Shown piece by piece: positions 1 to 64,000 of a stretch of DNA of 64,000 nucleotides. How positions within the stretch are numbered: the first letter of the stretch is position 1; each line of letters begins with the position of its first letter. The DNA lies in contig JBBRSB010000019.1 in NCBI GenBank assembly GCA_038245785.1, forward strand, positions 22,972 to 86,971. The letters are read 5' to 3'. The translations under genes were made by a program, and so were the position numbers. The DNA comes from Gloeobacterales cyanobacterium (GTDB lineage: Bacteria > Cyanobacteriota > Cyanobacteriia > Gloeobacterales > PMM-0068). The notes under the pieces were generated by a model. It worked only from the letters and a program-made list of their open reading frames with translations. It had not been told where the DNA came from and ran no database searches.

Positions 1-839
1 CAGACCTTCTCCTGAACGTACTTCATTAAGTCAATAATGTCCTGTGCCGTAGCTCCTTCTCTGTTCAAAAAGAAGTTTGCATGAAGTTCAGAAACTTCTA
101 CTCCCCCAATGCGGGTACCCTTGAGGCCAGTATGTTCAATCAGCCAACCCGCCCCATGAGGTTTAGGATTGCGGAAAACACTGCCACAAGTAGGAAAACC
201 AGCCGGTTGTGTTGTCTTTCGATAATGATTACAGCGCTCCACATGAGCCTCACAAACCTTCGGGTCTTGTCCTCCTGACAAATGGAGCGTAGCTTCCAAC
301 ACCACATAGTCCACTTTGGATTGGAGAGAAGAAGTCCGGTAGCTATATTTCAAGTCTTCAGCCGTCCAGATTTCCACATGCCCCTCAGGCGTCATGACCT
401 GGAGGCTGACCACCGATTCAGCCATATCCTGCCCGTGGGCCCCACAGTTCATCACGACGCCGCCACCGACAGAACCGGGGATTCCCACAGCCCATTCCAT
501 ACCTCCTAGCCCTAGCCTCGCTGTCTTGATCGCGAGTTTTGCCAGGGAAACTCCCGCCGCAACGCGGACGAGATCTCCTTCAACTTGCATGTGCTGCAGG
601 GAGCGCAAGCAAACTACCAATCCACGAATTCCTTGGTCGCTTACCAAGACATTACTGCCGAAACCCAACCATGTAATTGGAAGATCGTTTTCTTTGGCCC
701 AGATCAAAGCCGATTGCAGTTCCGGGATGCTTTTGGGTTGGATAAACCATTGAGCACACCCTCCAACTTGATAAGCGGTAAAGGGTGCTAGCACTACAGA
801 AGATTGAATCATTGGAAGAGCAGGAGCGAACATCACCAT
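1..839 (-). CDS. murB: UDP-N-acetylenolpyruvoylglucosamine reductase (3' end runs off window)
   Basis: Not in ORF track. Manual translation: MVMFAPALPMIQSSVVLAPFTAYQVGG... and ...TQPAGFPTCGSVFRNPKPHGAGWLIEHTGLKG...SELHANFFLN. The ATG overlaps the murC stop (TAATG). Confidence 0.93.
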   Translation of the reverse strand, partial: MVMFAPALPMIQSSVVLAPFTAYQVGGCAQWFIQPKSIPELQSALIWAKENDLPITWLGFGSNVLVSDQGIRGLVVCLRSLQHMQVEGDLVRVAAGVSLAKLAIKTARLGLGGMEWAVGIPGSVGGGVVMNCGAHGQDMAESVVSLQVMTPEGHVEIWTAEDLKYSYRTSSLQSKVDYVVLEATLHLSGGQDPKVCEAHVERCNHYRKTTQPAGFPTCGSVFRNPKPHGAGWLIEHTGLKGTRIGGVEVSELHANFFLNREGATAQDIIDLMKYVQEKV

Positions 840-2329
840 TACATCCGCATAGTTTCAGGAGCACGTTCACTGTGCTCTTCTTTTATTTTTGGCTGTTCTT
901 TAGCCGGTTGTTCCTTTGTACTGGCAGGCTCAAGCTGCAGCAGTTCTGAAATTACTGTATTGATGTTACCGGCCCCTAGAAATACGGCCATATCGCCGGG
1001 ATGCAGATTGCGCTGCAACCATTGGGAGACGTCTCCCAGACTGGGGCAATAGTGGACTTGGGTATGGTGCTGGCGTACAGCATCCGCGACGTGACTGCCA
1101 TCAAGACCTGAATAAGTCTCGCCTGCACTGTAGATATCCGTAAGGACAACGACATCGGCATCCTTAAAGGCCGTGCTAAATTCTGTGAACAGAGCCTTTG
1201 TCCGCGTATAACGATGGGGTTGAAAAATAGCCACTATCCGACGGCCAGGATGGAGTTTAGCGGTGGCTAAAGTAGCCCGGATTTCGCTGGGATGGTGCGC
1301 ATAGTCATCGATGAAAACTACGCCATCTCGTTGGCCCCGTTCTTGGAAACGACGCTGTGCCCCCTGGAAGTGCTTTAGGGATTGGGCAATAATCGAGAAA
1401 GGTAAGCCTAATTTGCGAGCAACAGCAACTACGGCAAGAGCATTACTAAGATTGTGACGACCTAATACGCCCAATTCAAGAATTCCCAGCATCTCTTCTC
1501 TTTCGCCTTTGCCTTCCCCTGTTTTTTCCCAGATCCGGGCCTTGGTGCATTCAGCCCCATAGTGAACCTCGTCTGCTCGGAACTGAGCTAAAGGATGGTT
1601 GTCTAGGCTGTACCCGGTCCAAGGAATAGTGCTAGCAGGAATTAAACGCTCGGTAATATTGGCATCATCTAAGCAGGCAACCCAGTGTCTACTCTGCGCA
1701 ATAAATTGCTGAAAGGTCTCGACGATATCATCAATGCCTGCATAGTGGTCTAAGTGGTCTGCCTCCACATTGGTTACTACGGCAATCTCAGGATGAAAAT
1801 GGAGCAAAGAACGGTCTGATTCATCTACTTCCGCGACCAAATATTCTCCACTCCCTGGTTTGGCATTGCCTCCTAGGGAATCCACCTGTGCCCCGATCAC
1901 CACCATCGGATCAAAATCAGCATCACAGAGCAAGGAGCCCATCATGCTAGTAGTAGTGGTCTTGCCATGGGTGCCCGAGATGCCGATCAGTTTTTTAGAA
2001 AAGCTTAAGGCGGCTAAAACCTGAGCCCGATGGAGGATTTCAATTCCCAATTCCCGAGAACGCTTTAGTTCAGGATCATCGTCTGCAATCGCGGTGGAAT
2101 AGACCACCTGATCAACGCCGTCTATGACTTCAGGACTGTGACCGATGTGGATAGAGACCCCATGGGCCTTTAGCTTTTTTGTTTGAGCGTTGCACTGTAT
2201 GTCAGAGCCGGAGACTTTGTACCCGCCTTTCGCGAGCAGGAAGGCTAGGCCAGACATCCCAATCCCCCCAATGCCGATAAAGTGAATAGAATGCTTCAGG
2301 GTGGGGCTGCATTGGGTTTGGGTGGTCAT
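839..2329 (-). CDS. murC: UDP-N-acetylmuramate--L-alanine ligase
   Basis: HFIGIGGIGMSG, GTHGKTTT, EVDESD, DDYAHHP and FQPHRYTR motifs. Confidence 0.97.
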   Translation of the reverse strand: MTTQTQCSPTLKHSIHFIGIGGIGMSGLAFLLAKGGYKVSGSDIQCNAQTKKLKAHGVSIHIGHSPEVIDGVDQVVYSTAIADDDPELKRSRELGIEILHRAQVLAALSFSKKLIGISGTHGKTTTTSMMGSLLCDADFDPMVVIGAQVDSLGGNAKPGSGEYLVAEVDESDRSLLHFHPEIAVVTNVEADHLDHYAGIDDIVETFQQFIAQSRHWVACLDDANITERLIPASTIPWTGYSLDNHPLAQFRADEVHYGAECTKARIWEKTGEGKGEREEMLGILELGVLGRHNLSNALAVVAVARKLGLPFSIIAQSLKHFQGAQRRFQERGQRDGVVFIDDYAHHPSEIRATLATAKLHPGRRIVAIFQPHRYTRTKALFTEFSTAFKDADVVVLTDIYSAGETYSGLDGSHVADAVRQHHTQVHYCPSLGDVSQWLQRNLHPGDMAVFLGAGNINTVISELLQLEPASTKEQPAKEQPKIKEEHSERAPETMRM

Positions 2330-2524
2330 TCCTCAACACCATATATGGGGGACTAGAGAAGGATTCCTATTCATACTCTATCGAGTAGATAAATAGGGAA
2401 GAACTAATAGAAGCACACAGGCGATAGCCTCTTTACCGAGAGTACTATACCGCACGATTCAGCGTATTCGGTAGTTTTCAAAAGAGTTCTTTTACTATAG
2501 GTAGTACCCCTAGCCATTGATGCT

Positions 2525-3154
2525 ATGTCTGAACCCCAAATAGCGTGCTCGAAAGATCCACGGGCGTCCAACGTTCTCACCTGGCTGCAAGCCTATGTCT
2601 CGCCCAAGCGACTGAGGCATATTCTGGGTGTCGAGAAAACGGCTCATGCTTTGGCGCTCCATCATCACGAAGATGCCCAAAAGGCTTCCTGGGCCGGTTT
2701 ACTGCACGATTTAGCCAAACATTTTTCCTCGGAAAAGCTCCTGACAGAAGCGTATCGTCTGGGCGTAGAAGTAGACCCTGTGTGTCAAAAAAATCCGCAC
2801 CTGCTCCACGCTGACATCGGTGCCGCCCTGGCCCAAGAACTCTTCGGAGAGGAGGATGCCCAAGTTCTTCAAGCGATTGCGAACCACACCTTAGGCAATC
2901 CAGACATGGACCGCTTGAGCCAAATTCTTTATTTGGCGGATTGGATCGAACCGATGAGGAAAGGACCGGATGTAGAGCACTTACGTACGCTAGCCTGGGA
3001 TAATTTGGAAGAGGCTACGATGGTAGGCTGTCTCTATGTGCTGGAAGACTTAACCAAACATGGTCAACCGATCCATCCACGCACCCAACAGACCTATGAC
3101 GGGCTTACAGAGAAGCTCACGCTAGCCAAACTGTCCAATACCCCTATGGAGTGA
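2525..3154 (+). CDS. yqeK: HD-domain Ap4A hydrolase, YqeK family
   Basis: [30 protein letters not shown]; directly upstream of rsfS. Confidence 0.9.
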
Positions 3155-3164
3155 CCCTAAATCC

Positions 3165-3548
3165 TTGAGTGAACTATCTTCCCTGGACCTTGCTAATACC
3201 TGCGCCCAGGCTGCCGACGAACGTAAAGGCCAAGAAATCCTGTTGATTGAAGTGGGAAAGGCATCGATCATTGCCGATTATTTTGTAGTAGTCACTGGCC
3301 AATCCCGAACCCAAGTCCGGGCCATTGCCAAGGGAATCGAGGATGCGATGGAGGTCAATCATGACCGTAAGCCCACGCATATCGAAGGATCCTCAGAGGC
3401 TAGTTGGGTCTTACAAGATTTTGGGGATGTCATTGTCCAGATTTTCTTGCCCCCGGAGCGCGCATTTTATCAACTAGAAGCCTTTTGGGGTCAAGTCCCT
3501 CAGACGCCTTACCAGTCGGATACTCATCCGCTGCCTCAGCTAAATTAA
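3165..3548 (+). CDS. rsfS: Ribosome silencing factor (Iojap)
   Basis: [39 protein letters not shown]. Confidence 0.95.
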
Positions 3549-3577
3549 CAGACCAAATCAAATAAGGACCCAATTCT

Positions 3578-4036
3578 ATGGAACGGCACTCTGTGGCCTC
3601 AGTGATGACGGCAAATCCCTTCACAACCACTCCAAAAACTCCGATCGCTGAAGTGGTGCAATTGCTCTCAGAAAAGCGGATTAGCGGGCTGCCCGTGGTC
3701 GACGAGCAGGGTTTTTTGGTGGGCATTATTTCTGAAACGGACCTCCTCTGGCAGGAACGAGGGGCCACGCCTCCCAATTTTCTGTTTATTTTGGATGCGG
3801 TGATCCCTCTAGAAGTTCCTGGACACTTTGTGCAGGAACTTCGAAAAGTGCTGGGCAGCACCGTGGCTGAGGTGATGACCAAAAATCCGGTAACCATCCA
3901 TCCAGACCAAACGGCGCAAGAAGCTGCTCAAATCATGATGGACAAGAAAATCCATCGCCTGCCCGTTGTGGATGAGAACAAAGCCTTAGTGGGTATTGTC
4001 ACCCGAGGGGATATTGTCCGGGCCATGGCTCGCTAG
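3578..4036 (+). CDS. CBS domain pair protein
   Basis: Two CBS repeats (ISGLPVVD...LVGIISETDLL; IHRLPVVDE...LVGIVTRGDI). Confidence 0.9.
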   Translation: MERHSVASVMTANPFTTTPKTPIAEVVQLLSEKRISGLPVVDEQGFLVGIISETDLLWQERGATPPNFLFILDAVIPLEVPGHFVQELRKVLGSTVAEVMTKNPVTIHPDQTAQEAAQIMMDKKIHRLPVVDENKALVGIVTRGDIVRAMAR

Positions 4037-4837
4037 GAGAGGTTCATTCTGAACCAACGCCACTAGATAGGCTGCGGAGAATAAAGACTGAACAAAGACC
4101 AAAGCGACGATGCCTAAAATATTGGTTAGGGCTAAGAGTAAAAAGGCTAGGCCCCAAGCCAGCAAGTTCAGCAGCGCTAGAGGCAAAATGGCGGTCCATC
4201 GAGACCAGAATGAAACAAAATTGCGCTGCAAAGATTTGAATACTTTCCCTTCTTCCAGCACTAGGGAAGCTTTCCAGGGAATCAGAAACAAATTAAGGCC
4301 AAGCGTACTGACGAATGCCCCCCAGGTAGCAATATTGAGCTGATTTACAACAGGTTCTAAGTTCTTGGGGACAGCAAATCCTTCAGGAGAAAGTTTGCCC
4401 TGATTTATCTTTTGAGAAAAGTCCTCGGCCAAGGCCTGCAGCTGCTGTAGTTCTTGAATGCTGGTAGTACTCCGGGACCAAGAAGACCAGGCCAGAATAA
4501 TGCCGACAATGGCTGACCAGTAGATAGCTTCTAAGCCGACCATGGGTAGGAACCAGCGTCCAATGCCCTCAAGAAAGGTATCTAAGCTGCTGTTTTTTTC
4601 TTGATTATCTTTTTTTTGTACGTCCTTCCTTCTTAGCGTCTGGAGCGCCTGTTCATGGAACCCTCCAGCAAAGGCTGTCCAGAGGAGCAAAACACCCAAA
4701 AGAATCAGCGGGTTTCTGTCCGATAGTGCGACGAGAAAAAGCGTCACTACATACAAAAGACTGTAGGGAGCCCAAAGTAAAGGGTGGGTTTTGAATAGGT
4801 CCCAGGTTTCCCTGAGCACAGAAGAAAGGGTGGTCAT
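3986..4837 (-). CDS. Hypothetical multi-pass membrane protein
   Basis: 283 aa ORF with about 6 hydrophobic segments; tail overlaps the CBS gene convergently by 51 bp. Confidence 0.7.
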   Translation of the reverse strand: MTTLSSVLRETWDLFKTHPLLWAPYSLLYVVTLFLVALSDRNPLILLGVLLLWTAFAGGFHEQALQTLRRKDVQKKDNQEKNSSLDTFLEGIGRWFLPMVGLEAIYWSAIVGIILAWSSWSRSTTSIQELQQLQALAEDFSQKINQGKLSPEGFAVPKNLEPVVNQLNIATWGAFVSTLGLNLFLIPWKASLVLEEGKVFKSLQRNFVSFWSRWTAILPLALLNLLAWGLAFLLLALTNILGIVALVFVQSLFSAAYLVALVQNEPLLASHGPDNIPSGDNTH

Positions 4838-4933
4838 TGGTGGAGACTAAGGTGCCTCTATCCTAGCAGTGAGCCTGTTGGGCTAGGCGAGGCAAGCCTT
4901 ACCCTGGCTCTACTTCATGGCCGCTTTTTGTGT

Positions 4934-5152
4934 TTAATGCTGATTGGTTTCCCGGTAATTGGCATTGAGCCAGCATTGGGGCAGGGGTTCGCCAGAAAGA
5001 AACATCAGTTCTGATTTGCTCATTGCTTCTGGGTCTTGTAATTCTTCCCCTGCATGAAAACGGCCGGTGATTTCGTGCTTGCATGGATCGAATAGGTCAG
5101 ACAGATCCAAAACTTCGATTAACTCATGGTTCTCTTTATGGCTTAGGAACAT
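4934..5152 (-). CDS. Small conserved protein (GEELQDPE...SGEPLPQCW family, often annotated 'acetyltransferase')
   Basis: 72 aa, GAGGAAG RBS upstream, recognisable motif; function unknown. Confidence 0.75.
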   Translation of the reverse strand: MFLSHKENHELIEVLDLSDLFDPCKHEITGRFHAGEELQDPEAMSKSELMFLSGEPLPQCWLNANYRETNQH

Positions 5153-5271
5153 AAGAACTTCCTCTTGCGAAGGGCTAGGGTATTTCTATCTCTATTTTTA
5201 ATGATGAATTTGGGGATGGGACAGAATCTTCTTAAATCCTTATGCCTCGCCATCTTTGTACAATAGAGCCT

Positions 5272-5952
5272 ATGAACGCTGTAGTTTTGCTGTCTGGGGG
5301 CTTAGATTCGACAACGGTCGCTTATCTTGCCAAAAGTGAAGGTTATACCCTCTATGCCTTGTCCTTTGACTATCATCAACGGCACCGGAGGGAACTGGCA
5401 GCGGCTAAAGCTGTAGCTGAAGCCGTGGGGGTAGAAGAACATCGATTAGTCTCTTTTGACTTGGGTTTATGGGGGGGGTCTGCCCTGACCGATGATGCGC
5501 TGGAAGTGCCGCTGCATCGTAGTGCAGAGACGATGACCACATCTATCCCAATCACCTACGTTCCGGCCCGCAATACTATTTTTCTGAGCTTCGCTTTGGG
5601 TTATGGCGAGGTGGTTGGAGCCCAAGCCGTCTTCGCCGGGATGAATGCCCTAGACTATTCTGGCTATCCCGATTGTCGCCCCGATTATCTGGCGGCCATG
5701 GAAGAGGTATTCCGTTTGGGCAGTAAAGAGGGAAGAGAGGGGACCCCAATCAAAATTTTGACCCCTCTGATTCAAAAAACGAAGCGCGAAATCGTGGAAT
5801 GGGGAAATACGCTCCAGGTTCCGTGGGCGTTGACCTATAGTTGCTATCAGGGGAATGCGGATTCCTGTGGCGTCTGTGATAGCTGCACCCTACGTCTGAA
5901 CGCTTTTAGAGAGGCAGGATTAGTAGACCCGATTGCTTACGCGAAACTTTAA
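5272..5952 (+). CDS. queC: 7-cyano-7-deazaguanine synthase
   Basis: SGGLDS, TYVPARN, DYSGYPDCR, SCY...CGVCDSC. Confidence 0.96.
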   Translation: MNAVVLLSGGLDSTTVAYLAKSEGYTLYALSFDYHQRHRRELAAAKAVAEAVGVEEHRLVSFDLGLWGGSALTDDALEVPLHRSAETMTTSIPITYVPARNTIFLSFALGYGEVVGAQAVFAGMNALDYSGYPDCRPDYLAAMEEVFRLGSKEGREGTPIKILTPLIQKTKREIVEWGNTLQVPWALTYSCYQGNADSCGVCDSCTLRLNAFREAGLVDPIAYAKL

Positions 5953-5964
5953 GGCCCTAGAACC

Positions 5965-8424
5965 TTGTCCGAACTTTTCACCCCAGAACTACAGCAGGAA
6001 CTCAAACGCCTAGAAAAAGCGCTCCAGGCAGAAGTGCAGCAAGGCTACATCAATCTTCAGGGTAGACAGTATCGATTTGCAGAATTTTTGACGCTCAGCT
6101 TAGGACAAAAACCCCCTGCGCCCTTCGCAGCCGACCAGAAGCGCACGTGGATCAATCTGGCCCAGAAGTTTTCCCGCTATGAAGTTTTGGAATTGCCTGG
6201 TCGCCGTTCCTTGATCGCAGAAACCCGCCGTTTTCTCTATCAGATCAATCGTCAGGGAGAGACTCAGCCTACAGCCGTCAAAGAATCTAACGCTTCCTAT
6301 CAGGATAAACTGCCCGCAAGTGCAGAACGTCCAACCCAAAGTCTGGCTAATTCCATTGCTCAGTTGAAGGGCATTGGTCCGAAAGGGGCTCAAGCTTTAG
6401 CTAAGCTGGGGATTCTATATATAGAGGATTTACTGCGCTACTACCCACGGGATTATGCAGATTATTCCAATCAGAAGCTGATTAAGCAAATCCAACCAGG
6501 AGAAACGGTAACGCTTGTGGGGAAAGTTAGGCAAGTGAGCTGCTTTACCAGTCCAAAAAATCATAAACTCTGTATTCTCAGCCTTGTAGTCGGTGATTCA
6601 TCCGGCCGGATCAAGGTCAGTCAATTTTTTGCGGGACCACGATTTACGAGCCGAGGCTGGCAAGAACTCCAAAAGAAAAACTATCCCTTGAATAGTACCG
6701 TTGCCGTTAGTGGCCTAGTTAAAAAGAATGCCAGCGGATTATCCCTTGACAAGCCAGAAATAGAAGTCTTGGATGAAGAAGGGGGTCTATTCCAGGGGAA
6801 AATCATCCCCATCTATGCCTTGACGGAAGGCGTTCCTGCAAGCCTGATCCGTCGCGCTGTTCAACGGGCCCTGCCCTATGCTGAAGCCTTAGGGGAGCCG
6901 CTACCACTTTCCCTGCGCCAAGATTTATCTTTCCTGGATCTGCCCCAAGCTATCCGCAACGTTCACTTTCCTGAAACCAGTGAAGACCATAAAAAAGCGC
7001 GTCAACGCTTAGTATTCGATGAATTTTTCTTTTTACAACTAGGGCTACTGCGCAGGCGTTGGCAACAAAAGGAACAGGAGCCTGGTATTTCTTTTCAGAC
7101 GCAAGGAAAGCTGATTAGTGAGTTTTATAAATTATTGCCTTTTTCTTTCACTGGCGCTCAAAAAAGGGTAACTGAGCAGATTCTGGCTGATTTGGCGGCT
7201 CCCCAACCGATGAATCGTTTAATCCAGGGAGATGTCGGCTCTGGTAAGACAGTCGTGGCCGTGGTTTCTATCTTAGCGGTATTAGAATCAGGGTATCAAG
7301 CTGCTTTTATGGCTCCAACGGAAGTGTTAGCAGAACAGCACTATCGCAAATTAGTTCACTGGTTTAATCAATTACACATTCCAGTGGAGTTGCTGACCGG
7401 TTCTGTGCGGACGGCCAAACGTCGAGAAATTTTGCGCCAGTTAGAAACAGGAGAGTTGAAAATCTTAGTCGGCACCCATGCTCTCATTCAAGAAGCCGTC
7501 CAATTCCAGAATCTTGGTCTTGCCGTCATTGATGAACAGCATCGTTTTGGGGTCCAACAGCGAGCGACGCTACAAAATAAAGGCCGTAATCCCGATGTCT
7601 TAACGATGACCGCTACACCTATTCCCCGAACGCTAGCCCTGACCCTCCATGGCGATCTTGATGTCAGCCAAATTGATGAATTACCGCCAGGAAGGAAGCC
7701 TATTTACACATCTGTTATTCGTCCTAGTGAGCGCAGTCAAGTGCACGAACTGATGCGCCGTCAGTTAGCAGAAGGCTCTCAAATTTATGTAGTCCTTCCC
7801 TTAATTGAAGAGTCAGAAAAGCTAGATCTAAAGTCAGCCACCGAAGAATATGAAAATTTAACGCACGTATTTCCTGAGTTCCAGGTTGGTCTTTTGCACG
7901 GGCGGATGAAATCGGAGGAAAAAGACGCCATCATCACTCAATTTCGAGAAAACCAGCTCCATATTCTCGTCTCTACAACGGTTATTGAAGTAGGCGTCGA
8001 TGTGCCCAATGCTTCGGTGATGGTCATTGAACATGCGGAACGTTTTGGCCTTGCCCAACTCCACCAATTGAGAGGCCGGGTTGGTCGGGGAGCCGCCCAA
8101 AGCTTTTGCGTATTGATTACCCACAGTCAAGGAGACTATGCCCTCCAACGCTTAAATGTTCTGGCCCAATCCAATGATGGATTTGTAATTGCCGAAATGG
8201 ACCTGCGTCTACGAGGGCCAGGCGAAGTTTTGGGTAGCCGTCAATCAGGATTACCAGATCTCGCCCTTGCTTCTTTAGTGGATGACCAAAGTACTCTAGA
8301 ACTCGCCCGCGTCAAAGCCCAGGAAATTATTACCGAAGACCCCGCTTTGCGGAGCTATCCCTTACTGAAGGCAGAGCTAAAGAAACGCTTAAATCACCTG
8401 ATGCAAGGGGCTATTATGACTTAG
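5965..8424 (+). CDS. recG: ATP-dependent DNA helicase RecG (cyanobacterial N-terminal extension)
   Basis: QGDVGSGKT, DEQHRFGV, TATPIPRT, QLHQLRGRVGRG. Confidence 0.97.
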   Translation: MSELFTPELQQELKRLEKALQAEVQQGYINLQGRQYRFAEFLTLSLGQKPPAPFAADQKRTWINLAQKFSRYEVLELPGRRSLIAETRRFLYQINRQGETQPTAVKESNASYQDKLPASAERPTQSLANSIAQLKGIGPKGAQALAKLGILYIEDLLRYYPRDYADYSNQKLIKQIQPGETVTLVGKVRQVSCFTSPKNHKLCILSLVVGDSSGRIKVSQFFAGPRFTSRGWQELQKKNYPLNSTVAVSGLVKKNASGLSLDKPEIEVLDEEGGLFQGKIIPIYALTEGVPASLIRRAVQRALPYAEALGEPLPLSLRQDLSFLDLPQAIRNVHFPETSEDHKKARQRLVFDEFFFLQLGLLRRRWQQKEQEPGISFQTQGKLISEFYKLLPFSFTGAQKRVTEQILADLAAPQPMNRLIQGDVGSGKTVVAVVSILAVLESGYQAAFMAPTEVLAEQHYRKLVHWFNQLHIPVELLTGSVRTAKRREILRQLETGELKILVGTHALIQEAVQFQNLGLAVIDEQHRFGVQQRATLQNKGRNPDVLTMTATPIPRTLALTLHGDLDVSQIDELPPGRKPIYTSVIRPSERSQVHELMRRQLAEGSQIYVVLPLIEESEKLDLKSATEEYENLTHVFPEFQVGLLHGRMKSEEKDAIITQFRENQLHILVSTTVIEVGVDVPNASVMVIEHAERFGLAQLHQLRGRVGRGAAQSFCVLITHSQGDYALQRLNVLAQSNDGFVIAEMDLRLRGPGEVLGSRQSGLPDLALASLVDDQSTLELARVKAQEIITEDPALRSYPLLKAELKKRLNHLMQGAIMT

Positions 8425-8454
8425 CAAAATTGAACGTTGAGCAGTACCACCGGA

Positions 8455-8751
8455 TTACGGAGTCTTATCCACTTGCTCCACCTCTAACCGTCTCAATATA
8501 GAACGTGTCTCTGTCCGAGGTAGGAGTGGCCAACCATCCCGGTCTTCCATTTCTTTCAGAAGCGCGTACAGTTCTCCTCGATTCTCAGGGAGCGAGGATA
8601 CGTAGTAGTTATCACGAATTTGACCGTGTAGCGTTTCTAGAAAACGTAGCAGCTCTAAAAGACCGATACAGTCATCCTGGCGTTCTTTGGCCAGTTCGAT
8701 AAGGGTCTTATAGACATCAGCCAATTCGACGGGTACAAAAGATTGCTCCAA
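8455..8751 (-). CDS. Conserved hypothetical cyanobacterial protein
   Basis: 98 aa, TTG start with GGAG RBS; LLELLR..LE..H..IR...LP.NR..LY.LL.EME..GWP pattern. Confidence 0.7.
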   Translation of the reverse strand: MEQSFVPVELADVYKTLIELAKERQDDCIGLLELLRFLETLHGQIRDNYYVSSLPENRGELYALLKEMEDRDGWPLLPRTETRSILRRLEVEQVDKTP

Positions 8752-8862
8752 AGTTACTCCAAAACGATGTACTTATTAGAGGATAGGGGGTCTTGATGCA
8801 TCTGTGTATAGTACCCGGTTGTCGTAAGCTGGAACATTGGAATGCATCGTGAAAGGGAACCC

Positions 8863-10308
8863 ATGAGCACCATTCGTAAACTCCAGCAACAGCTAATCCA
8901 GCGCGAAATTAGTGCAGTTGAACTGGCAGAACAAACTTTTCAGCGGATTGCTGAGGTAGAGCAAGAGGTTCACGCTTTCTTGAACCTGACGCGTGAGAGG
9001 GCTTTGGCCCAAGCCCATCGGGTAGACGAAAAAATACGGTCTGGAAAAACGCTCAGTCCCCTTGCAGGCATTCCTGTTGCCCTCAAGGACAATCTTTGTA
9101 CGATTGGGTCCCCGATGACCTGTGCTTCCAAGATTTTGGAGGGGTACATGCCTCCCTACGAATCTACGGTTACCCATAAGTTGGACGAGGCTGGGGCGCT
9201 CTTTATGGGCAAAACCAACCTCGATGAATTTGCCATGGGCTCCTCGACGGAGAATTCGGCCTATGGCCCTTCTCGCAATCCATGGAATACTCGCTGTGTC
9301 CCCGGTGGTTCTTCCGGTGGTTCTGCTGTGGCCGTTGCTGCGGGTGAAGCCGTCTATGCCCTGGGCTCTGACACCGGAGGTTCTATCCGCCAACCTGCCG
9401 CACTGTGTGGGGTCGTAGGGCTGAAACCTACCTATGGTTTGGTTTCACGCTATGGCCTGGTGGCCTTTGCCTCTTCCCTTGACCAAATTGGACCCTTTGC
9501 GCCAACGGTCGAAGATGCTGCTTTGGTCTTACAGACCCTGGCAGGCTACGACCCCAAAGATTCCACTAGCCTCAAAGTTGAAATTCCTGATTATAGCAAG
9601 GCCCTCATCCCAGACCTCAAGGGCATGAGAGTGGGCGTTGTCCGCGAGTTCTTTGGCCCAGGAACAGACCCTGACGTTCAGGCTGCCGTAGAGAAAGCGA
9701 TAGAAACCCTAAAAGAATTAGGAGCTGCGGTTCAAGAAATTTCTTGCCCACGCTTCCAGTACGGCCTTTCGGTTTATTACATTATCGCGCCCTCTGAAGC
9801 TTCAGCTAACCTCGCTCGTTATGATGGGGTCCGCTATGGGTTCAGAAAAGAGGCCGATTCTCTGATCCCGATGTATTCCCAAACGCGGGACGAGGGCTTT
9901 GGCCCTGAAGTGAAGAGACGGATCATGATCGGCACCTACGCTCTGTCGGCGGGCTACTACGACGCCTACTACCTGAAGGCCCAAAAAGTGCGCACCTTGA
10001 TCAAGCAAGACTTCCTCGAGGCATACCAAAAAGTGGACGTTCTTGTTGGACCGACCTCTCCCACTACCGCCTTCGAGTTCGGCGCGAAGGCCAGTGATCC
10101 TTTAACGATGTACCTTTCAGACGTCTGCACTATTCCTCTAAACCTTGGTGGAGGAGCGGGGATCAGTATCCCCTGTGGGCTAGACCAGAAAGGGCTCCCA
10201 ATTGGGCTGCAGATTATGAGCGATGCGCTTCAGGAATCTAAGTTGTTCCGTGTGGCCTATGCCTATGAGCAGGCTACCGATTGGCATACAAGGCGCCCGA
10301 ACCTATAA
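8863..10308 (+). CDS. gatA: Glu-tRNA(Gln) amidotransferase subunit A
   Basis: [44 protein letters not shown]. Confidence 0.97.
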
Positions 10309-10310
10309 AG

Positions 10311-10346
10311 AAGCCCTCAAAACCTATAGAAAGGTTTTGAGGGCTT
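10311..10346. terminator. Bidirectional hairpin terminator
   Basis: AAGCCCTCAAAACCT-atagaa-AGGTTTTGAGGGCTT, a perfect 15-bp stem between convergent genes. Confidence 0.85.
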
Positions 10347-10367
10347 TAAAACACACTAAGCAAACGT

Positions 10368-10583
10368 CTAATCGGTCACGATCCAATGTCCCCGTGATGG
10401 TAGATAAGCTGCTCTACCCACCTGATTCAACTCATGGACAGCCCGGAATATTTGCCAGGGAGCCAAGTCGAGATCACGACTCAATTGCACAATAGATCTT
10501 GGTCTATTGGAAAGCTCATCATGGATTTTTTCCGCTACTAACTCTCTGGCGGTGAGTGCTTCTCTAACTACAGTTTGTGCCAT
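10368..10583 (-). CDS. Small winged-helix-like protein
   Basis: 71 aa, AGGGGG RBS, helix-HTH-wing pattern ending in HW; the terminator follows its stop. Confidence 0.65.
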   Translation of the reverse strand: MAQTVVREALTARELVAEKIHDELSNRPRSIVQLSRDLDLAPWQIFRAVHELNQVGRAAYLPSRGHWIVTD

Positions 10584-10791
10584 TGCTAAAACCCCCTAAA
10601 GGCCTATCTCAATAAAGAATGTGGGCCTAACCCCAACACCAAAAAATTGTTTCTTTCTATAGTTATAGTCTTTTTTTTGAGCGGGGATCACGTCTAGGCA
10701 TAAATTTGAAGAATGTTATGTCTAAGGGAATAGTTTAGGCAAAGAGCACTTAGCTCTAACATAAATTATTGTTATCAAGACACCCAAACTT

Positions 10792-10810
10792 GTTACAAAT
10801 GAGTTACATA
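10792..10810. promoter_or_regulatory. HLR1-like direct repeat (OmpR/RpaB-type site)
   Basis: GTTACAAA-tga-GTTACATA. Both halves match (G/T)TTACA(A/T)(A/T), but the spacer is 3 nt rather than 2. Confidence 0.45.
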
Positions 10811-10826
10811 AACTTTTCATTATGAT

Positions 10827-11867
10827 ATGGCTGTAATTCTTGCCCTTGAAACCAGTTGTGACGAAACGGCCTGCGCCATCATCCGGGATCGCGAGGTCTT
10901 GGCCTCCGTGGTCAGTTCTCAGATTGAGGTGCATAAGCGCTATGGCGGAGTGGTTCCAGAAGTGGCCTCCCGACAGCATGTCCTGACGATCAATCCGGTC
11001 ATTGCAGAAACTCTGGCGACTGCATCTATAGGTTGGGAAGCTATCGATGGCATTGGCGTAACCTGCGGGCCAGGTCTTGTCGGATCTCTGCTCACGGGGG
11101 TAATGGCGGCAAAAACCTTAGCCTGGATTCACGAAAAGCCTTTGATCGCCGTCCATCATCTAGAAGGTCACCTTTACTCCGCTTTTCTAGCGCAGCCGAC
11201 CCTAGAGCCTCCTTTTTTATGCCTCTTGGTCTCCGGTGGTCATACGATGCTGATCCATGTTCGTGCCCATGGAGATTATGAAATTTTGGGCCAAACCCGA
11301 GATGATGCGGCAGGGGAAGCCTATGACAAAACGGCACGACTTTTGGGCTTACCCTATCCAGGAGGACCAGAGATTGATCACCTTGCCCATGCGGGAAATG
11401 CCAAAGCGTTCGCTTTTCCTAAAGGCAAAGTTGACCATCCCTATGACACCAGCTTTAGCGGACTCAAAACTGCAGTCAGGAGGACCGTAGAACAGCTAAG
11501 GACTCAATTACCCAAAGAAAATTTTCCCTTATCTGACCTTTGTGCCAGCTTCCAAAGGGCCGTAGTGGAAGTCTTAGTTGAAAAGTCTATGCGTGGATTG
11601 GAACAATTCAATCTGTCCACGCTTGTGGTTTGTGGAGGAGTGGCCGCTAACCGAGGCTTACGGGAAAGGCTAAGTCAGGAGTCTGCTCGGCGAGGCTACA
11701 GCGTCGTTTTTCCCGCTTTTACCTACTGCACGGATAATGCGGCAATGATCGGTTGCGCTGCTGCTCAGAAGTATAAACAGGGATTGATTTCAGACTGGGA
11801 AATCGGGGTATTCTCTCGCATGGACTTAGACCAGACAGCTTCGTTGTACCGCAGTTTCTCAGGCTAA
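10827..11867 (+). CDS. tsaD: tRNA N6-adenosine threonylcarbamoyltransferase
   Basis: LETSCDET, GGVVPEVASRQH, HHLEGH, VSGGHT, DDAAGEAYDK, TDNAAMIG. Confidence 0.97.
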   Translation: MAVILALETSCDETACAIIRDREVLASVVSSQIEVHKRYGGVVPEVASRQHVLTINPVIAETLATASIGWEAIDGIGVTCGPGLVGSLLTGVMAAKTLAWIHEKPLIAVHHLEGHLYSAFLAQPTLEPPFLCLLVSGGHTMLIHVRAHGDYEILGQTRDDAAGEAYDKTARLLGLPYPGGPEIDHLAHAGNAKAFAFPKGKVDHPYDTSFSGLKTAVRRTVEQLRTQLPKENFPLSDLCASFQRAVVEVLVEKSMRGLEQFNLSTLVVCGGVAANRGLRERLSQESARRGYSVVFPAFTYCTDNAAMIGCAAAQKYKQGLISDWEIGVFSRMDLDQTASLYRSFSG

Positions 11868-11920
11868 TGCCGAACCATTAACCAGAATATTAGAGGACTC
11901 TTTTCCGCTACAATCCCTGC

Positions 11921-12760
11921 ATGTTCGACAATACCTGTAAATTCCTCGCTGAGAGCTTTCCCGCTGATTTTGCCACTTGGTTGCTCGGTGAACCCATTAC
12001 CCTAACCAAACTCAGCCCAACTGAACTTTCACTGGAACCAATTCGAGCAGATTCGCTAATTCTGCTGGATTCAGCCGAAATCGTTCTCCATGCAGAATTC
12101 CAGACCGAACCAGACCCCACCATGGGATTCAGGATGGCAGACTACCATCTAAGAGTCTTTAAGCGCTTTCCAGAGAAAAGAATGCTTCAAGTGGTCATAT
12201 ATTTGAAGCCTACAGGCTCAAATCTTGTGTACCAGAACGTATATGAGACGGAGAAGATGCGGCACGAATTTCAGGTTATCCGCCTCTGGGAGCAGCCCAC
12301 TCAACCCTTTTTGGAATCCACGGGTTTATTGCCCCTGGCTGTGCTCACACAGACCCCAGACAAGGCTCAAACCTTACGTCAAGTGGCCGCACGAGTTGAG
12401 GCTATTCCAGAAATGAGGGTTCAGAGCAATGTAGCCGCCTCTGCTGGGATTCTAGCAGGGCTATTATTGAGGAGGGATTTTATCAATCAGGTTCTCAGGA
12501 GAGAAATCATGCAGCAATCTGTGGTTTATCAGGAGTGGAGAGAAGAATTTCTTCAGGAAGGTCGTCAGGAGGGGGAACAATCGCTCATTCTCCGCCAGCT
12601 TACCCGCCGTATTGGTAACGTTGCTCCAGCTTTGCAAGCCCAAGTTCAAGCCTTGTCTCTCGCTCAGCTTGAATCCCTAGGCGAAGCGCTGTTGGATTTC
12701 TCAGAAACTGCTGATTTGGAAGAGTGGTTCCAGAATTTGCAGCCTGATAGCGTGTCCTAA
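11921..12760 (+). CDS. Rpn-family PD-(D/E)XK putative nuclease/transposase with DUF4351 C-terminus
   Basis: DNTCKFLAE, IRADSLI, LHAEFQT, RMADY; C-terminal EGRQEGEQSLILRQLTRRIG...LESLGEALLDF. Confidence 0.9.
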   Translation: MFDNTCKFLAESFPADFATWLLGEPITLTKLSPTELSLEPIRADSLILLDSAEIVLHAEFQTEPDPTMGFRMADYHLRVFKRFPEKRMLQVVIYLKPTGSNLVYQNVYETEKMRHEFQVIRLWEQPTQPFLESTGLLPLAVLTQTPDKAQTLRQVAARVEAIPEMRVQSNVAASAGILAGLLLRRDFINQVLRREIMQQSVVYQEWREEFLQEGRQEGEQSLILRQLTRRIGNVAPALQAQVQALSLAQLESLGEALLDFSETADLEEWFQNLQPDSVS

Positions 12761-12895
12761 CAATCAATCCGGTTATTGCAAAATCCTGGCCGGCGCATCT
12801 ATAGGTATTGCTCAGAAGTATAAACAGGGATTGGTTTCAAACTGGGAAATCTGGGTATTCTCTCGAATGGAGCTATACCAGACAGCTTCGTTGTA
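12722..12895 (+). pseudogene. tsaD: Decayed, internally deleted copy of tsaD
   Basis: 12722-12806 aligns to tsaD 10948-11033; 12809-12895 aligns to tsaD 11762-11848 (80/87 identical by eye). Confidence 0.85.
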
Positions 12896-12965
12896 TTGTC
12901 ATCCTTAGAAAGGCTTTACCTGTTTTCCCTTACACTAATTTCTCAGTGGAAATAAAAAGGGTGTC

Positions 12966-13832
12966 GTGACATCAAACTCCCCATCATCAGCAGGAAATTC
13001 TAGGGGACTGCGTCAGCCTACTGCCGTGATTCAACCCTCAAGTGGCTGGGCGGCCCTAAATCTACGTGAACTCTGGGCATATCGTGATCTACTGTTCATT
13101 CTTGCTGGCCGCGATGTCAAATTGCGATATAAACAGACAGCCTTGGGAGTTATCTGGGTTATTTTGCAACCCTTAGTAGCGGCTTTGATTTTTGCCACTA
13201 TCTTTGGAAAATTTGCCAAACTACCTAGTGATGATTCTCCTTATATCCTCTTCGTCTTCTGTGGACTATTGCCTTGGAACTACTTTGCAGGTGCACTGCA
13301 GCGTGCTGGCAATAGTTTAATTACAGATTCAAGGTTGATATCGAAAGTTTATTTTCCGCGTTTGCTTATTCCTTTCGCTAGCACATTTGCAGTCTTGATA
13401 GATTTTGGTGTCACCCTGGTAGTCCTATTTGGATTGATGCTTCTCTATGGTGTTAGTCCAACCTGGCAAATATTGACACTACCCTTCTTTTTGCTTATGA
13501 CAACCCTCTGTGCCACGGGCGTCAGTCTCTGGCTATCGGCACTCAATGTGCAATATCGAGATTTTGTATATGCAATGCCCTTCATCATTCAAGTCTGGAT
13601 GTATGGAAGCCCAGTGGTCTATGCTACGAGCATCGTGCCAGAAAAATTACGATGGATTTACAGCTTGAACCCTGCTGTTGGATTTATTGAGGGGTTTAGG
13701 TGGGCACTCTTAGGGAAGAGTGCACTTACCTGGGAGATGACAATAGTTACGCTGATTGTCTCTGTGGTTGCATTCGTGAGTGGGGCTTTCTTTTTCCGAC
13801 GGGTTGAGCGAGGTTTTGCTGACGTAGTGTGA
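12966..13832 (+). CDS. wzm: Polysaccharide ABC exporter permease (Wzm/TagG)
   Basis: RDVKLRYKQTALGVIW, LISKVYFPR, YRD, LNP. Confidence 0.92.
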   Translation: MTSNSPSSAGNSRGLRQPTAVIQPSSGWAALNLRELWAYRDLLFILAGRDVKLRYKQTALGVIWVILQPLVAALIFATIFGKFAKLPSDDSPYILFVFCGLLPWNYFAGALQRAGNSLITDSRLISKVYFPRLLIPFASTFAVLIDFGVTLVVLFGLMLLYGVSPTWQILTLPFFLLMTTLCATGVSLWLSALNVQYRDFVYAMPFIIQVWMYGSPVVYATSIVPEKLRWIYSLNPAVGFIEGFRWALLGKSALTWEMTIVTLIVSVVAFVSGAFFFRRVERGFADVV

Positions 13833-13938
13833 TGTTGAATAGGCAAGGCTTCGCTTCTGCCACATAAGAGAATGTATCTGTTTTTGGGTAAAATAACGTA
13901 GGCTTGCTTCTCGCTACGGTTTAAAAAACAGGAAAGTA

Positions 13939-15198
13939 ATGAGTGATGTTGCCATCCGGGTTGAAGGCTTAAGTAAGAGCTACCAGATCACTCGAACTGA
14001 TCAGTCTCAACGCTATAAAACGCTCCAGGAAGATCTACTTGCTTTACCCCGCAAGCTGCTGAGAACATTCAAACAGCCTGAGGTTCAGACATTTTGGGCT
14101 CTAAATGATATATCTTTCGAAATCAAGCAGGGTGAAGTTCTTGGCATAATTGGTCGTAATGGAGCAGGGAAAAGTACGCTGCTCAAAGTTCTTTCGCGCA
14201 TTACTGAACCTACTTCAGGACGTGCTGAGATTTACGGACGTATTGGGTCTTTACTTGAAGTTGGAACTGGTTTTCATCCTGAGTTGACGGGTCGGGAGAA
14301 CATTTATCTGAATGGTGCGATTCTCGGTATGCGACGCAATGAAATTGCCAAGCATTTTGATGAAATTGTTGACTTTGCAGAGGTGGAAAAGTTCATCGAC
14401 ACACCTGTCAAACGTTACTCTAGTGGCATGTATATGCGACTTGCCTTTGCAGTAGCAGCATACCTTGAGCCTGAAATTCTGATTGTCGATGAAGTATTAG
14501 CAGTTGGAGATGCAGAATTTCAAAAGAAGTGTTTGGGAAAAATGGGTGAAGTGGCCAACAGTGGTCGAACAGTTTTATTCGTTAGTCATAATATGACAGC
14601 GGTAAGGCAGCTCTGTGAGATAGGGATTTTATTAAATGAAGGTAGTATTTATAAGCAGGGAGATGTTTCCTCTGTAGCTACTGATTACGAAAGAATTAGT
14701 ACAGATAACCTAAGCAGCACATGGTTAAACAAAAAAAAATATAATCAGAATGAAGAGACTTCCATCGAAAAGATTGAGATATTAGATAAAGGTTATAAAG
14801 AAAGGAATAATTTTCTAAGTAGTGAGTCTATCTTTTTAAGATTCACTATTGATGTAAAAGAAGAAAATTCTAATTTAAAAATAGGTTTTGATTTGGTAAA
14901 AAATGGCACTGTTGTATTTAGATCTCAGCATGTAGATTCAAAAAGCTTTATCAAGAAAATTCCATCTGGAAAAAGTTGTTTAGTATGTGAAATACCGGGA
15001 AAATCTTTGAACTCTGGAGATTATTCTATTACTCCGCTGATATCCATACACTGTATCAAGAGTTTAATTGATGTTAGAGAACCTGTTTTAAGCTTTAATG
15101 TCACATTGGATTCAAGTCTATCTGATTTTCATACTGTATTAAATGAACAGAATCATCCAGGTTTAGTTTTTCCTTTATTGAACTGGATCACTGATTAA
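13939..15198 (+). CDS. wzt: Polysaccharide ABC exporter ATPase with Wzt C-terminal domain
   Basis: GRNGAGKST, YSSGMYMRLAF, DEVLAVGD; AT-rich beta-rich C-terminal domain. Confidence 0.93.
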   Translation: MSDVAIRVEGLSKSYQITRTDQSQRYKTLQEDLLALPRKLLRTFKQPEVQTFWALNDISFEIKQGEVLGIIGRNGAGKSTLLKVLSRITEPTSGRAEIYGRIGSLLEVGTGFHPELTGRENIYLNGAILGMRRNEIAKHFDEIVDFAEVEKFIDTPVKRYSSGMYMRLAFAVAAYLEPEILIVDEVLAVGDAEFQKKCLGKMGEVANSGRTVLFVSHNMTAVRQLCEIGILLNEGSIYKQGDVSSVATDYERISTDNLSSTWLNKKKYNQNEETSIEKIEILDKGYKERNNFLSSESIFLRFTIDVKEENSNLKIGFDLVKNGTVVFRSQHVDSKSFIKKIPSGKSCLVCEIPGKSLNSGDYSITPLISIHCIKSLIDVREPVLSFNVTLDSSLSDFHTVLNEQNHPGLVFPLLNWITD

Positions 15199-15206
15199 AA
15201 ATTACC

Positions 15207-15893
15207 ATGGAGCTAAAAATGATAAATCGATTGACTCGTCTATTTAGAGGTTCAGATCCTAAGGTGGGGGAAATATCTAAGAGCTACATCGCTAAATTTT
15301 TACCGGAAGATCCAACAATTATTGAAGCCGGAGCCCATGTTGGAGTTGATACTCTCGAAATGAGCAAACTTTGGCCTTTGGCTCATATCCATGCGTTTGA
15401 ACCGATCCCAACAATCTTCCAATCGCTGAAAGAGAATACTTCAAAATCAAGAAATGTTACTTGTTATCCTTTGGCCCTAAGTGACAGTAATGGAACTGCA
15501 GAGATATTTGTTAGTGGTGGTACTTCAGATGGTTCAAGTTCACTACTTGCCCCAAAAGAGCATTTAACTGAACATCCAAGCGTAACATTTACCAATAAGA
15601 TTGCGGTGAGCACAGTTACGCTTGACAAATGGGCATTGGAAGAAAACATAAGAAGGATTGATTTTCTTTGGTTAGACATGCAAGGGTATGAATTCAATGT
15701 GCTAAAAGCATCACCAGATATTTTAGAATCAGTACTTGTTATACATACTGAAGTTTCCCTCAAGCATATCTATGAAAATGCCCCACTCTATCCGGAATTG
15801 CGCCAATGGATCGAGAGTAAAGGTTTTGAAGTTAAGTTTGAAGCATTACCTTGGAAGGATGCGGGGAATATATTATTTGTTCGCAAGCCATGA
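15207..15893 (+). CDS. FkbM family methyltransferase
   Basis: IEAGAHVG, HAFEP, VTLD, IDFLWLDMQGYE. Confidence 0.88.
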   Translation: MELKMINRLTRLFRGSDPKVGEISKSYIAKFLPEDPTIIEAGAHVGVDTLEMSKLWPLAHIHAFEPIPTIFQSLKENTSKSRNVTCYPLALSDSNGTAEIFVSGGTSDGSSSLLAPKEHLTEHPSVTFTNKIAVSTVTLDKWALEENIRRIDFLWLDMQGYEFNVLKASPDILESVLVIHTEVSLKHIYENAPLYPELRQWIESKGFEVKFEALPWKDAGNILFVRKP

Positions 15894-15930
15894 GTATATA
15901 TTTTTTCCACTAATTAATAACTGAGAAGAA

Positions 15931-16722
15931 GTGATGAATTGTCCATTATGTGATTGTACTAAAATTCATCATCTATTCACTCCTGGTTCCGGAGAAAAAT
16001 GGATAGTGGAAGCTTGTGGAAGGTGTACGAATGCCTGGACTATACCTTCTCCAAAGGCTATTTCATATGAGTATGATAATTTCCATGCACAATTTTCTTT
16101 TCAGTCTGTGGCAGACTTGCCGGCCCAATGGAAAAAATCATTATTGATGCAAGCAGAACTCATTTCTAAGTCCCTTGGTCCAAGCGCGAGGATTTTAGAG
16201 ATTGGCTGTGGAGAAGGATTACTGCTCAGTGAGCTAGGTCGGCGAGGATTCCTTGTGACGGGTATCGAACCCAGTAAATCGGCGGGAGACGTAGCGCGAG
16301 GAAGAGGACTCAATGTGATTACAGGCTACTTCCCACATTCTGAAGTGTCTGGACCATTCGATGCTGTGGTAATGTCTCACGTGCTTGAGCACATGTCAAA
16401 TCCAACCGAAGTTCTGCATGAAGTAGGAAAGCTAGTACCTGAGGGCAAAGTCTTACTGATTCAAACAAACTGGCAGGGACTAGTGCCTAGACTACAAAGT
16501 CGAAAATGGTACGCCTGGGTGCCTGAGCAACATTACTGGCATTTCACTCCCAAGGGACTTAGTAGTGTCTTGGAAAACTCATTAGGCTGGAAAGTAAATA
16601 AGGTTCAACACTCAAGTCTCGATCATGGAAGCAGTAGACTGTCTCGTATCTCTGAGTTACTCCCTATGTTTTGTGATCAGTTTCACTTACTTGCAGACAT
16701 ACCCTCGAAGATCCTCAAATGA
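15931..16722 (+). CDS. Class I SAM methyltransferase with N-terminal CxxC Zn finger
   Basis: CPLC...CGRC, LEIGCGEG, SHVLEH. Confidence 0.88.
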   Translation: MMNCPLCDCTKIHHLFTPGSGEKWIVEACGRCTNAWTIPSPKAISYEYDNFHAQFSFQSVADLPAQWKKSLLMQAELISKSLGPSARILEIGCGEGLLLSELGRRGFLVTGIEPSKSAGDVARGRGLNVITGYFPHSEVSGPFDAVVMSHVLEHMSNPTEVLHEVGKLVPEGKVLLIQTNWQGLVPRLQSRKWYAWVPEQHYWHFTPKGLSSVLENSLGWKVNKVQHSSLDHGSSRLSRISELLPMFCDQFHLLADIPSKILK

Positions 16723-17711
16723 ATCACCCTACTGTTATTTGTCTCACGCCCGTTAGGAATGAAGCATGGATACTAGAGCGCTTCTTAAAATGTGCGAGCC
16801 TTTGGGCTGACTATATCATCATCGCAGATCAACACTCTGATGATGGATCACGCGAAATAGCACAACGTTTTGAAAAAGTAATTCTAATAGACAATTCTTC
16901 TCAGCAATATAGTGAATCAGATCGGCAGAAACTACTTATTGAAGAAGCTAGAAAAATATCGGGACCTCGTCTATTAATCACTTTAGATGCCGATGAGTTC
17001 TTGACAGCAAATTTTATGGATAGTGCTGAATGGCTAACTGTATTAAATGCACCAACTGGCACTGTTGTTAAATTTCAGTGGGCAAATATACGACCTGATA
17101 TGGCTACATATTGGATGCCATCTACAGAATTTGCTTGGGGTTTTATTGATGATGGAAGTGAGCATGTAGGCACTAAAATTCATAGTCCTAGAATCCCTAT
17201 TCCTAAAAATGCGAACAGTATCAGCCTCAGAGATATTAGAGTTCTTCACTACCAGTACACAGATTGGGAGCGAATGAAGAGTAAGCATCGTTGGTATCAA
17301 TGTTGGGAACGTATCAACCATCCTGAGCGACATGCAATCGATATTTACAGGCAATATCATCATATGTATGCTATTCCTCTCAATGAAATTAAAGTAATTC
17401 CAGATGACTGGAAATCTGAATATGATAGACAGGGAATCGATATGACAAGTACATGTCGGACAGAAAAATTTAGATGGGATGAAGAAGTTTTGGATTTGAT
17501 ACAGAAATATGGCGCTTTGAAGTTTAAGAGAGAGGCTATCTGGGATTTTGATTGGTCTGTCTTATCAGAACTAACAGGCTCTAATTCTGTGCGTGACCCT
17601 CGCAGTAAGCTTGATAGATACCTACATCATTGGCTAGAAAGAACACAACCAGACCAAGATAAGCTAATAGTTAAAGCCATTACAAAAATTCTTCGGTTGC
17701 TAGGATGGTAA
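16719..17711 (+). CDS. Glycosyltransferase family 2
   Basis: PVRNEAWIL, DQHSDDGS, LDADE. Confidence 0.85.
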   Translation: MNHPTVICLTPVRNEAWILERFLKCASLWADYIIIADQHSDDGSREIAQRFEKVILIDNSSQQYSESDRQKLLIEEARKISGPRLLITLDADEFLTANFMDSAEWLTVLNAPTGTVVKFQWANIRPDMATYWMPSTEFAWGFIDDGSEHVGTKIHSPRIPIPKNANSISLRDIRVLHYQYTDWERMKSKHRWYQCWERINHPERHAIDIYRQYHHMYAIPLNEIKVIPDDWKSEYDRQGIDMTSTCRTEKFRWDEEVLDLIQKYGALKFKREAIWDFDWSVLSELTGSNSVRDPRSKLDRYLHHWLERTQPDQDKLIVKAITKILRLLGW

Positions 17712-17714
17712 TCA

Positions 17715-18452
17715 ATGCTGGAAATTATATCAATTACTAAAGATGACATGCAGGGAATTCTCTCTACAGTTCATAGTACTAGAGCTTTGAGAGAGCAGTA
17801 TTCTGTCAAACAAATAATAGTGGACAGCAGTTCAAATACGATAAGTTCTACTCTCAAAAGCAACTTGGCTAAAGAAAAGAATATTGAGTATATCTGGCAA
17901 GAACCTTTGGGAATAAGTTATGCATTCAATGTGGGATTACAACTTTCTAATGCGAAATGGTTGTGGTTTCTTAATGGTGGAGATGAAATACACCCTGACT
18001 TAGATATTAATCTTCTTATAGCACTTCTAAAATCAAGTACAGCAGATGCTATTATTTTTGAGTTAGAGTTTGTTGATAGGATATCTAGACGTCCTCCCCT
18101 ATATGCGCTCTGGCCACCTGTTGCTAATTGGATACCTCATCCTTCAACTCTTCTGAGAAGAGATATTTTAAATAAAGTAGGTGGTTTTGATAACACCTAT
18201 AGAATTGCAATGGATGGAGAGTTATGGCTGCGTTTGTTTGGGAAGGGAGCAAGACCAGACTTAATTTCGCTTCCTTTAACAAAGTTTGCTTCAGGGGGAA
18301 TATCTGAGTCTCATAGTCAAGCGGCTAAAGAGGTTGAGAGACTAATTCGTGTACATTCCAGATTACTCCTAAAACGTTGGTTGCAACAAGGAATTGACAC
18401 ACTGCGGGCTTGGAATCACTTTCGCAGACTGTCTAAGGGGAAAAGTAGTTAA
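17715..18452 (+). CDS. Glycosyltransferase family 2 (WfgS-like)
   Basis: GISYAFNVG, WFLNGGD, HPS, FDNTYRIAMD. Confidence 0.85.
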   Translation: MLEIISITKDDMQGILSTVHSTRALREQYSVKQIIVDSSSNTISSTLKSNLAKEKNIEYIWQEPLGISYAFNVGLQLSNAKWLWFLNGGDEIHPDLDINLLIALLKSSTADAIIFELEFVDRISRRPPLYALWPPVANWIPHPSTLLRRDILNKVGGFDNTYRIAMDGELWLRLFGKGARPDLISLPLTKFASGGISESHSQAAKEVERLIRVHSRLLLKRWLQQGIDTLRAWNHFRRLSKGKSS

Positions 18453-18453
18453 T

Positions 18454-19554
18454 ATGAAAGTTCTGGTAATTCCGGAATATGAGTCTAGTGGGGGGACTCT
18501 ATCTTTCCTGAAAAAACTACTCATGATTCATTCAAAGTATTCTATTGAGACAGCTATCTTAATAGAAAAAGCCCAAGCTGCAGATAGCATCTTAGATTTT
18601 TTTAAAAAGCTAAGTGCAAAGGTTTATATTGGCCAAAATAGAAATTCTATATTCCGTAAAGCTTATATATCTATATTTTATGATTTGTTCTTTTGCTGGA
18701 AAGCTTACAGCTCATTTCAACCTGATTTAATCGTAGTCTCGAATGCATCATGTGGACTTATGCTTGGCAGTTTGCTGTATCCAAAACCCGTGATATTTAT
18801 TATGCATTCATATCCTGAACGAAAAATAAGGGGTGGGATTCTAGCTTTTGTAAAATGGGCGATTCAAGCATCGCATAAATTCGTCACAGTTTCAGAGTCC
18901 TCTGCAAATAACTTAAGCTTATTTATGGGAATTCCGAGAAGCTCGATTAGCGTAATTTTCAATAGCTATGAAAGCATAAACGATATTGAAAAATGTGTCT
19001 TGGAAGAGCGTAAAGATAAGATAGTCCTTACAATTGGTCATGTCACTGAGTATAAGAATCCTGAGTCTTGGCTTGAAGTAGCAGCACATATTGTTGAGCA
19101 AAGGCCCGAGGTGAAATTTATTTGGCTTGGAGATGGTCAACTCTTAAGCTCTATGAGATCAAAAGTTCAGGAATTGGGTATTGAGAAGAATGTTTCTTTT
19201 TTGGGTCACTGCGATCATGTAGAACTGTACTATAAGGAAGCAACGCTCTATTTTCAGCCTAGTTTGCGTGAGAGTCATGGCATAGCAGTAGTTGAGGCCA
19301 TGTCTTTTGGTTTGCCTTGTGTTACTTCAGATATTGGTGGTTTACCTGAATCCGTAATAGACGGCGTCACTGGTCTCACTTGCCATCCAAATGATATAGA
19401 AAACTTTTGTTTGCGCATTACAACACTACTTGACAGTTCTAATACTCGTAACGAAATGGGTGCTGCAGGTAAAGAACGGGCGCAGAAACTATTCTCAGAA
19501 GATATTCAAGAAAAAAAATTCATCGATTTATACAATGAAGCCTTAAGTGTGTAA
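18454..19554 (+). CDS. Glycosyltransferase family 4
   Basis: PSLRESHGIAVVEAMSFGLPCV, GGLPE. Confidence 0.88.
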   Translation: MKVLVIPEYESSGGTLSFLKKLLMIHSKYSIETAILIEKAQAADSILDFFKKLSAKVYIGQNRNSIFRKAYISIFYDLFFCWKAYSSFQPDLIVVSNASCGLMLGSLLYPKPVIFIMHSYPERKIRGGILAFVKWAIQASHKFVTVSESSANNLSLFMGIPRSSISVIFNSYESINDIEKCVLEERKDKIVLTIGHVTEYKNPESWLEVAAHIVEQRPEVKFIWLGDGQLLSSMRSKVQELGIEKNVSFLGHCDHVELYYKEATLYFQPSLRESHGIAVVEAMSFGLPCVTSDIGGLPESVIDGVTGLTCHPNDIENFCLRITTLLDSSNTRNEMGAAGKERAQKLFSEDIQEKKFIDLYNEALSV

Positions 19555-19574
19555 AATTTTGTAGAAAGTGTGTG

Positions 19575-20477
19575 ATGTCCTTTATGAATACTCCTGTTGT
19601 TTTTCTAATCTTCAATCGTCCTGAAACTACAAGGAAAGTCTTTGCAGAAATCACAAAAGTAAAGCCGGCAAAGTTATTAGTTATTGCCGATGGTCCTCGT
19701 TCTAACTGCTTTTGGGAAACTGAAAAATGTGCTGAAACTCGCTCTATTATTGAACGTGTAGATTGGGATTGTGAAGTATTAACTAATTATTCTGAGGTGA
19801 ATTTGGGTTGCAAGTCTCGGATAGCGAGTGGATTAGACTGGGTGTTTAGTATAGTTGAAGAGGCGATTATTCTCGAAGATGACTGTCTACCCAATGAAAC
19901 GTTCTTTCGATTTTGCGAAGAGTTGCTGAAAAGGTATCGTGATGATGAGAGGATAATGTCTATTTCTGGTACCAATCAGCGATTTGATAAACTTAGAACT
20001 CAGGATAGTTATTACTTCTCTCGATATAACCATATTTGGGGATGGGCTACTTGGAGACGCTCCTGGCAATATTACGATTCTCAGATGAAGCTCTGGCCCA
20101 GAATAAAAGAAGAAGGATGGCTTAAAGATATATTTAAAGAGCCCCGACTCGTAAAATTTTGGGAAAGAAATTTTGAATTGGCCTATGCTGAGACTTGGAA
20201 TACTTGGGACTGGCAGTGGCTTTTCGCTTGTTGGGTCCAGAGTGGATTGAGTATCTTACCTCGTGTGAACTTGATTTCAAACATTGGCTTTGGTGAAAAT
20301 GCAACAACCACAATGGACACGAATAGTAAGCTAGCTCAAGCTGCTAAACTTCCAGTGCAGCCTATGAATTTTCCTCTCCAGCATCCATCTTTTGTAATCC
20401 GTGATAGTCAAGAGGATAATCGTATCCCACAGTTAATTGCTCGCATTAAAAGTAAGACTAAGCTTACTGCTGAATGA
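19575..20477 (+). CDS. Nucleotide-diphospho-sugar transferase (GT-A, 'HlpA-like')
   Basis: FNRPE, ADGPR, NLGC, IILEDDC, WGWATWRR, NLISNIGF. Confidence 0.85.
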   Translation: MSFMNTPVVFLIFNRPETTRKVFAEITKVKPAKLLVIADGPRSNCFWETEKCAETRSIIERVDWDCEVLTNYSEVNLGCKSRIASGLDWVFSIVEEAIILEDDCLPNETFFRFCEELLKRYRDDERIMSISGTNQRFDKLRTQDSYYFSRYNHIWGWATWRRSWQYYDSQMKLWPRIKEEGWLKDIFKEPRLVKFWERNFELAYAETWNTWDWQWLFACWVQSGLSILPRVNLISNIGFGENATTTMDTNSKLAQAAKLPVQPMNFPLQHPSFVIRDSQEDNRIPQLIARIKSKTKLTAE

Positions 20478-20555
20478 TAACTTTGCCCCCCAAGATTGCC
20501 TTAAGCATAAGGCTAAGCGGATACTTCCCTCTAACGCAGGGGTATTCTATACATT

Positions 20556-21338
20556 ATGGAATGTCATATATGTTCTAGTCCCACAAGTCTTTTCGATAAA
20601 GCTCAAGTGCTTCATAAATATGAAGTTCAATATTATCAATGTGATTACTGTGGTTTTATTCAAACTGAAAAACACTATTGGCTAGATGAAGCTTATTCTG
20701 AGGCAATAACTAAGAGTGACTTGGGGTTAGTCTCCAGAAATATTGCTTTGTCAAGAATATCTAAAGTTATTATCCAGAGCTTTTTTAATGAGAATGCTGA
20801 ATTTGTGGATTACGGCGGTGGTTATGGAATGCTTGTTCGGATGATGCGAGACTTTGGCTTTGATTTCTATCGATCAGATAAATTTTGTGATAATCTCTTA
20901 GCCGTTGGGTTTGATGCTGATAGAGAAGGTACAGGTCAATATGAACTTGTCACTGCTTTTGAAGTCTTTGAACATTTGGTCAATCCATTGCTTGAAATAG
21001 AGCATATGTTGCAATTTTCAAAAAATATTCTCTTCACTACATCACTGCTTCCACCAACGAAACCTAAACTTAGTGAGTGGTGGTACTTTGGGTATGAACA
21101 CGGTCAACACATAGCATTCTACACACCAAAAGCCTTAGCGAAGATTGCTGATAAATTTCATCTAAATCTCTATTCCAACGGGGATTCTTTACATCTGTTA
21201 ACTGAGAAAAGAGTTCCTCCTCTATGCTTTAATCTTATGTCGAGAGATAAAGTTTCTCGCATACTCCATTTATTTTTCTGGAGACGATCTTTGTTAGCCA
21301 AAGATTACTCTCATGTAACGGGCAAAATGCTTAATTGA
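20556..21338 (+). CDS. Class I SAM methyltransferase
   Basis: CHIC...CDYC, DYGGGYG, FEVFEH, GQHIAFY. Confidence 0.85.
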   Translation: MECHICSSPTSLFDKAQVLHKYEVQYYQCDYCGFIQTEKHYWLDEAYSEAITKSDLGLVSRNIALSRISKVIIQSFFNENAEFVDYGGGYGMLVRMMRDFGFDFYRSDKFCDNLLAVGFDADREGTGQYELVTAFEVFEHLVNPLLEIEHMLQFSKNILFTTSLLPPTKPKLSEWWYFGYEHGQHIAFYTPKALAKIADKFHLNLYSNGDSLHLLTEKRVPPLCFNLMSRDKVSRILHLFFWRRSLLAKDYSHVTGKMLN

Positions 21339-21345
21339 ACATCTG

Positions 21346-22470
21346 ATGTCTAATAACTATATTTTCATCAATGACAATATTCCCTCTCATGCTACTCAAC
21401 GGGGTGTAGCACGTTGCTTTAGAGAGATCACGCAGGGTCTTATTACAGAATTCACAGAGAATGTCACTGTTTATTCACCGAAACAGGGAAACTATGGGCT
21501 GGCCAGATATGTGCAGTCTTGGCCTAACTCCGCACCCTTCCCTGGTACGGGACTCCTTGGCATTAACTCCATACTGTCTAAGTTTAATAATCATGCTGCT
21601 GCCAGCTTACTTAGGCAAAATCCTCCTGCCGTTATATATAACTCCTACTATGGGAATCTTAAATTTAAGTCTCCTCAAGTATTCACCGTATACGACATGA
21701 TGCATGAACTCTATCCGCAGTACTTTAGCCGTGCTCGGTTTGATCATCGTGAATTAATTGCACAAAAGAAAGACTGTTTTGACCGTGCAGCTGTTCTCAT
21801 GGCCATTAGTGAGAGTACCGTTAGAGATATAACTACTCACTATCCAAATCTAGATTCTACAAAAATTGTAGTGACTTCTCTGGGGGTAGATGATTTCTTT
21901 TTTCAATCTCATCCTGCTGTGCGTTATGAAGATAAGCCTTATTTTCTCTATGTCGGTAACCGCAGCGGTTATAAAAATTTCTTACGGCTACTAATAGCTT
22001 ACGGTCAGTCTAACTTAGCTAAAGATTTTGATTTGCGCGTGATTTCACCCAGAGGTAGCCAATTCAGCGCCAAAGAGCTTGAACAAATTAACAAGTATGA
22101 CCTGCACCATAGTATTTATTTAGTAACCGCAGCAAATGAAGTAGAACTACAAAAAAATTATGCTCAGGCAACGGCCTTTGTCTACCCCTCTGAATATGAA
22201 GGCTTTGGCCTGCCTATCTTAGAAGCGATGGCTAGCGGAACCCTTGTGGCCACTTCGAATACCTCATCTATGCCAGAGGTTGGTGGTGATACCGCCTTTT
22301 ACTTTGACCCGTATGATTCGCACTCAATTACTGAGTGTTTGCAGTACTTGGCAACACTTTCTAACGAAGAGCGTAACCAGCGGATAAATGATGGCCTGAC
22401 TAGGGCTCGTACTTTCACTTGGACACGATGTCAACAAAAAGTTATAGAGGTAATGTACCAGTTGCTCTAA
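21346..22470 (+). CDS. Glycosyltransferase family 4 (MtfB-like)
   Basis: TVYDM, YVGNRSGYKNF, YPSEYEGFGLPILEAMA. Confidence 0.9.
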   Translation: MSNNYIFINDNIPSHATQRGVARCFREITQGLITEFTENVTVYSPKQGNYGLARYVQSWPNSAPFPGTGLLGINSILSKFNNHAAASLLRQNPPAVIYNSYYGNLKFKSPQVFTVYDMMHELYPQYFSRARFDHRELIAQKKDCFDRAAVLMAISESTVRDITTHYPNLDSTKIVVTSLGVDDFFFQSHPAVRYEDKPYFLYVGNRSGYKNFLRLLIAYGQSNLAKDFDLRVISPRGSQFSAKELEQINKYDLHHSIYLVTAANEVELQKNYAQATAFVYPSEYEGFGLPILEAMASGTLVATSNTSSMPEVGGDTAFYFDPYDSHSITECLQYLATLSNEERNQRINDGLTRARTFTWTRCQQKVIEVMYQLL

Positions 22471-22558
22471 AATTATGTCCGGTGTAGTGAAAGGGTTCAC
22501 AAATATGGGTATGTTTTACCTAAGTTAATTCTATAATTGTCCGTGGAGCTATGTCGTT

Positions 22559-23341
22559 ATGGAGGGGGGATTGTTAGATGGTGAAACAATTAAGAAAGTT
22601 CAGCCAGATGTCCCACTAGTCAGTGTTATCACTGTAGTGCGCAATGGTGAAAAAACACTGGAACGCACTATTCAAAGTGTCATTAGTCAAGATTATAAAA
22701 ACATTGAATATATCATTATTGATGGGGCCTCAACCGACGCGACTACTCACATCATCAAAAAGTATGATAGTTCAATTAACTATTGGAGCAGTGAGCCTGA
22801 CAGAGGTATCAGCGAGGCCTTCAACAAAGGAATTAATTTGGCATCGGGCTCATGGATCAACTTTTTGAACTGTGGCGATTGCTACATCAATAGTCAAGTA
22901 ATTAGTAAAGCCAGTCAGTTTTTTACTCAAGCTCCTATAGTTACTGGATTCTCAAAATGTGGTGCCGTGAGTCTTCCTAGGGTTAAGCTGCATAATTCTA
23001 CTCCACTAAGAAGAAGAGCCAAAATCTCACATCAAGCATCCTTTGTCCATGTCGATGTTTTTAATAAAATTGGGCTTTTTGATGAGCGCTATCAGATCCG
23101 CATGGATTATGACTTTTGGCTTAGAGCCCTCAAAACCCATAGTTTCGTAATGGTAAATGATACTCTAGTTGACTATGCTCCTATCGGAATTAGCAGCATG
23201 AGTGCGTCAACAAAAATATTCTATGAAGAAGAAAAAAGAGCTAACCATGAACATCATATCGATATGGTTTCTGGAATAGACCTATATTTAAACTTCAAAT
23301 ATTATGCGGACCGAGTAAGAAGATTTGCGCTTCGGAGATGA
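22559..23341 (+). CDS. Glycosyltransferase family 2 (WfgS-like)
   Basis: VSVITVVRN, IDGASTD, SEPDRGISEAFNKG, HQA. Confidence 0.9.
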   Translation: MEGGLLDGETIKKVQPDVPLVSVITVVRNGEKTLERTIQSVISQDYKNIEYIIIDGASTDATTHIIKKYDSSINYWSSEPDRGISEAFNKGINLASGSWINFLNCGDCYINSQVISKASQFFTQAPIVTGFSKCGAVSLPRVKLHNSTPLRRRAKISHQASFVHVDVFNKIGLFDERYQIRMDYDFWLRALKTHSFVMVNDTLVDYAPIGISSMSASTKIFYEEEKRANHEHHIDMVSGIDLYLNFKYYADRVRRFALRR

Positions 23342-23449
23342 TGTTGTCCTCTGCTCGTTCTGAGCTTTTGATTTCTCAAATATCTAAACCTTAATCCATA
23401 GCGCGACCAGAGCGACCTGTGTCAGCATGGAGAGAGTACGTATTACAAA

Positions 23450-24286
23450 ATGACGATGCCTTCTATGCAAGCTACTGCGTCCCTGACAGAGAAGCTGACT
23501 CAGCTCCAGACGGTCCTGAAGAGTTTAGACCGCTGTGTGGTTGCCTATTCTGGTGGTGTGGACTCAACCCTTGTCGCCAAGGTTGCCTACGATGTTCTAG
23601 GCGAGAAGGTTTTGGCCGTAACGGCAGCATCTCCTTCTTTGATGCAGGAAGACCTGGATCAAGCGATAGACCAGGCGCAAGTGATCGGGGTTCGTCATCA
23701 AATTATCGAGACCCAGGAATTAGACAACCCCAACTACAGCAGCAACCCCGCCAATCGTTGCTATTTCTGCAAAAGTGAACTCCACGGGGCTCTGGGACCT
23801 CTAGCCCAGCGCTTGGGCTATGACCTTGTGGTAGATGGAGTCAACCTTGATGACTTGGGAGACTATCGACCAGGGCTTCAGGCAGGCAAGGAGAAAGGGG
23901 TCCTTTCTCCCCTAGCGCAGTGTGGCATCACCAAGATAGAAGTCCGTCAGCTTTCTCAACTATTGGGCTTACCTTGGTGGGACAAGCCTGCCATGCCTTG
24001 TCTTGCCTCTCGCTTTCCCTATGGCGAGGCTATTACTCAAGAAAAACTCCAACGGGTAGGAATGGCTGAACGCTACTTGCGTAACCTCGGTCAACGTCAC
24101 TTTAGAGTCCGTTCCCATGAAGATACAGCCCGCATTGAGGTCAGCCCAGACCAAATCCGTCAATTTGTCCTGGATGTAGATCTGCCAAAACTAGTCGTCG
24201 CCTTTCAAGAAGCGGGTTATCGTTACGTCACTTTGGACCTGGAAGGCTACCAATCCGGCAAGCTGAATCGAGTTCTAGGACTCTGA
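23450..24286 (+). CDS. larE: ATP-dependent sacrificial sulfur transferase LarE
   Basis: AYSGGVDS, RCYFCK, DYRPG, PCLASRFPYG, VRSH. Confidence 0.92.
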   Translation: MTMPSMQATASLTEKLTQLQTVLKSLDRCVVAYSGGVDSTLVAKVAYDVLGEKVLAVTAASPSLMQEDLDQAIDQAQVIGVRHQIIETQELDNPNYSSNPANRCYFCKSELHGALGPLAQRLGYDLVVDGVNLDDLGDYRPGLQAGKEKGVLSPLAQCGITKIEVRQLSQLLGLPWWDKPAMPCLASRFPYGEAITQEKLQRVGMAERYLRNLGQRHFRVRSHEDTARIEVSPDQIRQFVLDVDLPKLVVAFQEAGYRYVTLDLEGYQSGKLNRVLGL

Positions 24287-24288
24287 AC

Positions 24289-24831
24289 CTACCCAGGGCT
24301 AGGTGCTTCGAAACAAGGGAGGGTGAACAGCTTTTGGTTTTTACTCTTGCGCGTAGTCCGTAAGAGGTCTGCAAACGTGGCTAAAATCGGCTGGGAAGGA
24401 GAATCTTCCGGAACGGTCTGGAGATAATCCTGGAGTTCCAACTCGATGTGCCGGAGGTCAGCTCCCTGCTGGAGTGCCATCAGTCTCATGCCATCGCTAA
24501 GAGGAATCCAAACTAGCCCGGTGAGCGGAGGGAGTAGGTCTTTACTGCCTAAGACGATGACTTTGCCATCCTCAAGAGTGAGAAACTGGAGGGTCTCGGG
24601 AGAGTTGCTTATGGGCAAAGAGCCTTCGACCGAGCTACTTTCGCCGTTGGTTGCTCCCGCTAACTTCACTACCGCTCTGCCTAGGTCATCATCGACCGCT
24701 TTGAGCAAGGCTACGGTTTCAAGAGGAAGGGTCAAGAAAAAATTATGGGTCGGACCCTCAAATTTGCGAGGGCGCCCACTCTTCTTGTGGTCTTTAGCAA
24801 CCCGGTCTTGAGCTTTTTCTTTTTTAGCCAC
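24289..24831 (-). CDS. Hypothetical protein with GRPRKF / ribbon-helix-helix-like N-terminus
   Basis: ORF track gives 24289-24900; the GTG at 24831 is a likelier start. Confidence 0.6.
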   Translation of the reverse strand: MAKKEKAQDRVAKDHKKSGRPRKFEGPTHNFFLTLPLETVALLKAVDDDLGRAVVKLAGATNGESSSVEGSLPISNSPETLQFLTLEDGKVIVLGSKDLLPPLTGLVWIPLSDGMRLMALQQGADLRHIELELQDYLQTVPEDSPSQPILATFADLLRTTRKSKNQKLFTLPCFEAPSPG

Positions 24832-25004
24832 GAGAGAATAACTGAATCTTGCCAAGAGTATTGCACGTCGCAAGAGAGATTTAGAACACATTGCATACAA
24901 AGTTTTCCACAGAAGCCCTGATCTAAAACTGATACAAAAACTGGTAAGTCAGCGTAGGCTGGAGACAGCTACCTAATATTTCCCTGTGCTTGAGGAATGA
25001 TCCC

Positions 25005-26312
25005 GTGACTACTGCTTTGACTACCACGTTTCCAGGTCTCGTGCGCTATTTGGACAATGGGGTGACCCTGATTGTTCGGACGGTGCCCACTTCCCAGGTG
25101 GTCACCGCTGACCTTTGGATTCGTTCTGGAGCACGGACCGAAGTTCCTGAGCAGTCCGGGATGTCTCACTTCCTGGAGCATATGATTTTCAAAGGGACGA
25201 GCCGGATCGCTCCCGGAGAATTTGACCGCCGCATTGAAGGACGGGGGGGCGTGACCAACGCTGCTACCAGCCAGGATTACACGCACTATTACATCACGGT
25301 AGCCCAGCGGGATTACGCAGAAGCCTTACCCTTACTCGCGGACTTAGTGTGCAACGCTCGGATTCCAGAGAATGAATTTGAACAGGAACGCCTGGTCGTC
25401 TTAGAAGAAATTCGCCGCTCTCAAGACAATCCAGACCGTACCGCCTATGACCTTTTAACCACGAATAGCTATAAAGACCATCCTTACGCTAGACCTGTCT
25501 TGGGTTATCCAGAGACGCTGATGAATATGACCCCAGAAACGATGCGTCAATTCCATCGCTCTCGCTATCAGCCGGGATCTTTGACCGTGGTGCTTGTCGG
25601 TGGCTTACCAGAGCGAGAACTTTTGGAAGTGGCAGAACCGCTTTTTGCTCAGCTGCCCGTGAATAAAGAGGAAGCAGCACACGCACAGGTCGCTCCAGTT
25701 CTTCCGCTAACTCAGGCAAGACGGATTGAACAGCCCCAAGCCCGGATTGAGAATAGCCGCTTGCTGATGGGATTTTTAGGCCCTTCGGCCGCTCAACCCG
25801 ATGACATCCTGGCGTTAGAAGTGATTTCGGTGATTCTGACAGAAGGCCGCACCGCGCGTCTTACGAGAGAATTACGGGAAGAGAAAGGATGGGTCCGCTA
25901 TATCGGCAGCTACTGTGGATTTAGCCATGACCCAGGGCTGTTTACCTTCAGTGCTCAACTGGACAAGCAGTATTTAGAGTCTGTAGAAGAAGCAATTTAT
26001 CACCAGATTGAACAAATCCAGCAGGGTGCCTTTAGCGAGGAAGAGCTACAGCGAGCCAAGCGTATGCTCCTCAATGATTTTACCTTTGGGACTGAGACCC
26101 CTTCGCAGCTAGCATCGCTCTATGGTTACTACCAGACCGTTGCTCAATTAGATTTGGCATTGCTCTATCCTCAGCAGCTTAAAGACCTGGATGCTGAAGC
26201 GCTCGCTCAGGTTGCCAAGAAGTACTTAGACCGGAACAAAGCGGTCGTTATTGCCCTTCATCCCGAAGAAGCTCAACCTGAAGAAGTCAAGGAGCACGTT
26301 GAACATGCATAA
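25005..26312 (+). CDS. M16B zinc peptidase, active subunit
   Basis: HFLEH inverted zincin motif, NAATS.D.T.Y. Confidence 0.92.
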   Translation: MTTALTTTFPGLVRYLDNGVTLIVRTVPTSQVVTADLWIRSGARTEVPEQSGMSHFLEHMIFKGTSRIAPGEFDRRIEGRGGVTNAATSQDYTHYYITVAQRDYAEALPLLADLVCNARIPENEFEQERLVVLEEIRRSQDNPDRTAYDLLTTNSYKDHPYARPVLGYPETLMNMTPETMRQFHRSRYQPGSLTVVLVGGLPERELLEVAEPLFAQLPVNKEEAAHAQVAPVLPLTQARRIEQPQARIENSRLLMGFLGPSAAQPDDILALEVISVILTEGRTARLTRELREEKGWVRYIGSYCGFSHDPGLFTFSAQLDKQYLESVEEAIYHQIEQIQQGAFSEEELQRAKRMLLNDFTFGTETPSQLASLYGYYQTVAQLDLALLYPQQLKDLDAEALAQVAKKYLDRNKAVVIALHPEEAQPEEVKEHVEHA

Positions 26313-27546
26313 AGGATTTTCCCGACGGACGCTGGAGGGCGGGAGCCAGTTGCTCTTTACCGAGAACCTAGGAACCCCAATTATTTCTACTCGCTTCTTG
26401 TTTCCCAGCAAGATAGGGGCTCCAGGATTGGCCCATCTGACGGCCTCTGTCTTGACCAAAGGGACCCAGCGCCACAGCTCCCAAGAGATAGCAGGACTGG
26501 TAGAAAACGCGGGTGCCCAATTGGGTTTTGAAACAGCTACAGATTATCTCTTGCTGGGTCTGAAGTGCCTGGCCGAAGATTTCAAAGCACTTTTTGCGCT
26601 CTGTTTGGAAATTCTGACAGAAGCTAACTTCCCGGAAGACCAAGTGAATCTAGAAAGGAATGTCACGCTCCAGGGAATTCGGGCTCAACGGGAACGGGCT
26701 TTCTCCGTGGCCTATTCGCAGTTTAGAGAAAATCTCTATGGCCCTCATCATCCCTATGGTTATTCGACCTTAGGCACTGAAGAAACCGTATCGGCTTTTC
26801 AAGTACAAGATTTGGCCGCCTATCATCAAAGCGCCTTTAACCCTGACCGGATGGTTCTATCGCTTTGTGGTGGGGTGAGTGATGAATTGAAAGACTTTGT
26901 GGAAGAGCAGGTGAAGAGCCTGCCTGCGAGGGCTTCTGACAGCGTGAGTGATACCGTGCCTGCACCTGAGCCCACGGGTAGCCATAGAATTGTTACCCAT
27001 CAGAAAACAGAACAGACGACAGTCCTTTTGGGCTACGCTGCCTGTGGTATTCATCACCTTGACTATCCTGCGCTCAAAGTTTTAAATACTTATCTCGGCA
27101 GTGGTCTTTCCAGTCGTCTTTTCGTTGAACTACGGGAGAAAAGAGGATTGGCCTACGAAGTTTCTTCGTTCTTCCCGACCTACCGTAACCATGCTCATTT
27201 TGGAGCCTACATCGGCACGGCTCCACAAAATGTCCCCACCGCAGAAGAAGGACTCCGTCGCGAACTTGAACAAATCCGTGAAATTCCATTGACAGACGAA
27301 GCTCTACAGGCGGCAAAGAATAAAACCCTTGGGCAGTATGCTTTAGGCAAGCAAACGAATAGTCAGATTGCTCAACTTCTAGGTTGGTACGAAATTTTAG
27401 GCGTTGGTGCGGACCATGATGAACGCTATCCTACCTTGATCGAACAGGTCACAGCTGAAGATGTGAAACGAGTTGGACAGACCTACTTCACAGAGCCTGT
27501 GGTTTCTTTAGTCGGGCCTGTGGAAGAGAATGAAATCAACGATTGA
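26305..27546 (+). CDS. M16B peptidase partner subunit (no HXXEH)
   Basis: GLAHLTASVLTKGT, SSRLFVELREKRGLAY; overlaps the upstream paralog. Confidence 0.9.
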   Translation: MHKGFSRRTLEGGSQLLFTENLGTPIISTRFLFPSKIGAPGLAHLTASVLTKGTQRHSSQEIAGLVENAGAQLGFETATDYLLLGLKCLAEDFKALFALCLEILTEANFPEDQVNLERNVTLQGIRAQRERAFSVAYSQFRENLYGPHHPYGYSTLGTEETVSAFQVQDLAAYHQSAFNPDRMVLSLCGGVSDELKDFVEEQVKSLPARASDSVSDTVPAPEPTGSHRIVTHQKTEQTTVLLGYAACGIHHLDYPALKVLNTYLGSGLSSRLFVELREKRGLAYEVSSFFPTYRNHAHFGAYIGTAPQNVPTAEEGLRRELEQIREIPLTDEALQAAKNKTLGQYALGKQTNSQIAQLLGWYEILGVGADHDERYPTLIEQVTAEDVKRVGQTYFTEPVVSLVGPVEENEIND

Positions 27547-27646
27547 TCGCTTGGAGTGATCCGGAATTAATGGAACTTCAAGGTGAGCACAGAACATAGA
27601 ATTATTTTTGTTAGAACGATTTACCGTGAATTCTGTGAGTAAAAAG

Positions 27647-27853
27647 ATGAGACATGTGATTCTTTATCCAGATCAAGATAGCTGGTGGGTAGTGGAATGT
27701 CCAAGCCTACCGGGTTGTGTGAGTCAAGGTAAGACCAAAGAGGAGGCACTTACTAACATCAAAGAAGCAATTCAACTTTATATCGAAGTTTTGGAAGAAG
27801 ACGGACTCCCCGTTCCTGAGGACCGTGTTGAATCTGTTTTAGTAGAAGCGTGA
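27647..27853 (+). CDS. hicB: HicB family antitoxin
   Basis: CPSLPGCVSQGKTKEEALTNIKEAI. Confidence 0.92.
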   Translation: MRHVILYPDQDSWWVVECPSLPGCVSQGKTKEEALTNIKEAIQLYIEVLEEDGLPVPEDRVESVLVEA

Positions 27854-28071
27854 GTAAACTGCCTGTAGTCTCTGGACAGGAGTGTGTCAGAGCTTTGATC
27901 AACGTGGGTTTTGTCGTGAGGCGACAAACTGGAAGTCACATCATTCTGCAACGGAAAGAACCCTTTGCTCAGGTCGTTGTTCCCAATCATCGGGAGATAG
28001 CTCCAGGAACGTTACGAGCCATTATTCGGCAGGTTAATCTCTCTGTAGAAGAGTTTATCAACTTGCTATGA
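27850..28071 (+). CDS. hicA: HicA family toxin
   Basis: GF...RQTGSH, VVVPNH, GTLRAIIRQ; GTGA overlap with hicB. Confidence 0.92.
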   Translation: MSKLPVVSGQECVRALINVGFVVRRQTGSHIILQRKEPFAQVVVPNHREIAPGTLRAIIRQVNLSVEEFINLL

Positions 28072-28146
28072 CTTGGAACTATTCTGCATTAAGGTCAATT
28101 CCTGAGGCTCTCAAGCGTCCTGCTCTTTCTCAACTGCTTTACCTAT

Positions 28147-28389
28147 TTAAGTAGTCTCTTCATGTCGTTCAGCGATTAACTCATCGGCCAAACTGATCTC
28201 TGAAGCAATCTCGGCGAAGTGCTCTTGGAGAAGTTTTAAGATATGTCTTCGGGTTTCCAGCACTAAGCGCCCATCCTCTACATAAGCAATAAGAGTTTCT
28301 CCCTCTCGTAATCCCAAGGTGCGTCTCATCCTAGAAGGAATAACCACCCTTCCTTGTGACCCTAATCTCACTTTGATTTGATTAGCCAT
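28147..28389 (-). CDS. AbrB/MazE/SpoVT DNA-binding protein (orphan antitoxin)
   Basis: GSQGRVVIPSRMRRTLGLREGE, SLADELIAER. Confidence 0.85.
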   Translation of the reverse strand: MANQIKVRLGSQGRVVIPSRMRRTLGLREGETLIAYVEDGRLVLETRRHILKLLQEHFAEIASEISLADELIAERHEETT

Positions 28390-28409
28390 AATTCTTTATT
28401 TAGTGAGTA

Positions 28410-31400
28410 CTAAGCGCTAAAGTACCGTGCTTCAGGGTGGTAGATCACCAAGGCAGTTGTGGATTGCTCTGGATGTAGTTGTAAGCTTTCATCCATCACT
28501 AATCCAATCGCTTCCTCTGCTTGCAGGAGTTCTAGTTGCTTGGCTTGGTCTTCCAGGTCAGGACAGGCTGGGTAGCCAAAAGAGTAGCGAGAGCCTTGAT
28601 AACCCTGATTAATCAGGCGGCGCATATCAGGACTATCCTTGTCGCCAATGCCTAATCCCTGACGAATACGGGCATGGGTCCAGTCAGCCACGGCTTCTGC
28701 CGTTTGTACCGATAGGCCGTAGTAGTAAAGGTAATCGCTGTAGTTGTCAGCCTTGAAGAGTTTCTGAGCGTATTCCGTAGCGACATTGCCAACGGTCACG
28801 GCTTGCATCGGGAATACATCTAAGTGCTCAGAGCCTACGGGCAAGAAGAAATCGCTGAGACACTGGTGGTCTTCTCCAGCTTGACGCGGAAACTCGAAGC
28901 TCTGGGCAATCACCAAGTCGCTGGGACTGCCTGTTTCTTGGAAATGGGCCGCAGAATCCAGGGTGTAGATATGTACGCTATTCTCTTCTGCCCAGCAAGG
29001 GAAGTAGCCATAAACCACTTGCGGATTAAGCGCTTGATCTCGGATAATTTGCGCTTTCCATTTTTCTAGAATCGGATACATCTTCTCTTTGACCAAGGCT
29101 TCATACTCTTCTCGGTTCTGCTCCTTGGTTTTGCGGAACTGCCATTGACCAGCTACCAGGGCATTGAGGTCGAGATAATGGAATACCTCTTCCAGGTCAA
29201 TATCCTTAAGCACCTTAGTACCCCAGAAGGGCGGCTGCGGACGAGGAACATCTAAAGAAACACTTTGACGGACCTTGGCAACTTTGGGGCGAGCCAGAGA
29301 TTTGACCGATTGCAGGGTATGGTCCGTCTCGGACGCAGATGCTGCTGTGTGCTCGACAGATCCATTGCCTGCTATCAGGTGAGCAAACTCTGGATTAACA
29401 GCATCAGTTAGAAATCCTTCCGTATTCGTCCAGGTGTCCTTATGTTTGTTTTCCATCAAGGCATCGAGAAAGTTCAAGTCCGTAAAGGCATCCCGGCCAT
29501 AGATAACCTTGCCTTTATAGACCTGTTGACAGTCTTTCTCGACGAACTTGCGAGTGAGGGCTGCTCCACCAAGGATGACCGGAACCTCAATTCCCTTTTC
29601 GTTGAAGGTTGCCAGATTCTCTTTCATGAAGGCGGTGGACTTGACCAACAGCCCAGACATAGCAATACAGTCAGCCTGGTACTTTTCCTGGGCTTCTAAA
29701 ATGGCATCGACGGATTGTTTGATCCCAATGTTGTAGACCGTGTAGCCATTATTGGTCAGGATAATATCGACTAAGTTCTTACCAATATCATGGACATCAC
29801 CCTTAACCGTAGCAATTAGAACCTTGCCTTTCGTAGAGCCGTCTTTCTTCTCCATGAACTGTTCAAGGAAAGCCACCGCTGATTTCATCGTTTCCGCTGA
29901 TTGCAGGACGAAAGGTAGCTGCATCTGACCGGAAGCAAACTGTTCACCTACTACTTTCATGCCATCGAGCAGATGTTCATTGATGATCGCCAGGGGAGAA
30001 TATTTTTTCAGCGCTTCTTTAAGCTTATCTTCTAAGCCAATGCGCTCTCCCTCAATAATGTGACGACGTAGATGCTCCTCTAGGGTTAAGTTCTGAATGT
30101 CCTCCTTAGATTGCTTGGTCGTAACGCCCATAAACAATTCTGTAAATACGGTCAGGGGATCATAGACACAGATATCACCTTCAAATTTGCGTTCATCGAA
30201 GATTAGATGCCTGGCAACTTCCTGGTGATGCTCATCAATACGAGCCATCGGTAAAATCTTGCTGGCACTAACAATGGCCGAATCTAACCCTGCTTCTCTC
30301 GCTAAGTGCAAGAAGACAGAATTTAGAACCACCCGCGCCGCAGGATTCAAACCAAACGATATATTAGAAACGCCAATCGTTATACGGCAACCAGGCAGTT
30401 CTTCTTTTATTCGTTTGATCGCTTTTAGGGACTCTAAAGCATTGTGACGGTCTTCTTCAATTCCTGTGGAAATTGGCAAAGCAAGGGGGTCAAAAAAGAT
30501 CTCATAGGCTGGGATCCCAGATTCGACCGCTTGACGATAGGCCCGTTGGGCAATGGCAAACTTCTTATCCGCTGCACGGGCCATTCCTTCCTCATCGATG
30601 GTCCCGACAACCACGCCCGCTCCATAGATCTTGGCAAGATCTAAGACTTTGAGGAAGCGAGGTTCTCCATCTTCGTAGTTGGTAGAATTCAGCAAACACT
30701 TGCCCCCTGCTACTTTCAGGCCCGCTTCCATCTTTTGCCATTCCGTAGAATCGAGCATCAGAGGAATCGTGACATTGGTGACGAGACGAGATACCAGTTC
30801 ATGCATATCCTTCTCGCCATCCCGGCCCACGTAGTCTACGTTGACGTCTAAGACATGGCAGCCTTCACGCACTTGAGCACGAGCCAGGGAAACTAAGCCA
30901 TCCCAATCTTCCGCGTTCAACAAGTCCCGACATTTTTTAGAACCACTGGCATTCACCCGTTCGCCGATGATCAGGAAAGAATTGTCTTGGTCATAGGGCT
31001 GTGTGCTGTAGATAGAGGAAGCGGAAGGAACGACATGGATAGGCCGGGGCTTAGGCGTATAGTCTTGGACAATCTCCACTAAAGCTTGGATATGGTCAGG
31101 ACGAGTGCCACAGCAACCGCCAACTACAGTTACTCCCAAGTCTTCTACGAAGTGCTTGAGGTGGTTTTGCATTTCCTGAGGCGTCAGATGATAGTGGGCA
31201 TGGCCGCCAACATTTTCTGGAATTCCCGCGTTCGGAATGCAGGAGATCGCAAACCGAGAATTTTCTGAGAGGTAACGGATGTGCTCCGTCATTTTGTCTG
31301 GACCGGTCGCACAGTTGAGACCAAGCACATCAATCGGAAATGGTTCGAGGATAGTTAAGACGGCCCCAATTTCTGAACCGACCAGCATCGTGCCCTGAAT

Positions 31401-31985
31401 TTCCATCGTTACCGAAACAATGACAGGTAAGCGGATGCCTTTTTCTTGGAAAACTTCTTCAGTCGCTCCCAGCGCGGCCTTGATTTGCAGCACGTCCTGA
31501 CACGTCTCAATCATCACAATATCAATGCCACCCTCCACCAGGCCGTGAATTTGCTCGGCATAGGAGGCTTTCATGTCGTCGTAGTGGATATGACCAAGGG
31601 TCGGCAACTTGGTCGTAGGGCCAATAGAACCAGCAACAAAGCGCGGCTTTTCAGACGTACTGTAGCGAGCAGCGACTTTTTTGGCAAGCTGGGCCGCTTT
31701 CACGTTTAGTTCATAGGCTAAATGGGCAATATCGTACTCAGCCAAGACAATGGAACTAGACCCAAAGGTATCAGTTTCGATAACATCGGCTCCTGCTTCC
31801 AAAAAGTTGCTATGCACTTTCTCAATTGCTTCAGGCTTAGAAAGCACCAGATATTCATTGCAGCCTTCTAGAGAGGGGCCTCCAAAATCCTCTGCCGTCA
31901 GATTCATCGTCTGGATAGAAGTACCCATCGCCCCGTCAAAGACAAGGACTCGATTTTTTAGGAGGTCTAGAAAGGAAGAGGACAT
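28410..31985 (-). CDS. metH: B12-dependent methionine synthase
   Basis: [37 protein letters not shown]. Confidence 0.97.
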
Positions 31986-32143
31986 TTATAGAACAATCCC
32001 TTGGAACATTTGTTTACTTTAATTTACGTTGAATTCCTTTTCACATGTATACATCGGAGTTCAATATCAGCAAAGTAGTTTGCTCGGACCCTAGTACATG
32101 GACAGAATTCGCTAAAATAGTTCGGGCTATACCTAACATTTTA

Positions 32144-32581
32144 ATGAAACAAATCACCCTTAAGCGCAGTATCAACGTAAAAGCTGTAGTAACCCCTCGT
32201 CTGCAAGAAGAGGCCAATGCTCAGTTACAGCAGGGCTTAGCGCAGCTCGATAATCAAATCCAACAGCTAGAATTTCAGGGCAGACGGGCGATTAGCGATA
32301 TTGAGCGCACGTCCGTGAAACCCCCAGGCCCTGAAGTCCAGCAGCAGATTGCCAGTATTCGCAACCAGGTAGAGCAGCAAAAGTCTGAAATGTTGGCCCA
32401 GAAAAACCAGTTATTGCAGCAGATGAATCAAGTGGCTACCTGGGAGATGGGACAGGAGATTGTCCAAGGCCAAATCGAGAGCTCCTTCAAGGTTCAAGAA
32501 GGAGATAACTTGGTAAACCGAATGAATGTGGAAATTTTGCTAAATGACGGCGTAATCAAGGAAATACGCGGAGAAGTTTAG
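32144..32581 (+). CDS. YlqD family protein
   Basis: LKRSINVKAVVTP, coiled coil, GDNL...VEILL.DGVI.EIRG. Confidence 0.85.
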   Translation: MKQITLKRSINVKAVVTPRLQEEANAQLQQGLAQLDNQIQQLEFQGRRAISDIERTSVKPPGPEVQQQIASIRNQVEQQKSEMLAQKNQLLQQMNQVATWEMGQEIVQGQIESSFKVQEGDNLVNRMNVEILLNDGVIKEIRGEV

Positions 32582-32712
32582 TTTAAACATCCAAAAGTCT
32601 TGTGGATATGTGATCCCCTCCCTAGGGCATATGATTTTCTAGGCCAGATGAGGGTACTTTTAGTGTGGTGTGACACAGACATTACGCCCTCTCTGGTGCT
32701 TCAATAGTTAAA

Positions 32713-32742
32713 TTGACATCAAGAGTAACAATTTGTTAAGAT
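32713..32742 (+). promoter_or_regulatory. Sigma70 promoter with an overlapping HLR1-like repeat
   Basis: TTGACA-18 nt-TAAGAT with a TG extension; GTAACAAT-tt-GTTAAGAT overlaps the -10. Confidence 0.6.
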
Positions 32743-32769
32743 TCTGAGTAACGAATAAAATTAAAAAGA

Positions 32770-33717
32770 ATGCTTGTAAACCCCTCTTCAGATAACAATA
32801 TGGAACCCGCTTCAGATCTTTCTGTACAGGTAAACTTCTCTGTTCCTGAAAAACGCAAGGGACGGGGACGCAAACCAAGTAGTTCAGAGGACTCTGTTGG
32901 CCAATTTTTAAGAGAAATGGCCCGTTATCCTCTTCTGACCTCTGAGCAGGAGGTGGAGATTGCCCGCACGATTGCGCGTGGGGGTCCTGACGCAGAACCA
33001 GCTAAGCGCCGTCTTGTGCGCGCGAACTTGCGCCTGGTCGTATCGATCGCCAAGAAATATCTCAACCGGGGAGTACCTTTCCTGGACCTGATCCAAGAAG
33101 GTTCTATCGGTTTGATGCGGGCGGCTGAAAAGTTTGACTACGAACGTGGATTTAAATTTTCCACCTATGCTTACTGGTGGATCCGCCAGGGGATCACCCG
33201 TGCTATTGCCTCTCAATCTCGGACCGTACGCCTCCCTGTGCACATGGTTGAGAAGCTGAATCAGGTTAAGAAAGTCCTGCGGGAAATGACTCAAGAGTTG
33301 GGCAGACGTCCAACAAAGCCTGAGCTAGGAGAAAAGCTGGAACTCACCCCTGAGAAGCTGGACGAGATTCTTGAAGCTGGACGCCGCACTCTTTCTTTGC
33401 ACGTCAAGGTTGGTAAAGAGGAAGATACGGAACTTCTAGAGCTAATTGAAGCCCATGACGAGTTAACTCCCGATTCTTATATTGACCGTGAGATGTTGTC
33501 TCAGCAGATCGGGGAAGCTTTGGACCAGCTAACTCCTCGTGAACGGGATATCCTGATGCTGCGCTTTGGCATGCTGGATGGCCATGACTACACGCTGTCT
33601 GAAATTGGTGAACTGTATTCGCTTTCCCGTGAGCGCGTTCGCCAAATTCAAGCTAAAGCAATGCGTAAACTCCGTCATCCTCGTCGTCAAGCTCTATTAC
33701 GTGACTGGATGAGCTGA
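32770..33717 (+). CDS. RNA polymerase sigma factor, RpoD family (probably group 2)
   Basis: [39 protein letters not shown]; no region 1.1. Confidence 0.93.
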
Positions 33718-33738
33718 GACTTGCTCTAGAATATTTAC

Positions 33739-33768
33739 AGTAAACCCTGCATCTCTGCAGGGTTTACT
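33739..33768. terminator. Hairpin terminator after the sigma gene
   Basis: AGTAAACCCTGCA-tctc-TGCAGGGTTTACT, 13-bp stem. Confidence 0.75.
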
Positions 33769-33782
33769 CTTGGATTCCTTGC

Positions 33783-33809
33783 AAATCATAGTCATATCGA
33801 TTATGATTT
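33783..33809. promoter_or_regulatory. AT-rich inverted repeat operator upstream of srx-dps
   Basis: AAATCATAGTC-atatc-GATTATGATTT (10/11 arm match). Confidence 0.55.
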
Positions 33810-33834
33810 AGGAGTCGCAAGGGAAGTTTGTCTC

Positions 33835-34098
33835 ATGGCTGATATCCGAGAGCTCCCCATAGAGCAGATTCGTCGCCCTCTACCGCGTCAGAATGATCCC
33901 CAAAAAGTAGCGGTTCTGATGGAATCTATTCAAACAGTTGGTCTTCAGGAGCCGATCGATGTTTTGGAAGTTGAGGGTCAGTACTACGGGTTTTCGGGCT
34001 GCCATCGCTATGAAGCGTGCACGCGTCTTGGCCAACCAACCATTCGTTGCCGAGTCCGCCGTGCTACCCCTCAAGTGCTGCGCATGCACCTAGCCTGA
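33835..34098 (+). CDS. srxA: Sulfiredoxin
   Basis: YGFSGCHRYEA signature, ParB-like fold. Confidence 0.92.
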   Translation: MADIRELPIEQIRRPLPRQNDPQKVAVLMESIQTVGLQEPIDVLEVEGQYYGFSGCHRYEACTRLGQPTIRCRVRRATPQVLRMHLA

Positions 34099-34165
34099 TG
34101 CGGACTAAGGTTAATATCGGAACCAGCAAATAATCTCTAATCTTTATTCAATTGAGGAACTCCAC

Positions 34166-34636
34166 ATGGACATTAATGTAGGCATTGACGAAAAAGATAG
34201 AAAAAAGATTGCTGAAGGTCTATCGAGACTGTTGGCAGATACCTATTCTCTCTATTTGAAAACTCATAATTTTCACTGGAATGTCAAAGGGCCTATGTTC
34301 CAGACGTTACATCTGATGTTTGAAGCCCAATACAATGAATTGGCTTTGGCCGTAGATTTAGTCGCTGAACGTATCCGTGCTCTGGGTTTTCCGGCTCCCG
34401 GCACCTATTCTGAATACGCTCATCTGAGTTCAATTCCGGAAACTCCTGGAGTCCCGAAGGCAGAGGAGATGATTAAACTTTTGGTCGAAGGTCAGGAAGC
34501 AGTAGTGCGTACAGCCCGCTCGCTCTTCCCTCTATTGGATAAAGTGCACGATGAACCCACTGCTGATTTATTGACGCAACGGATGCAGGTTCATGAGAAG
34601 ACTGCTTGGATGTTGAGAAGTTTATTAGAAAAATAG
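34166..34636 (+). CDS. dps: Dps DNA-protecting ferritin-like protein
   Basis: [29 protein letters not shown]. Confidence 0.95.
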
Positions 34637-34656
34637 ACTTCTACCTTTGCTTTCTG

Positions 34657-34688
34657 CCTCCTTTCTATCTATAGAAGGGAGGTTTTTT
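34657..34688 (+). terminator. Intrinsic terminator after dps
   Basis: CCTCCTTTCTA-tcta-TAGAAGGGAGG followed by a T run. Confidence 0.75.
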
Positions 34689-34768
34689 AAGCGCCATGAT
34701 GTAACGTTGTTAACCGTAGAGGGCTATTTCCGCGAACTTGATATATTTGTTCTAAAAGGGAGATCTGA

Positions 34769-35374
34769 ATGGTGATCAATTTCAAAAACTATGGCTTCAA
34801 CCTGCTGCTTACGTTGTCCTTGCTTATGGCACCGACTGCGATAGCCCAAACCACCGCCATACAGAAAACTACTACTATTCCGGCAGGCACTGAATTTGAT
34901 GCCAAGTTACAGGAAGACCTCTCTACCAAAAAGAATCGCGACCAGGATCGCTTTACGCTGAGGGTGCAAAAGCCATTATTTGGGGGAGTCCCGCTTTTGA
35001 ATGGCACACAAGTGGAAGGGCATCTAGAACAAGTAGTAAAAGCGGCTAAAGGTCAAAAAGCGAAGATGAGTTTAGTTTTTGATGACATTGTCTTCAAGAA
35101 CGGAAGCCGCCAACCGATCGGTGTCACGCTTCAAAACTCGAAAGTTCAAACAAAAACTAAAGGAACGTTCCTCCGTAATACGGGAATTATCCTCGGTGGA
35201 GCGGTGGCTGGGCGCTATTTAGGTAAAAAAACAGGGTTACCACTGGGAACTACAGGCGGAATCGCTGCAGCCACAGCCTTTGTTCTAAATAGCCCTGGTG
35301 GTGAAGTCGTACTGAAAAAAGGAACGAAACTCCAACTTAAACTGAATAAGCCCTTGACCGTGGGAGTTCGTTAG
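34769..35374 (+). CDS. Secreted basic protein with TrbI/VirB10-like beta domain and Gly-zipper
   Basis: Signal peptide, IPAGT...L...LST, GGAVAG...GGIAA, V.LKKGT.L.L.L..PL. Confidence 0.65.
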   Translation: MVINFKNYGFNLLLTLSLLMAPTAIAQTTAIQKTTTIPAGTEFDAKLQEDLSTKKNRDQDRFTLRVQKPLFGGVPLLNGTQVEGHLEQVVKAAKGQKAKMSLVFDDIVFKNGSRQPIGVTLQNSKVQTKTKGTFLRNTGIILGGAVAGRYLGKKTGLPLGTTGGIAAATAFVLNSPGGEVVLKKGTKLQLKLNKPLTVGVR

Positions 35375-35382
35375 GGAATAGA

Positions 35383-38157
35383 TTACTTCGCTTCCTTCCA
35401 GTTCACACCAGCATTGATATCCACATTAAGCGGAACGGATAAAGTTACGGCCTGTTCCATACAGGTGCGAATCAAGGTTTGCACTTCTTCCCATTCCGCT
35501 TTCGGGACCTCGAAAACCAATTCATCATGGACTTGGAGAAGCAGTCTAGATTGATAGGGCTTTAAGGCTTTATGGACATGCAGCATCGCTATTTTAATAA
35601 TGTCAGCCGCTGTGCCTTGGATGGGGGCATTAATAGCAGCACGCAGGAGGGCAAGACGTTGATTGGTGGGTTGTTTGGCTAGATTGTGAAAGTAGCGACG
35701 ACGCCCGAAAATAGTTTCTACGTATTCCTTCTCCAAAGCCATTTTTTCTGTTTGTTTTAGATAGGCAAAGACCTTGGGATAGCGTTCATAGAAACCATCC
35801 ACGAACTTTTTGGCATCTGCTCGATTGACACCTGCTTCTCGAGCGAAACGGTCTGATCCCATGCCATAGATAACCCCATAGTTCAGGGTTTTACCAAGAC
35901 GACGTTCTTCTTTGGTAACTTCTGATTTTTCAAACAAAAGTTTAGCCGTCAAGGCATGAACATCCTCTCCTGTATTAAAAGCTTGGACAAGCGGCATTTC
36001 CTGACTGACATGAGCCAAAATTCGAAACTCAATCTGAGAATAATCCGCTGAAACCAAAAGCCAATTTTCTTCTGGAATAAAGGCAGAACGAACACGACGA
36101 GAAAATTCCGTGCGGATTGGAATATTCTGTAAATTTGGATGAGAAGAACTCAGTCTTCCAGTTGTGGTTATCGTTTGATTGAAATCTGTGTGCACGCGAT
36201 GCGTTTTAGGATTGACCAGTTCCGGCAAAGCATCGACATAGGTAGATTTGAGTTTAGAAAGTGTGCGATTTTCTAGAATCGTGTCAATAAGAGGATGGTC
36301 TCCTTGGAGCTTTTCTAAGACTTGTACATTGGTGGAATAGCCTAGGGTCGTTTTTTTGGATTTGCGGCTATCTAGTTTTAATTTCTCAAAGAGAATATCG
36401 CTGAGCTGTTTAGGCGAGTTGAGATTAAACGGTTCTCCTACTAGTTCATAAGCTCGCTCTTCTAAGGTCTTCAAATCACGGGTTAATTCTTCTGACAGTT
36501 GGGCCAGATAGACTTTATCGATACGGATACCCTGCCATTCCATATCGGCCAGAACAGGCTCCAGCGGAAGTTCCAGCGTATTGTAGAGTTTTTCGAGGGT
36601 GGGAGACTGGGCTAGTTCTGCTTTGAGTAAAGGAACTAGCTTTTGGGTACATACCGCATCCATGCCACAGTAATGAGCAGCATCGGTAATGGGAACTTCC
36701 GCAATCGTTTTTTTCTTGCCCACCAATCCTTCATAGGAAGGCATCGTCGTTTTGAGATAGCGGAGGGACAGGGCTGCTAAGTTGTGTTCTGCTTCTGGAT
36801 TGAGGGTGTAGCTAGCGAGCATCGGATCAAAGACAACCCCCTGTAGATTAACCTCATGGTTCAGCAATATAAGTCGGTCATACTTGGCATTTTGGAAGGC
36901 CTTAGGAACATTAATATCTTCTAGAAAAGGACTCAAGGCTGCGAGCGATGCAGGATAATTTTGGCCTTCTAGATGTCCAATCGGAAAGTAGTAGGCTTGT
37001 TCATCTTGCCAAGAACAACCGATTCCAACGAGTTGGGCCTGACGAACATCCAGGCTCGTTGTTTCTGTATCAAAGGCGAGGATGGTTTCTGAAGGTAAGG
37101 CTTTTAACGCGGTCAAGAACTGGGCTAATTTTTCAGCACTGTCTACCACAGTGACCTGGATATCTAATCGAGCTTGGTCTTGGAATCCAAACCAAAGCTC
37201 ATCATCTGCGGCCTCTTGGCGATCCATTTCTTCTTGTTGCTCACTGCCCTTGGAAAAGGCTGTTTGCAGTCGTTTAACCTGACGCAGAAAAGAGGTAAAT
37301 TCTAGGTTTTCCAAGAGAGGTCGTACATCTTCTTCTTGGAATCCAGTCAATCTGCACTGGTCTACATCTGCAACCATCGGGGCATCCCGATGAATGGTGG
37401 CCATCCAGTAAGAATGCTGAGCTGCATCTTCGCCTGCTTCGAGCTTGGTTTTGGTGGCTCCTTTGATCTCCTTAATATGTTTATAAATCTCTGCTAAAGA
37501 ATTGTATTCTTCGAGCAGTTTGATCGCTGTTTTTGCCCCAATGCCTTTGACCCCAGGAATATTGTCAGAGGTGTCTCCACAAAGGGCTTTGTAGTCCACA
37601 ACTTGTTCTGGCCAGACGCCCAATTTCTCTTTTACTTGTTCAGGACCAAATTCTCGGATGCCTGGCTGCTGCGTGCTCTGATAGAGGACTCGGATATTGC
37701 CTTCTCGGTCCACGAGTTGGAATAAGTCTTGGTCCCCACTCAGCAGTTTTACTCGATAGCCCGCCTGTACGCCTTGCATGGCAAGACTTCCTAAGAGATC
37801 ATCCGCTTCATAGCCGGGCAATTCCATGCGCGGAATTTGGAGAGCGGAGAGGATTTCTTTGAGGTTTTGCAGGTCGTCAATGAACTCCTGTGGGGTTTCG
37901 GCCCGTCCGGCTTTGTAGGTATCGTCCACATCATGGCGGAACGTGGGCATCCGCGTATCAAAGGCGACCGCTGCCGCTTTCGGCTGCTCTTTCTCCAAGA
38001 CTTCCAGCAGTGCTTTCAAAAAGCCATAGCAAACACTGGTTGGGATACCTTTAGAGGTCCGCAAACCACCTTCAGATCCTCTTAAATAGGCATAAAAAGA
38101 CCGATAGGCCAGGGAATGCCCATCTACTAAGAGGAAGGTGTCTTTGGTGTCTGTCAT
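35383..38157 (-). CDS. polA: DNA polymerase I
   Basis: VDGHSLAYRS, GYEADD, TGRLSSSHPNLQNIP, ADYSQIE, LQVHDEL. Confidence 0.98.
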   Translation of the reverse strand: MTDTKDTFLLVDGHSLAYRSFYAYLRGSEGGLRTSKGIPTSVCYGFLKALLEVLEKEQPKAAAVAFDTRMPTFRHDVDDTYKAGRAETPQEFIDDLQNLKEILSALQIPRMELPGYEADDLLGSLAMQGVQAGYRVKLLSGDQDLFQLVDREGNIRVLYQSTQQPGIREFGPEQVKEKLGVWPEQVVDYKALCGDTSDNIPGVKGIGAKTAIKLLEEYNSLAEIYKHIKEIKGATKTKLEAGEDAAQHSYWMATIHRDAPMVADVDQCRLTGFQEEDVRPLLENLEFTSFLRQVKRLQTAFSKGSEQQEEMDRQEAADDELWFGFQDQARLDIQVTVVDSAEKLAQFLTALKALPSETILAFDTETTSLDVRQAQLVGIGCSWQDEQAYYFPIGHLEGQNYPASLAALSPFLEDINVPKAFQNAKYDRLILLNHEVNLQGVVFDPMLASYTLNPEAEHNLAALSLRYLKTTMPSYEGLVGKKKTIAEVPITDAAHYCGMDAVCTQKLVPLLKAELAQSPTLEKLYNTLELPLEPVLADMEWQGIRIDKVYLAQLSEELTRDLKTLEERAYELVGEPFNLNSPKQLSDILFEKLKLDSRKSKKTTLGYSTNVQVLEKLQGDHPLIDTILENRTLSKLKSTYVDALPELVNPKTHRVHTDFNQTITTTGRLSSSHPNLQNIPIRTEFSRRVRSAFIPEENWLLVSADYSQIEFRILAHVSQEMPLVQAFNTGEDVHALTAKLLFEKSEVTKEERRLGKTLNYGVIYGMGSDRFAREAGVNRADAKKFVDGFYERYPKVFAYLKQTEKMALEKEYVETIFGRRRYFHNLAKQPTNQRLALLRAAINAPIQGTAADIIKIAMLHVHKALKPYQSRLLLQVHDELVFEVPKAEWEEVQTLIRTCMEQAVTLSVPLNVDINAGVNWKEAK

Positions 38158-38245
38158 GAAGAAAACCGGATGCTCTACCTATTGTGTCCCGTCACAGTAC
38201 AGGGAGCATGACAAAGTGTCTACGCAGAGACAGTCTGGCTCACAA

Positions 38246-39409
38246 TTACGGCAACACTTTTTGCAGAGCCTCTAAAAGTTTATCTACGCTTTCCTTGCGG
38301 CTGTTAAAGCCCATCAGTCCGATGCGCCAAACCCGACCAGAGAGTTCACCGAGACCGCCGCCGATTTCAATGTTATAGTCACGCAGCAATCGCTGGGAAA
38401 CAGCCTTTCCATCTACAACCTCTGGGATACGGACGGTGGTTAAAGTTGGCAGTCGGAATTCTTTTTCTACATGCAAGGTGAGTCCTAAATCTTCTAACCC
38501 TGCCCAGAGATACTCTACGTTTTGCTGATGACGCTGCCAGCAGTTCTCCAGCCCTTCTTCTGCCACTAGGCGCAGCGCTTCCCGCAGGCCATAGTACAGA
38601 TTAATCGGCGCTGTATGGTGATAGGTTCGCTCATTACCCCAGTACTTGCTGAGCAAAGACATATCGAGATACCAATTGGCTACCTTGGTGCGACGCTTCT
38701 GCAACTTCTCCATCGCTCGCGGACCCATCGTGAACGGCGAAGCTCCTGGAGCACAGCCCAGGCCTTTCTGGCTGCAGCTATAGGCCAAATCAACGCCCCA
38801 CTCATCCAGGAATAAAGGGACTCCCCCTAGACTTGTGACCGTGTCTAGCAGTAACAGACAGTCATATTCCCGACATAAATCACTCACTCCATCTAGAGGT
38901 TGACGGGCTCCGGTAGAAGTTTCCGCATGCACCAAAGCCAGAATATTGGGGCGATGCGTTTCAAAAGCGGTGCGCAGTTCACTCAGCGAAAAAACCTGTC
39001 CCCAGGGCTTGGTGATCGTTTGCACCTCTGCTCCATAGCGTCCTGCCATATCGACCAGACGGTTCCCGAAATAGCCTGCCGCCCCGACCAAAAACACGTC
39101 ACCTGGTTCTGTGATATTAGCAATGGTGGCCTCCATCGCTGCGCTTCCCGTTCCGCTTACCGCAATAGTCAAAGCATTCTCTGTCTGCCAGACATAGCGC
39201 AACAAGGACTGAATTTCATCCATGATCGATAAGAAAGCTGGGTCCAAGTGCCCAAGCAGCGGAGTATTCATGGCCTGGAGAACCGCAGGATGGACATTGG
39301 AAGGCCCCGGTCCCATTAAGAGTCGGGTCGGCACTTCGAGGGGAGTGAGGTTTAAGCGCTGATGATTATTGATAGAGCGTGTTTGCATCATTATTTTCTC
39401 TCCTGGCAT
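38246..39409 (-). CDS. Alanine-glyoxylate aminotransferase family (class V PLP)
   Basis: LLMGPGPS, HAETSTG, DTVTSLGG, SCSQKG, YHHT. Confidence 0.92.
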   Translation of the reverse strand: MPGEKIMMQTRSINNHQRLNLTPLEVPTRLLMGPGPSNVHPAVLQAMNTPLLGHLDPAFLSIMDEIQSLLRYVWQTENALTIAVSGTGSAAMEATIANITEPGDVFLVGAAGYFGNRLVDMAGRYGAEVQTITKPWGQVFSLSELRTAFETHRPNILALVHAETSTGARQPLDGVSDLCREYDCLLLLDTVTSLGGVPLFLDEWGVDLAYSCSQKGLGCAPGASPFTMGPRAMEKLQKRRTKVANWYLDMSLLSKYWGNERTYHHTAPINLYYGLREALRLVAEEGLENCWQRHQQNVEYLWAGLEDLGLTLHVEKEFRLPTLTTVRIPEVVDGKAVSQRLLRDYNIEIGGGLGELSGRVWRIGLMGFNSRKESVDKLLEALQKVLP

Positions 39410-39492
39410 AAAAGTGATCCTAAAGGCTGGTTGCGCGTCCGTAAAACTAATGAAAGAATTTGAAACCCTAACGATGTTTTAGTCTAAACGTG

Positions 39493-40047
39493 ATGAGCAC
39501 TCCATACAAACCGACGAAAGAGGAGATTTGCGCTGCCTTTGGTAAAACCATTCCAGATATCATTGATCCCAATCTGCACGTATTATTCTGTGGCATTAAC
39601 CCTAGCCTCTATAGTGTGGCCGTAGGGCATCATTTTGCCCGTCCAGGCAATCGTTTCTGGCCGACGCTCCAGGCAGCAGGCTTTACAGAGCGTCTCCTCA
39701 CTCCCTTTGAGGATAGTGCGCTTTTGGAACAAGGCTATGGACTGACCAATATTGCAGACCGAGCAACGGCAAGAGCTGATCAATTAGATAGGCAGGAACT
39801 GATAACCGGACAGCAACAGTTGTTAGAAAAAGTGCAGTATTATCGCCCTCAGATTCTTGCAGTACTAGGCATTGGAGCTTACCGTGCAGCCTTCAACAGG
39901 CCCAAAGCTATGTTAGGTCAGCAGGATGAGTTCATTGGCGATGCCATCATCTGGGTCCTGCCCAACCCCAGCGGATTGAATGCCCATTACCAAAAAGAAG
40001 ATCTCAAACAGGTATATCAAGAGCTAAGGGGGTTCAGTGAAAAGTAA
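39493..40047 (+). CDS. mug: G/U mismatch-specific DNA glycosylase
   Basis: FCGINP, HHFARPGNRFW, LPNPSGLN. Confidence 0.93.
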   Translation: MSTPYKPTKEEICAAFGKTIPDIIDPNLHVLFCGINPSLYSVAVGHHFARPGNRFWPTLQAAGFTERLLTPFEDSALLEQGYGLTNIADRATARADQLDRQELITGQQQLLEKVQYYRPQILAVLGIGAYRAAFNRPKAMLGQQDEFIGDAIIWVLPNPSGLNAHYQKEDLKQVYQELRGFSEK

Positions 40048-40125
40048 GGCTTAAGATAGTGCTTAGCGCATAAGTATTAGAGAGCCCACCAGCAAAAGAG
40101 CAACTTTAATCTGTCAGCAGCCATA

Positions 40126-40153
40126 CCCCCCTTTTTTGAGGGGGAACGGGGGG
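40126..40153. repeat. Short GC-rich palindromic dispersed repeat
   Basis: CCCCCCTTTTTTGAGGGGGAACGGGGGG between convergent genes. Confidence 0.55.
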
Positions 40154-40180
40154 CTCTTTATGCAGTCTCCCCCATTCAGC

Positions 40181-40540
40181 CTACAAACCTAGTTTTTCTC
40201 GAATCACAGCTTCATCTCTGAAACCGACTGACACAGCCATTCCATCTTTGACAAATAGAGGGCGTCTCAAGAGCATTGCATCCTGAGCAAACGCTGCAAT
40301 CCATTGCGAAGCGGTCCAATCATTCTTTTCTTCACCCAGGGCTCGATAGGATTGACCTGAGGTATTGCGCATATATTTTGCGCCCAAGGAGCCTACCCAA
40401 TTTCCAATCATTTCCTTTGCTGGGGGATGCTCCTTAGTATTCACAAATTCATAGTCAATACTGTTATCTTCAAGCCACTTAAAAGCTTTTTTGCAAGTGC
40501 CACAAGTAGGTATTCCATAAACCTGAATAGCCATCATCAT
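40181..40540 (-). CDS. ArsC/Spx family protein
   Basis: YGIPTCGTCKKA, NTSGQSYR, LLRRP. Confidence 0.9.
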   Translation of the reverse strand: MMMAIQVYGIPTCGTCKKAFKWLEDNSIDYEFVNTKEHPPAKEMIGNWVGSLGAKYMRNTSGQSYRALGEEKNDWTASQWIAAFAQDAMLLRRPLFVKDGMAVSVGFRDEAVIREKLGL

Positions 40541-40566
40541 TTCCTTCTCTTTCTATAAAGATAAGG

Positions 40567-41238
40567 CTAAACCAATCCAGCCAAAATATTGACACTAAGT
40601 GCCAGAATTACCGTATTAAAAGCAAAAGATAAAACGCCGTGGATCAGGGCAAGACGACGCATAGAAGGGGAAGTTATCTGGACATCGGAGACTTGTGAAG
40701 TCATTCCTACTACAAAAGAGAAGTACGCAAAATCTAAATAATTAGGGGGCTCTTTTCCTGGAAAATCTAATCCTCCAGCCTCTTCATGGTCCATCTCTGT
40801 ATTTAACATCCCTGCTCGATAGTAGCGATGGGCATAGTGCAGCGTAAACACGGTGTGGGCCAGAAGCCAGGAACAGATAATGGCAAGAATAGAGACGATT
40901 AGATGCCCCACCATGTCCGCTTTCGGAACGCCCTGCGTGTTAAGCCCTACCGCAACAAGACTGATGGTATCGGCGATAAGCACCAAAGCCAAGATCGCTG
41001 GCCCGCTCTGGTCTTCTTGGGCAGCCCGCTGGCTGGTCTGATCCGAACTAGAACTAGTGATCAGGAACCATATCAAAACCAAGAAGCACACTACTCCTAG
41101 GTCCCAGACAACGACTAAGCGGGTTCGCAGGTGTATCCAGGCAGGTAGGACAAAAAAAGCGGCTAGACCAAACCCCAAAGACCAAAAAAGTCGCTGGTGG
41201 AATTTCAGGGTCCTCATCAAGCCAGATAGAAGTTTCAC
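40567..41238 (-). CDS. DUF1345 membrane protein
   Basis: FTLHYAHRYY, GLDFPG, YLDFAYFSFVVGMTSQVSDV; the start may be 41217. Confidence 0.9.
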   Translation of the reverse strand: MKLLSGLMRTLKFHQRLFWSLGFGLAAFFVLPAWIHLRTRLVVVWDLGVVCFLVLIWFLITSSSSDQTSQRAAQEDQSGPAILALVLIADTISLVAVGLNTQGVPKADMVGHLIVSILAIICSWLLAHTVFTLHYAHRYYRAGMLNTEMDHEEAGGLDFPGKEPPNYLDFAYFSFVVGMTSQVSDVQITSPSMRRLALIHGVLSFAFNTVILALSVNILAGLV

Positions 41239-41292
41239 AGATTCAGAAATGCTGTTACTCCTGGATTGTAGCCATTCTGAATCGAAAGATGA

Positions 41293-42513
41293 TTATCGAG
41301 CCGCTTCTACAAATTGCTTGACCGCCGTAGGGAAGATAACCTGAAGCGCTGCATCTCGTCCAGCTAAAGACTCATAGAAGAAAAAAGACATCCCTGAAAA
41401 TCCGCGCTGACGGACAGCCCAGACCTGTTTTTGAACTTCGGCTACGGGTACTGGATTATTTTTCAGGCCCTGTAGGATACCGACCCCAACGGGAATGTGA
41501 CTGCGTGCATCTATCACTTCAGGACGATCTAGCTCTGTGACAAAGGTTTTGATATCACCCCGGTACACCTGCAAGACTAGTTCGTTGACGAGTCCCCTGC
41601 GTTCCCAACTGCGCCAATCTTGAAGAGAATCCCGATAGGCAATTGGAAAAGGATTGGGAGCAATAGAAATACCAATCTCTTTCTTACGCGCTTTAACTGC
41701 ATTAAAAATCCGGACGACTAAGCCTGTGAGCTTATTCGCTCGCCAACGCATCCATTGTGGATCCCGAGGATTGTTGGGAGGATATTTCCCTTTATTCTCT
41801 TTCCAGTAGAGCTGAGTCGTATAGGAGTCATAGCCCAGGTCAACAGGCAAGCCAAAATGATCATCGAGCTGAATGCCATCAATATCGTACTTAGCTACCG
41901 CTTCGCTGATCGTATCGATGAGGAGCTGCTGTACTTCTGGCTGGAGAGGGTTTAGCCAAACACGCTGATGCCGACCTTCCATGACAATTCGGGTGCCATT
42001 ACGGCGTTCGGTAAGCCAATTAGGATGGCGACGGACCAGTTCAGATTCCAGGGGAAGCATGAAGCCCGATTCAAACCAGGGAATCACTCTTAAACCGCGA
42101 GCATGTCCCTGAGCGACTGTTTCAGCCAACATATCGCGTCCCTGCAAGCCTGGTTCCGGATGGACTGCCCGACCAATAACCCGTTCGGCTGTAGTACTGG
42201 GGAACAGCGTATAGCCTCCGTTCCAGACCGTGGGATATACCGTATTAAAGTTCAGACGCGTTAGACGGTCTAGGGCAAAATTGAGATTCTGTGGGGTGAA
42301 CAGAACGTCACTGTCCACATTGGTAAGCCAAACGCCCCGCATCTCAATATCTGCCGGAAAGGCAGTGGTCTGTGCTTGGGCAGGAAGGCAGCCCAAAAAA
42401 AGCAAGAGACCTATAAAAGCAACCAGACCACTCCTCACCAAACTCACCAAGGACATCGCATTTAGAATCCAGGCCAACAGCACTATACCCTCTGCGGTAT
42501 CTTGCCGTGTCAC
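41293..42513 (-). CDS. Glycoside hydrolase-like family 10 (GHL10/DUF187) protein
   Basis: EMRGVWLTN, WLNP..PEVQ, YDIDGIQLDD, QDWRSW; start uncertain. Confidence 0.88.
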   Translation of the reverse strand: MTRQDTAEGIVLLAWILNAMSLVSLVRSGLVAFIGLLLFLGCLPAQAQTTAFPADIEMRGVWLTNVDSDVLFTPQNLNFALDRLTRLNFNTVYPTVWNGGYTLFPSTTAERVIGRAVHPEPGLQGRDMLAETVAQGHARGLRVIPWFESGFMLPLESELVRRHPNWLTERRNGTRIVMEGRHQRVWLNPLQPEVQQLLIDTISEAVAKYDIDGIQLDDHFGLPVDLGYDSYTTQLYWKENKGKYPPNNPRDPQWMRWRANKLTGLVVRIFNAVKARKKEIGISIAPNPFPIAYRDSLQDWRSWERRGLVNELVLQVYRGDIKTFVTELDRPEVIDARSHIPVGVGILQGLKNNPVPVAEVQKQVWAVRQRGFSGMSFFFYESLAGRDAALQVIFPTAVKQFVEAAR

Positions 42514-42635
42514 CCCATTTCTTTACGGAAACAAAAGAGGACAGTCTATAGCCCAAACAGAGAGATTCGTGCCAGAAAATAAGTCTAGCGCAAGAAAACG
42601 AGCTGAAATAGTCTCCTAAACCACCATTTCCTGAA

Positions 42636-43940
42636 TTAGGGCGTAATTTCTTTCAGTGTTTCCCGCGCTGCCGCAATCGTCCGGTCGATGTCTGCATCAG
42701 TGTGCGCGAGCGAAGTGAAACCAGCCTCAAATTGGGAAGGGGCCAGATAGATACCCCGCTCCAACATGCCTCGGTGGAAACGACTGAACTTTTTCAGATC
42801 TGAAGTCTTGGCATCTTCGTAGGATTGCACAGGCTTATCCGTGAAAAATAGGCCAAACATACCGCTGACTTGAGCACCGACCGCCGCATGACCGTTGTCA
42901 TGGGCAGCGGCAAGTAAACCTTGATAGAGTTTGGCGGTGATCCGGTCCAGGTACTCATAGGAACCGGGACGCTTGAGGAGTTCTAGGGTTTTCATGCCTG
43001 CGGCCATGGCCAAGGGATTTCCGGAGAGGGTTCCTGCTTGGTACATGGGACCAGCGGGAGCAACCATATTCATAATCTCTTTTCGGCCCCCATAGGCTCC
43101 TACGGGTAAGCCTCCACCGATCACTTTGCCTAGACAGGTCAAGTCTGGAGTTACGCCAAAGCGTTCTTGAACACCGCCATAGGCAATACGGAAACCTGTC
43201 ATTACCTCGTCAAAGATCAGTAGTGCTCCATATTTTTGGGTTAATTCCTTCAAGCCTGCCAAAAATCCTGGCTCTGGGACAATCATCCCTGCATTGCCAA
43301 CAATCGGCTCCAGCATCACCGCCGCTACTTGGTCAGGATTAGCTTTGAATAAAGCTTCTACCGCATCTAAATCGTTATAGGGGGCTGTCAGCGTATTAGC
43401 TGTAGAAGACTTGGGCACCCCAGGAGAATCCGGCAGACCGAGTGTGGCTACGCCCGACCCTGCCTGGACTAAGAACATATCGCCGTGACCGTGGTAGCAG
43501 CCACTAAACTTAATCAAAATGTCCCGCTGAGTAAACGCTCGGGCCAGACGCAATACCGATAAGCAGGCTTCGGTGCCTGAATTGACAAAGCGAACCATCT
43601 CGATCGAAGGTACTGCATCGATCACCATCTGAGCAAGGATGCTTTCTGGAATAGAAGGAGCACCAAAACTAGTGCCTTTAAGCATTGCAGCTTGTAGCGC
43701 CTCTAGAACTTCAGGATGGGCATGACCGACAATCGCTGGTCCCCAGCTCCCGATGTAATCGATATATTGATTGCCATCTACATCCCAGAGGTACGCACCT
43801 TGAGCCCGGTCAATAAATACAGGTTCTGAACCTACCGATTTAAAGGCTCGAACGGGAGAATTTACGCCACCAGGCATCAATTCCTTGGCTTGCTGAAAAA
43901 GTTCTTGGGAACGGGTTGTTTTAAAGGTGCTGGTAACCAC
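42636..43940 (-). CDS. hemL: Glutamate-1-semialdehyde 2,1-aminomutase
   Basis: [39 protein letters not shown]. Confidence 0.97.
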
Positions 43941-44102
43941 GGGACTTTCCTTTTGCTCTTATTTCTAGAGGAGGAGGCACTTAGGGTGCAACCCAAGGCA
44001 TATTATAGGCCGCTGTCAGAACAACTGACTTACCACTAAAGTTAACGAGATTTGGAATCGTCTTAAGGCTCTCTTAGGGGATCAGCGCTATCCTCGAAGT
44101 AA

Positions 44103-44207
44103 GACCCTCACCCCGCCCTACGGGCACCCCTCTCCCATGGGAGAGGGGAATAGCAAGTCTATTCAAGACTCCCCTCTCCTGCGGGAGAGGGGCCGGGGGT
44201 GAGGGTC
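44103..44207. repeat. REP/MITE-like composite palindrome
   Basis: Terminal IRs GACCCTCACCCC/GGGGTGAGGGTC enclose two CCCCTCTCC-N-GGAGAGGGG hairpins. Confidence 0.85.
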
Positions 44208-44231
44208 GTAAACCTTAGCTAGAGAAAAGTT

Positions 44232-46613
44232 ATGACCCTAGCAACATCGGTAAAAAAACAGACCCTAACGGCAGACGAACTTCGTAAGATACATGCCTAC
44301 TGGCGTGCGGCGAATTATCTTTCCGTCGGACAAATTTACTTATTAGATAATCCGTTGCTGCTAGAGCCGTTGAAGCTAGAACATGTCAAACCCAGATTAT
44401 TAGGGCACTGGGGTACCACGCCGGGGCTGAATTTCATCTACGTCCATCTCAATCGCCTGATCAAAGCACAGGACTTAAACGTGCTCTATATCGCTGGTCC
44501 TGGGCATGGGGGACCAGGTTTGGTCGCTAATACTTATCTAGAAGGGACATACAGCGAGGTTTACCCAAATATTTCCCAAGACGCAGAAGGAATGCAGCGC
44601 CTATTCAAGCAATTTTCCTTTCCTGGCGGCATTCCCAGTCATGTGGCTCCTGAAACTCCTGGTTCTATCCATGAAGGGGGTGAATTGGGCTATGCCTTGG
44701 TCCATGCCTATGGAGCAGTCTTTGATAACCCAGACCTGATCGTGGCGGCAGTGGTCGGAGATGGAGAAGCAGAAACAGGTCCACTGGCAGCCAGTTGGCA
44801 TTCCAACAAGTTCCTTAACCCCGTCCATGACGGAGCGGTATTGCCGATTCTGCATTTGAACGGCTACAAGATTGCCAATCCCACGGTGTTGGCCCGCATT
44901 AGTCATGAAGAGCTGGAAAGCCTCTTCGTTGGCTATGGGTATAAGCCCTATTTCGTTGAAGGCTCTGATCCAGAAGCAATGCATCAATTGATGGCAGGCA
45001 CGCTTGATGTAGCGATGGCTGAAATTCAATCAATCCAGCGAGAAGCTCGGATTCATGGATATACCAAGCGTCCTCAGTGGCCGATGATCATCCTGCGTAG
45101 TCCTAAAGGGTGGACGGGGCCGAAGGAAGTGGATGGTAAGAAAACAGAGAACTACTGGCGGTCCCACCAGGTCCCCTTATCCGAAATGGCTTCCAAACCA
45201 GAGCATGTGAAGCTTTTAGAAGACTGGATGAAGAGCTACAAGCCTAAAGAGCTCTTCGATGCGAAGGGTACATTGCTGCCAGAACTTGCAGCGTTAGCCC
45301 CCGAGGGAGCACGTCGGATGGGCGCAAATCCCCACGCCAATGGAGGCATTCTGCTTAAAGACCTGAAAATGCCCAATTTTCGAGACTATGCTGTTGAGGT
45401 CTCCAAACCAGGAATCCAACTTTCGGAAGCTACCCGTGTGATGGGCCAGATGCTCCGGGACGTCATGGAACTCAATGCTGAAAGTCGCAACTTCCGCGTA
45501 ATGGGGCCGGATGAGACGGCATCGAATCGGCTGGATGCTCTTTTCGAAGCAACGACTCGGATGTGGGCTGCTGAAATCCTGCCTGAAGATGACCATATTT
45601 CTCCCGATGGTCGCGTGATGGAAATCCTGAGCGAGCACATGTGCCAGGGCTGGCTGGAGGGTTACCTATTAACGGGTCGCCACGGTTTCTTCTCTTGCTA
45701 TGAGGCTTTTATTCATATCATCGACTCGATGTTCAACCAACATGCTAAGTGGCTGAAAACCACCCGGCACATCCCTTGGCGTAGACCGATTGCTTCGCTG
45801 AATTACCTCCTCACTTCCCATGTCTGGCGGCAAGACCACAACGGCTTTTCGCACCAAGATCCGGGATTCTTGGACCATGTAGTGAATAAAAAGTCGGAAG
45901 TGATTCGAATTTATCTCCCGCCGGATACGAATACGCTGCTTTCGGTTACGGACCACTGTCTACGCAGTCGCCACTACGTAAATGTGATCGTCGCTGGTAA
46001 GCAACCGGCCCTGCAGTTTCTCGATATGGATGCAGCGATTAAGCACTGTAGCGCAGGGATTGGCATTTGGGGTTGGGCCAGCAATGATCAGGGCTATGAG
46101 CCTGATGTCGTCATGGCCTGTGCGGGAGATGTCCCAACCTTGGAAACCCTTGCCGCCATCGATATCCTGCGCCAACACCTCCCGGACCTGAAGATTCGGA
46201 TGGTGAATGTGGTGGATCTGATGACCCTACACCCCCAAACCGAGCACCCCCACGGTCTATCAGACAAGGATTTTGACAGTATCTTCACCACAGACAAGCC
46301 GATTATCTTTGCCTTCCACGGCTATCCTTGGCTGATCCATCGCCTTACCTATCGCCGCACCAACCACAAAAACCTTCATGTGCGCGGCTATAAGGAAGAA
46401 GGAACGACGACGACTCCTTTCGATATGGTGGTCATGAATGATCTGGACCGCTTCAACTTAGCGGATGATGTGATCGACCGTGTTCCTCGTCTCAGCAATA
46501 CTGCCGCCCATATTAAACAAATGCTCCATAACAAATTGATCGAGCATAAGCAGTACATTGATAAGCATGGAGATGATATGCCGGAAATACGCGACTGGAA
46601 ATGGCCTTATTAA
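44232..46613 (+). CDS. xfp: Phosphoketolase
   Basis: [39 protein letters not shown]. Confidence 0.96.
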
Positions 46614-46687
46614 TTTCCAGAGTGGGGGCTGAACATTCAACCCTCTATGACTTCTAGTTTTTAACTTCTAGCATTTGGGGAGTGTAT

Positions 46688-47713
46688 ATGAAAGTAGCTG
46701 TCTTCAGTACGAAGATCTATGACCGTCAATTTCTCAACGCCGCCAATGCTCAAGGGCAACATGAGTTGGTTTTCTTTGATACTCAGCTAAATCAGCATAC
46801 AGCTCTCATGGCAGATGGTTTTCCCTGTGTATGTGTGTTTGTCAATGACCAACTTGATGCAAAAACGCTAGATATTCTTAGCACCCAAGGTACCTACTTG
46901 CTCGCTTTGCGCTGTGCCGGATTTAATAATGTGGATTTAGAGGCAGCTGCAGAACGAAAGATCACCGTAGTCAGGGTTCCGGACTATTCTGCGAACTCAG
47001 TAGCTGAATATGCTGTGGGGCTGATTTTAGCGCTGAATCGTAAGATCCATCGTTCTTATAACCGAGTCCGGGAGGGAAATTTTTCTCTCGATGGACTGTT
47101 GGGCTTTGATCTCCATGGCCGCACCGTGGGTGTCATCGGTACGGGAAAGATTGGTTTAATTTTTGCCAAAATTATGGAGAGTTTTGGCTGTCAGGTAGTT
47201 GGCTACGATCTCTATCCGAACCCGAAATTTGAAGCCTTGGGTAAGGCTAGATACGTTAAGCTTCCTGAATTATTAGCCTCGGCTGATGTCATCTCTTTGC
47301 ACTGTCCTTTAACACCGGATACCTACCACTTGATCAATGCAGATACCCTCAACCAAATGAAGCCTGGCGTGATGCTGGTCAATACCAGTCGAGGCGCTTT
47401 GATGGATACGGTTGCCCTTATTGCAGCACTGAAATCTCACCATGTTGGATCTCTTGGCTTAGACGTCTATGAGCAAGAAGCAGACTTATTTTTTGAGGAC
47501 CTATCCAATAAAATTATTCAAGATGACGTATTTGAGCGACTCTTGACCTTCCCGAATGTGATTGTGACAGGCCATCAAGCTTTCTTCACAGAAGAGGCTC
47601 TACTTCAGATTGCTAAGACTACTCTAGCCAATATCATCAGCGTGGAACAGCATCAACCTTGTCCCCATGAGATTAGAGTTCCAGAAAAGATGGACACTAG
47701 GGCATCAGCCTGA
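46688..47713 (+). CDS. ldhA: D-lactate dehydrogenase (D-2-hydroxyacid dehydrogenase)
   Basis: [38 protein letters not shown]. Confidence 0.9.
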
Positions 47714-47735
47714 CGCACATCCCTGAGCAATCCCT

Positions 47736-48374
47736 ATGAGCTTAACGCTATATTTCCTGCGCCATGGTGAAACTCCCTATAGCCAAACGGGTGGATACTG
47801 CGGCGATTTAGACCCTGAATTGACGCCTGAAGGTGTACAGATGGCAAAAGCTTTTGCTGAAGCCTACCAAACCGTTCCGTGGACAGCGATTTATGCCAGT
47901 CCGATGAAACGAACCATTGCTACAGCCAAACCTTTAGGAGATGCGGTCAGTCTTAAAGTACAGCTACGGGATGGTCTCAAAGAAATTCGCTATGGTCAGT
48001 GGGAAGGAAAAACTGCAGAATTCGTGAAGCAAAACTATGCAGAAGATTATGTCCGTTGGATGACCGAGCCAGCCTGGAATGCGCCCACAGGAGGTGAAAC
48101 AGCAGTTGAAATTGCCAGTCGTGCCTCCTTAGTCGTTGCCGAGATTCAGGAAAAATATACCACCGGAAATGTTTTAGTCGTCTCCCACAAAGCCACCATC
48201 CGCATTATTCTCTGTTCCCTCCTTGGCATCGATCTTGGGCGTTATCGGGACCGCATTAATGCGTTGGCTGGTTCAGTTAGCATCATTAAGTTTGAAGTCT
48301 ATGGTCCGCGCTTGGAAGTGCTGGGAGACCGCTCCTATATGGGTACAAACTTACGTTCTCGACCAGGAACTTAA
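47736..48374 (+). CDS. Histidine phosphatase family protein
   Basis: LRHGET, SPMKR, EIRYGQWEG, VVSH. Confidence 0.9.
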   Translation: MSLTLYFLRHGETPYSQTGGYCGDLDPELTPEGVQMAKAFAEAYQTVPWTAIYASPMKRTIATAKPLGDAVSLKVQLRDGLKEIRYGQWEGKTAEFVKQNYAEDYVRWMTEPAWNAPTGGETAVEIASRASLVVAEIQEKYTTGNVLVVSHKATIRIILCSLLGIDLGRYRDRINALAGSVSIIKFEVYGPRLEVLGDRSYMGTNLRSRPGT

Positions 48375-48445
48375 TTTGTCGTGTCTGCCTTTGTTCGTTA
48401 GATTAATAGGAGTTTAAGCGGACAAAAGCTGTAGGAGAAACTGCT

Positions 48446-48694
48446 ATGGAAGTTTCCCGACCGAATGCTAGAGAACTAACGCCTGAAGAGCAGCAAGAAC
48501 TCGACAAATTCAAAAGAATGATCGAGCATGCGGTAGCAGATGGCAAAATTTCAAAGCAAGATATCCAAGACCTCCAGCGCAAAGAACTTTCTGGTGGAAA
48601 CAAAAATTCTGAGCTGCTGTCTCACGAACTGGAATTGTATAGGACGCTCATTACCGAAAAGTTGCAGACGGGAGAACTTGAGTACGATTACTGA
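48446..48694 (+). CDS. Small acidic hypothetical protein
   Basis: AGGAG RBS, 82 aa, ADGKISKQD EF-hand-like loop. Confidence 0.7.
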   Translation: MEVSRPNARELTPEEQQELDKFKRMIEHAVADGKISKQDIQDLQRKELSGGNKNSELLSHELELYRTLITEKLQTGELEYDY

Positions 48695-48958
48695 TGGATC
48701 GTGTGCAGCGTCGTTCATGCGAGCTATAGATGAACCTGGAGATGCACCATTAGTCGCCGCTCAATCAGCCGGTTCAGAGAGTTTTTCAGATACTAGCTGA
48801 CAGACAAAATTATTGTCCATGCATCTTCATTTTTAGTCATTCAAGCTAATAGTTAATGTATAGAGGATTACGATCTACTGAGCAAGAATTGGCAAAAACC
48901 GAGCATACGTTGACTTCACAAAAGAGGTAAAATCTTACGCATATAAAGTTCTTTACTG

Positions 48959-49423
48959 ATGCTTGATGTTTTGATTCAAACCAATCTCCATTCGAAAGCA
49001 GCGGCAAAGGAAGCATTCTTGCCTGTAATCCGTGAATTAGTTCGGGCTTACCAAGCTCTATACAATTATTCTGCGCTGCATATCCGTGAACTTGGACTGA
49101 CTCCATCACAGTTCGATGTGATTAGCACCTTGGGCAATACGCCCGGAATGAGCATGAACAAGCTAGGGGAAAAGACACTTATTACCAAAGGGACACTGAC
49201 AGGAATTATTGACCGATTAGAACAAAAGGGCTTTGTTCGTAGAGAAGTACCTGAGGAAAATAGGCGCAGTTTTACCATTGTCTTAACGATAGAAGGAGAA
49301 AAAGTTTTTGAAGAAGTCTTTCCCGCCCACATTGCTTATCTCAAGCAACGCTTTGAAGACCTAAATCCGCAGGAAATGTCAGAGATCCAATCGATGTTGA
49401 AATCCTTGCGCGAACGATTTTAG
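48959..49423 (+). CDS. MarR family transcriptional regulator
   Basis: LTPSQFDVI, GTLTGIIDRLEQKGFV.R, RRS...LT.EG. Confidence 0.92.
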   Translation: MLDVLIQTNLHSKAAAKEAFLPVIRELVRAYQALYNYSALHIRELGLTPSQFDVISTLGNTPGMSMNKLGEKTLITKGTLTGIIDRLEQKGFVRREVPEENRRSFTIVLTIEGEKVFEEVFPAHIAYLKQRFEDLNPQEMSEIQSMLKSLRERF

Positions 49424-49465
49424 AACTTTTAAGACAAACTGCTCACATTGCTTCTGGCTCATAAA

Positions 49466-49494
49466 GTACTAGTTAGAATAGTTCTATGTAGAAC
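49466..49494. promoter_or_regulatory. Tandem palindromic operators, probable MarR sites
   Basis: GTACTAgtTAGAAT followed by the perfect GTTCTAtgTAGAAC. Confidence 0.55.
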
Positions 49495-49546
49495 ATTTAT
49501 AAAATGGAGCTTCCATGATTCAAAACAGCACCGTGAGGGATCAGTC

Positions 49547-50317
49547 ATGAGCGGTGTGCCCAGCATCTTCATCAGTCACGGTTCTCCCATGCTTCCCTTG
49601 GAGGCCAGCTCGGCCCGCGATTTTCTCCAAGGCTTGGGGCAGCAGCTAGGCCATCCTAAAGCCGTGGTATGCATATCGGCCCACTGGTCTACGAATCATC
49701 CCACTGTCACAGGTGCAGCTCATCCTCAGCTCATCTATGACTTCTGTGGTTTTCCGGAAGCTGCCTATAAACTTCAGTACTTCCCGCCTGGAGCACCCGA
49801 ATTGGCGACCCAAGTTACAGATTTACTCAGGAATAAAGGGATCGAAAGTGCGGTAGATAGTTCACGAGGGTTGGATCATGGAGTCTGGAATCCTCTGCTT
49901 TTGATGTACCCAGCAGCGGATGTACCTGTGATCCAACTGTCCGTCCAGACACACTTGGGACCCGCTCATCACTGGGCCGTGGGAGAAGCGCTAGCCCCTT
50001 TGCGTGAAGAGGGCATCCTGGTCCTTGGCAGCGGCAGTGCTAGTCACAATTTGGAAAAATTACGGGCTGCCCCTGCTCCCACCCCTAACTGGGTCAGTGA
50101 GTTTGTGGATTGGTTAACAAACGCAGTAACGGAGGATAAACAGGAAGCTCTGATCAACTATCGGCAACAAGCACCCCATGCTGTCCTGAATCACCCAACA
50201 GACGAGCATCTCCTACCGCTGTTTGTAGCGCGAGGGGCAGGAGGAACTAAAGGAACCTTACTCCATTCCAGCTTTACCCATACTATTCTCAGCATGGCTG
50301 CTTATTCCTTCGGTTAG
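49547..50317 (+). CDS. Class III extradiol dioxygenase (LigB/DODA-like)
   Basis: FISHGSP, ISAHW, RGLDHGVW, GSGSASHNL, HPTDEHLLP. Confidence 0.9.
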   Translation: MSGVPSIFISHGSPMLPLEASSARDFLQGLGQQLGHPKAVVCISAHWSTNHPTVTGAAHPQLIYDFCGFPEAAYKLQYFPPGAPELATQVTDLLRNKGIESAVDSSRGLDHGVWNPLLLMYPAADVPVIQLSVQTHLGPAHHWAVGEALAPLREEGILVLGSGSASHNLEKLRAAPAPTPNWVSEFVDWLTNAVTEDKQEALINYRQQAPHAVLNHPTDEHLLPLFVARGAGGTKGTLLHSSFTHTILSMAAYSFG

Positions 50318-50327
50318 AGGAACTCAA

Positions 50328-52304
50328 TCAATCACTGAGTAAGAAAATCAAAGGCCGCACATCCTCTTCAGCTGTCCATTCCCAATAGCGCACCAGAATC
50401 TGATACACCATCAGTCCGGTTTCTCCCTGGCCAGTAACGATGTAATTCAGGGACTGTTCCGTCATATTTTTACGGGTCAGACCAAGGAAAATAGACACAG
50501 GATCAATCATTTCGCTGACATAGGCAATTGCATTGGCAAGAGCTACCGCTCCGGTCACTTCGATGCAGAAGTCTTCTCCCTCTTGGCGAATTTGTAAGCG
50601 CAGACCGCTTAGAAAGTCACTGCAATCATCGTGCAGAGAGACATGCATAAAGGCAAAGGGATGCTTGGTTGAGTAAAGGCTGCGCAGCTGCTTGGCCTTG
50701 CGTTCACGAGGACCAGGAGCGTTACTAATTAGCGGAACCAGACAGACCTGCTTGCGGCAGAGCTTAGGCCATAGTTCTGCAGACTGCTCATCCATAAAAG
50801 TGATCTGCTCAACCCGTAGTTCCGTCGCTCGTTTTAGACGAGTGCCAATCCCAATCACTAAGACGAAAGCAATAAAACAGCTAGCGATGATCAAGCCATC
50901 GGGGCGTTCCCGGATGTTGTCCAACAGCGTGTAGGTAAAGACCAAGACCATGGCCCAAAAGTAGTAGCTCAGGGCCTTTAACTTCTTGGAGTTGAGGGCT
51001 TGCGCCTCACTCCCAAGAGCCAGGGCAACCGCTACCCCAGCAGAAAGAATCAGCACCAACACGCCCGTAGCGTAAGCACCGCCTTGAGCTTCAACATTGG
51101 CGCGAAAAACAGCCACTACCAGCAAGTCAATCGCCAATAGGGCTAAGACGAGGGGACGACTGTAGCTCACCCAGTTAGGAGCCATGCCAAAACGAGGCAA
51201 GTAGCGGGGGATGAGATTTAATAAACCAGCCATGGCCGAAGCCCCTGCAAACCAGAGGATAGCAATGGTCGAGATGTCATAGACCGTTCCCCAGCCGTCT
51301 CCCAACAACTTATGACACAGGTAGGCGAGGGCGCGTCCGGAGGCTGCTCCTCCACTAGCATAGTCAGCAGGCGGGATAAGCAAAGTCGTGACGAAGCTGG
51401 ATGTCATCAGCAATATGCTCATCAGCACGGCGGCTGTGGTCAAAAGGTTCTGACTGGCCTTGATCCGCCCCTCTGGGGTTGGCTTATTAGCATCATCACT
51501 CCCTCCTTTGATCAAGGGCATGACCGTAACCCCAGTTTCAAAACCACTTAAGCCCAGGGCGAGCTTCGGGAACGTGAGCCCAGCAGCAATCAGAATTCCT
51601 GTCCAATCTCCCTTCAGGGTGAGGGCTTGCTGCCAGTTGGCCCATAGTTCTGGGTGCTTAAAAATTTCCTGAAAACCGACTCCAATCACTATTACATTGA
51701 GCAGGATGTAGGGGATACCGACTGCGACAGCTAGACTGATAGCCTCTCGGAAACCAAACAGAAATACGATTGCCAGTAGGATCAAGAGAACGGATGTGAC
51801 CTGGAACTGAGCCCCTTCGAAGTACGCTTTGGCGAATGGATTACTCACTAAGTGCTCGGCAGCATCGGAAGCCGAGAGCGTCATCGTGATTACAAAATCA
51901 GTAGTAGCAAAACCAATTAATACCAGTACAAAAAGTTTTCCATACCAGCCCGGTAAGAGCTTCTCTAGCATGGCAATCGAACCCTGGCCAATGTATGAGC
52001 GCTTGGCAACCTGGGAATAAATCGGCAAGGCCCCAGCCAGCGTAACCACAATCAGCAGAAGCGTAGCAAGGGGAGAAACCGCTCCAGCAGCGAGCAAGGC
52101 AATTCCTGGCTGATAACCCAAAGTAGAAAAATAATCGACCCCAGTCAGCCAGAGGACGGAATACCAAGGCTGCGTTTTTCCTTCATGGCTGCCGCCGCCT
52201 GGTCCCCCCTCTGTTAACCAACGGCCCAAAGCTGTCTTAGCGGGCGTGGAACCGGGAACAGGTAACAGAGGCAGCGCTTTCGCCGCAGGTGAAGTTGTTT
52301 TCAT
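50328..52304 (-). CDS. APC superfamily transporter
   Basis: WLTGVDYFSTLGYQPG, LGLSGFETGV, QGGAYATGVL; about 12 TM segments plus a cytosolic C-domain. Confidence 0.85.
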   Translation of the reverse strand: MKTTSPAAKALPLLPVPGSTPAKTALGRWLTEGGPGGGSHEGKTQPWYSVLWLTGVDYFSTLGYQPGIALLAAGAVSPLATLLLIVVTLAGALPIYSQVAKRSYIGQGSIAMLEKLLPGWYGKLFVLVLIGFATTDFVITMTLSASDAAEHLVSNPFAKAYFEGAQFQVTSVLLILLAIVFLFGFREAISLAVAVGIPYILLNVIVIGVGFQEIFKHPELWANWQQALTLKGDWTGILIAAGLTFPKLALGLSGFETGVTVMPLIKGGSDDANKPTPEGRIKASQNLLTTAAVLMSILLMTSSFVTTLLIPPADYASGGAASGRALAYLCHKLLGDGWGTVYDISTIAILWFAGASAMAGLLNLIPRYLPRFGMAPNWVSYSRPLVLALLAIDLLVVAVFRANVEAQGGAYATGVLVLILSAGVAVALALGSEAQALNSKKLKALSYYFWAMVLVFTYTLLDNIRERPDGLIIASCFIAFVLVIGIGTRLKRATELRVEQITFMDEQSAELWPKLCRKQVCLVPLISNAPGPRERKAKQLRSLYSTKHPFAFMHVSLHDDCSDFLSGLRLQIRQEGEDFCIEVTGAVALANAIAYVSEMIDPVSIFLGLTRKNMTEQSLNYIVTGQGETGLMVYQILVRYWEWTAEEDVRPLIFLLSD

Positions 52305-52573
52305 AATAAACGTTCTACTTCGGCTGAATCGAATCTACTTTCTTTAACGTACCGGATTCTGTTCCTCCGCAAACAAACAACAGAGTTCCACAGGCCTTGA
52401 GTCCTATGTCCATGCCTTAGATTTGAGGTGGTTAAATCTAAATTGCAGAGGCCAGAATACCCGCTGGAGTAGCTTTGCAATACATCAGTCTCCAAACATG
52501 AAGAGCGTATTCTTGGATCAAGAATAGTGAGTATACTATTTTAAACATTAATTACACATCGCAATCATCAAAC

Positions 52574-53461
52574 TCAGCTATGGCCGCCGCCATATAGAGG
52601 AATTCTGTTTATTGCTTTAGACACAGAAATATAGCGTTTTTGCTGTTGATAGGTTGTCCATAGAAGAGAACAGCCAAATATCAGGGTGGAGAGCAAGACA
52701 ATACTGGCCCCAGACGCCACATCAAAGTAATAGCTTAGATAAATGCCGACGAAAGAAATTCCTGCCCCCAAAAAGCTAGAAATAATCATTAAGTGGCCAA
52801 ACTTATTCGTCAACAAGCGAGCGATAGAAGCAGGAATCACTACCGCCGAGATAATCAAGGTTACCCCTAAGACTTGCAGGGTAGATACCAAAAGAGTAGC
52901 CAGCATCAAAGCAAACAGTGTATCCATAAAAAAGACTGGCACTCCGTGGACTTGGGCCACCTCTCGGTCAAAACACCAAAACAAGAGCGGTCTATAAAAA
53001 ACAAAGACTAAGCTCAGGAGAACCACGGTCACCCCGGCCACAATCCAGACATCACTGGGGGCAACGCCCAAGACATTGCCGAAGAGGGCCGCTTCAAAAT
53101 TCTGACTAAACTTACGATAGGTGCTGATCACGGCCACACCGAGTGCAAAACTAGCCGTGGTCACGATACCAATCGCCGCATCAGAATAGACCCGTCGAGC
53201 TGTCAAATACTGAATCAGAAGAGCGGCCCCGAAACCCCAAATCCCAGACCCAATATAGAAATTCAAGCCCAATACATAGCTCAGGACAGCTCCTCCCAAA
53301 ATGGCATGGGAAAGACCGTGGGCAATATAGCTCATCCGCCGCGTAGTGATGTACACGCCCATCACGCCGCAGAGGAGGCCCGACAGAACACCTACCAGGA
53401 GGGCACGGGTAAAAAATTCATATCGAAATGGTGTAGCGAGTAGATCTAATACTTCTGTCAC
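52574..53461 (-). CDS. Mn/Zn-type metal ABC permease
   Basis: MSYIAHGLSH, DAAIG, LFGNVL. Confidence 0.92.
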   Translation of the reverse strand: MTEVLDLLATPFRYEFFTRALLVGVLSGLLCGVMGVYITTRRMSYIAHGLSHAILGGAVLSYVLGLNFYIGSGIWGFGAALLIQYLTARRVYSDAAIGIVTTASFALGVAVISTYRKFSQNFEAALFGNVLGVAPSDVWIVAGVTVVLLSLVFVFYRPLLFWCFDREVAQVHGVPVFFMDTLFALMLATLLVSTLQVLGVTLIISAVVIPASIARLLTNKFGHLMIISSFLGAGISFVGIYLSYYFDVASGASIVLLSTLIFGCSLLWTTYQQQKRYISVSKAINRIPLYGGGHS

Positions 53462-53482
53462 AGGTCCTATCCTTAGATTTTT

Positions 53483-54295
53483 TTAAAGCAAGACTTTAGG
53501 CAAATTACTCTGCATTTTGTGACGCAGGGTCGTCATTTCCTGGGCAATCAGAATCCGGTCACCCTGATGGAAAACAACCATGTCGGCCCCAAATGTTCTG
53601 GACAAATTTTCTGCTGTGAATAGGTCCGACGGCTGGCCCTGGGCAATCAAGCCATGATTGAAACAGACCACCCAAGGCAGGTGGGTGGCCACAGAATTTA
53701 GATCATGGGTGGAAAGAAGAATCGTCAATCCCTGCTGGTTGAGATCTGCCAGCAAATGCAGGAGTTCATGCTGGATATTCATGTCGGAACTGGCGGTCGG
53801 TTCATCCAAGAGCACGATATCGGGCTCTCCGACCAAGGCTCTAGCCAGAAAGACTCGTTGCTGTTGTCCACCCGAGAGCGTACCAATATGCTGACGGGCT
53901 ACATCAGCTACTCCGACCCGGTCTAGCAAGTCACGGGCAGCCGCTCTGTCTTTGCTAGAAGGCCACGGCCAAAATTTTTGCTGGCGATAGCGGCCCATCA
54001 TCACCACTTCTTCAGCCGTCACGGGAAAAGACCAGTCCACATTCTCTATTTGTGGTACGTAGCCGACGCCCGCCAAAGGAGTACCCGGTTTAATCGCCTT
54101 ACCGCGAAAGCGGACTTCTCCCTCCCAAGGAGCGATGAGGCCCAGAATTGCCTTAATCAGGGTAGTTTTGCCACTGCCTGACGGCCCAATTAGCCCAGAA
54201 AGCTGACCAGGATAGAGCCTCAGATTCACTCCTTCGAAAGTGACTTCATGGGCATAGCCACAGGTTAAATCATCCACTTCGAGTAATGGTTGCAT
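53483..54295 (-). CDS. Metal ABC ATP-binding protein
   Basis: GPSGSGKTT, GYVPQ, LSGGQQQR, LDEP. Confidence 0.93.
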   Translation of the reverse strand: MQPLLEVDDLTCGYAHEVTFEGVNLRLYPGQLSGLIGPSGSGKTTLIKAILGLIAPWEGEVRFRGKAIKPGTPLAGVGYVPQIENVDWSFPVTAEEVVMMGRYRQQKFWPWPSSKDRAAARDLLDRVGVADVARQHIGTLSGGQQQRVFLARALVGEPDIVLLDEPTASSDMNIQHELLHLLADLNQQGLTILLSTHDLNSVATHLPWVVCFNHGLIAQGQPSDLFTAENLSRTFGADMVVFHQGDRILIAQEMTTLRHKMQSNLPKVLL

Positions 54296-54301
54296 GGGGC
54301 A

Positions 54302-55375
54302 CTATTCCTTTTTGGAATTAGAAGTTGTCGAAGCAACGGCAGGACCAACTACATTGCTTGGATCGAGGGAATCCGCCAGTTTCGGATTGCCCCCCAGATT
54401 ACTAGAAATGATACGGAGATTATTCGCCATCATTCCGATGTAGGTATGCTGAGGATTTTTATTCTCTAAAGCCAGGGCAGACCCTTCACCAGGCAATTCA
54501 TCATCTGCTGTATTGGCCGTTTTGACCTTAGCTTCGCGGCTGATTTGCTCTTCTACTTTGCTGGGATACACTTCTGAGCCAAAAATCGCAGGTACCCCTT
54601 CTTTTCGTACCTGATCGATCAAACGGGCAACTTCTTTGGCCGAAGGTTCTGCGAAATCAGAAGGCTGAATCGCCCCAATTACTTGAAAGCCATACTCTCT
54701 CGCCCAATACGCCCAGGAATCATGATAGGTAAGCAGTTTGCGATTCTTAGCAGGAATGCTAGCCACTACAGTACGAGATACCTTATCCAAACTCTCTAAG
54801 CGCTTTAGGTAGCTCTTGAGATTGGCTTCGTAATAGGACTTGCCCTTAGGCTCTAGGGCGCTCAACTGTTGCGTAGCCAACTTGGCATAGACTTCGGCAT
54901 ACTTAGGATTGACCCAGAGGTGTGGATTGGGCTTGCCACCAGACTTAGGAAAGCTGAAATCATAAAGCCACTGCTTCTCCGTGATCGTATTGCTACCTAA
55001 TTCGTAAATTTTTGTGCCCTTGGGCTTAACAGAATTAGCCAGCTTTTCTGTGGGGGCCTCTAGTTTCAAGCCATTCACAAGAATTAAATCTGCTCTTGAT
55101 AAAAGCTGAGAGTCTGAAGGTCTAGGCTCAAAAGTATGAGAATCTGTTCCCTCAGGAATAATTCCTTGGACTTCAACCCGATCTCCGGCAATATTGCTGA
55201 CAATATTAGTGATTGGAGCTACGGTTGTAACTACTAGTAACCTCTTCTGAGGTAAAGCCTCAGAAGACTGGGCAATCATCACTGATCTTGAAGAAGGAGC
55301 TGCCAGAGCAGCAGACTGCATGCTACTAGGCACCATAGCCAGGGCAAAAGCTACAAATGATAGGATATTGTTCAT
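54302..55375 (-). CDS. Metal ABC substrate-binding protein (ZnuA/MntC cluster A-I)
   Basis: DSHTFEP, NPHLW, YHDSW; no His-rich loop. Confidence 0.92.
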   Translation of the reverse strand: MNNILSFVAFALAMVPSSMQSAALAAPSSRSVMIAQSSEALPQKRLLVVTTVAPITNIVSNIAGDRVEVQGIIPEGTDSHTFEPRPSDSQLLSRADLILVNGLKLEAPTEKLANSVKPKGTKIYELGSNTITEKQWLYDFSFPKSGGKPNPHLWVNPKYAEVYAKLATQQLSALEPKGKSYYEANLKSYLKRLESLDKVSRTVVASIPAKNRKLLTYHDSWAYWAREYGFQVIGAIQPSDFAEPSAKEVARLIDQVRKEGVPAIFGSEVYPSKVEEQISREAKVKTANTADDELPGEGSALALENKNPQHTYIGMMANNLRIISSNLGGNPKLADSLDPSNVVGPAVASTTSNSKKE

Positions 55376-55707
55376 ACAACCTGAACTTTCTTGATGGGCT
55401 TAGGGTCTTCTATCGAAGGTACTGCCTCCTATCCTACTGCTGTAGAAACTTAAAGCAAGTCTTAACGCTTATGGAAGAAAATCGTAAAGATCCCCTAGGA
55501 AACGCCAAAATAGGTGCAAAAAAATAAATCCTTGTAACAACTTCAAAGAGTATTTGAAATCACAAGGCCAATCACCATAAAACATCCAGTCTCGATTCTA
55601 TGCATCGGCGTAAACCTAAAAGGATCCGCATTATGCTTATCAGAGATTTGATTATTTACGCGATCTTTGATTGTTTTCCTTAATATATATTTTCTAGAAT
55701 GCGTTAA

Positions 55708-55727
55708 ACCTGTACCAAAGGACAGGG
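55708..55727. promoter_or_regulatory. lux-box-like operator 1
   Basis: ACCTGTACCAAAGGACAGGG; 19/21 identical to 61748-61768. Confidence 0.7.
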
Positions 55728-55820
55728 ATCTGAGACACTCATCAGAATTGAATATAGTCGTCTGGGTAAGCGTACGATGACACCTGAAGCCAGATGGGTA
55801 TAAGTGCAGGAAGGCGAACA

Positions 55821-56528
55821 ATGACGCAAACAAAAGGGCGGCTATATGGATTGGGGATTGGGCCAGGCGATCCGGAACTGTTAACACTCAAGGCTTATAG
55901 GATTTTGACTTCGGTGCCGGTCATTGCTTATCCCACCCTGGAAAGCGGTAAGGCTCTGGCACGAGCGATCGTTGCTGATTTTATTCGTCCAGAGCAGATT
56001 GAACTTCCGATGCCGCTCCCCTTCAGCACAGAGCGGTCAGCACAGCCTTACTACGACATAGCGGCTGAAAATATTGCTCAATGTCTAATAAAGGGGCAGG
56101 ATGTGGCCGTTCTGTGTGAAGGAGATCCGATGCTCTACGGCTCGTTTATGTATATTTTCAATCGCCTCTCTGGACGCTTTCAAACGGAAGTCGTGCCGGG
56201 AATCTCTTCGACCTTTGCCAGTGCTTCTATGCTCGGTGCTCCGCTTACCTACGGCCATGATGTTCTGAGCATTATGCCTGCCATCCTAGATGCAGCAACT
56301 TTGAGCAGTCGCCTTGCTGTTGTCGATGCAGCGATCATCATCAAAATAGGTAGACACTTCGCCAAGGTCCGCACGGTGCTGGAGGAATTAGGCTTACTTC
56401 CACGAGCGCTGTACATCGAACACGCCACCATGCTCAGTCAGAAAACCCGTCCGATCGCCGAGATTGAACCTAACGAAGTGCCCTACTGGGCCATCATTCT
56501 CATTCCCAGCCAAACGGAACCGCAGTAA
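55821..56528 (+). CDS. cobI: Precorrin-2 C20-methyltransferase
   Basis: GIGPGDPELLTLKA, EGDPMLYGSF, VPGISS. Confidence 0.92.
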   Translation: MTQTKGRLYGLGIGPGDPELLTLKAYRILTSVPVIAYPTLESGKALARAIVADFIRPEQIELPMPLPFSTERSAQPYYDIAAENIAQCLIKGQDVAVLCEGDPMLYGSFMYIFNRLSGRFQTEVVPGISSTFASASMLGAPLTYGHDVLSIMPAILDAATLSSRLAVVDAAIIIKIGRHFAKVRTVLEELGLLPRALYIEHATMLSQKTRPIAEIEPNEVPYWAIILIPSQTEPQ

Positions 56529-56587
56529 AAACGTTTACTCTTATTTCAGATCAATCCCTTTCTTTCTCCTGATTCCAATTGGAGACT

Positions 56588-57685
56588 ATGGCTCGTTCAG
56601 GTTACACACTGCCCGTTTTCGCGGTTGCTGCTGCCAAAGCAGCCCTGTTGCACTTGCTAGAAGCTGGCAAGGCTCGGCAGTCGGTTGAGATGAGTCTGCT
56701 ACCAGGAACGGCTGATATTCCTATCGATCAGGTTGCTGCACTCGATGCGCAGAGTGCTCTAGCGATTACGCTCAGCGATCCGGGAGATAATCTCGATTTG
56801 ACCCGCCATACTCCGATTTGGGCATGGGTGACGGTTTCAGAACGGCAGTCAGAAGCCTTAGTCTTGCAAGCTGGAGAAGGATTGGGTAGAACAGCACTGG
56901 GCGAGCCCGCCATCTATAGCTACGCTCGTCGTCTCTTTGAGGCTAATCTCCTCTCTCTTATTCCTACTGAACAAACGGTCACCGTGACAATCACTCTGCC
57001 CGAAGGTCGTCAATTGGCGAAACGCACTTCCAATGAAGCTTTTGGCATCTTGGAAGGGCTATCATTATTAGGCACGAGCGGTATTTCTCGACCGCTATCA
57101 GCGGCAGATCATCTGGAAGAATTCCGGCAAACTCTCCGCAAAACGGTCAAAATGCGTTCCCATTTAGTATTTTGCATTGGCAGCAGCGGTCAACAGGTCG
57201 CTCAACGCTTAGGCATTCCAGCGGATGCGATCGTGCCGACAGGCAATTGGATCGGAGCCCTACTTGTAGAAGCTGGACTCTATCAAGCAAAATCTGTCCT
57301 GCTGCTGGGCTATCAAGGAAAGCTGGTCAAACTAGCCGGAGGTATTTTTAATACATCGAGCCATCTAGCTGATGCCAAGTTGGAAATTATCAGTGCGTCG
57401 GTGGTTGCCGTCGGTGGAGATTTATCGGCGGTACGGTCGGTTTTAGAAGCTGAGACTGCTGATGCTGCTTATCAAAACTTAGTTAACTTGGGACTGGCGG
57501 AAGCTGTATTTACGCATCTTGCCCAAAAAATTAGCCAGAAGTCACAGGCCTATATCCAGAAATACGCCAATATAGACCTGACCATGGGCACTATCTTATT
57601 CGACCGCAAAGGTCAGATTATCAGTCAAGATACACAGGCGACTCAGTTGCTCGCCCCCCTGCCCCCCAATTCTGGGGGGTTCTGA
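56588..57685 (+). CDS. cbiD: Cobalt-precorrin-5B C1-methyltransferase
   Basis: SGYTLPVFA, SDPGDNLDLT, RTSNEAFGILEGLSLLGTSG, GKLVKLAGGIFNT. Confidence 0.93.
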   Translation: MARSGYTLPVFAVAAAKAALLHLLEAGKARQSVEMSLLPGTADIPIDQVAALDAQSALAITLSDPGDNLDLTRHTPIWAWVTVSERQSEALVLQAGEGLGRTALGEPAIYSYARRLFEANLLSLIPTEQTVTVTITLPEGRQLAKRTSNEAFGILEGLSLLGTSGISRPLSAADHLEEFRQTLRKTVKMRSHLVFCIGSSGQQVAQRLGIPADAIVPTGNWIGALLVEAGLYQAKSVLLLGYQGKLVKLAGGIFNTSSHLADAKLEIISASVVAVGGDLSAVRSVLEAETADAAYQNLVNLGLAEAVFTHLAQKISQKSQAYIQKYANIDLTMGTILFDRKGQIISQDTQATQLLAPLPPNSGGF

Positions 57686-57718
57686 CGTAATTCAAAGCCC
57701 CCCAAAGTTGGGGGGGCG
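57652..57718. repeat. Double-hairpin dispersed repeat overlapping the cbiD 3' end
   Basis: GCCCCCCAATTCTGGGGGGT and GCCCCCCAAAGTTGGGGGGG, flanked by CGCCCCCC/GGGGGGCG. Confidence 0.75.
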
Positions 57719-57764
57719 GTTCGCCAGGATATATAAGTAACTTCTAATCGATGAGCCGTTGTAG

Positions 57765-58976
57765 ATGCAGAAATGGTTGTCCGTAGTTGGAATTGGTGAA
57801 GATGGGTTAGCTGGTTTAAGTGCGACCGCTTGCTCGCTCGTCAAGCGTGCAGAAGTGATTGTCGGTGGGGAACGTCATCTAACGATGCTACCAGCCGACG
57901 ATCCACAAGTTTCCCAGGAAAAACTGATCTGGTCTTCTCCGATCGCTACCTCCATCGATGAAATTCTGCAGCGACGCGGTCAGTCTGTGTGCGTGCTCGC
58001 CAGCGGTGACCCGATGTGGTTTGGCATCGGCGTTACCCTCACTCGTACGATTCCCCTATCCGAAATGATCATTATTCCAGCCCCTTCCTCTTTCAGCCTT
58101 GCGTGCGCTCGATTGGGATGGGCTCTGGCAGAGGTGGAAACGCTCAGTCTATGCGGTCGTCCTCCTGCCTTGCTCCAAGCTGTCCTCTATCCTGGAGCAC
58201 GGTTGCTGATCCTTAGTGAAGGGAAACAAACTCCTGGCATAGTTGCGAAACTCCTCACCGACTGTGGCTATGGGAGCAGCACTGTAAAAGTTTTGGAATA
58301 CATGGGTGGTGAACGCGAAAAGATTACCGAAGGGACCGCAGCATCCTGGCCAGCGATAGACTCAGCCGACTTAAATACGATCGCGGTTGAGTGCCTGGCC
58401 GAACCGGAGATTATTCCTCTCACTGGACGCACAGGGCTTCCTGATAGTGCCTATCACCACGATGGACAGTTAACCAAACAAGAAGTACGGGCCGTGACGC
58501 TAACCGCTCTAGCTCCTATTCCAGGGCAGTTGTTGTGGGATGTGGGCGCTGGATGTGGCTCCGTCGCCATCGAATGGATGCGCAGTCATTCCCGCTGTCG
58601 CGCGATCGCGATTGAGAAATCAAGAACGCACTACATCGCAGACAATGCGACGGCTCTCGGTACGCCCAATCTGCACATTGTTGAGGGAATCGCACCGAGC
58701 GTACTCAAGGATTTACCCAAGCCCGATGCGATTTTCATCGGCGGCGGGGTAACGACAGAGGGTGTTTTGGAGACCTGTTGGGCAGCTTTGTGCTCAGGCG
58801 GTCGCCTAGTGGTGAATGTCGTCACGCTAGAAGGAGAGCAGAAACTGTTTGAATGGCATCAGCAAGTCGGTGGGACTTTAACTAGGATTGGGATTCAACG
58901 GGCAGAACCACTCGGTTCTTTCTTAGGCTGGAAACCCATGGCTACCGTGACTCAATGGACTGTACATAAGCCCTGA
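57765..58976 (+). CDS. cobL: Precorrin-6Y C5,15-methyltransferase (CbiE-CbiT fusion)
   Basis: VVGIGEDG, ASGDPMWFGIG, LTKQEVR, WDVGAGCGS, PDAIFIGGG. Confidence 0.93.
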   Translation: MQKWLSVVGIGEDGLAGLSATACSLVKRAEVIVGGERHLTMLPADDPQVSQEKLIWSSPIATSIDEILQRRGQSVCVLASGDPMWFGIGVTLTRTIPLSEMIIIPAPSSFSLACARLGWALAEVETLSLCGRPPALLQAVLYPGARLLILSEGKQTPGIVAKLLTDCGYGSSTVKVLEYMGGEREKITEGTAASWPAIDSADLNTIAVECLAEPEIIPLTGRTGLPDSAYHHDGQLTKQEVRAVTLTALAPIPGQLLWDVGAGCGSVAIEWMRSHSRCRAIAIEKSRTHYIADNATALGTPNLHIVEGIAPSVLKDLPKPDAIFIGGGVTTEGVLETCWAALCSGGRLVVNVVTLEGEQKLFEWHQQVGGTLTRIGIQRAEPLGSFLGWKPMATVTQWTVHKP

Positions 58977-59738
58977 CTAGAGCTTGTCTGTCAACCAGAC
59001 AAGAGCTGTCTCTACACTCGATACCTGTGCTCCTGCTGGCATGATTGGACGCCGAATCATCACCATTGGAAGGCGAAGTTCTCTTGCAGCTAGGATTTTG
59101 GCATAGGTGGCCTCTCCACCACTGTTTTTGCTGACAATAAGATCAATCTGGTGATCGATTAACAAGTGTCGTTCCTGCTCCAATGTGAACGGTCCACGAT
59201 CGTGCAACAGTAATCCATTAGGCATAAGCGTTTGGGGGTCAGGGGAATCAATCGATCGGATCAAGAACCAAAGGTGAGTCAGCGGGACAAAGGGGGCAAG
59301 CTGTTGTCTACCCGTAGTCAGGAACACGCGCTTAGCCGTATCTGGAATGGCCTCCGCTGCCGCTTCAAGGGTATCGACTTCAATCCAGCAATCACTACTT
59401 ACCCTACTCATCGGTTGCCACGCCGGACGAATCAGCATCAGGTGCGGTATTTCGGCTTCTGCTGCTGCTGCTGCCGCATTCCATGAGATTTGGGCTGCAA
59501 AAGGATGGGTGGCATCGATCGAAAAATCAATCTGCTGAGCCTGTAAATATTGGACCAATCCGGCTTGCCCGCCAAAACCACCGATGCGCACAGAACCCGT
59601 GGGAACGGATGGCTGACGAGTCCGGCCAGCCAGGGAAGTAATAACCTCCACGCCCGAAAGCAGAGAAATCTTGGCAGCGAGTTCCAAGGCATCGCCCGTT
59701 CCGCCTAGAATAAGAACCCGTATCATCGGTCTGGCCAT
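58977..59738 (-). CDS. cobK: Precorrin-6A / cobalt-precorrin-6A reductase
   Basis: LILGGT, GGFGG, DATHPFA, SKNSGG, KILAA. Confidence 0.94.
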   Translation of the reverse strand: MARPMIRVLILGGTGDALELAAKISLLSGVEVITSLAGRTRQPSVPTGSVRIGGFGGQAGLVQYLQAQQIDFSIDATHPFAAQISWNAAAAAAEAEIPHLMLIRPAWQPMSRVSSDCWIEVDTLEAAAEAIPDTAKRVFLTTGRQQLAPFVPLTHLWFLIRSIDSPDPQTLMPNGLLLHDRGPFTLEQERHLLIDHQIDLIVSKNSGGEATYAKILAARELRLPMVMIRRPIMPAGAQVSSVETALVWLTDKL

Positions 59739-59819
59739 AGTGGGGATAGTTTTGAGCGATAGATTACTTGGAATTCCATCTCGACCAGCAATTAAACCTT
59801 TAGGACAAGCGCAATACTC

Positions 59820-61187
59820 ATGAGCATCATCATCGCAGGTGAGCGGAGTGGCGTTGGTAAAACAACGGTCACACTAATGCTTTTAACGGCTTTGAGTCGC
59901 CGTAGCCAGAAGGTACAATCTTTCAAGGTCGGTCCCGATTATATCGATCCCATGTTCCATCAAGAGGTGACGGGCCGTGCGTGTCGCAATCTAGACCCTG
60001 TATTGACCTCAGAAGCCTATGTTCAGCAATGCTTTGATCTTCATAGCCAGGATGTTGACTACGCTCTGATTGAAGGAGTGATGGGATTATTTGATGGGGC
60101 GAGCGGAGCAGATGATTATGCCAGTACAGCTCACATTGCCCGTCTGTTAGACCTGCCCGTTATTTTGGTACTGGATTGTAGCCGCTTGTCTCGCTCTATC
60201 GCAGCGATTGCCCATGGCTACTGCACGTTTGATCCTCGTATTCAAATAGCGGGCGTAGTCTTAAACCGAGTCGGCAGTGACCGCCATCTAGAATTGCTCA
60301 CTGATGCGCTGACGCCTCTAAATCTTCCTATCTTGGGTGTACTGCGTCGCCAAGACAGCATCACTATTCCTGATCGACATCTTGGCTTAGTGCCCACGGC
60401 TGAACTTAACAACTTTCACGCATTGACTGAAGAACTCGCGCATCTCGGAGAAACCTGCTTCGATTGGTCAAAGCTATTACCTCTACTCAAACAAGCAACC
60501 AGAAACTCGCCCTTAATCAAATCACCTAAAATCCAAAATTCAGCACCCAAGGTCCGTGTGGCCGTCGCTCGGGATGCCGCGTTCAATTTCTACTATGCCG
60601 ACAATCTTGAACTTCTAGAGCGCCTGGGCGCAGAACTCGTTCCCTGGAGCCCGTTGCGAGATATAAAATTGCCAGAAGATATCCAAGGACTTTATTTTGG
60701 CGGTGGTTTTCCAGAAGTCTTTGCCGCTGAACTGGCGAATAATACTCAGGCTCAGGCTCAAGTGCAAGCGCAGATTCAAGCAGGGCTCCCCACCTACGCT
60801 GAGTGCGGCGGATTGATGTATTTATGTGAGCAAATTATCGATTTTACGGGGCAAGCTCATCGAATGGTCGGCATTTTGCCTTCCATTGCTGTCATGGGAA
60901 AACGGCTCACGTTAGGCTACCGACAGGCCGTTACCATGCAAAACAGCCCTTTCATGGCTCAAGGCACTCAAGTTTGGGGACATGAGTTTCATCGCTCTGA
61001 ATTAACCATAAAACCGAAACAGCCCCTGTTTCGAATGCAAGGCTACGCAGCGAACAGCCTCAAGAAAGAGGAAGGCTGGCAGATTTATCAAGTGCATGCT
61101 TCCTACCTGCATGTACACTTTGGCGCACAACCAGATATTCCCCTCCGGTTTGTGCAGCAGTATCAACGGTTTGCGCGGGGCAGTTGA
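59820..61187 (+). CDS. cobB: Cobyrinate a,c-diamide synthase
   Basis: SGVGKTT, KVGPDYIDP, EGVMGLFDG, RHLGL, AECGG, GHEFH. Confidence 0.95.
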   Translation: MSIIIAGERSGVGKTTVTLMLLTALSRRSQKVQSFKVGPDYIDPMFHQEVTGRACRNLDPVLTSEAYVQQCFDLHSQDVDYALIEGVMGLFDGASGADDYASTAHIARLLDLPVILVLDCSRLSRSIAAIAHGYCTFDPRIQIAGVVLNRVGSDRHLELLTDALTPLNLPILGVLRRQDSITIPDRHLGLVPTAELNNFHALTEELAHLGETCFDWSKLLPLLKQATRNSPLIKSPKIQNSAPKVRVAVARDAAFNFYYADNLELLERLGAELVPWSPLRDIKLPEDIQGLYFGGGFPEVFAAELANNTQAQAQVQAQIQAGLPTYAECGGLMYLCEQIIDFTGQAHRMVGILPSIAVMGKRLTLGYRQAVTMQNSPFMAQGTQVWGHEFHRSELTIKPKQPLFRMQGYAANSLKKEEGWQIYQVHASYLHVHFGAQPDIPLRFVQQYQRFARGS

Positions 61188-61212
61188 GCGGTAAGCCCTC
61201 GCCCTACCTCAT

Positions 61213-61446
61213 CTAGCCCTTTCTCGCATCGATTTCTAGATAACCAATTAAGCCTGCCCATAGAGCAGTCTGAGCTACTGCATTTAGGCGCTGAAAGCCG
61301 ACAATAGGGCCAGCAACTTTATCTAGACGAAGGGCTCTAATGCCAAACTCAGATGCTGTGCCAATACCAAGTTCGGCAGCGTAAAAAGCCTTGAGTCCGT
61401 TAATCAGGACAGATTTTTGTACATCGGAAACATTCGAAGTATTCAT
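61213..61446 (-). CDS. Small hypothetical protein, possibly membrane-associated
   Basis: 77 aa, GGAG RBS, two Gly/Ala-rich apolar segments. Confidence 0.55.
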   Translation of the reverse strand: MNTSNVSDVQKSVLINGLKAFYAAELGIGTASEFGIRALRLDKVAGPIVGFQRLNAVAQTALWAGLIGYLEIDARKG

Positions 61447-61482
61447 TGTGAAGCTCCGTGAGTGAGTAGCACCGCTATCGTC

Positions 61483-61514
61483 TTCAAAAGCCCTGCTGTT
61501 GCAGGGCTTTTGAA
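61483..61514. terminator. Hairpin downstream of hli
   Basis: TTCAAAAGCCCTGC-tgtt-GCAGGGCTTTTGAA, perfect 14-bp stem. Confidence 0.85.
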
Positions 61515-61529
61515 AGTTGTTGAAATGTT

Positions 61530-61691
61530 CTACATGAGGCCAAGACGGTGAAGCAGACCTTGCTTAGTGGCAGACTCTAGTACAAGCAAGATGACGAAAC
61601 CGAGCATAGCTAGACGCCCATTCCAGATTTCTGCTTGAGGAGTAAAGCCAAATATGAAAGAGTTACGACTCTCGGAATTTTCACTGTTCAT
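61530..61691 (-). CDS. hli: High-light-inducible protein (HLIP/SCP), 53 aa
   Basis: Not in ORF track. MNSENSESRNSFIFGFTPQAEIWNGRLAMLGFVILLVLESATKQGLLHRLGLM, with the ExxNGRxAMxG Chl-binding motif. Confidence 0.95.
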   Translation of the reverse strand: MNSENSESRNSFIFGFTPQAEIWNGRLAMLGFVILLVLESATKQGLLHRLGLM

Positions 61692-61749
61692 GACAAGAGC
61701 TCAAACTGGTTTACACTTCTCAACATATCTTTACCAGACGCAGGATGAA

Positions 61750-61769
61750 ACCTGTACTAGAGGACAGGC
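61750..61769. promoter_or_regulatory. lux-box-like operator 2
   Basis: ACCTGTACTAGAGGACAGGC, 58 nt upstream of the hli ATG. Confidence 0.7.
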
Positions 61770-61938
61770 CAATTAGAAGTTTTGCAAAATCAAGTGATGC
61801 ATAGAAATTTAGCGAAAGAATACTGATGGAGAATTCTTAATCAAAAGCGCTGGAGGTTCTAGCTATAGTACTTACTTCCCTGGATAGGCCAAAAGCTGGT
61901 TTATACTGCTTAATGTATTTTCATGAAGCTTAAAATAA

Positions 61939-61958
61939 ACCTGTACTGTTCATCAGGT
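61939..61958. promoter_or_regulatory. lux-box-like operator 3
   Basis: ACCTGTACTGTTCATCAGGT, 58 nt upstream of the OCP ATG. Confidence 0.6.
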
Positions 61959-62016
61959 GTTTTTTTTGGTGGGCATGGAAAATAGACTTAGTTAGAAAAC
62001 TCTAGAGGCTTCAGTA

Positions 62017-62988
62017 ATGTCACTTACCATTGAGTCAGCCCAAGAGATCTTCTCGGGAAGAGGTCTTCCCAGTAGTATCCCCGTCATCCTCGCTGAGTTT
62101 GAAAAGCTTAGCCTTGAAGACCGACTCGCCCTTCTCTGGTTTGCTTATACCGAGATGGGAAAGTCGATTACTCCTGCAGCCCTCGGTGCTGCCAGCATGA
62201 CCTTAATCGAAAGACTGCTGAATGATATCAAGGGCATGCCTGCCAATGAGCAGACCCAGGCCATGATTGACCTAGCAAGCCGCGCAGATACCCCCGTTAG
62301 CCGGACCTATGGTTACTTTAGCGCCAATATCAAACTCGGATTCTGGTACCAACTCGCTGAATGGATGAAGCAAGGGCTTGTCGCTCCAGCTCCCGCCAAC
62401 TACGAAATGAGCAAGGATGCTACTGCTGTATTCGAAGCTATCAAAAAAGTCGATGGTGGACAGCAGATTCAGGTATTGCGCGACATCGTTCTGAATATGG
62501 GCTATAAGGATAACGTCACTCCAGCCGTAGTCCCAAAGGCATACGAATTCAAGTTTGAACGCACTGAGCCGACAGTCAAGGGCCTTTCTGTTGAGGGTGT
62601 CACTGAGTCCGCCCCACTTGCCTATTTCGAGGCCATGAACCGCGATGATTTCGAGGCAGCAATCGCGCTCTTCGAACCAAATGGTGCCTTGCAGCCTCCT
62701 TTCCAAGAACCGATCATCGGCACAGAGGCGATTGCCGCCTACATGCGCTCTGAAGCACAAGGGCTGAACATGATGCCGACGCGGGGAATCACTGAGTACT
62801 CCGCTGACGGCTCTAAGAAACTGAAGATTACAGGCAAGGTCCAAACTCCTTGGTTTGGCGTCAACGTCGCCATGAACATTGCCTGGCGCTTTGCCCTCAC
62901 TCCCGAAGGCAAGATCTTCTTTGTTGCCATTGATATGCTGGCTTCTCCCGAAGAACTTCTGAATCTCCGCCCACCTAGCTACAAATAG
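62017..62988 (+). CDS. ocp: Orange carotenoid protein (likely OCPx/OCP3 clade)
   Basis: NTD LALLWFAYTEMG, KLGFWY, GQQIQVLR; NTF2-like CTD LQPPFQEPIIG, GKVQTPWFG, IAWRF, ASPEELLNL. Confidence 0.96.
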   Translation: MSLTIESAQEIFSGRGLPSSIPVILAEFEKLSLEDRLALLWFAYTEMGKSITPAALGAASMTLIERLLNDIKGMPANEQTQAMIDLASRADTPVSRTYGYFSANIKLGFWYQLAEWMKQGLVAPAPANYEMSKDATAVFEAIKKVDGGQQIQVLRDIVLNMGYKDNVTPAVVPKAYEFKFERTEPTVKGLSVEGVTESAPLAYFEAMNRDDFEAAIALFEPNGALQPPFQEPIIGTEAIAAYMRSEAQGLNMMPTRGITEYSADGSKKLKITGKVQTPWFGVNVAMNIAWRFALTPEGKIFFVAIDMLASPEELLNLRPPSYK

Positions 62989-63006
62989 TTAATCTTTCTT
63001 TTTGAG

Positions 63007-63036
63007 GAGGTTGTCTGTGAAGGCAGCCTCTTTTTT
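63007..63036 (+). terminator. Intrinsic terminator after ocp
   Basis: GAGGTTGTCT-gtga-AGGCAGCCTC followed by TTTTTT. Confidence 0.8.
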
Positions 63037-63112
63037 CTCAATTTCAGACATTGCCCTTTTATTCCTAAGCTGATTCTTTTTGTATCGGGAAAACCCCACC
63101 CCTGGCACAATC

Positions 63113-63841
63113 CTATTTCTCTTCATCTGTAAATTGTGACTGGATTAGTTGAAAGCGTTGGTTTACGCCATACTTCTGAAAAATATTTCCCAGGTGATAT
63201 TTAACAGTTCTGACCGTGACATTTAACTGGTCCGCGATCTGCTGGTTACTCTGTCCTAGAGAGAGTTGTTGAAAAACTTCCTGTTCTCTGGCTGTAAGCT
63301 TTTGGTAGGCATACTGAGTTTTCAAGCGGGCTAAGTGTAGGCTTGCAGCACTACAGAGTAGATGGAGCAAGCTGATTTCTTCAATCGTTAGCTTCTGGCG
63401 GGTGAAAAAAGCGACAACACCCAAACATTGGTCTTGATAAAGCAGAGGGTAACCAGCAAAGGTTTGGAGATTATGTTTTTGTACCCACCAAGGGTCTCGA
63501 ACCCAGGGTTGCCCATGTAAGTCCTGCGCCCAAAAAGCTTGGCGCTTCTGAGCAATCCAACCCATTTTGAAACTTCCCAGAGGGATGCGGGCGAATCGGC
63601 CTGTGAGTACGGTAGAGGCTCCAGAACTGGCTATCAATTCTAAGGTTTGACTCGCAGGTTCGAGATACCACAAACGAGCCAGAGCAAGACCATAGTGTTC
63701 CACCAAATTTTGGGTGAACAGGCGAGCCGCTTCTTCCAAATTTTGTTGATAGGAAAGAAGATGGATAAGCTTCTCTCCTTGCTCACTCCAGCGAGCAAGC
63801 TGAGGGCGGGAGCATTGGTGATTTTGTGACTGATTAGACAT
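63113..63841 (-). CDS. GAF domain + LuxR-type HTH transcriptional regulator
   Basis: GAF: ARLW...LELIASSG...GWIAQ...FAGYPL...LGVVAFF. HTH: LTAREQEVFQQLSLGQSNQQIADQLNVTVRTVKYHLGNIFQKYGV. Confidence 0.92.
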   Translation of the reverse strand: MSNQSQNHQCSRPQLARWSEQGEKLIHLLSYQQNLEEAARLFTQNLVEHYGLALARLWYLEPASQTLELIASSGASTVLTGRFARIPLGSFKMGWIAQKRQAFWAQDLHGQPWVRDPWWVQKHNLQTFAGYPLLYQDQCLGVVAFFTRQKLTIEEISLLHLLCSAASLHLARLKTQYAYQKLTAREQEVFQQLSLGQSNQQIADQLNVTVRTVKYHLGNIFQKYGVNQRFQLIQSQFTDEEK

Positions 63842-64000
63842 GGCAAAAGTATAGCTTCTACCCCTTGTATGTTGAGAGTGAGCGGTAAACCGATAACCCC
63901 TTGATACTGGATATCGTGGCTGAGCCTAGGTTGCCGCTTACTCGCTCTTGAACCCGAACAGTCGCTTGGGGCCATGACCCCGTATGAGCAAGGGCGGGTC

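Follow-up and report, generated by a model that had tools for sequence, protein, structure and literature searches.

Organization of the Locus

The window, which is the whole 64,000-nucleotide stretch of a Gloeobacterales cyanobacterium genome that was analysed, carries a znuABC-like operon, a segment of cobalamin-synthesis (cob) genes, an hli gene, an ocp gene and a gene for a one-component GAF-LuxR regulator, together with three 20-nt palindromic boxes (Table 1). The gene assignments of the original prediction are borne out by Pfam, which returned ZnuA, ABC and ABC-3, TP_methylase, CbiD, CbiJ, a CobB-type amidase, Chloroa_b-bind, Carot_N with NTF2, and GAF_2 with GerE. Box 1 lies 332 nt from the znuA ATG. 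On its other side are two ATGs, at 55794 (66 nt away) and at 55822 (94 nt away), the latter being, to judge from the sequence, the likelier start of cobI.

Table 1. Features of the locus (positions in the window).
Feature	Position	Strand	Remarks
znuABC-like operon	52574-55375	-	znuA first; ABC_tran and ABC-3 downstream (Pfam)
znuA-type periplasmic metal-binding protein	54302..55375	-	Pfam ZnuA, E 7e-70
Left flank of Box 1	55653..55707	-	hli core-promoter copy; -10-like TATATT 20 nt from box
Box 1	55708-55727	+ strand read	ACCTGTACCAAAGGACAGGG; copy, znuA/cobI intergenic region
Promoter-like site for cobI	55730..55758	+	CTGAGA-17-TATAGT; 3 nt after Box 1; consensus scan 9/12
cob segment	55470..61486		Approximate bounds; cobI, cbiD, cbiE/T, cbiJ, cobB, orf77
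cobI/cbiL-type precorrin methyltransferase	55822..56528	+	First cob-segment gene; TP_methylase E 1.3e-40; ORF open from 55794
hli (53-aa high-light-inducible / small CAB-like protein)	61530..61691	-	Pfam Chloroa_b-bind, E 3.1e-5
hli 5′ UTR and core promoter	61692..61749	-	Nearly invariant in 4-sequence alignment
HLR1-like element	61710-61727		hli promoter
Candidate -10 of hli	61727-61722		TATGTT, 22 nt from Box 2; putative assignment
Box 2	61750-61769	+ strand read	ACCTGTACTAGAGGACAGGC; conserved candidate palindromic operator, hli promoter
Left flank of Box 3	61884..61938	-	hli core-promoter copy; -10-like TACATT 21 nt from box
Box 3	61939-61958	+ strand read	ACCTGTACTGTTCATCAGGT; weaker copy; right arm TCAGG; T8 run after
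ocp (orange carotenoid protein)	62017..62988	+	Pfam Carot_N E 5.4e-63, plus NTF2
GAF-LuxR one-component regulator, 242 aa	63113..63841	-	Pfam GAF_2 and GerE; candidate binder; convergent with ocp

The Palindromic Boxes

It had been proposed that the three boxes are lux-box-like operators through which the GAF-LuxR protein links photoprotection to cobalamin synthesis and metal import. The descriptive basis of this proposal is sound: the three 20-mers stand at the positions given for them, Boxes 1 and 2 are identical at 19 of 21 positions when an AAA prefix is counted, Boxes 2 and 3 end 58 nt from the ATGs of hli (61691) and ocp (62017), and the supposed metal-ABC/cobI promoter region that holds Box 1 is the znuA/cobI intergenic region. 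Identities to the lux box quoted in the original prediction are 14, 14 and 13 of 20 for Boxes 1, 2 and 3, and the outer arms of the palindrome, ACCTGT/ACAGGT, are those of that lux box.

The pattern CCTGTAC-N7-CAGG occurs three times in the window, where 0.01 would be expected, and none of 100 shuffles had at least three. The whole 5,008,344-base assembly has seven matches, for which our own arithmetic (11 fixed bases, two strands) gives an expectation of about 2.4. From the palindrome consensus, ACCTGTMCTANAGGACAGGT, Box 1 departs at one and Box 3 at two of the 14 fixed positions. Differences between sites cluster in the central 4 nt and at position 7, as expected for the site of a dimer. We thus regard the palindrome as a genuine cis element, conserved and not due to chance, and as a likely operator that is probably bound by a protein.

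The same symmetry allows the palindrome to form a hairpin, and a T8 run follows Box 3 and TTT follows all copies on the minus strand, as might be expected if the element acted as RNA, in a 5′-UTR hairpin, an attenuator or terminator, or part of a small RNA. We consider this improbable, because the predicted hairpins are weak and no better than those of shuffled sequences (-5.4 to -7.8 kcal/mol, z -0.4 to -1.8), a terminator scan found none, and the stems display no compensatory changes, their sole difference (A/C at position 7) making or removing a mismatch. Nor did Rfam detect any family over 52000-64000, and thus no B12 riboswitch was found there.

Conservation of the hli and Porin Promoters

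Four loci of early-branching cyanobacteria were compared, namely the window's genome (G000), two genomes of the same genus (G001 and G002) and a metagenome contig (L057). At all four, a box closes the distal edge of a conserved hli promoter block, and of the three boxes Box 2 alone is conserved; the sequences are ACCTGTACTAAAGGACAGGT in G001, ACCTGTCCTATAGGACAGGT, a perfect 20/20 palindrome, in G002, and ACCTGTACTAGAGGACAGGT in L057. When the four are aligned, hardly any position varies between the hli ATG and the box, and identity drops sharply just past the box. Because this conservation is unbroken from ATG to box, it cannot by itself single out the box, and because G001 and L057 are nearly identical around it, the four loci amount to fewer than four independent witnesses. 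Among 401 genomes of the class, the strict pattern occurs near hli only in this genus, the reversed-pattern control giving one genome. The block also contains the HLR1-like element, which matches 13-14 of 16 positions of the consensus given in PMC6525291 and occupies an identical place at each of the four loci.

A second conserved site, missed in the original prediction, precedes an SLH-OprB porin gene (G000:C13 and G001:C338). It is near-identical to the hli box and likewise closes a conserved promoter block, the box and the block downstream of it being common to both genomes and conservation being lower upstream of the box; its -10-like hexamer is TACAAG. The site was not found in G002, in which the matches begin inside the coding part.

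Boxes 1 and 3 as Copies of a Promoter Module

The left flanks of Boxes 1 and 3 resemble the left flank of the hli promoter in direct orientation. By local alignment, the Box 3 flank scores 20 against the hli flank of G001/L057 and 15 against that of its own genome (null maximum 12-14; 0 of 1500 nulls as high), and the Box 1 flank scores 15 against that of G001/L057 (0 of 1500 nulls as high) and 13 against that of G002 (null fraction 0.009); right-flank similarity among the boxes was not significant in the same test. With an nhmmer model built to include both of these copies, the modules of Boxes 3 and 1 gave E values of 8.9e-14 and 1.7e-13, and only three full-length copies were present in the genome. 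Neither Box 1 nor Box 3 was found in G001, G002 or L057, whose ocp upstream regions carry no box. The shared, directly oriented flank indicates that Boxes 1 and 3 are lineage-specific copies of one module of about 75 nt and not independently evolved operators, and the high identity of Boxes 1 and 2 accordingly reflects module copying, not independent recruitment.

It was also considered whether the boxes might be remnants of a mobile element, either a MITE or the end hairpin of an IS200/IS605-type element, that play no part in regulation. The 18-mer CCTGTCCTAAAGGACAGG does occur at the ends of repeated elements, bordering an ORF of about 426 aa in two of three copies in genome G195 and occurring once in G032, but the flanking sequence there (ttgacatcctc...gattcctacgg) bears no relation to that in G000, where just three module copies and no dispersed family were found, and the site has been conserved in orthologous promoters. 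This origin therefore seems very unlikely.

The surroundings of the copies are lineage-specific as well. Matches to the DNA of G001, G002 and L057 jump from about 55380-55402 to 61486; znuA directly adjoins hli there, the cob segment of about 6 kb being missing between them. The cob genes of relatives are found at another location in another gene order, and the CbiD orthologues have no box nearby. A contig of about 91% identical DNA in run X3 spans 59010-63406, which indicates that closer relatives share the cob-segment arrangement; contigs of relatives about 91-93% identical cover the positions of Boxes 1 and 3, and the RNA runs gave contigs solely from relatives of about 95%. The proposed circuit of hli, ocp, cob and metal-import genes is thus not conserved in G001, G002 and L057, which lack both the cob segment at this place and the ocp box, and the B12/metal link appears weak and lineage-specific.

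Duplication may have left Boxes 1 and 3 behind as neutral remnants, and it is possible, if doubtful, that function is restricted to Box 2 and the porin site, the other two boxes being by-products of duplicating the hli promoter segment when a rearrangement brought the cob cluster in between znuA and hli; there would then be no co-regulation of ocp, B12 and metal genes. The absence of Boxes 1 and 3 from the three relatives, the degenerate right arm of Box 3 and the relocated, reordered and box-free cob genes of relatives are consistent with such neutrality, as is the direct orientation of the copied left flanks, so that the -10 elements copied with them face left and not toward ocp or cobI. On the other hand, the 21-nt core of Box 1 still matches that of Box 2 at 19 positions while its flanks have decayed to roughly 55-65% identity, which suggests constraint on the core; the arrangement is kept in the 91-93% identical relatives; usable -10-like hexamers lie 24-25 nt rightward of both copies; and the porin site can be read as a box working with the gene on its right. 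The promoter-like site for cobI is weak, since one was found against 1.0 expected in shuffles.

The Candidate Binding Protein

A gene combining a GAF domain with a LuxR-type HTH does adjoin ocp. The two genes are convergent at three of the four loci (G000, G001 and L057; in G001 through contig ends that overlap by 119 nt at 100%), and in G002, whose contig ends give 240 and 352 nt of sequence, the regulator is not beside ocp over that distance. In keeping with the original prediction, an AHL-binding domain is absent, as there was no Autoind_bind match even at E<=10; Autoind_synth had no match in the genome, but the controls likewise gave none anywhere. The AF2 model (pLDDT 89.7) comprises a GAF domain and a 4-helix HTH, and structure comparison of the model assigns the N-terminal domain to the classical GAF fold; a TraR chain aligns over its whole length, although weakly (TMq 0.39). 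The HTH is nearest to those of the NarL-type proteins LiaR, VraR and VpsT (E ~1e-9), with CviR (E 4.5e-7) and LasR (E 2e-4) ranking lower, and lux-box specificity therefore cannot be read from it.

Full-length relatives of the protein were found in only G001 and G002 among 40 relatives, and a search of 5.8 billion sequences yielded only 12 proteins, all at least 78% identical. Protein and box are confined to the same narrow clade. This shared distribution, together with the position of the gene as the regulator nearest the hli/ocp pair at three of four loci, speaks against another transcription factor, either a LuxR-type response regulator or a member of an unrelated family, as the binder and against coincidence as the reason for the gene's place beside ocp. 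LexA, which had been named as an alternative, is not in evidence, no LexA DNA-binding domain having been found in the genome. Another factor nevertheless retains a minor share of the probability: the genome has 14 GerE-domain matches, that is, 13 other candidates with the same type of HTH, in addition to other families (a MarR gene lies at 48959-49423); the HTH of the GAF-LuxR protein has no special likeness to lux-box binders; no box was found near the GAF-LuxR gene itself in L055, L056 or L057; adjacency to ocp is lost in G002; and at 17 other cyanobacterial loci that encode longer GAF-X-LuxR relatives, neither a lux-type palindrome nor ocp or hli was seen within about 1.5 kb. For these reasons, the assignment of the GAF-LuxR protein as the regulator at the boxes, as originally made, is not upheld beyond a prediction.

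Proposed Model

The reading that we favor, at a probability of about one half, is that the three boxes are copies of an hli promoter-plus-palindrome module of about 75 nt, that a dimeric transcription factor likely uses the conserved palindrome as its operator, and that the neighboring GAF-LuxR protein is the predicted binder. What is supported is a conserved, non-random cis element with the outer arms of the lux box, a GAF-LuxR gene by ocp and the match of clades; the four-part circuit, the independence of the boxes and a firm link to the binder are not supported.

A -10-like hexamer (TATATT, TATGTT or TACATT in the modules, and TACAAG at the porin gene) would follow downstream of each box after 20-22 nt, with no good -35, and a bound factor, centered near -43/-44, would be a class II-type activator. 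The HLR1-like element over the -10/TSS of hli would add low-light repression of the RpaB type. Given the symmetry of the palindrome, its copies might further serve the genes to their right, ocp (with TAGACT at 24 nt) and cobI (with TATAGT at 25 nt), and duplication of the promoter cassette would have widened a small photoprotection/envelope regulon in this lineage.

Comparison with Known Systems

A formal parallel is the LuxR/lux box system of Vibrio fischeri, with which the boxes share a 20-bp palindrome with ACCTGT...ACAGGT arms (15/20 in G002, 13-14/20 in the window). Lux boxes are centered near -42.5, and the putative box position here similarly overlaps the place expected for a -35. For CviR the consensus is CTGNCCNNNNGGNCAG, and the G002 box would presumably conform to it. 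Like LuxR, TraR, LasR and CviR, the candidate binder joins a ligand-type domain at its N terminus to a GerE HTH at its C terminus in a chain of about 240 aa, but it differs from these quorum-sensing receptors in lacking Autoind_bind, in the GAF fold of its N-terminal domain and in an HTH that is closer to the NarL type. The longer cyanobacterial GAF-X-LuxR proteins (367-503 aa) have the same end domains at about 31-35% identity, yet they contain a middle segment of 130-250 aa that is missing from the 242-aa protein; no described function was found for them in the literature searched.

One-component fusions of a GAF-type sensor with a LuxR-type HTH have been described elsewhere. DfdR of Rhodococcus sp. 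YK2 is an activator with a GAF-like domain and a LuxR HTH that senses dibenzofuran (Iida et al. 2009, via PMC6099782), and Mycobacterium smegmatis has GAF-LuxR proteins termed uncharacterised in a preprint (10.1101/2024.03.06.583649). The likeness is one of architecture, and their taxa and target genes are unrelated to those of the cyanobacterial protein. PedR, likened by description only, is a one-component LuxR-type regulator of light- and pigment-related genes in a cyanobacterium, although the review table that describes it gives only a redox-sensitive cysteine switch and no GAF domain.

The gene class is shared with RpaB/HLR1, which controls hli genes in Synechocystis and Synechococcus, and HLR1 overlapping the -10/TSS is linked to low-light repression (PMC6525291). 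An HLR1-like octamer pair likewise lies over the putative -10/TSS of hli here. HLR1 is a direct repeat recognized by an OmpR-type regulator, whereas the box, which lies further upstream and is distinct from it, is an inverted repeat of 20 bp.

Conservation of the box upstream of hli and a porin gene

The three 20-mers, all on the + strand, lie in the window (G000:C19:22972-86971, that is, contig C19 of the source genome G000) where the original prediction had placed them, and its figures were reproduced: boxes 1 and 2 are 19/21 identical, identity to the quoted lux box is 14, 14 and 13 positions for boxes 1, 2 and 3, and the spacing to the ATGs of the high-light-inducible gene (hli) and the orange carotenoid protein gene (ocp) is 58 nt. 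All of its gene names were borne out by Pfam, including GAF_2 plus GerE for the 242-aa protein referred to here as GAF-LuxR. For the pattern CCTGTAC-N7-CAGG the window has 3 matches (0.01 expected), a number reached in 0 of 100 shuffles, and the pattern's rarity holds genome-wide, with 7 occurrences in the whole 5.0 Mb assembly. Three further exact matches in G000 (contigs C8, C20 and C37) fit chance expectation. A T8 run directly follows box 3, and DNA contigs of related strains stop or begin near this box, around 61949-61978.

In each of two genomes of the same genus (G001 and G002) and a metagenome contig locus (L057), only one box is present between hli and ocp, on the hli side. The four-way alignment shows hardly any variation between the hli ATG and the distal end of the box; directly past the box, identity is lost abruptly. 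Because G001 and L057 are nearly identical here, the four loci amount to fewer than four independent observations. When G000, G001 and G002 were scanned with one mismatch allowed, a second orthologous site emerged. It is located some 60-65 nt ahead of an SLH+OprB porin gene, where it forms the distal boundary of a conserved promoter block; no porin site was found in G002, where the matches start within the coding part. Promoter conservation exceeds that of the surrounding intergenic DNA in 4/4 loci for hli, with the reservation that the conserved block there is continuous from ATG to box, and in 2/3 genomes for the porin gene. At one mismatch or fewer, the scan gave 11/6/4 forward matches in G000/G001/G002 versus 7/5/4 in the reversed control, which is noise with respect to further regulon members, apart from hli, the porin gene and boxes 1 and 2; the inspected one-mismatch matches beyond these fall inside long ORFs. 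The genes just upstream of the G001 porin box encode an FTR1-family iron permease and a small HHH/PsbU-like protein.

The box is probably a protein-binding operator. That the element acts as RNA is very improbable: its hairpins are poor (-5.4 to -7.8 kcal/mol, z at best -1.8), the terminator scan made no calls, and no compensatory changes were seen. A search of 52000-64000 with cmscan at E<=1 for a cobalamin riboswitch or other Rfam RNA returned one chance-level lncRNA match only, and hence no B12 riboswitch match.

Location and sequence of the features discussed
Feature	Location	Sequence	Remark
Box 1 (znuA/cobI intergenic)	window 55708-55727 (+)
Box 2 (hli promoter)	window 61750-61769 (+)
Box 3 (upstream of ocp)	window 61939-61958 (+)
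hli-upstream box	G001	ACCTGTACTAAAGGACAGGT
hli-upstream box	G002	ACCTGTCCTATAGGACAGGT	perfect 20-bp palindrome
hli-upstream box	L057	ACCTGTACTAGAGGACAGGT
Porin box	G000:C13:10322-10339 (L054:1501-1518)	CCTGTACTAAAGCACAGG
Porin box	G001:C338:5090-5107 (L050:1501-1518)	CTTGTACTAAAGGACAGG
-10-like hexamer, hli		TATGTT	22 nt from box (TATATT in relatives)
-10-like hexamer, box 3 copy		TACATT	21 nt from box
-10-like hexamer, box 1 copy		TATATT	20 nt from box
HLR1-like octamer pair	window 61710-61727		13/16
Terminator-like hairpin	window 55520-55568, minus strand
T8 run	window 61959-61968
Segment with cob genes	window, about 55470-61486
GAF-LuxR gene	window 63113-63841 (-)
MarR-family and LigB-type dioxygenase genes	window 48959-50317
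658-aa ORF	window 50328-52304 (-)
77-aa ORF (orf77)	window 61213-61446 (-)
Second carotenoid-protein locus	G000:C3:2718-6445 (L072)
REC+GerE gene	G000:C3:4661-5383
CYTH-domain genes before GAF-LuxR	L055:5243-5950; L056:5375-5950		G001, G002
CYTH orthologue	G000:C23:1192-1890		80% identity
18-mer at element ends	L040, L042, L043 (G195), L038 (G032), position 1501-1518	CCTGTCCTAAAGGACAGG

Origin of boxes 1 and 3

In G001, G002 and L057 the genes run znuABC(-), hli(-), ocp(+), and the segment of ~6 kb with cobI, cbiD, cbiE/T, cbiJ, cobB and orf77 is missing there, so that box 1 is absent together with it. The CbiD orthologues of G001 and G002 (70-71% identity) are encoded on separate contigs, where the genes are ordered differently, cbiD coming after a 275-aa methylase and cbiJ, and no box was found in the intergenic DNA upstream of the cob genes of these two genomes at <=3 mismatches. 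Upstream of ocp no box is present in G001, G002 or L057, and only the ocp ribosome-binding region is similar. A DNA contig from sequencing run X3, ~91% identical, bridges 59010-63406; the position of cob next to hli is therefore common to closer relatives and not an assembly artefact. Contigs of related strains in DNA runs X2, X3, X4 and X9 cover all three boxes, and the contigs from RNA runs X11, X13, X14 and X19 derive from ~95% relatives.

The left sides of all three G000 boxes are alike, in direct orientation. When the 50 nt to the left of boxes 1 and 3 were aligned with the hli-promoter flank of the relatives, the scores were 15 and 20 against a null maximum of 14, and 0/1500 composition-matched genomic 50-mers scored as high; the same test found nothing in the right flanks. 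The shared part includes the hli -10-like hexamer, read by eye, whose spacing from the box hardly varies. This left-flank similarity indicates that the high identity of boxes 1 and 2 is homology by duplication, as judged from the sequence, of a module comprising ~75 nt of the hli promoter and the palindrome. A dispersed repeat or MITE was rejected because an nhmmer profile of the module recovers no more than these three copies in G000. A degenerate hli copy to the left of box 1 was likewise rejected (score 11 versus null 9.7 +/- 1.5, fraction 0.2, no hli-like frame), and a palindrome at C3:11957 is unrelated, being a hairpin between convergent genes.

That the boxes are a mobile-element remnant is hardly credible. 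An 18-mer of this type does end a repeated element in two other genomes (G195 and G032), yet its surroundings there are unrelated, and an IS605-type element end was rejected. G195 has three copies of the 18-mer with near-identical flanks unlike those of the window boxes, two of them adjoining an ORF of ~426 aa.

With no orthologous sites upstream of ocp, cob and znu genes in the relatives, the regulon of ocp, cob and metal-import genes in the original prediction is not upheld; the OCP/B12/metal circuit is, by this comparison, a lineage-specific outcome of promoter-module duplication and cob-cluster relocation, and its function is only putative. Boxes 1 and 3 might be neutral copies, which we consider unlikely and which would be compatible with either binder, GAF-LuxR or another transcription factor; the flanks are less well kept (roughly 55-65%) than the core (19/21), a hint that the core is under constraint.

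Promoter layout

No good -35 element is apparent between the box and the -10-like hexamer. With the usual 6-7 nt assumed from -10 to start, the predicted hli start would fall near 61715 and the centre of the box near -43/-44, a geometry suggestive of class II-type activation. The porin promoter is laid out like that of hli, with TACAAG 21 nt from the box, and would fit the same mode of activation. Counts of matches in sigma-70 consensus scans equal the shuffle expectation.

A pair of HLR1-like octamers, scored as two (G/T)TTACA(T/A)(T/A) octamers 2 nt apart (background for at least 13 matches, 0.11 per kb-strand), is present in the window and, with 13-14/16 matches, at the same place in G001, G002 and L057; in all four loci it overlaps the putative hli -10/start region. 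HLR1 sites near the start are described, in the part available of one Synechocystis study, as mediating RpaB repression in low light (PMC6525291).

Because it is palindromic, the box may also serve genes on its right. TAGACT is located 24 nt to the right of box 3, and TATAGT, which belongs to the sole consensus promoter match and is not above shuffle expectation, 25 nt to the right of box 1. Between box 1 and znuA, the terminator-like hairpin (-16.2 kcal/mol with flanks, z -2.4), which is followed by a U-rich run, would keep a leftward transcript of the box 1 copy from reaching znuA. A 19-codon ORF separates this hairpin from the box 1 module.

GAF-LuxR as the candidate binding protein

GAF-LuxR possesses a GAF_2 domain (residues 33-170, E 3e-12) and a C-terminal GerE HTH (PF00196, residues 181-234, E 7.9e-18), without a receiver or kinase domain. 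The structural model (pLDDT 89.7) consists of a GAF fold and an HTH with helices at 184-194, 199-206, 210-224 and 229-237; in Foldseek the N-terminal part best matches GAF domains, among them that of PtsP (E 3e-8, TMt 0.83), and along its entire length the model can be aligned, though weakly, with a TraR chain. The statement that the protein has no AHL-binding domain was confirmed, PF03472 giving no match even at E<=10, and the LuxI-type synthase PF00765 has no match in G000, nor in any of 14 control genomes.

Full-length relatives (81-84% identity) were found only in G001 and G002 among 40 relatives searched, with a fourth locus (83% identity) on L057; the public genome collection yielded no further species, and a search of 5.8 billion proteins only 12 proteins of this type, all at least 78% identical. 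In G001 and G002 the GAF-LuxR gene is preceded, at a distance of at most 30 nt, by a CYTH-domain gene, the two ORFs overlapping by 16 nt in G002; in G000 the CYTH orthologue is found on a different contig, and only 159 nt of C19 remain upstream of the regulator. No autoregulatory box was found near the gene: a conserved near-match at L055:5804 sits in the CYTH coding region and recurs at the matching place of L057.

Several features make GAF-LuxR the predicted binder of the box, with a probability of roughly 40-45%. Its gene lies closer to hli and ocp than that of any other regulator, and it is convergent with ocp in G000, in G001 (where contig ends overlap by 119 nt at 100%) and in L057. Protein and box share a narrow distribution, since the strict pattern occurs near hli in this genus only among 401 class genomes, and matches elsewhere fall within an ORF in G070, beside unrelated genes in G227, at the end of a contig in G262 and at the ends of repeated elements in G195 and G032. 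Moreover, the arms of the box are those of the lux box, and in size and layout the protein corresponds to a ligand-sensing LuxR-type regulator. Against this assignment, the HTH is generically NarL-like, G000 has 14 GerE-domain matches, the gene itself has no nearby box, and adjacency to ocp is lost in G002; binding by another transcription factor is a real if unlikely alternative. LexA, named as such in the original prediction, is an unlikely candidate, because its DNA-binding domain (PF01726) was not found in G000 (98% complete), whereas 10/14 control genomes match.

Within 15 kb of the boxes just one further regulator gene was found; it belongs to the MarR family and is followed by a LigB-type dioxygenase gene. 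The 658-aa ORF, which is kept in L057, and the 77-aa ORF have no Pfam match. A second carotenoid-protein locus on contig C3 encodes a Carot_N protein (HCP-like, 189 aa), followed by a 134-aa gene that matches the OCP C-terminal region; a REC+GerE response regulator gene is convergent with and touches the carotenoid genes and adjoins genes for a REC protein and a hybrid histidine kinase. Each of the two OCP-type loci of G000 is therefore accompanied by a convergent gene for a LuxR-type HTH protein. Upstream of the C3 carotenoid locus, no box of this kind was seen.

Implications and comparison with known systems

The original interpretation is partly supported: a conserved lux-box-like candidate operator is present at hli and at the porin gene, GAF-LuxR is a plausible binder, and the OCP/B12/metal circuit is confined to one lineage. 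A fuller scenario, which we regard as doubtful, is that in this early-branching, Gloeobacterales-labelled cyanobacterial genus hli and an outer-membrane porin gene are activated through a lux-box-type palindrome by a clade-specific one-component GAF-LuxR sensor, and that in one sublineage the regulon grew by copying of the whole hli promoter-operator cassette before ocp and a relocated cobalamin operon. If true, this would be regulon expansion by promoter duplication caught in the act, together with lux-box recognition outside quorum sensing; if GAF-LuxR does not bind, an ordinary conserved promoter element and two lineage-specific copies are left. A conserved operator distinct from HLR1, with a candidate sensor-regulator, offers a directly testable entry point, and the three-copy module would illustrate how a regulon gains members through cassette duplication.

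In the full texts searched, which exclude subscription journals, neither this box nor a GAF-LuxR regulator of hli or ocp was found described; there, RpaB/HLR1 is the only system named as controlling hli, a dedicated regulator of ocp does not appear, and thylakoid-less, early-branching lineages are not treated. The available part of a 2026 review of cyanobacterial redox regulation names PedR and Rre1 as LuxR-type regulators and not GAF-LuxR (PMC13421787), and NfSrr1 of Nostoc flagelliforme appears as a REC-LuxR protein in the accessible portion of its description (PMC11962455). Mycobacterial GAF-LuxR proteins are uncharacterised according to the portion available of a preprint (10.1101/2024.03.06.583649). 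Near longer GAF-X-LuxR genes, neither lux-type palindromes nor ocp or hli were found in 17 loci. Among described regulators, the closest in architecture is DfdR of Rhodococcus, which, as far as the available text goes, combines a GAF-like domain with a LuxR HTH (PMC6099782). The candidate site is of the CTG-N10-CAG lux type, but GAF-LuxR lacks the autoinducer-binding domain of the receptors that use such sites, and is not a quorum-sensing receptor.
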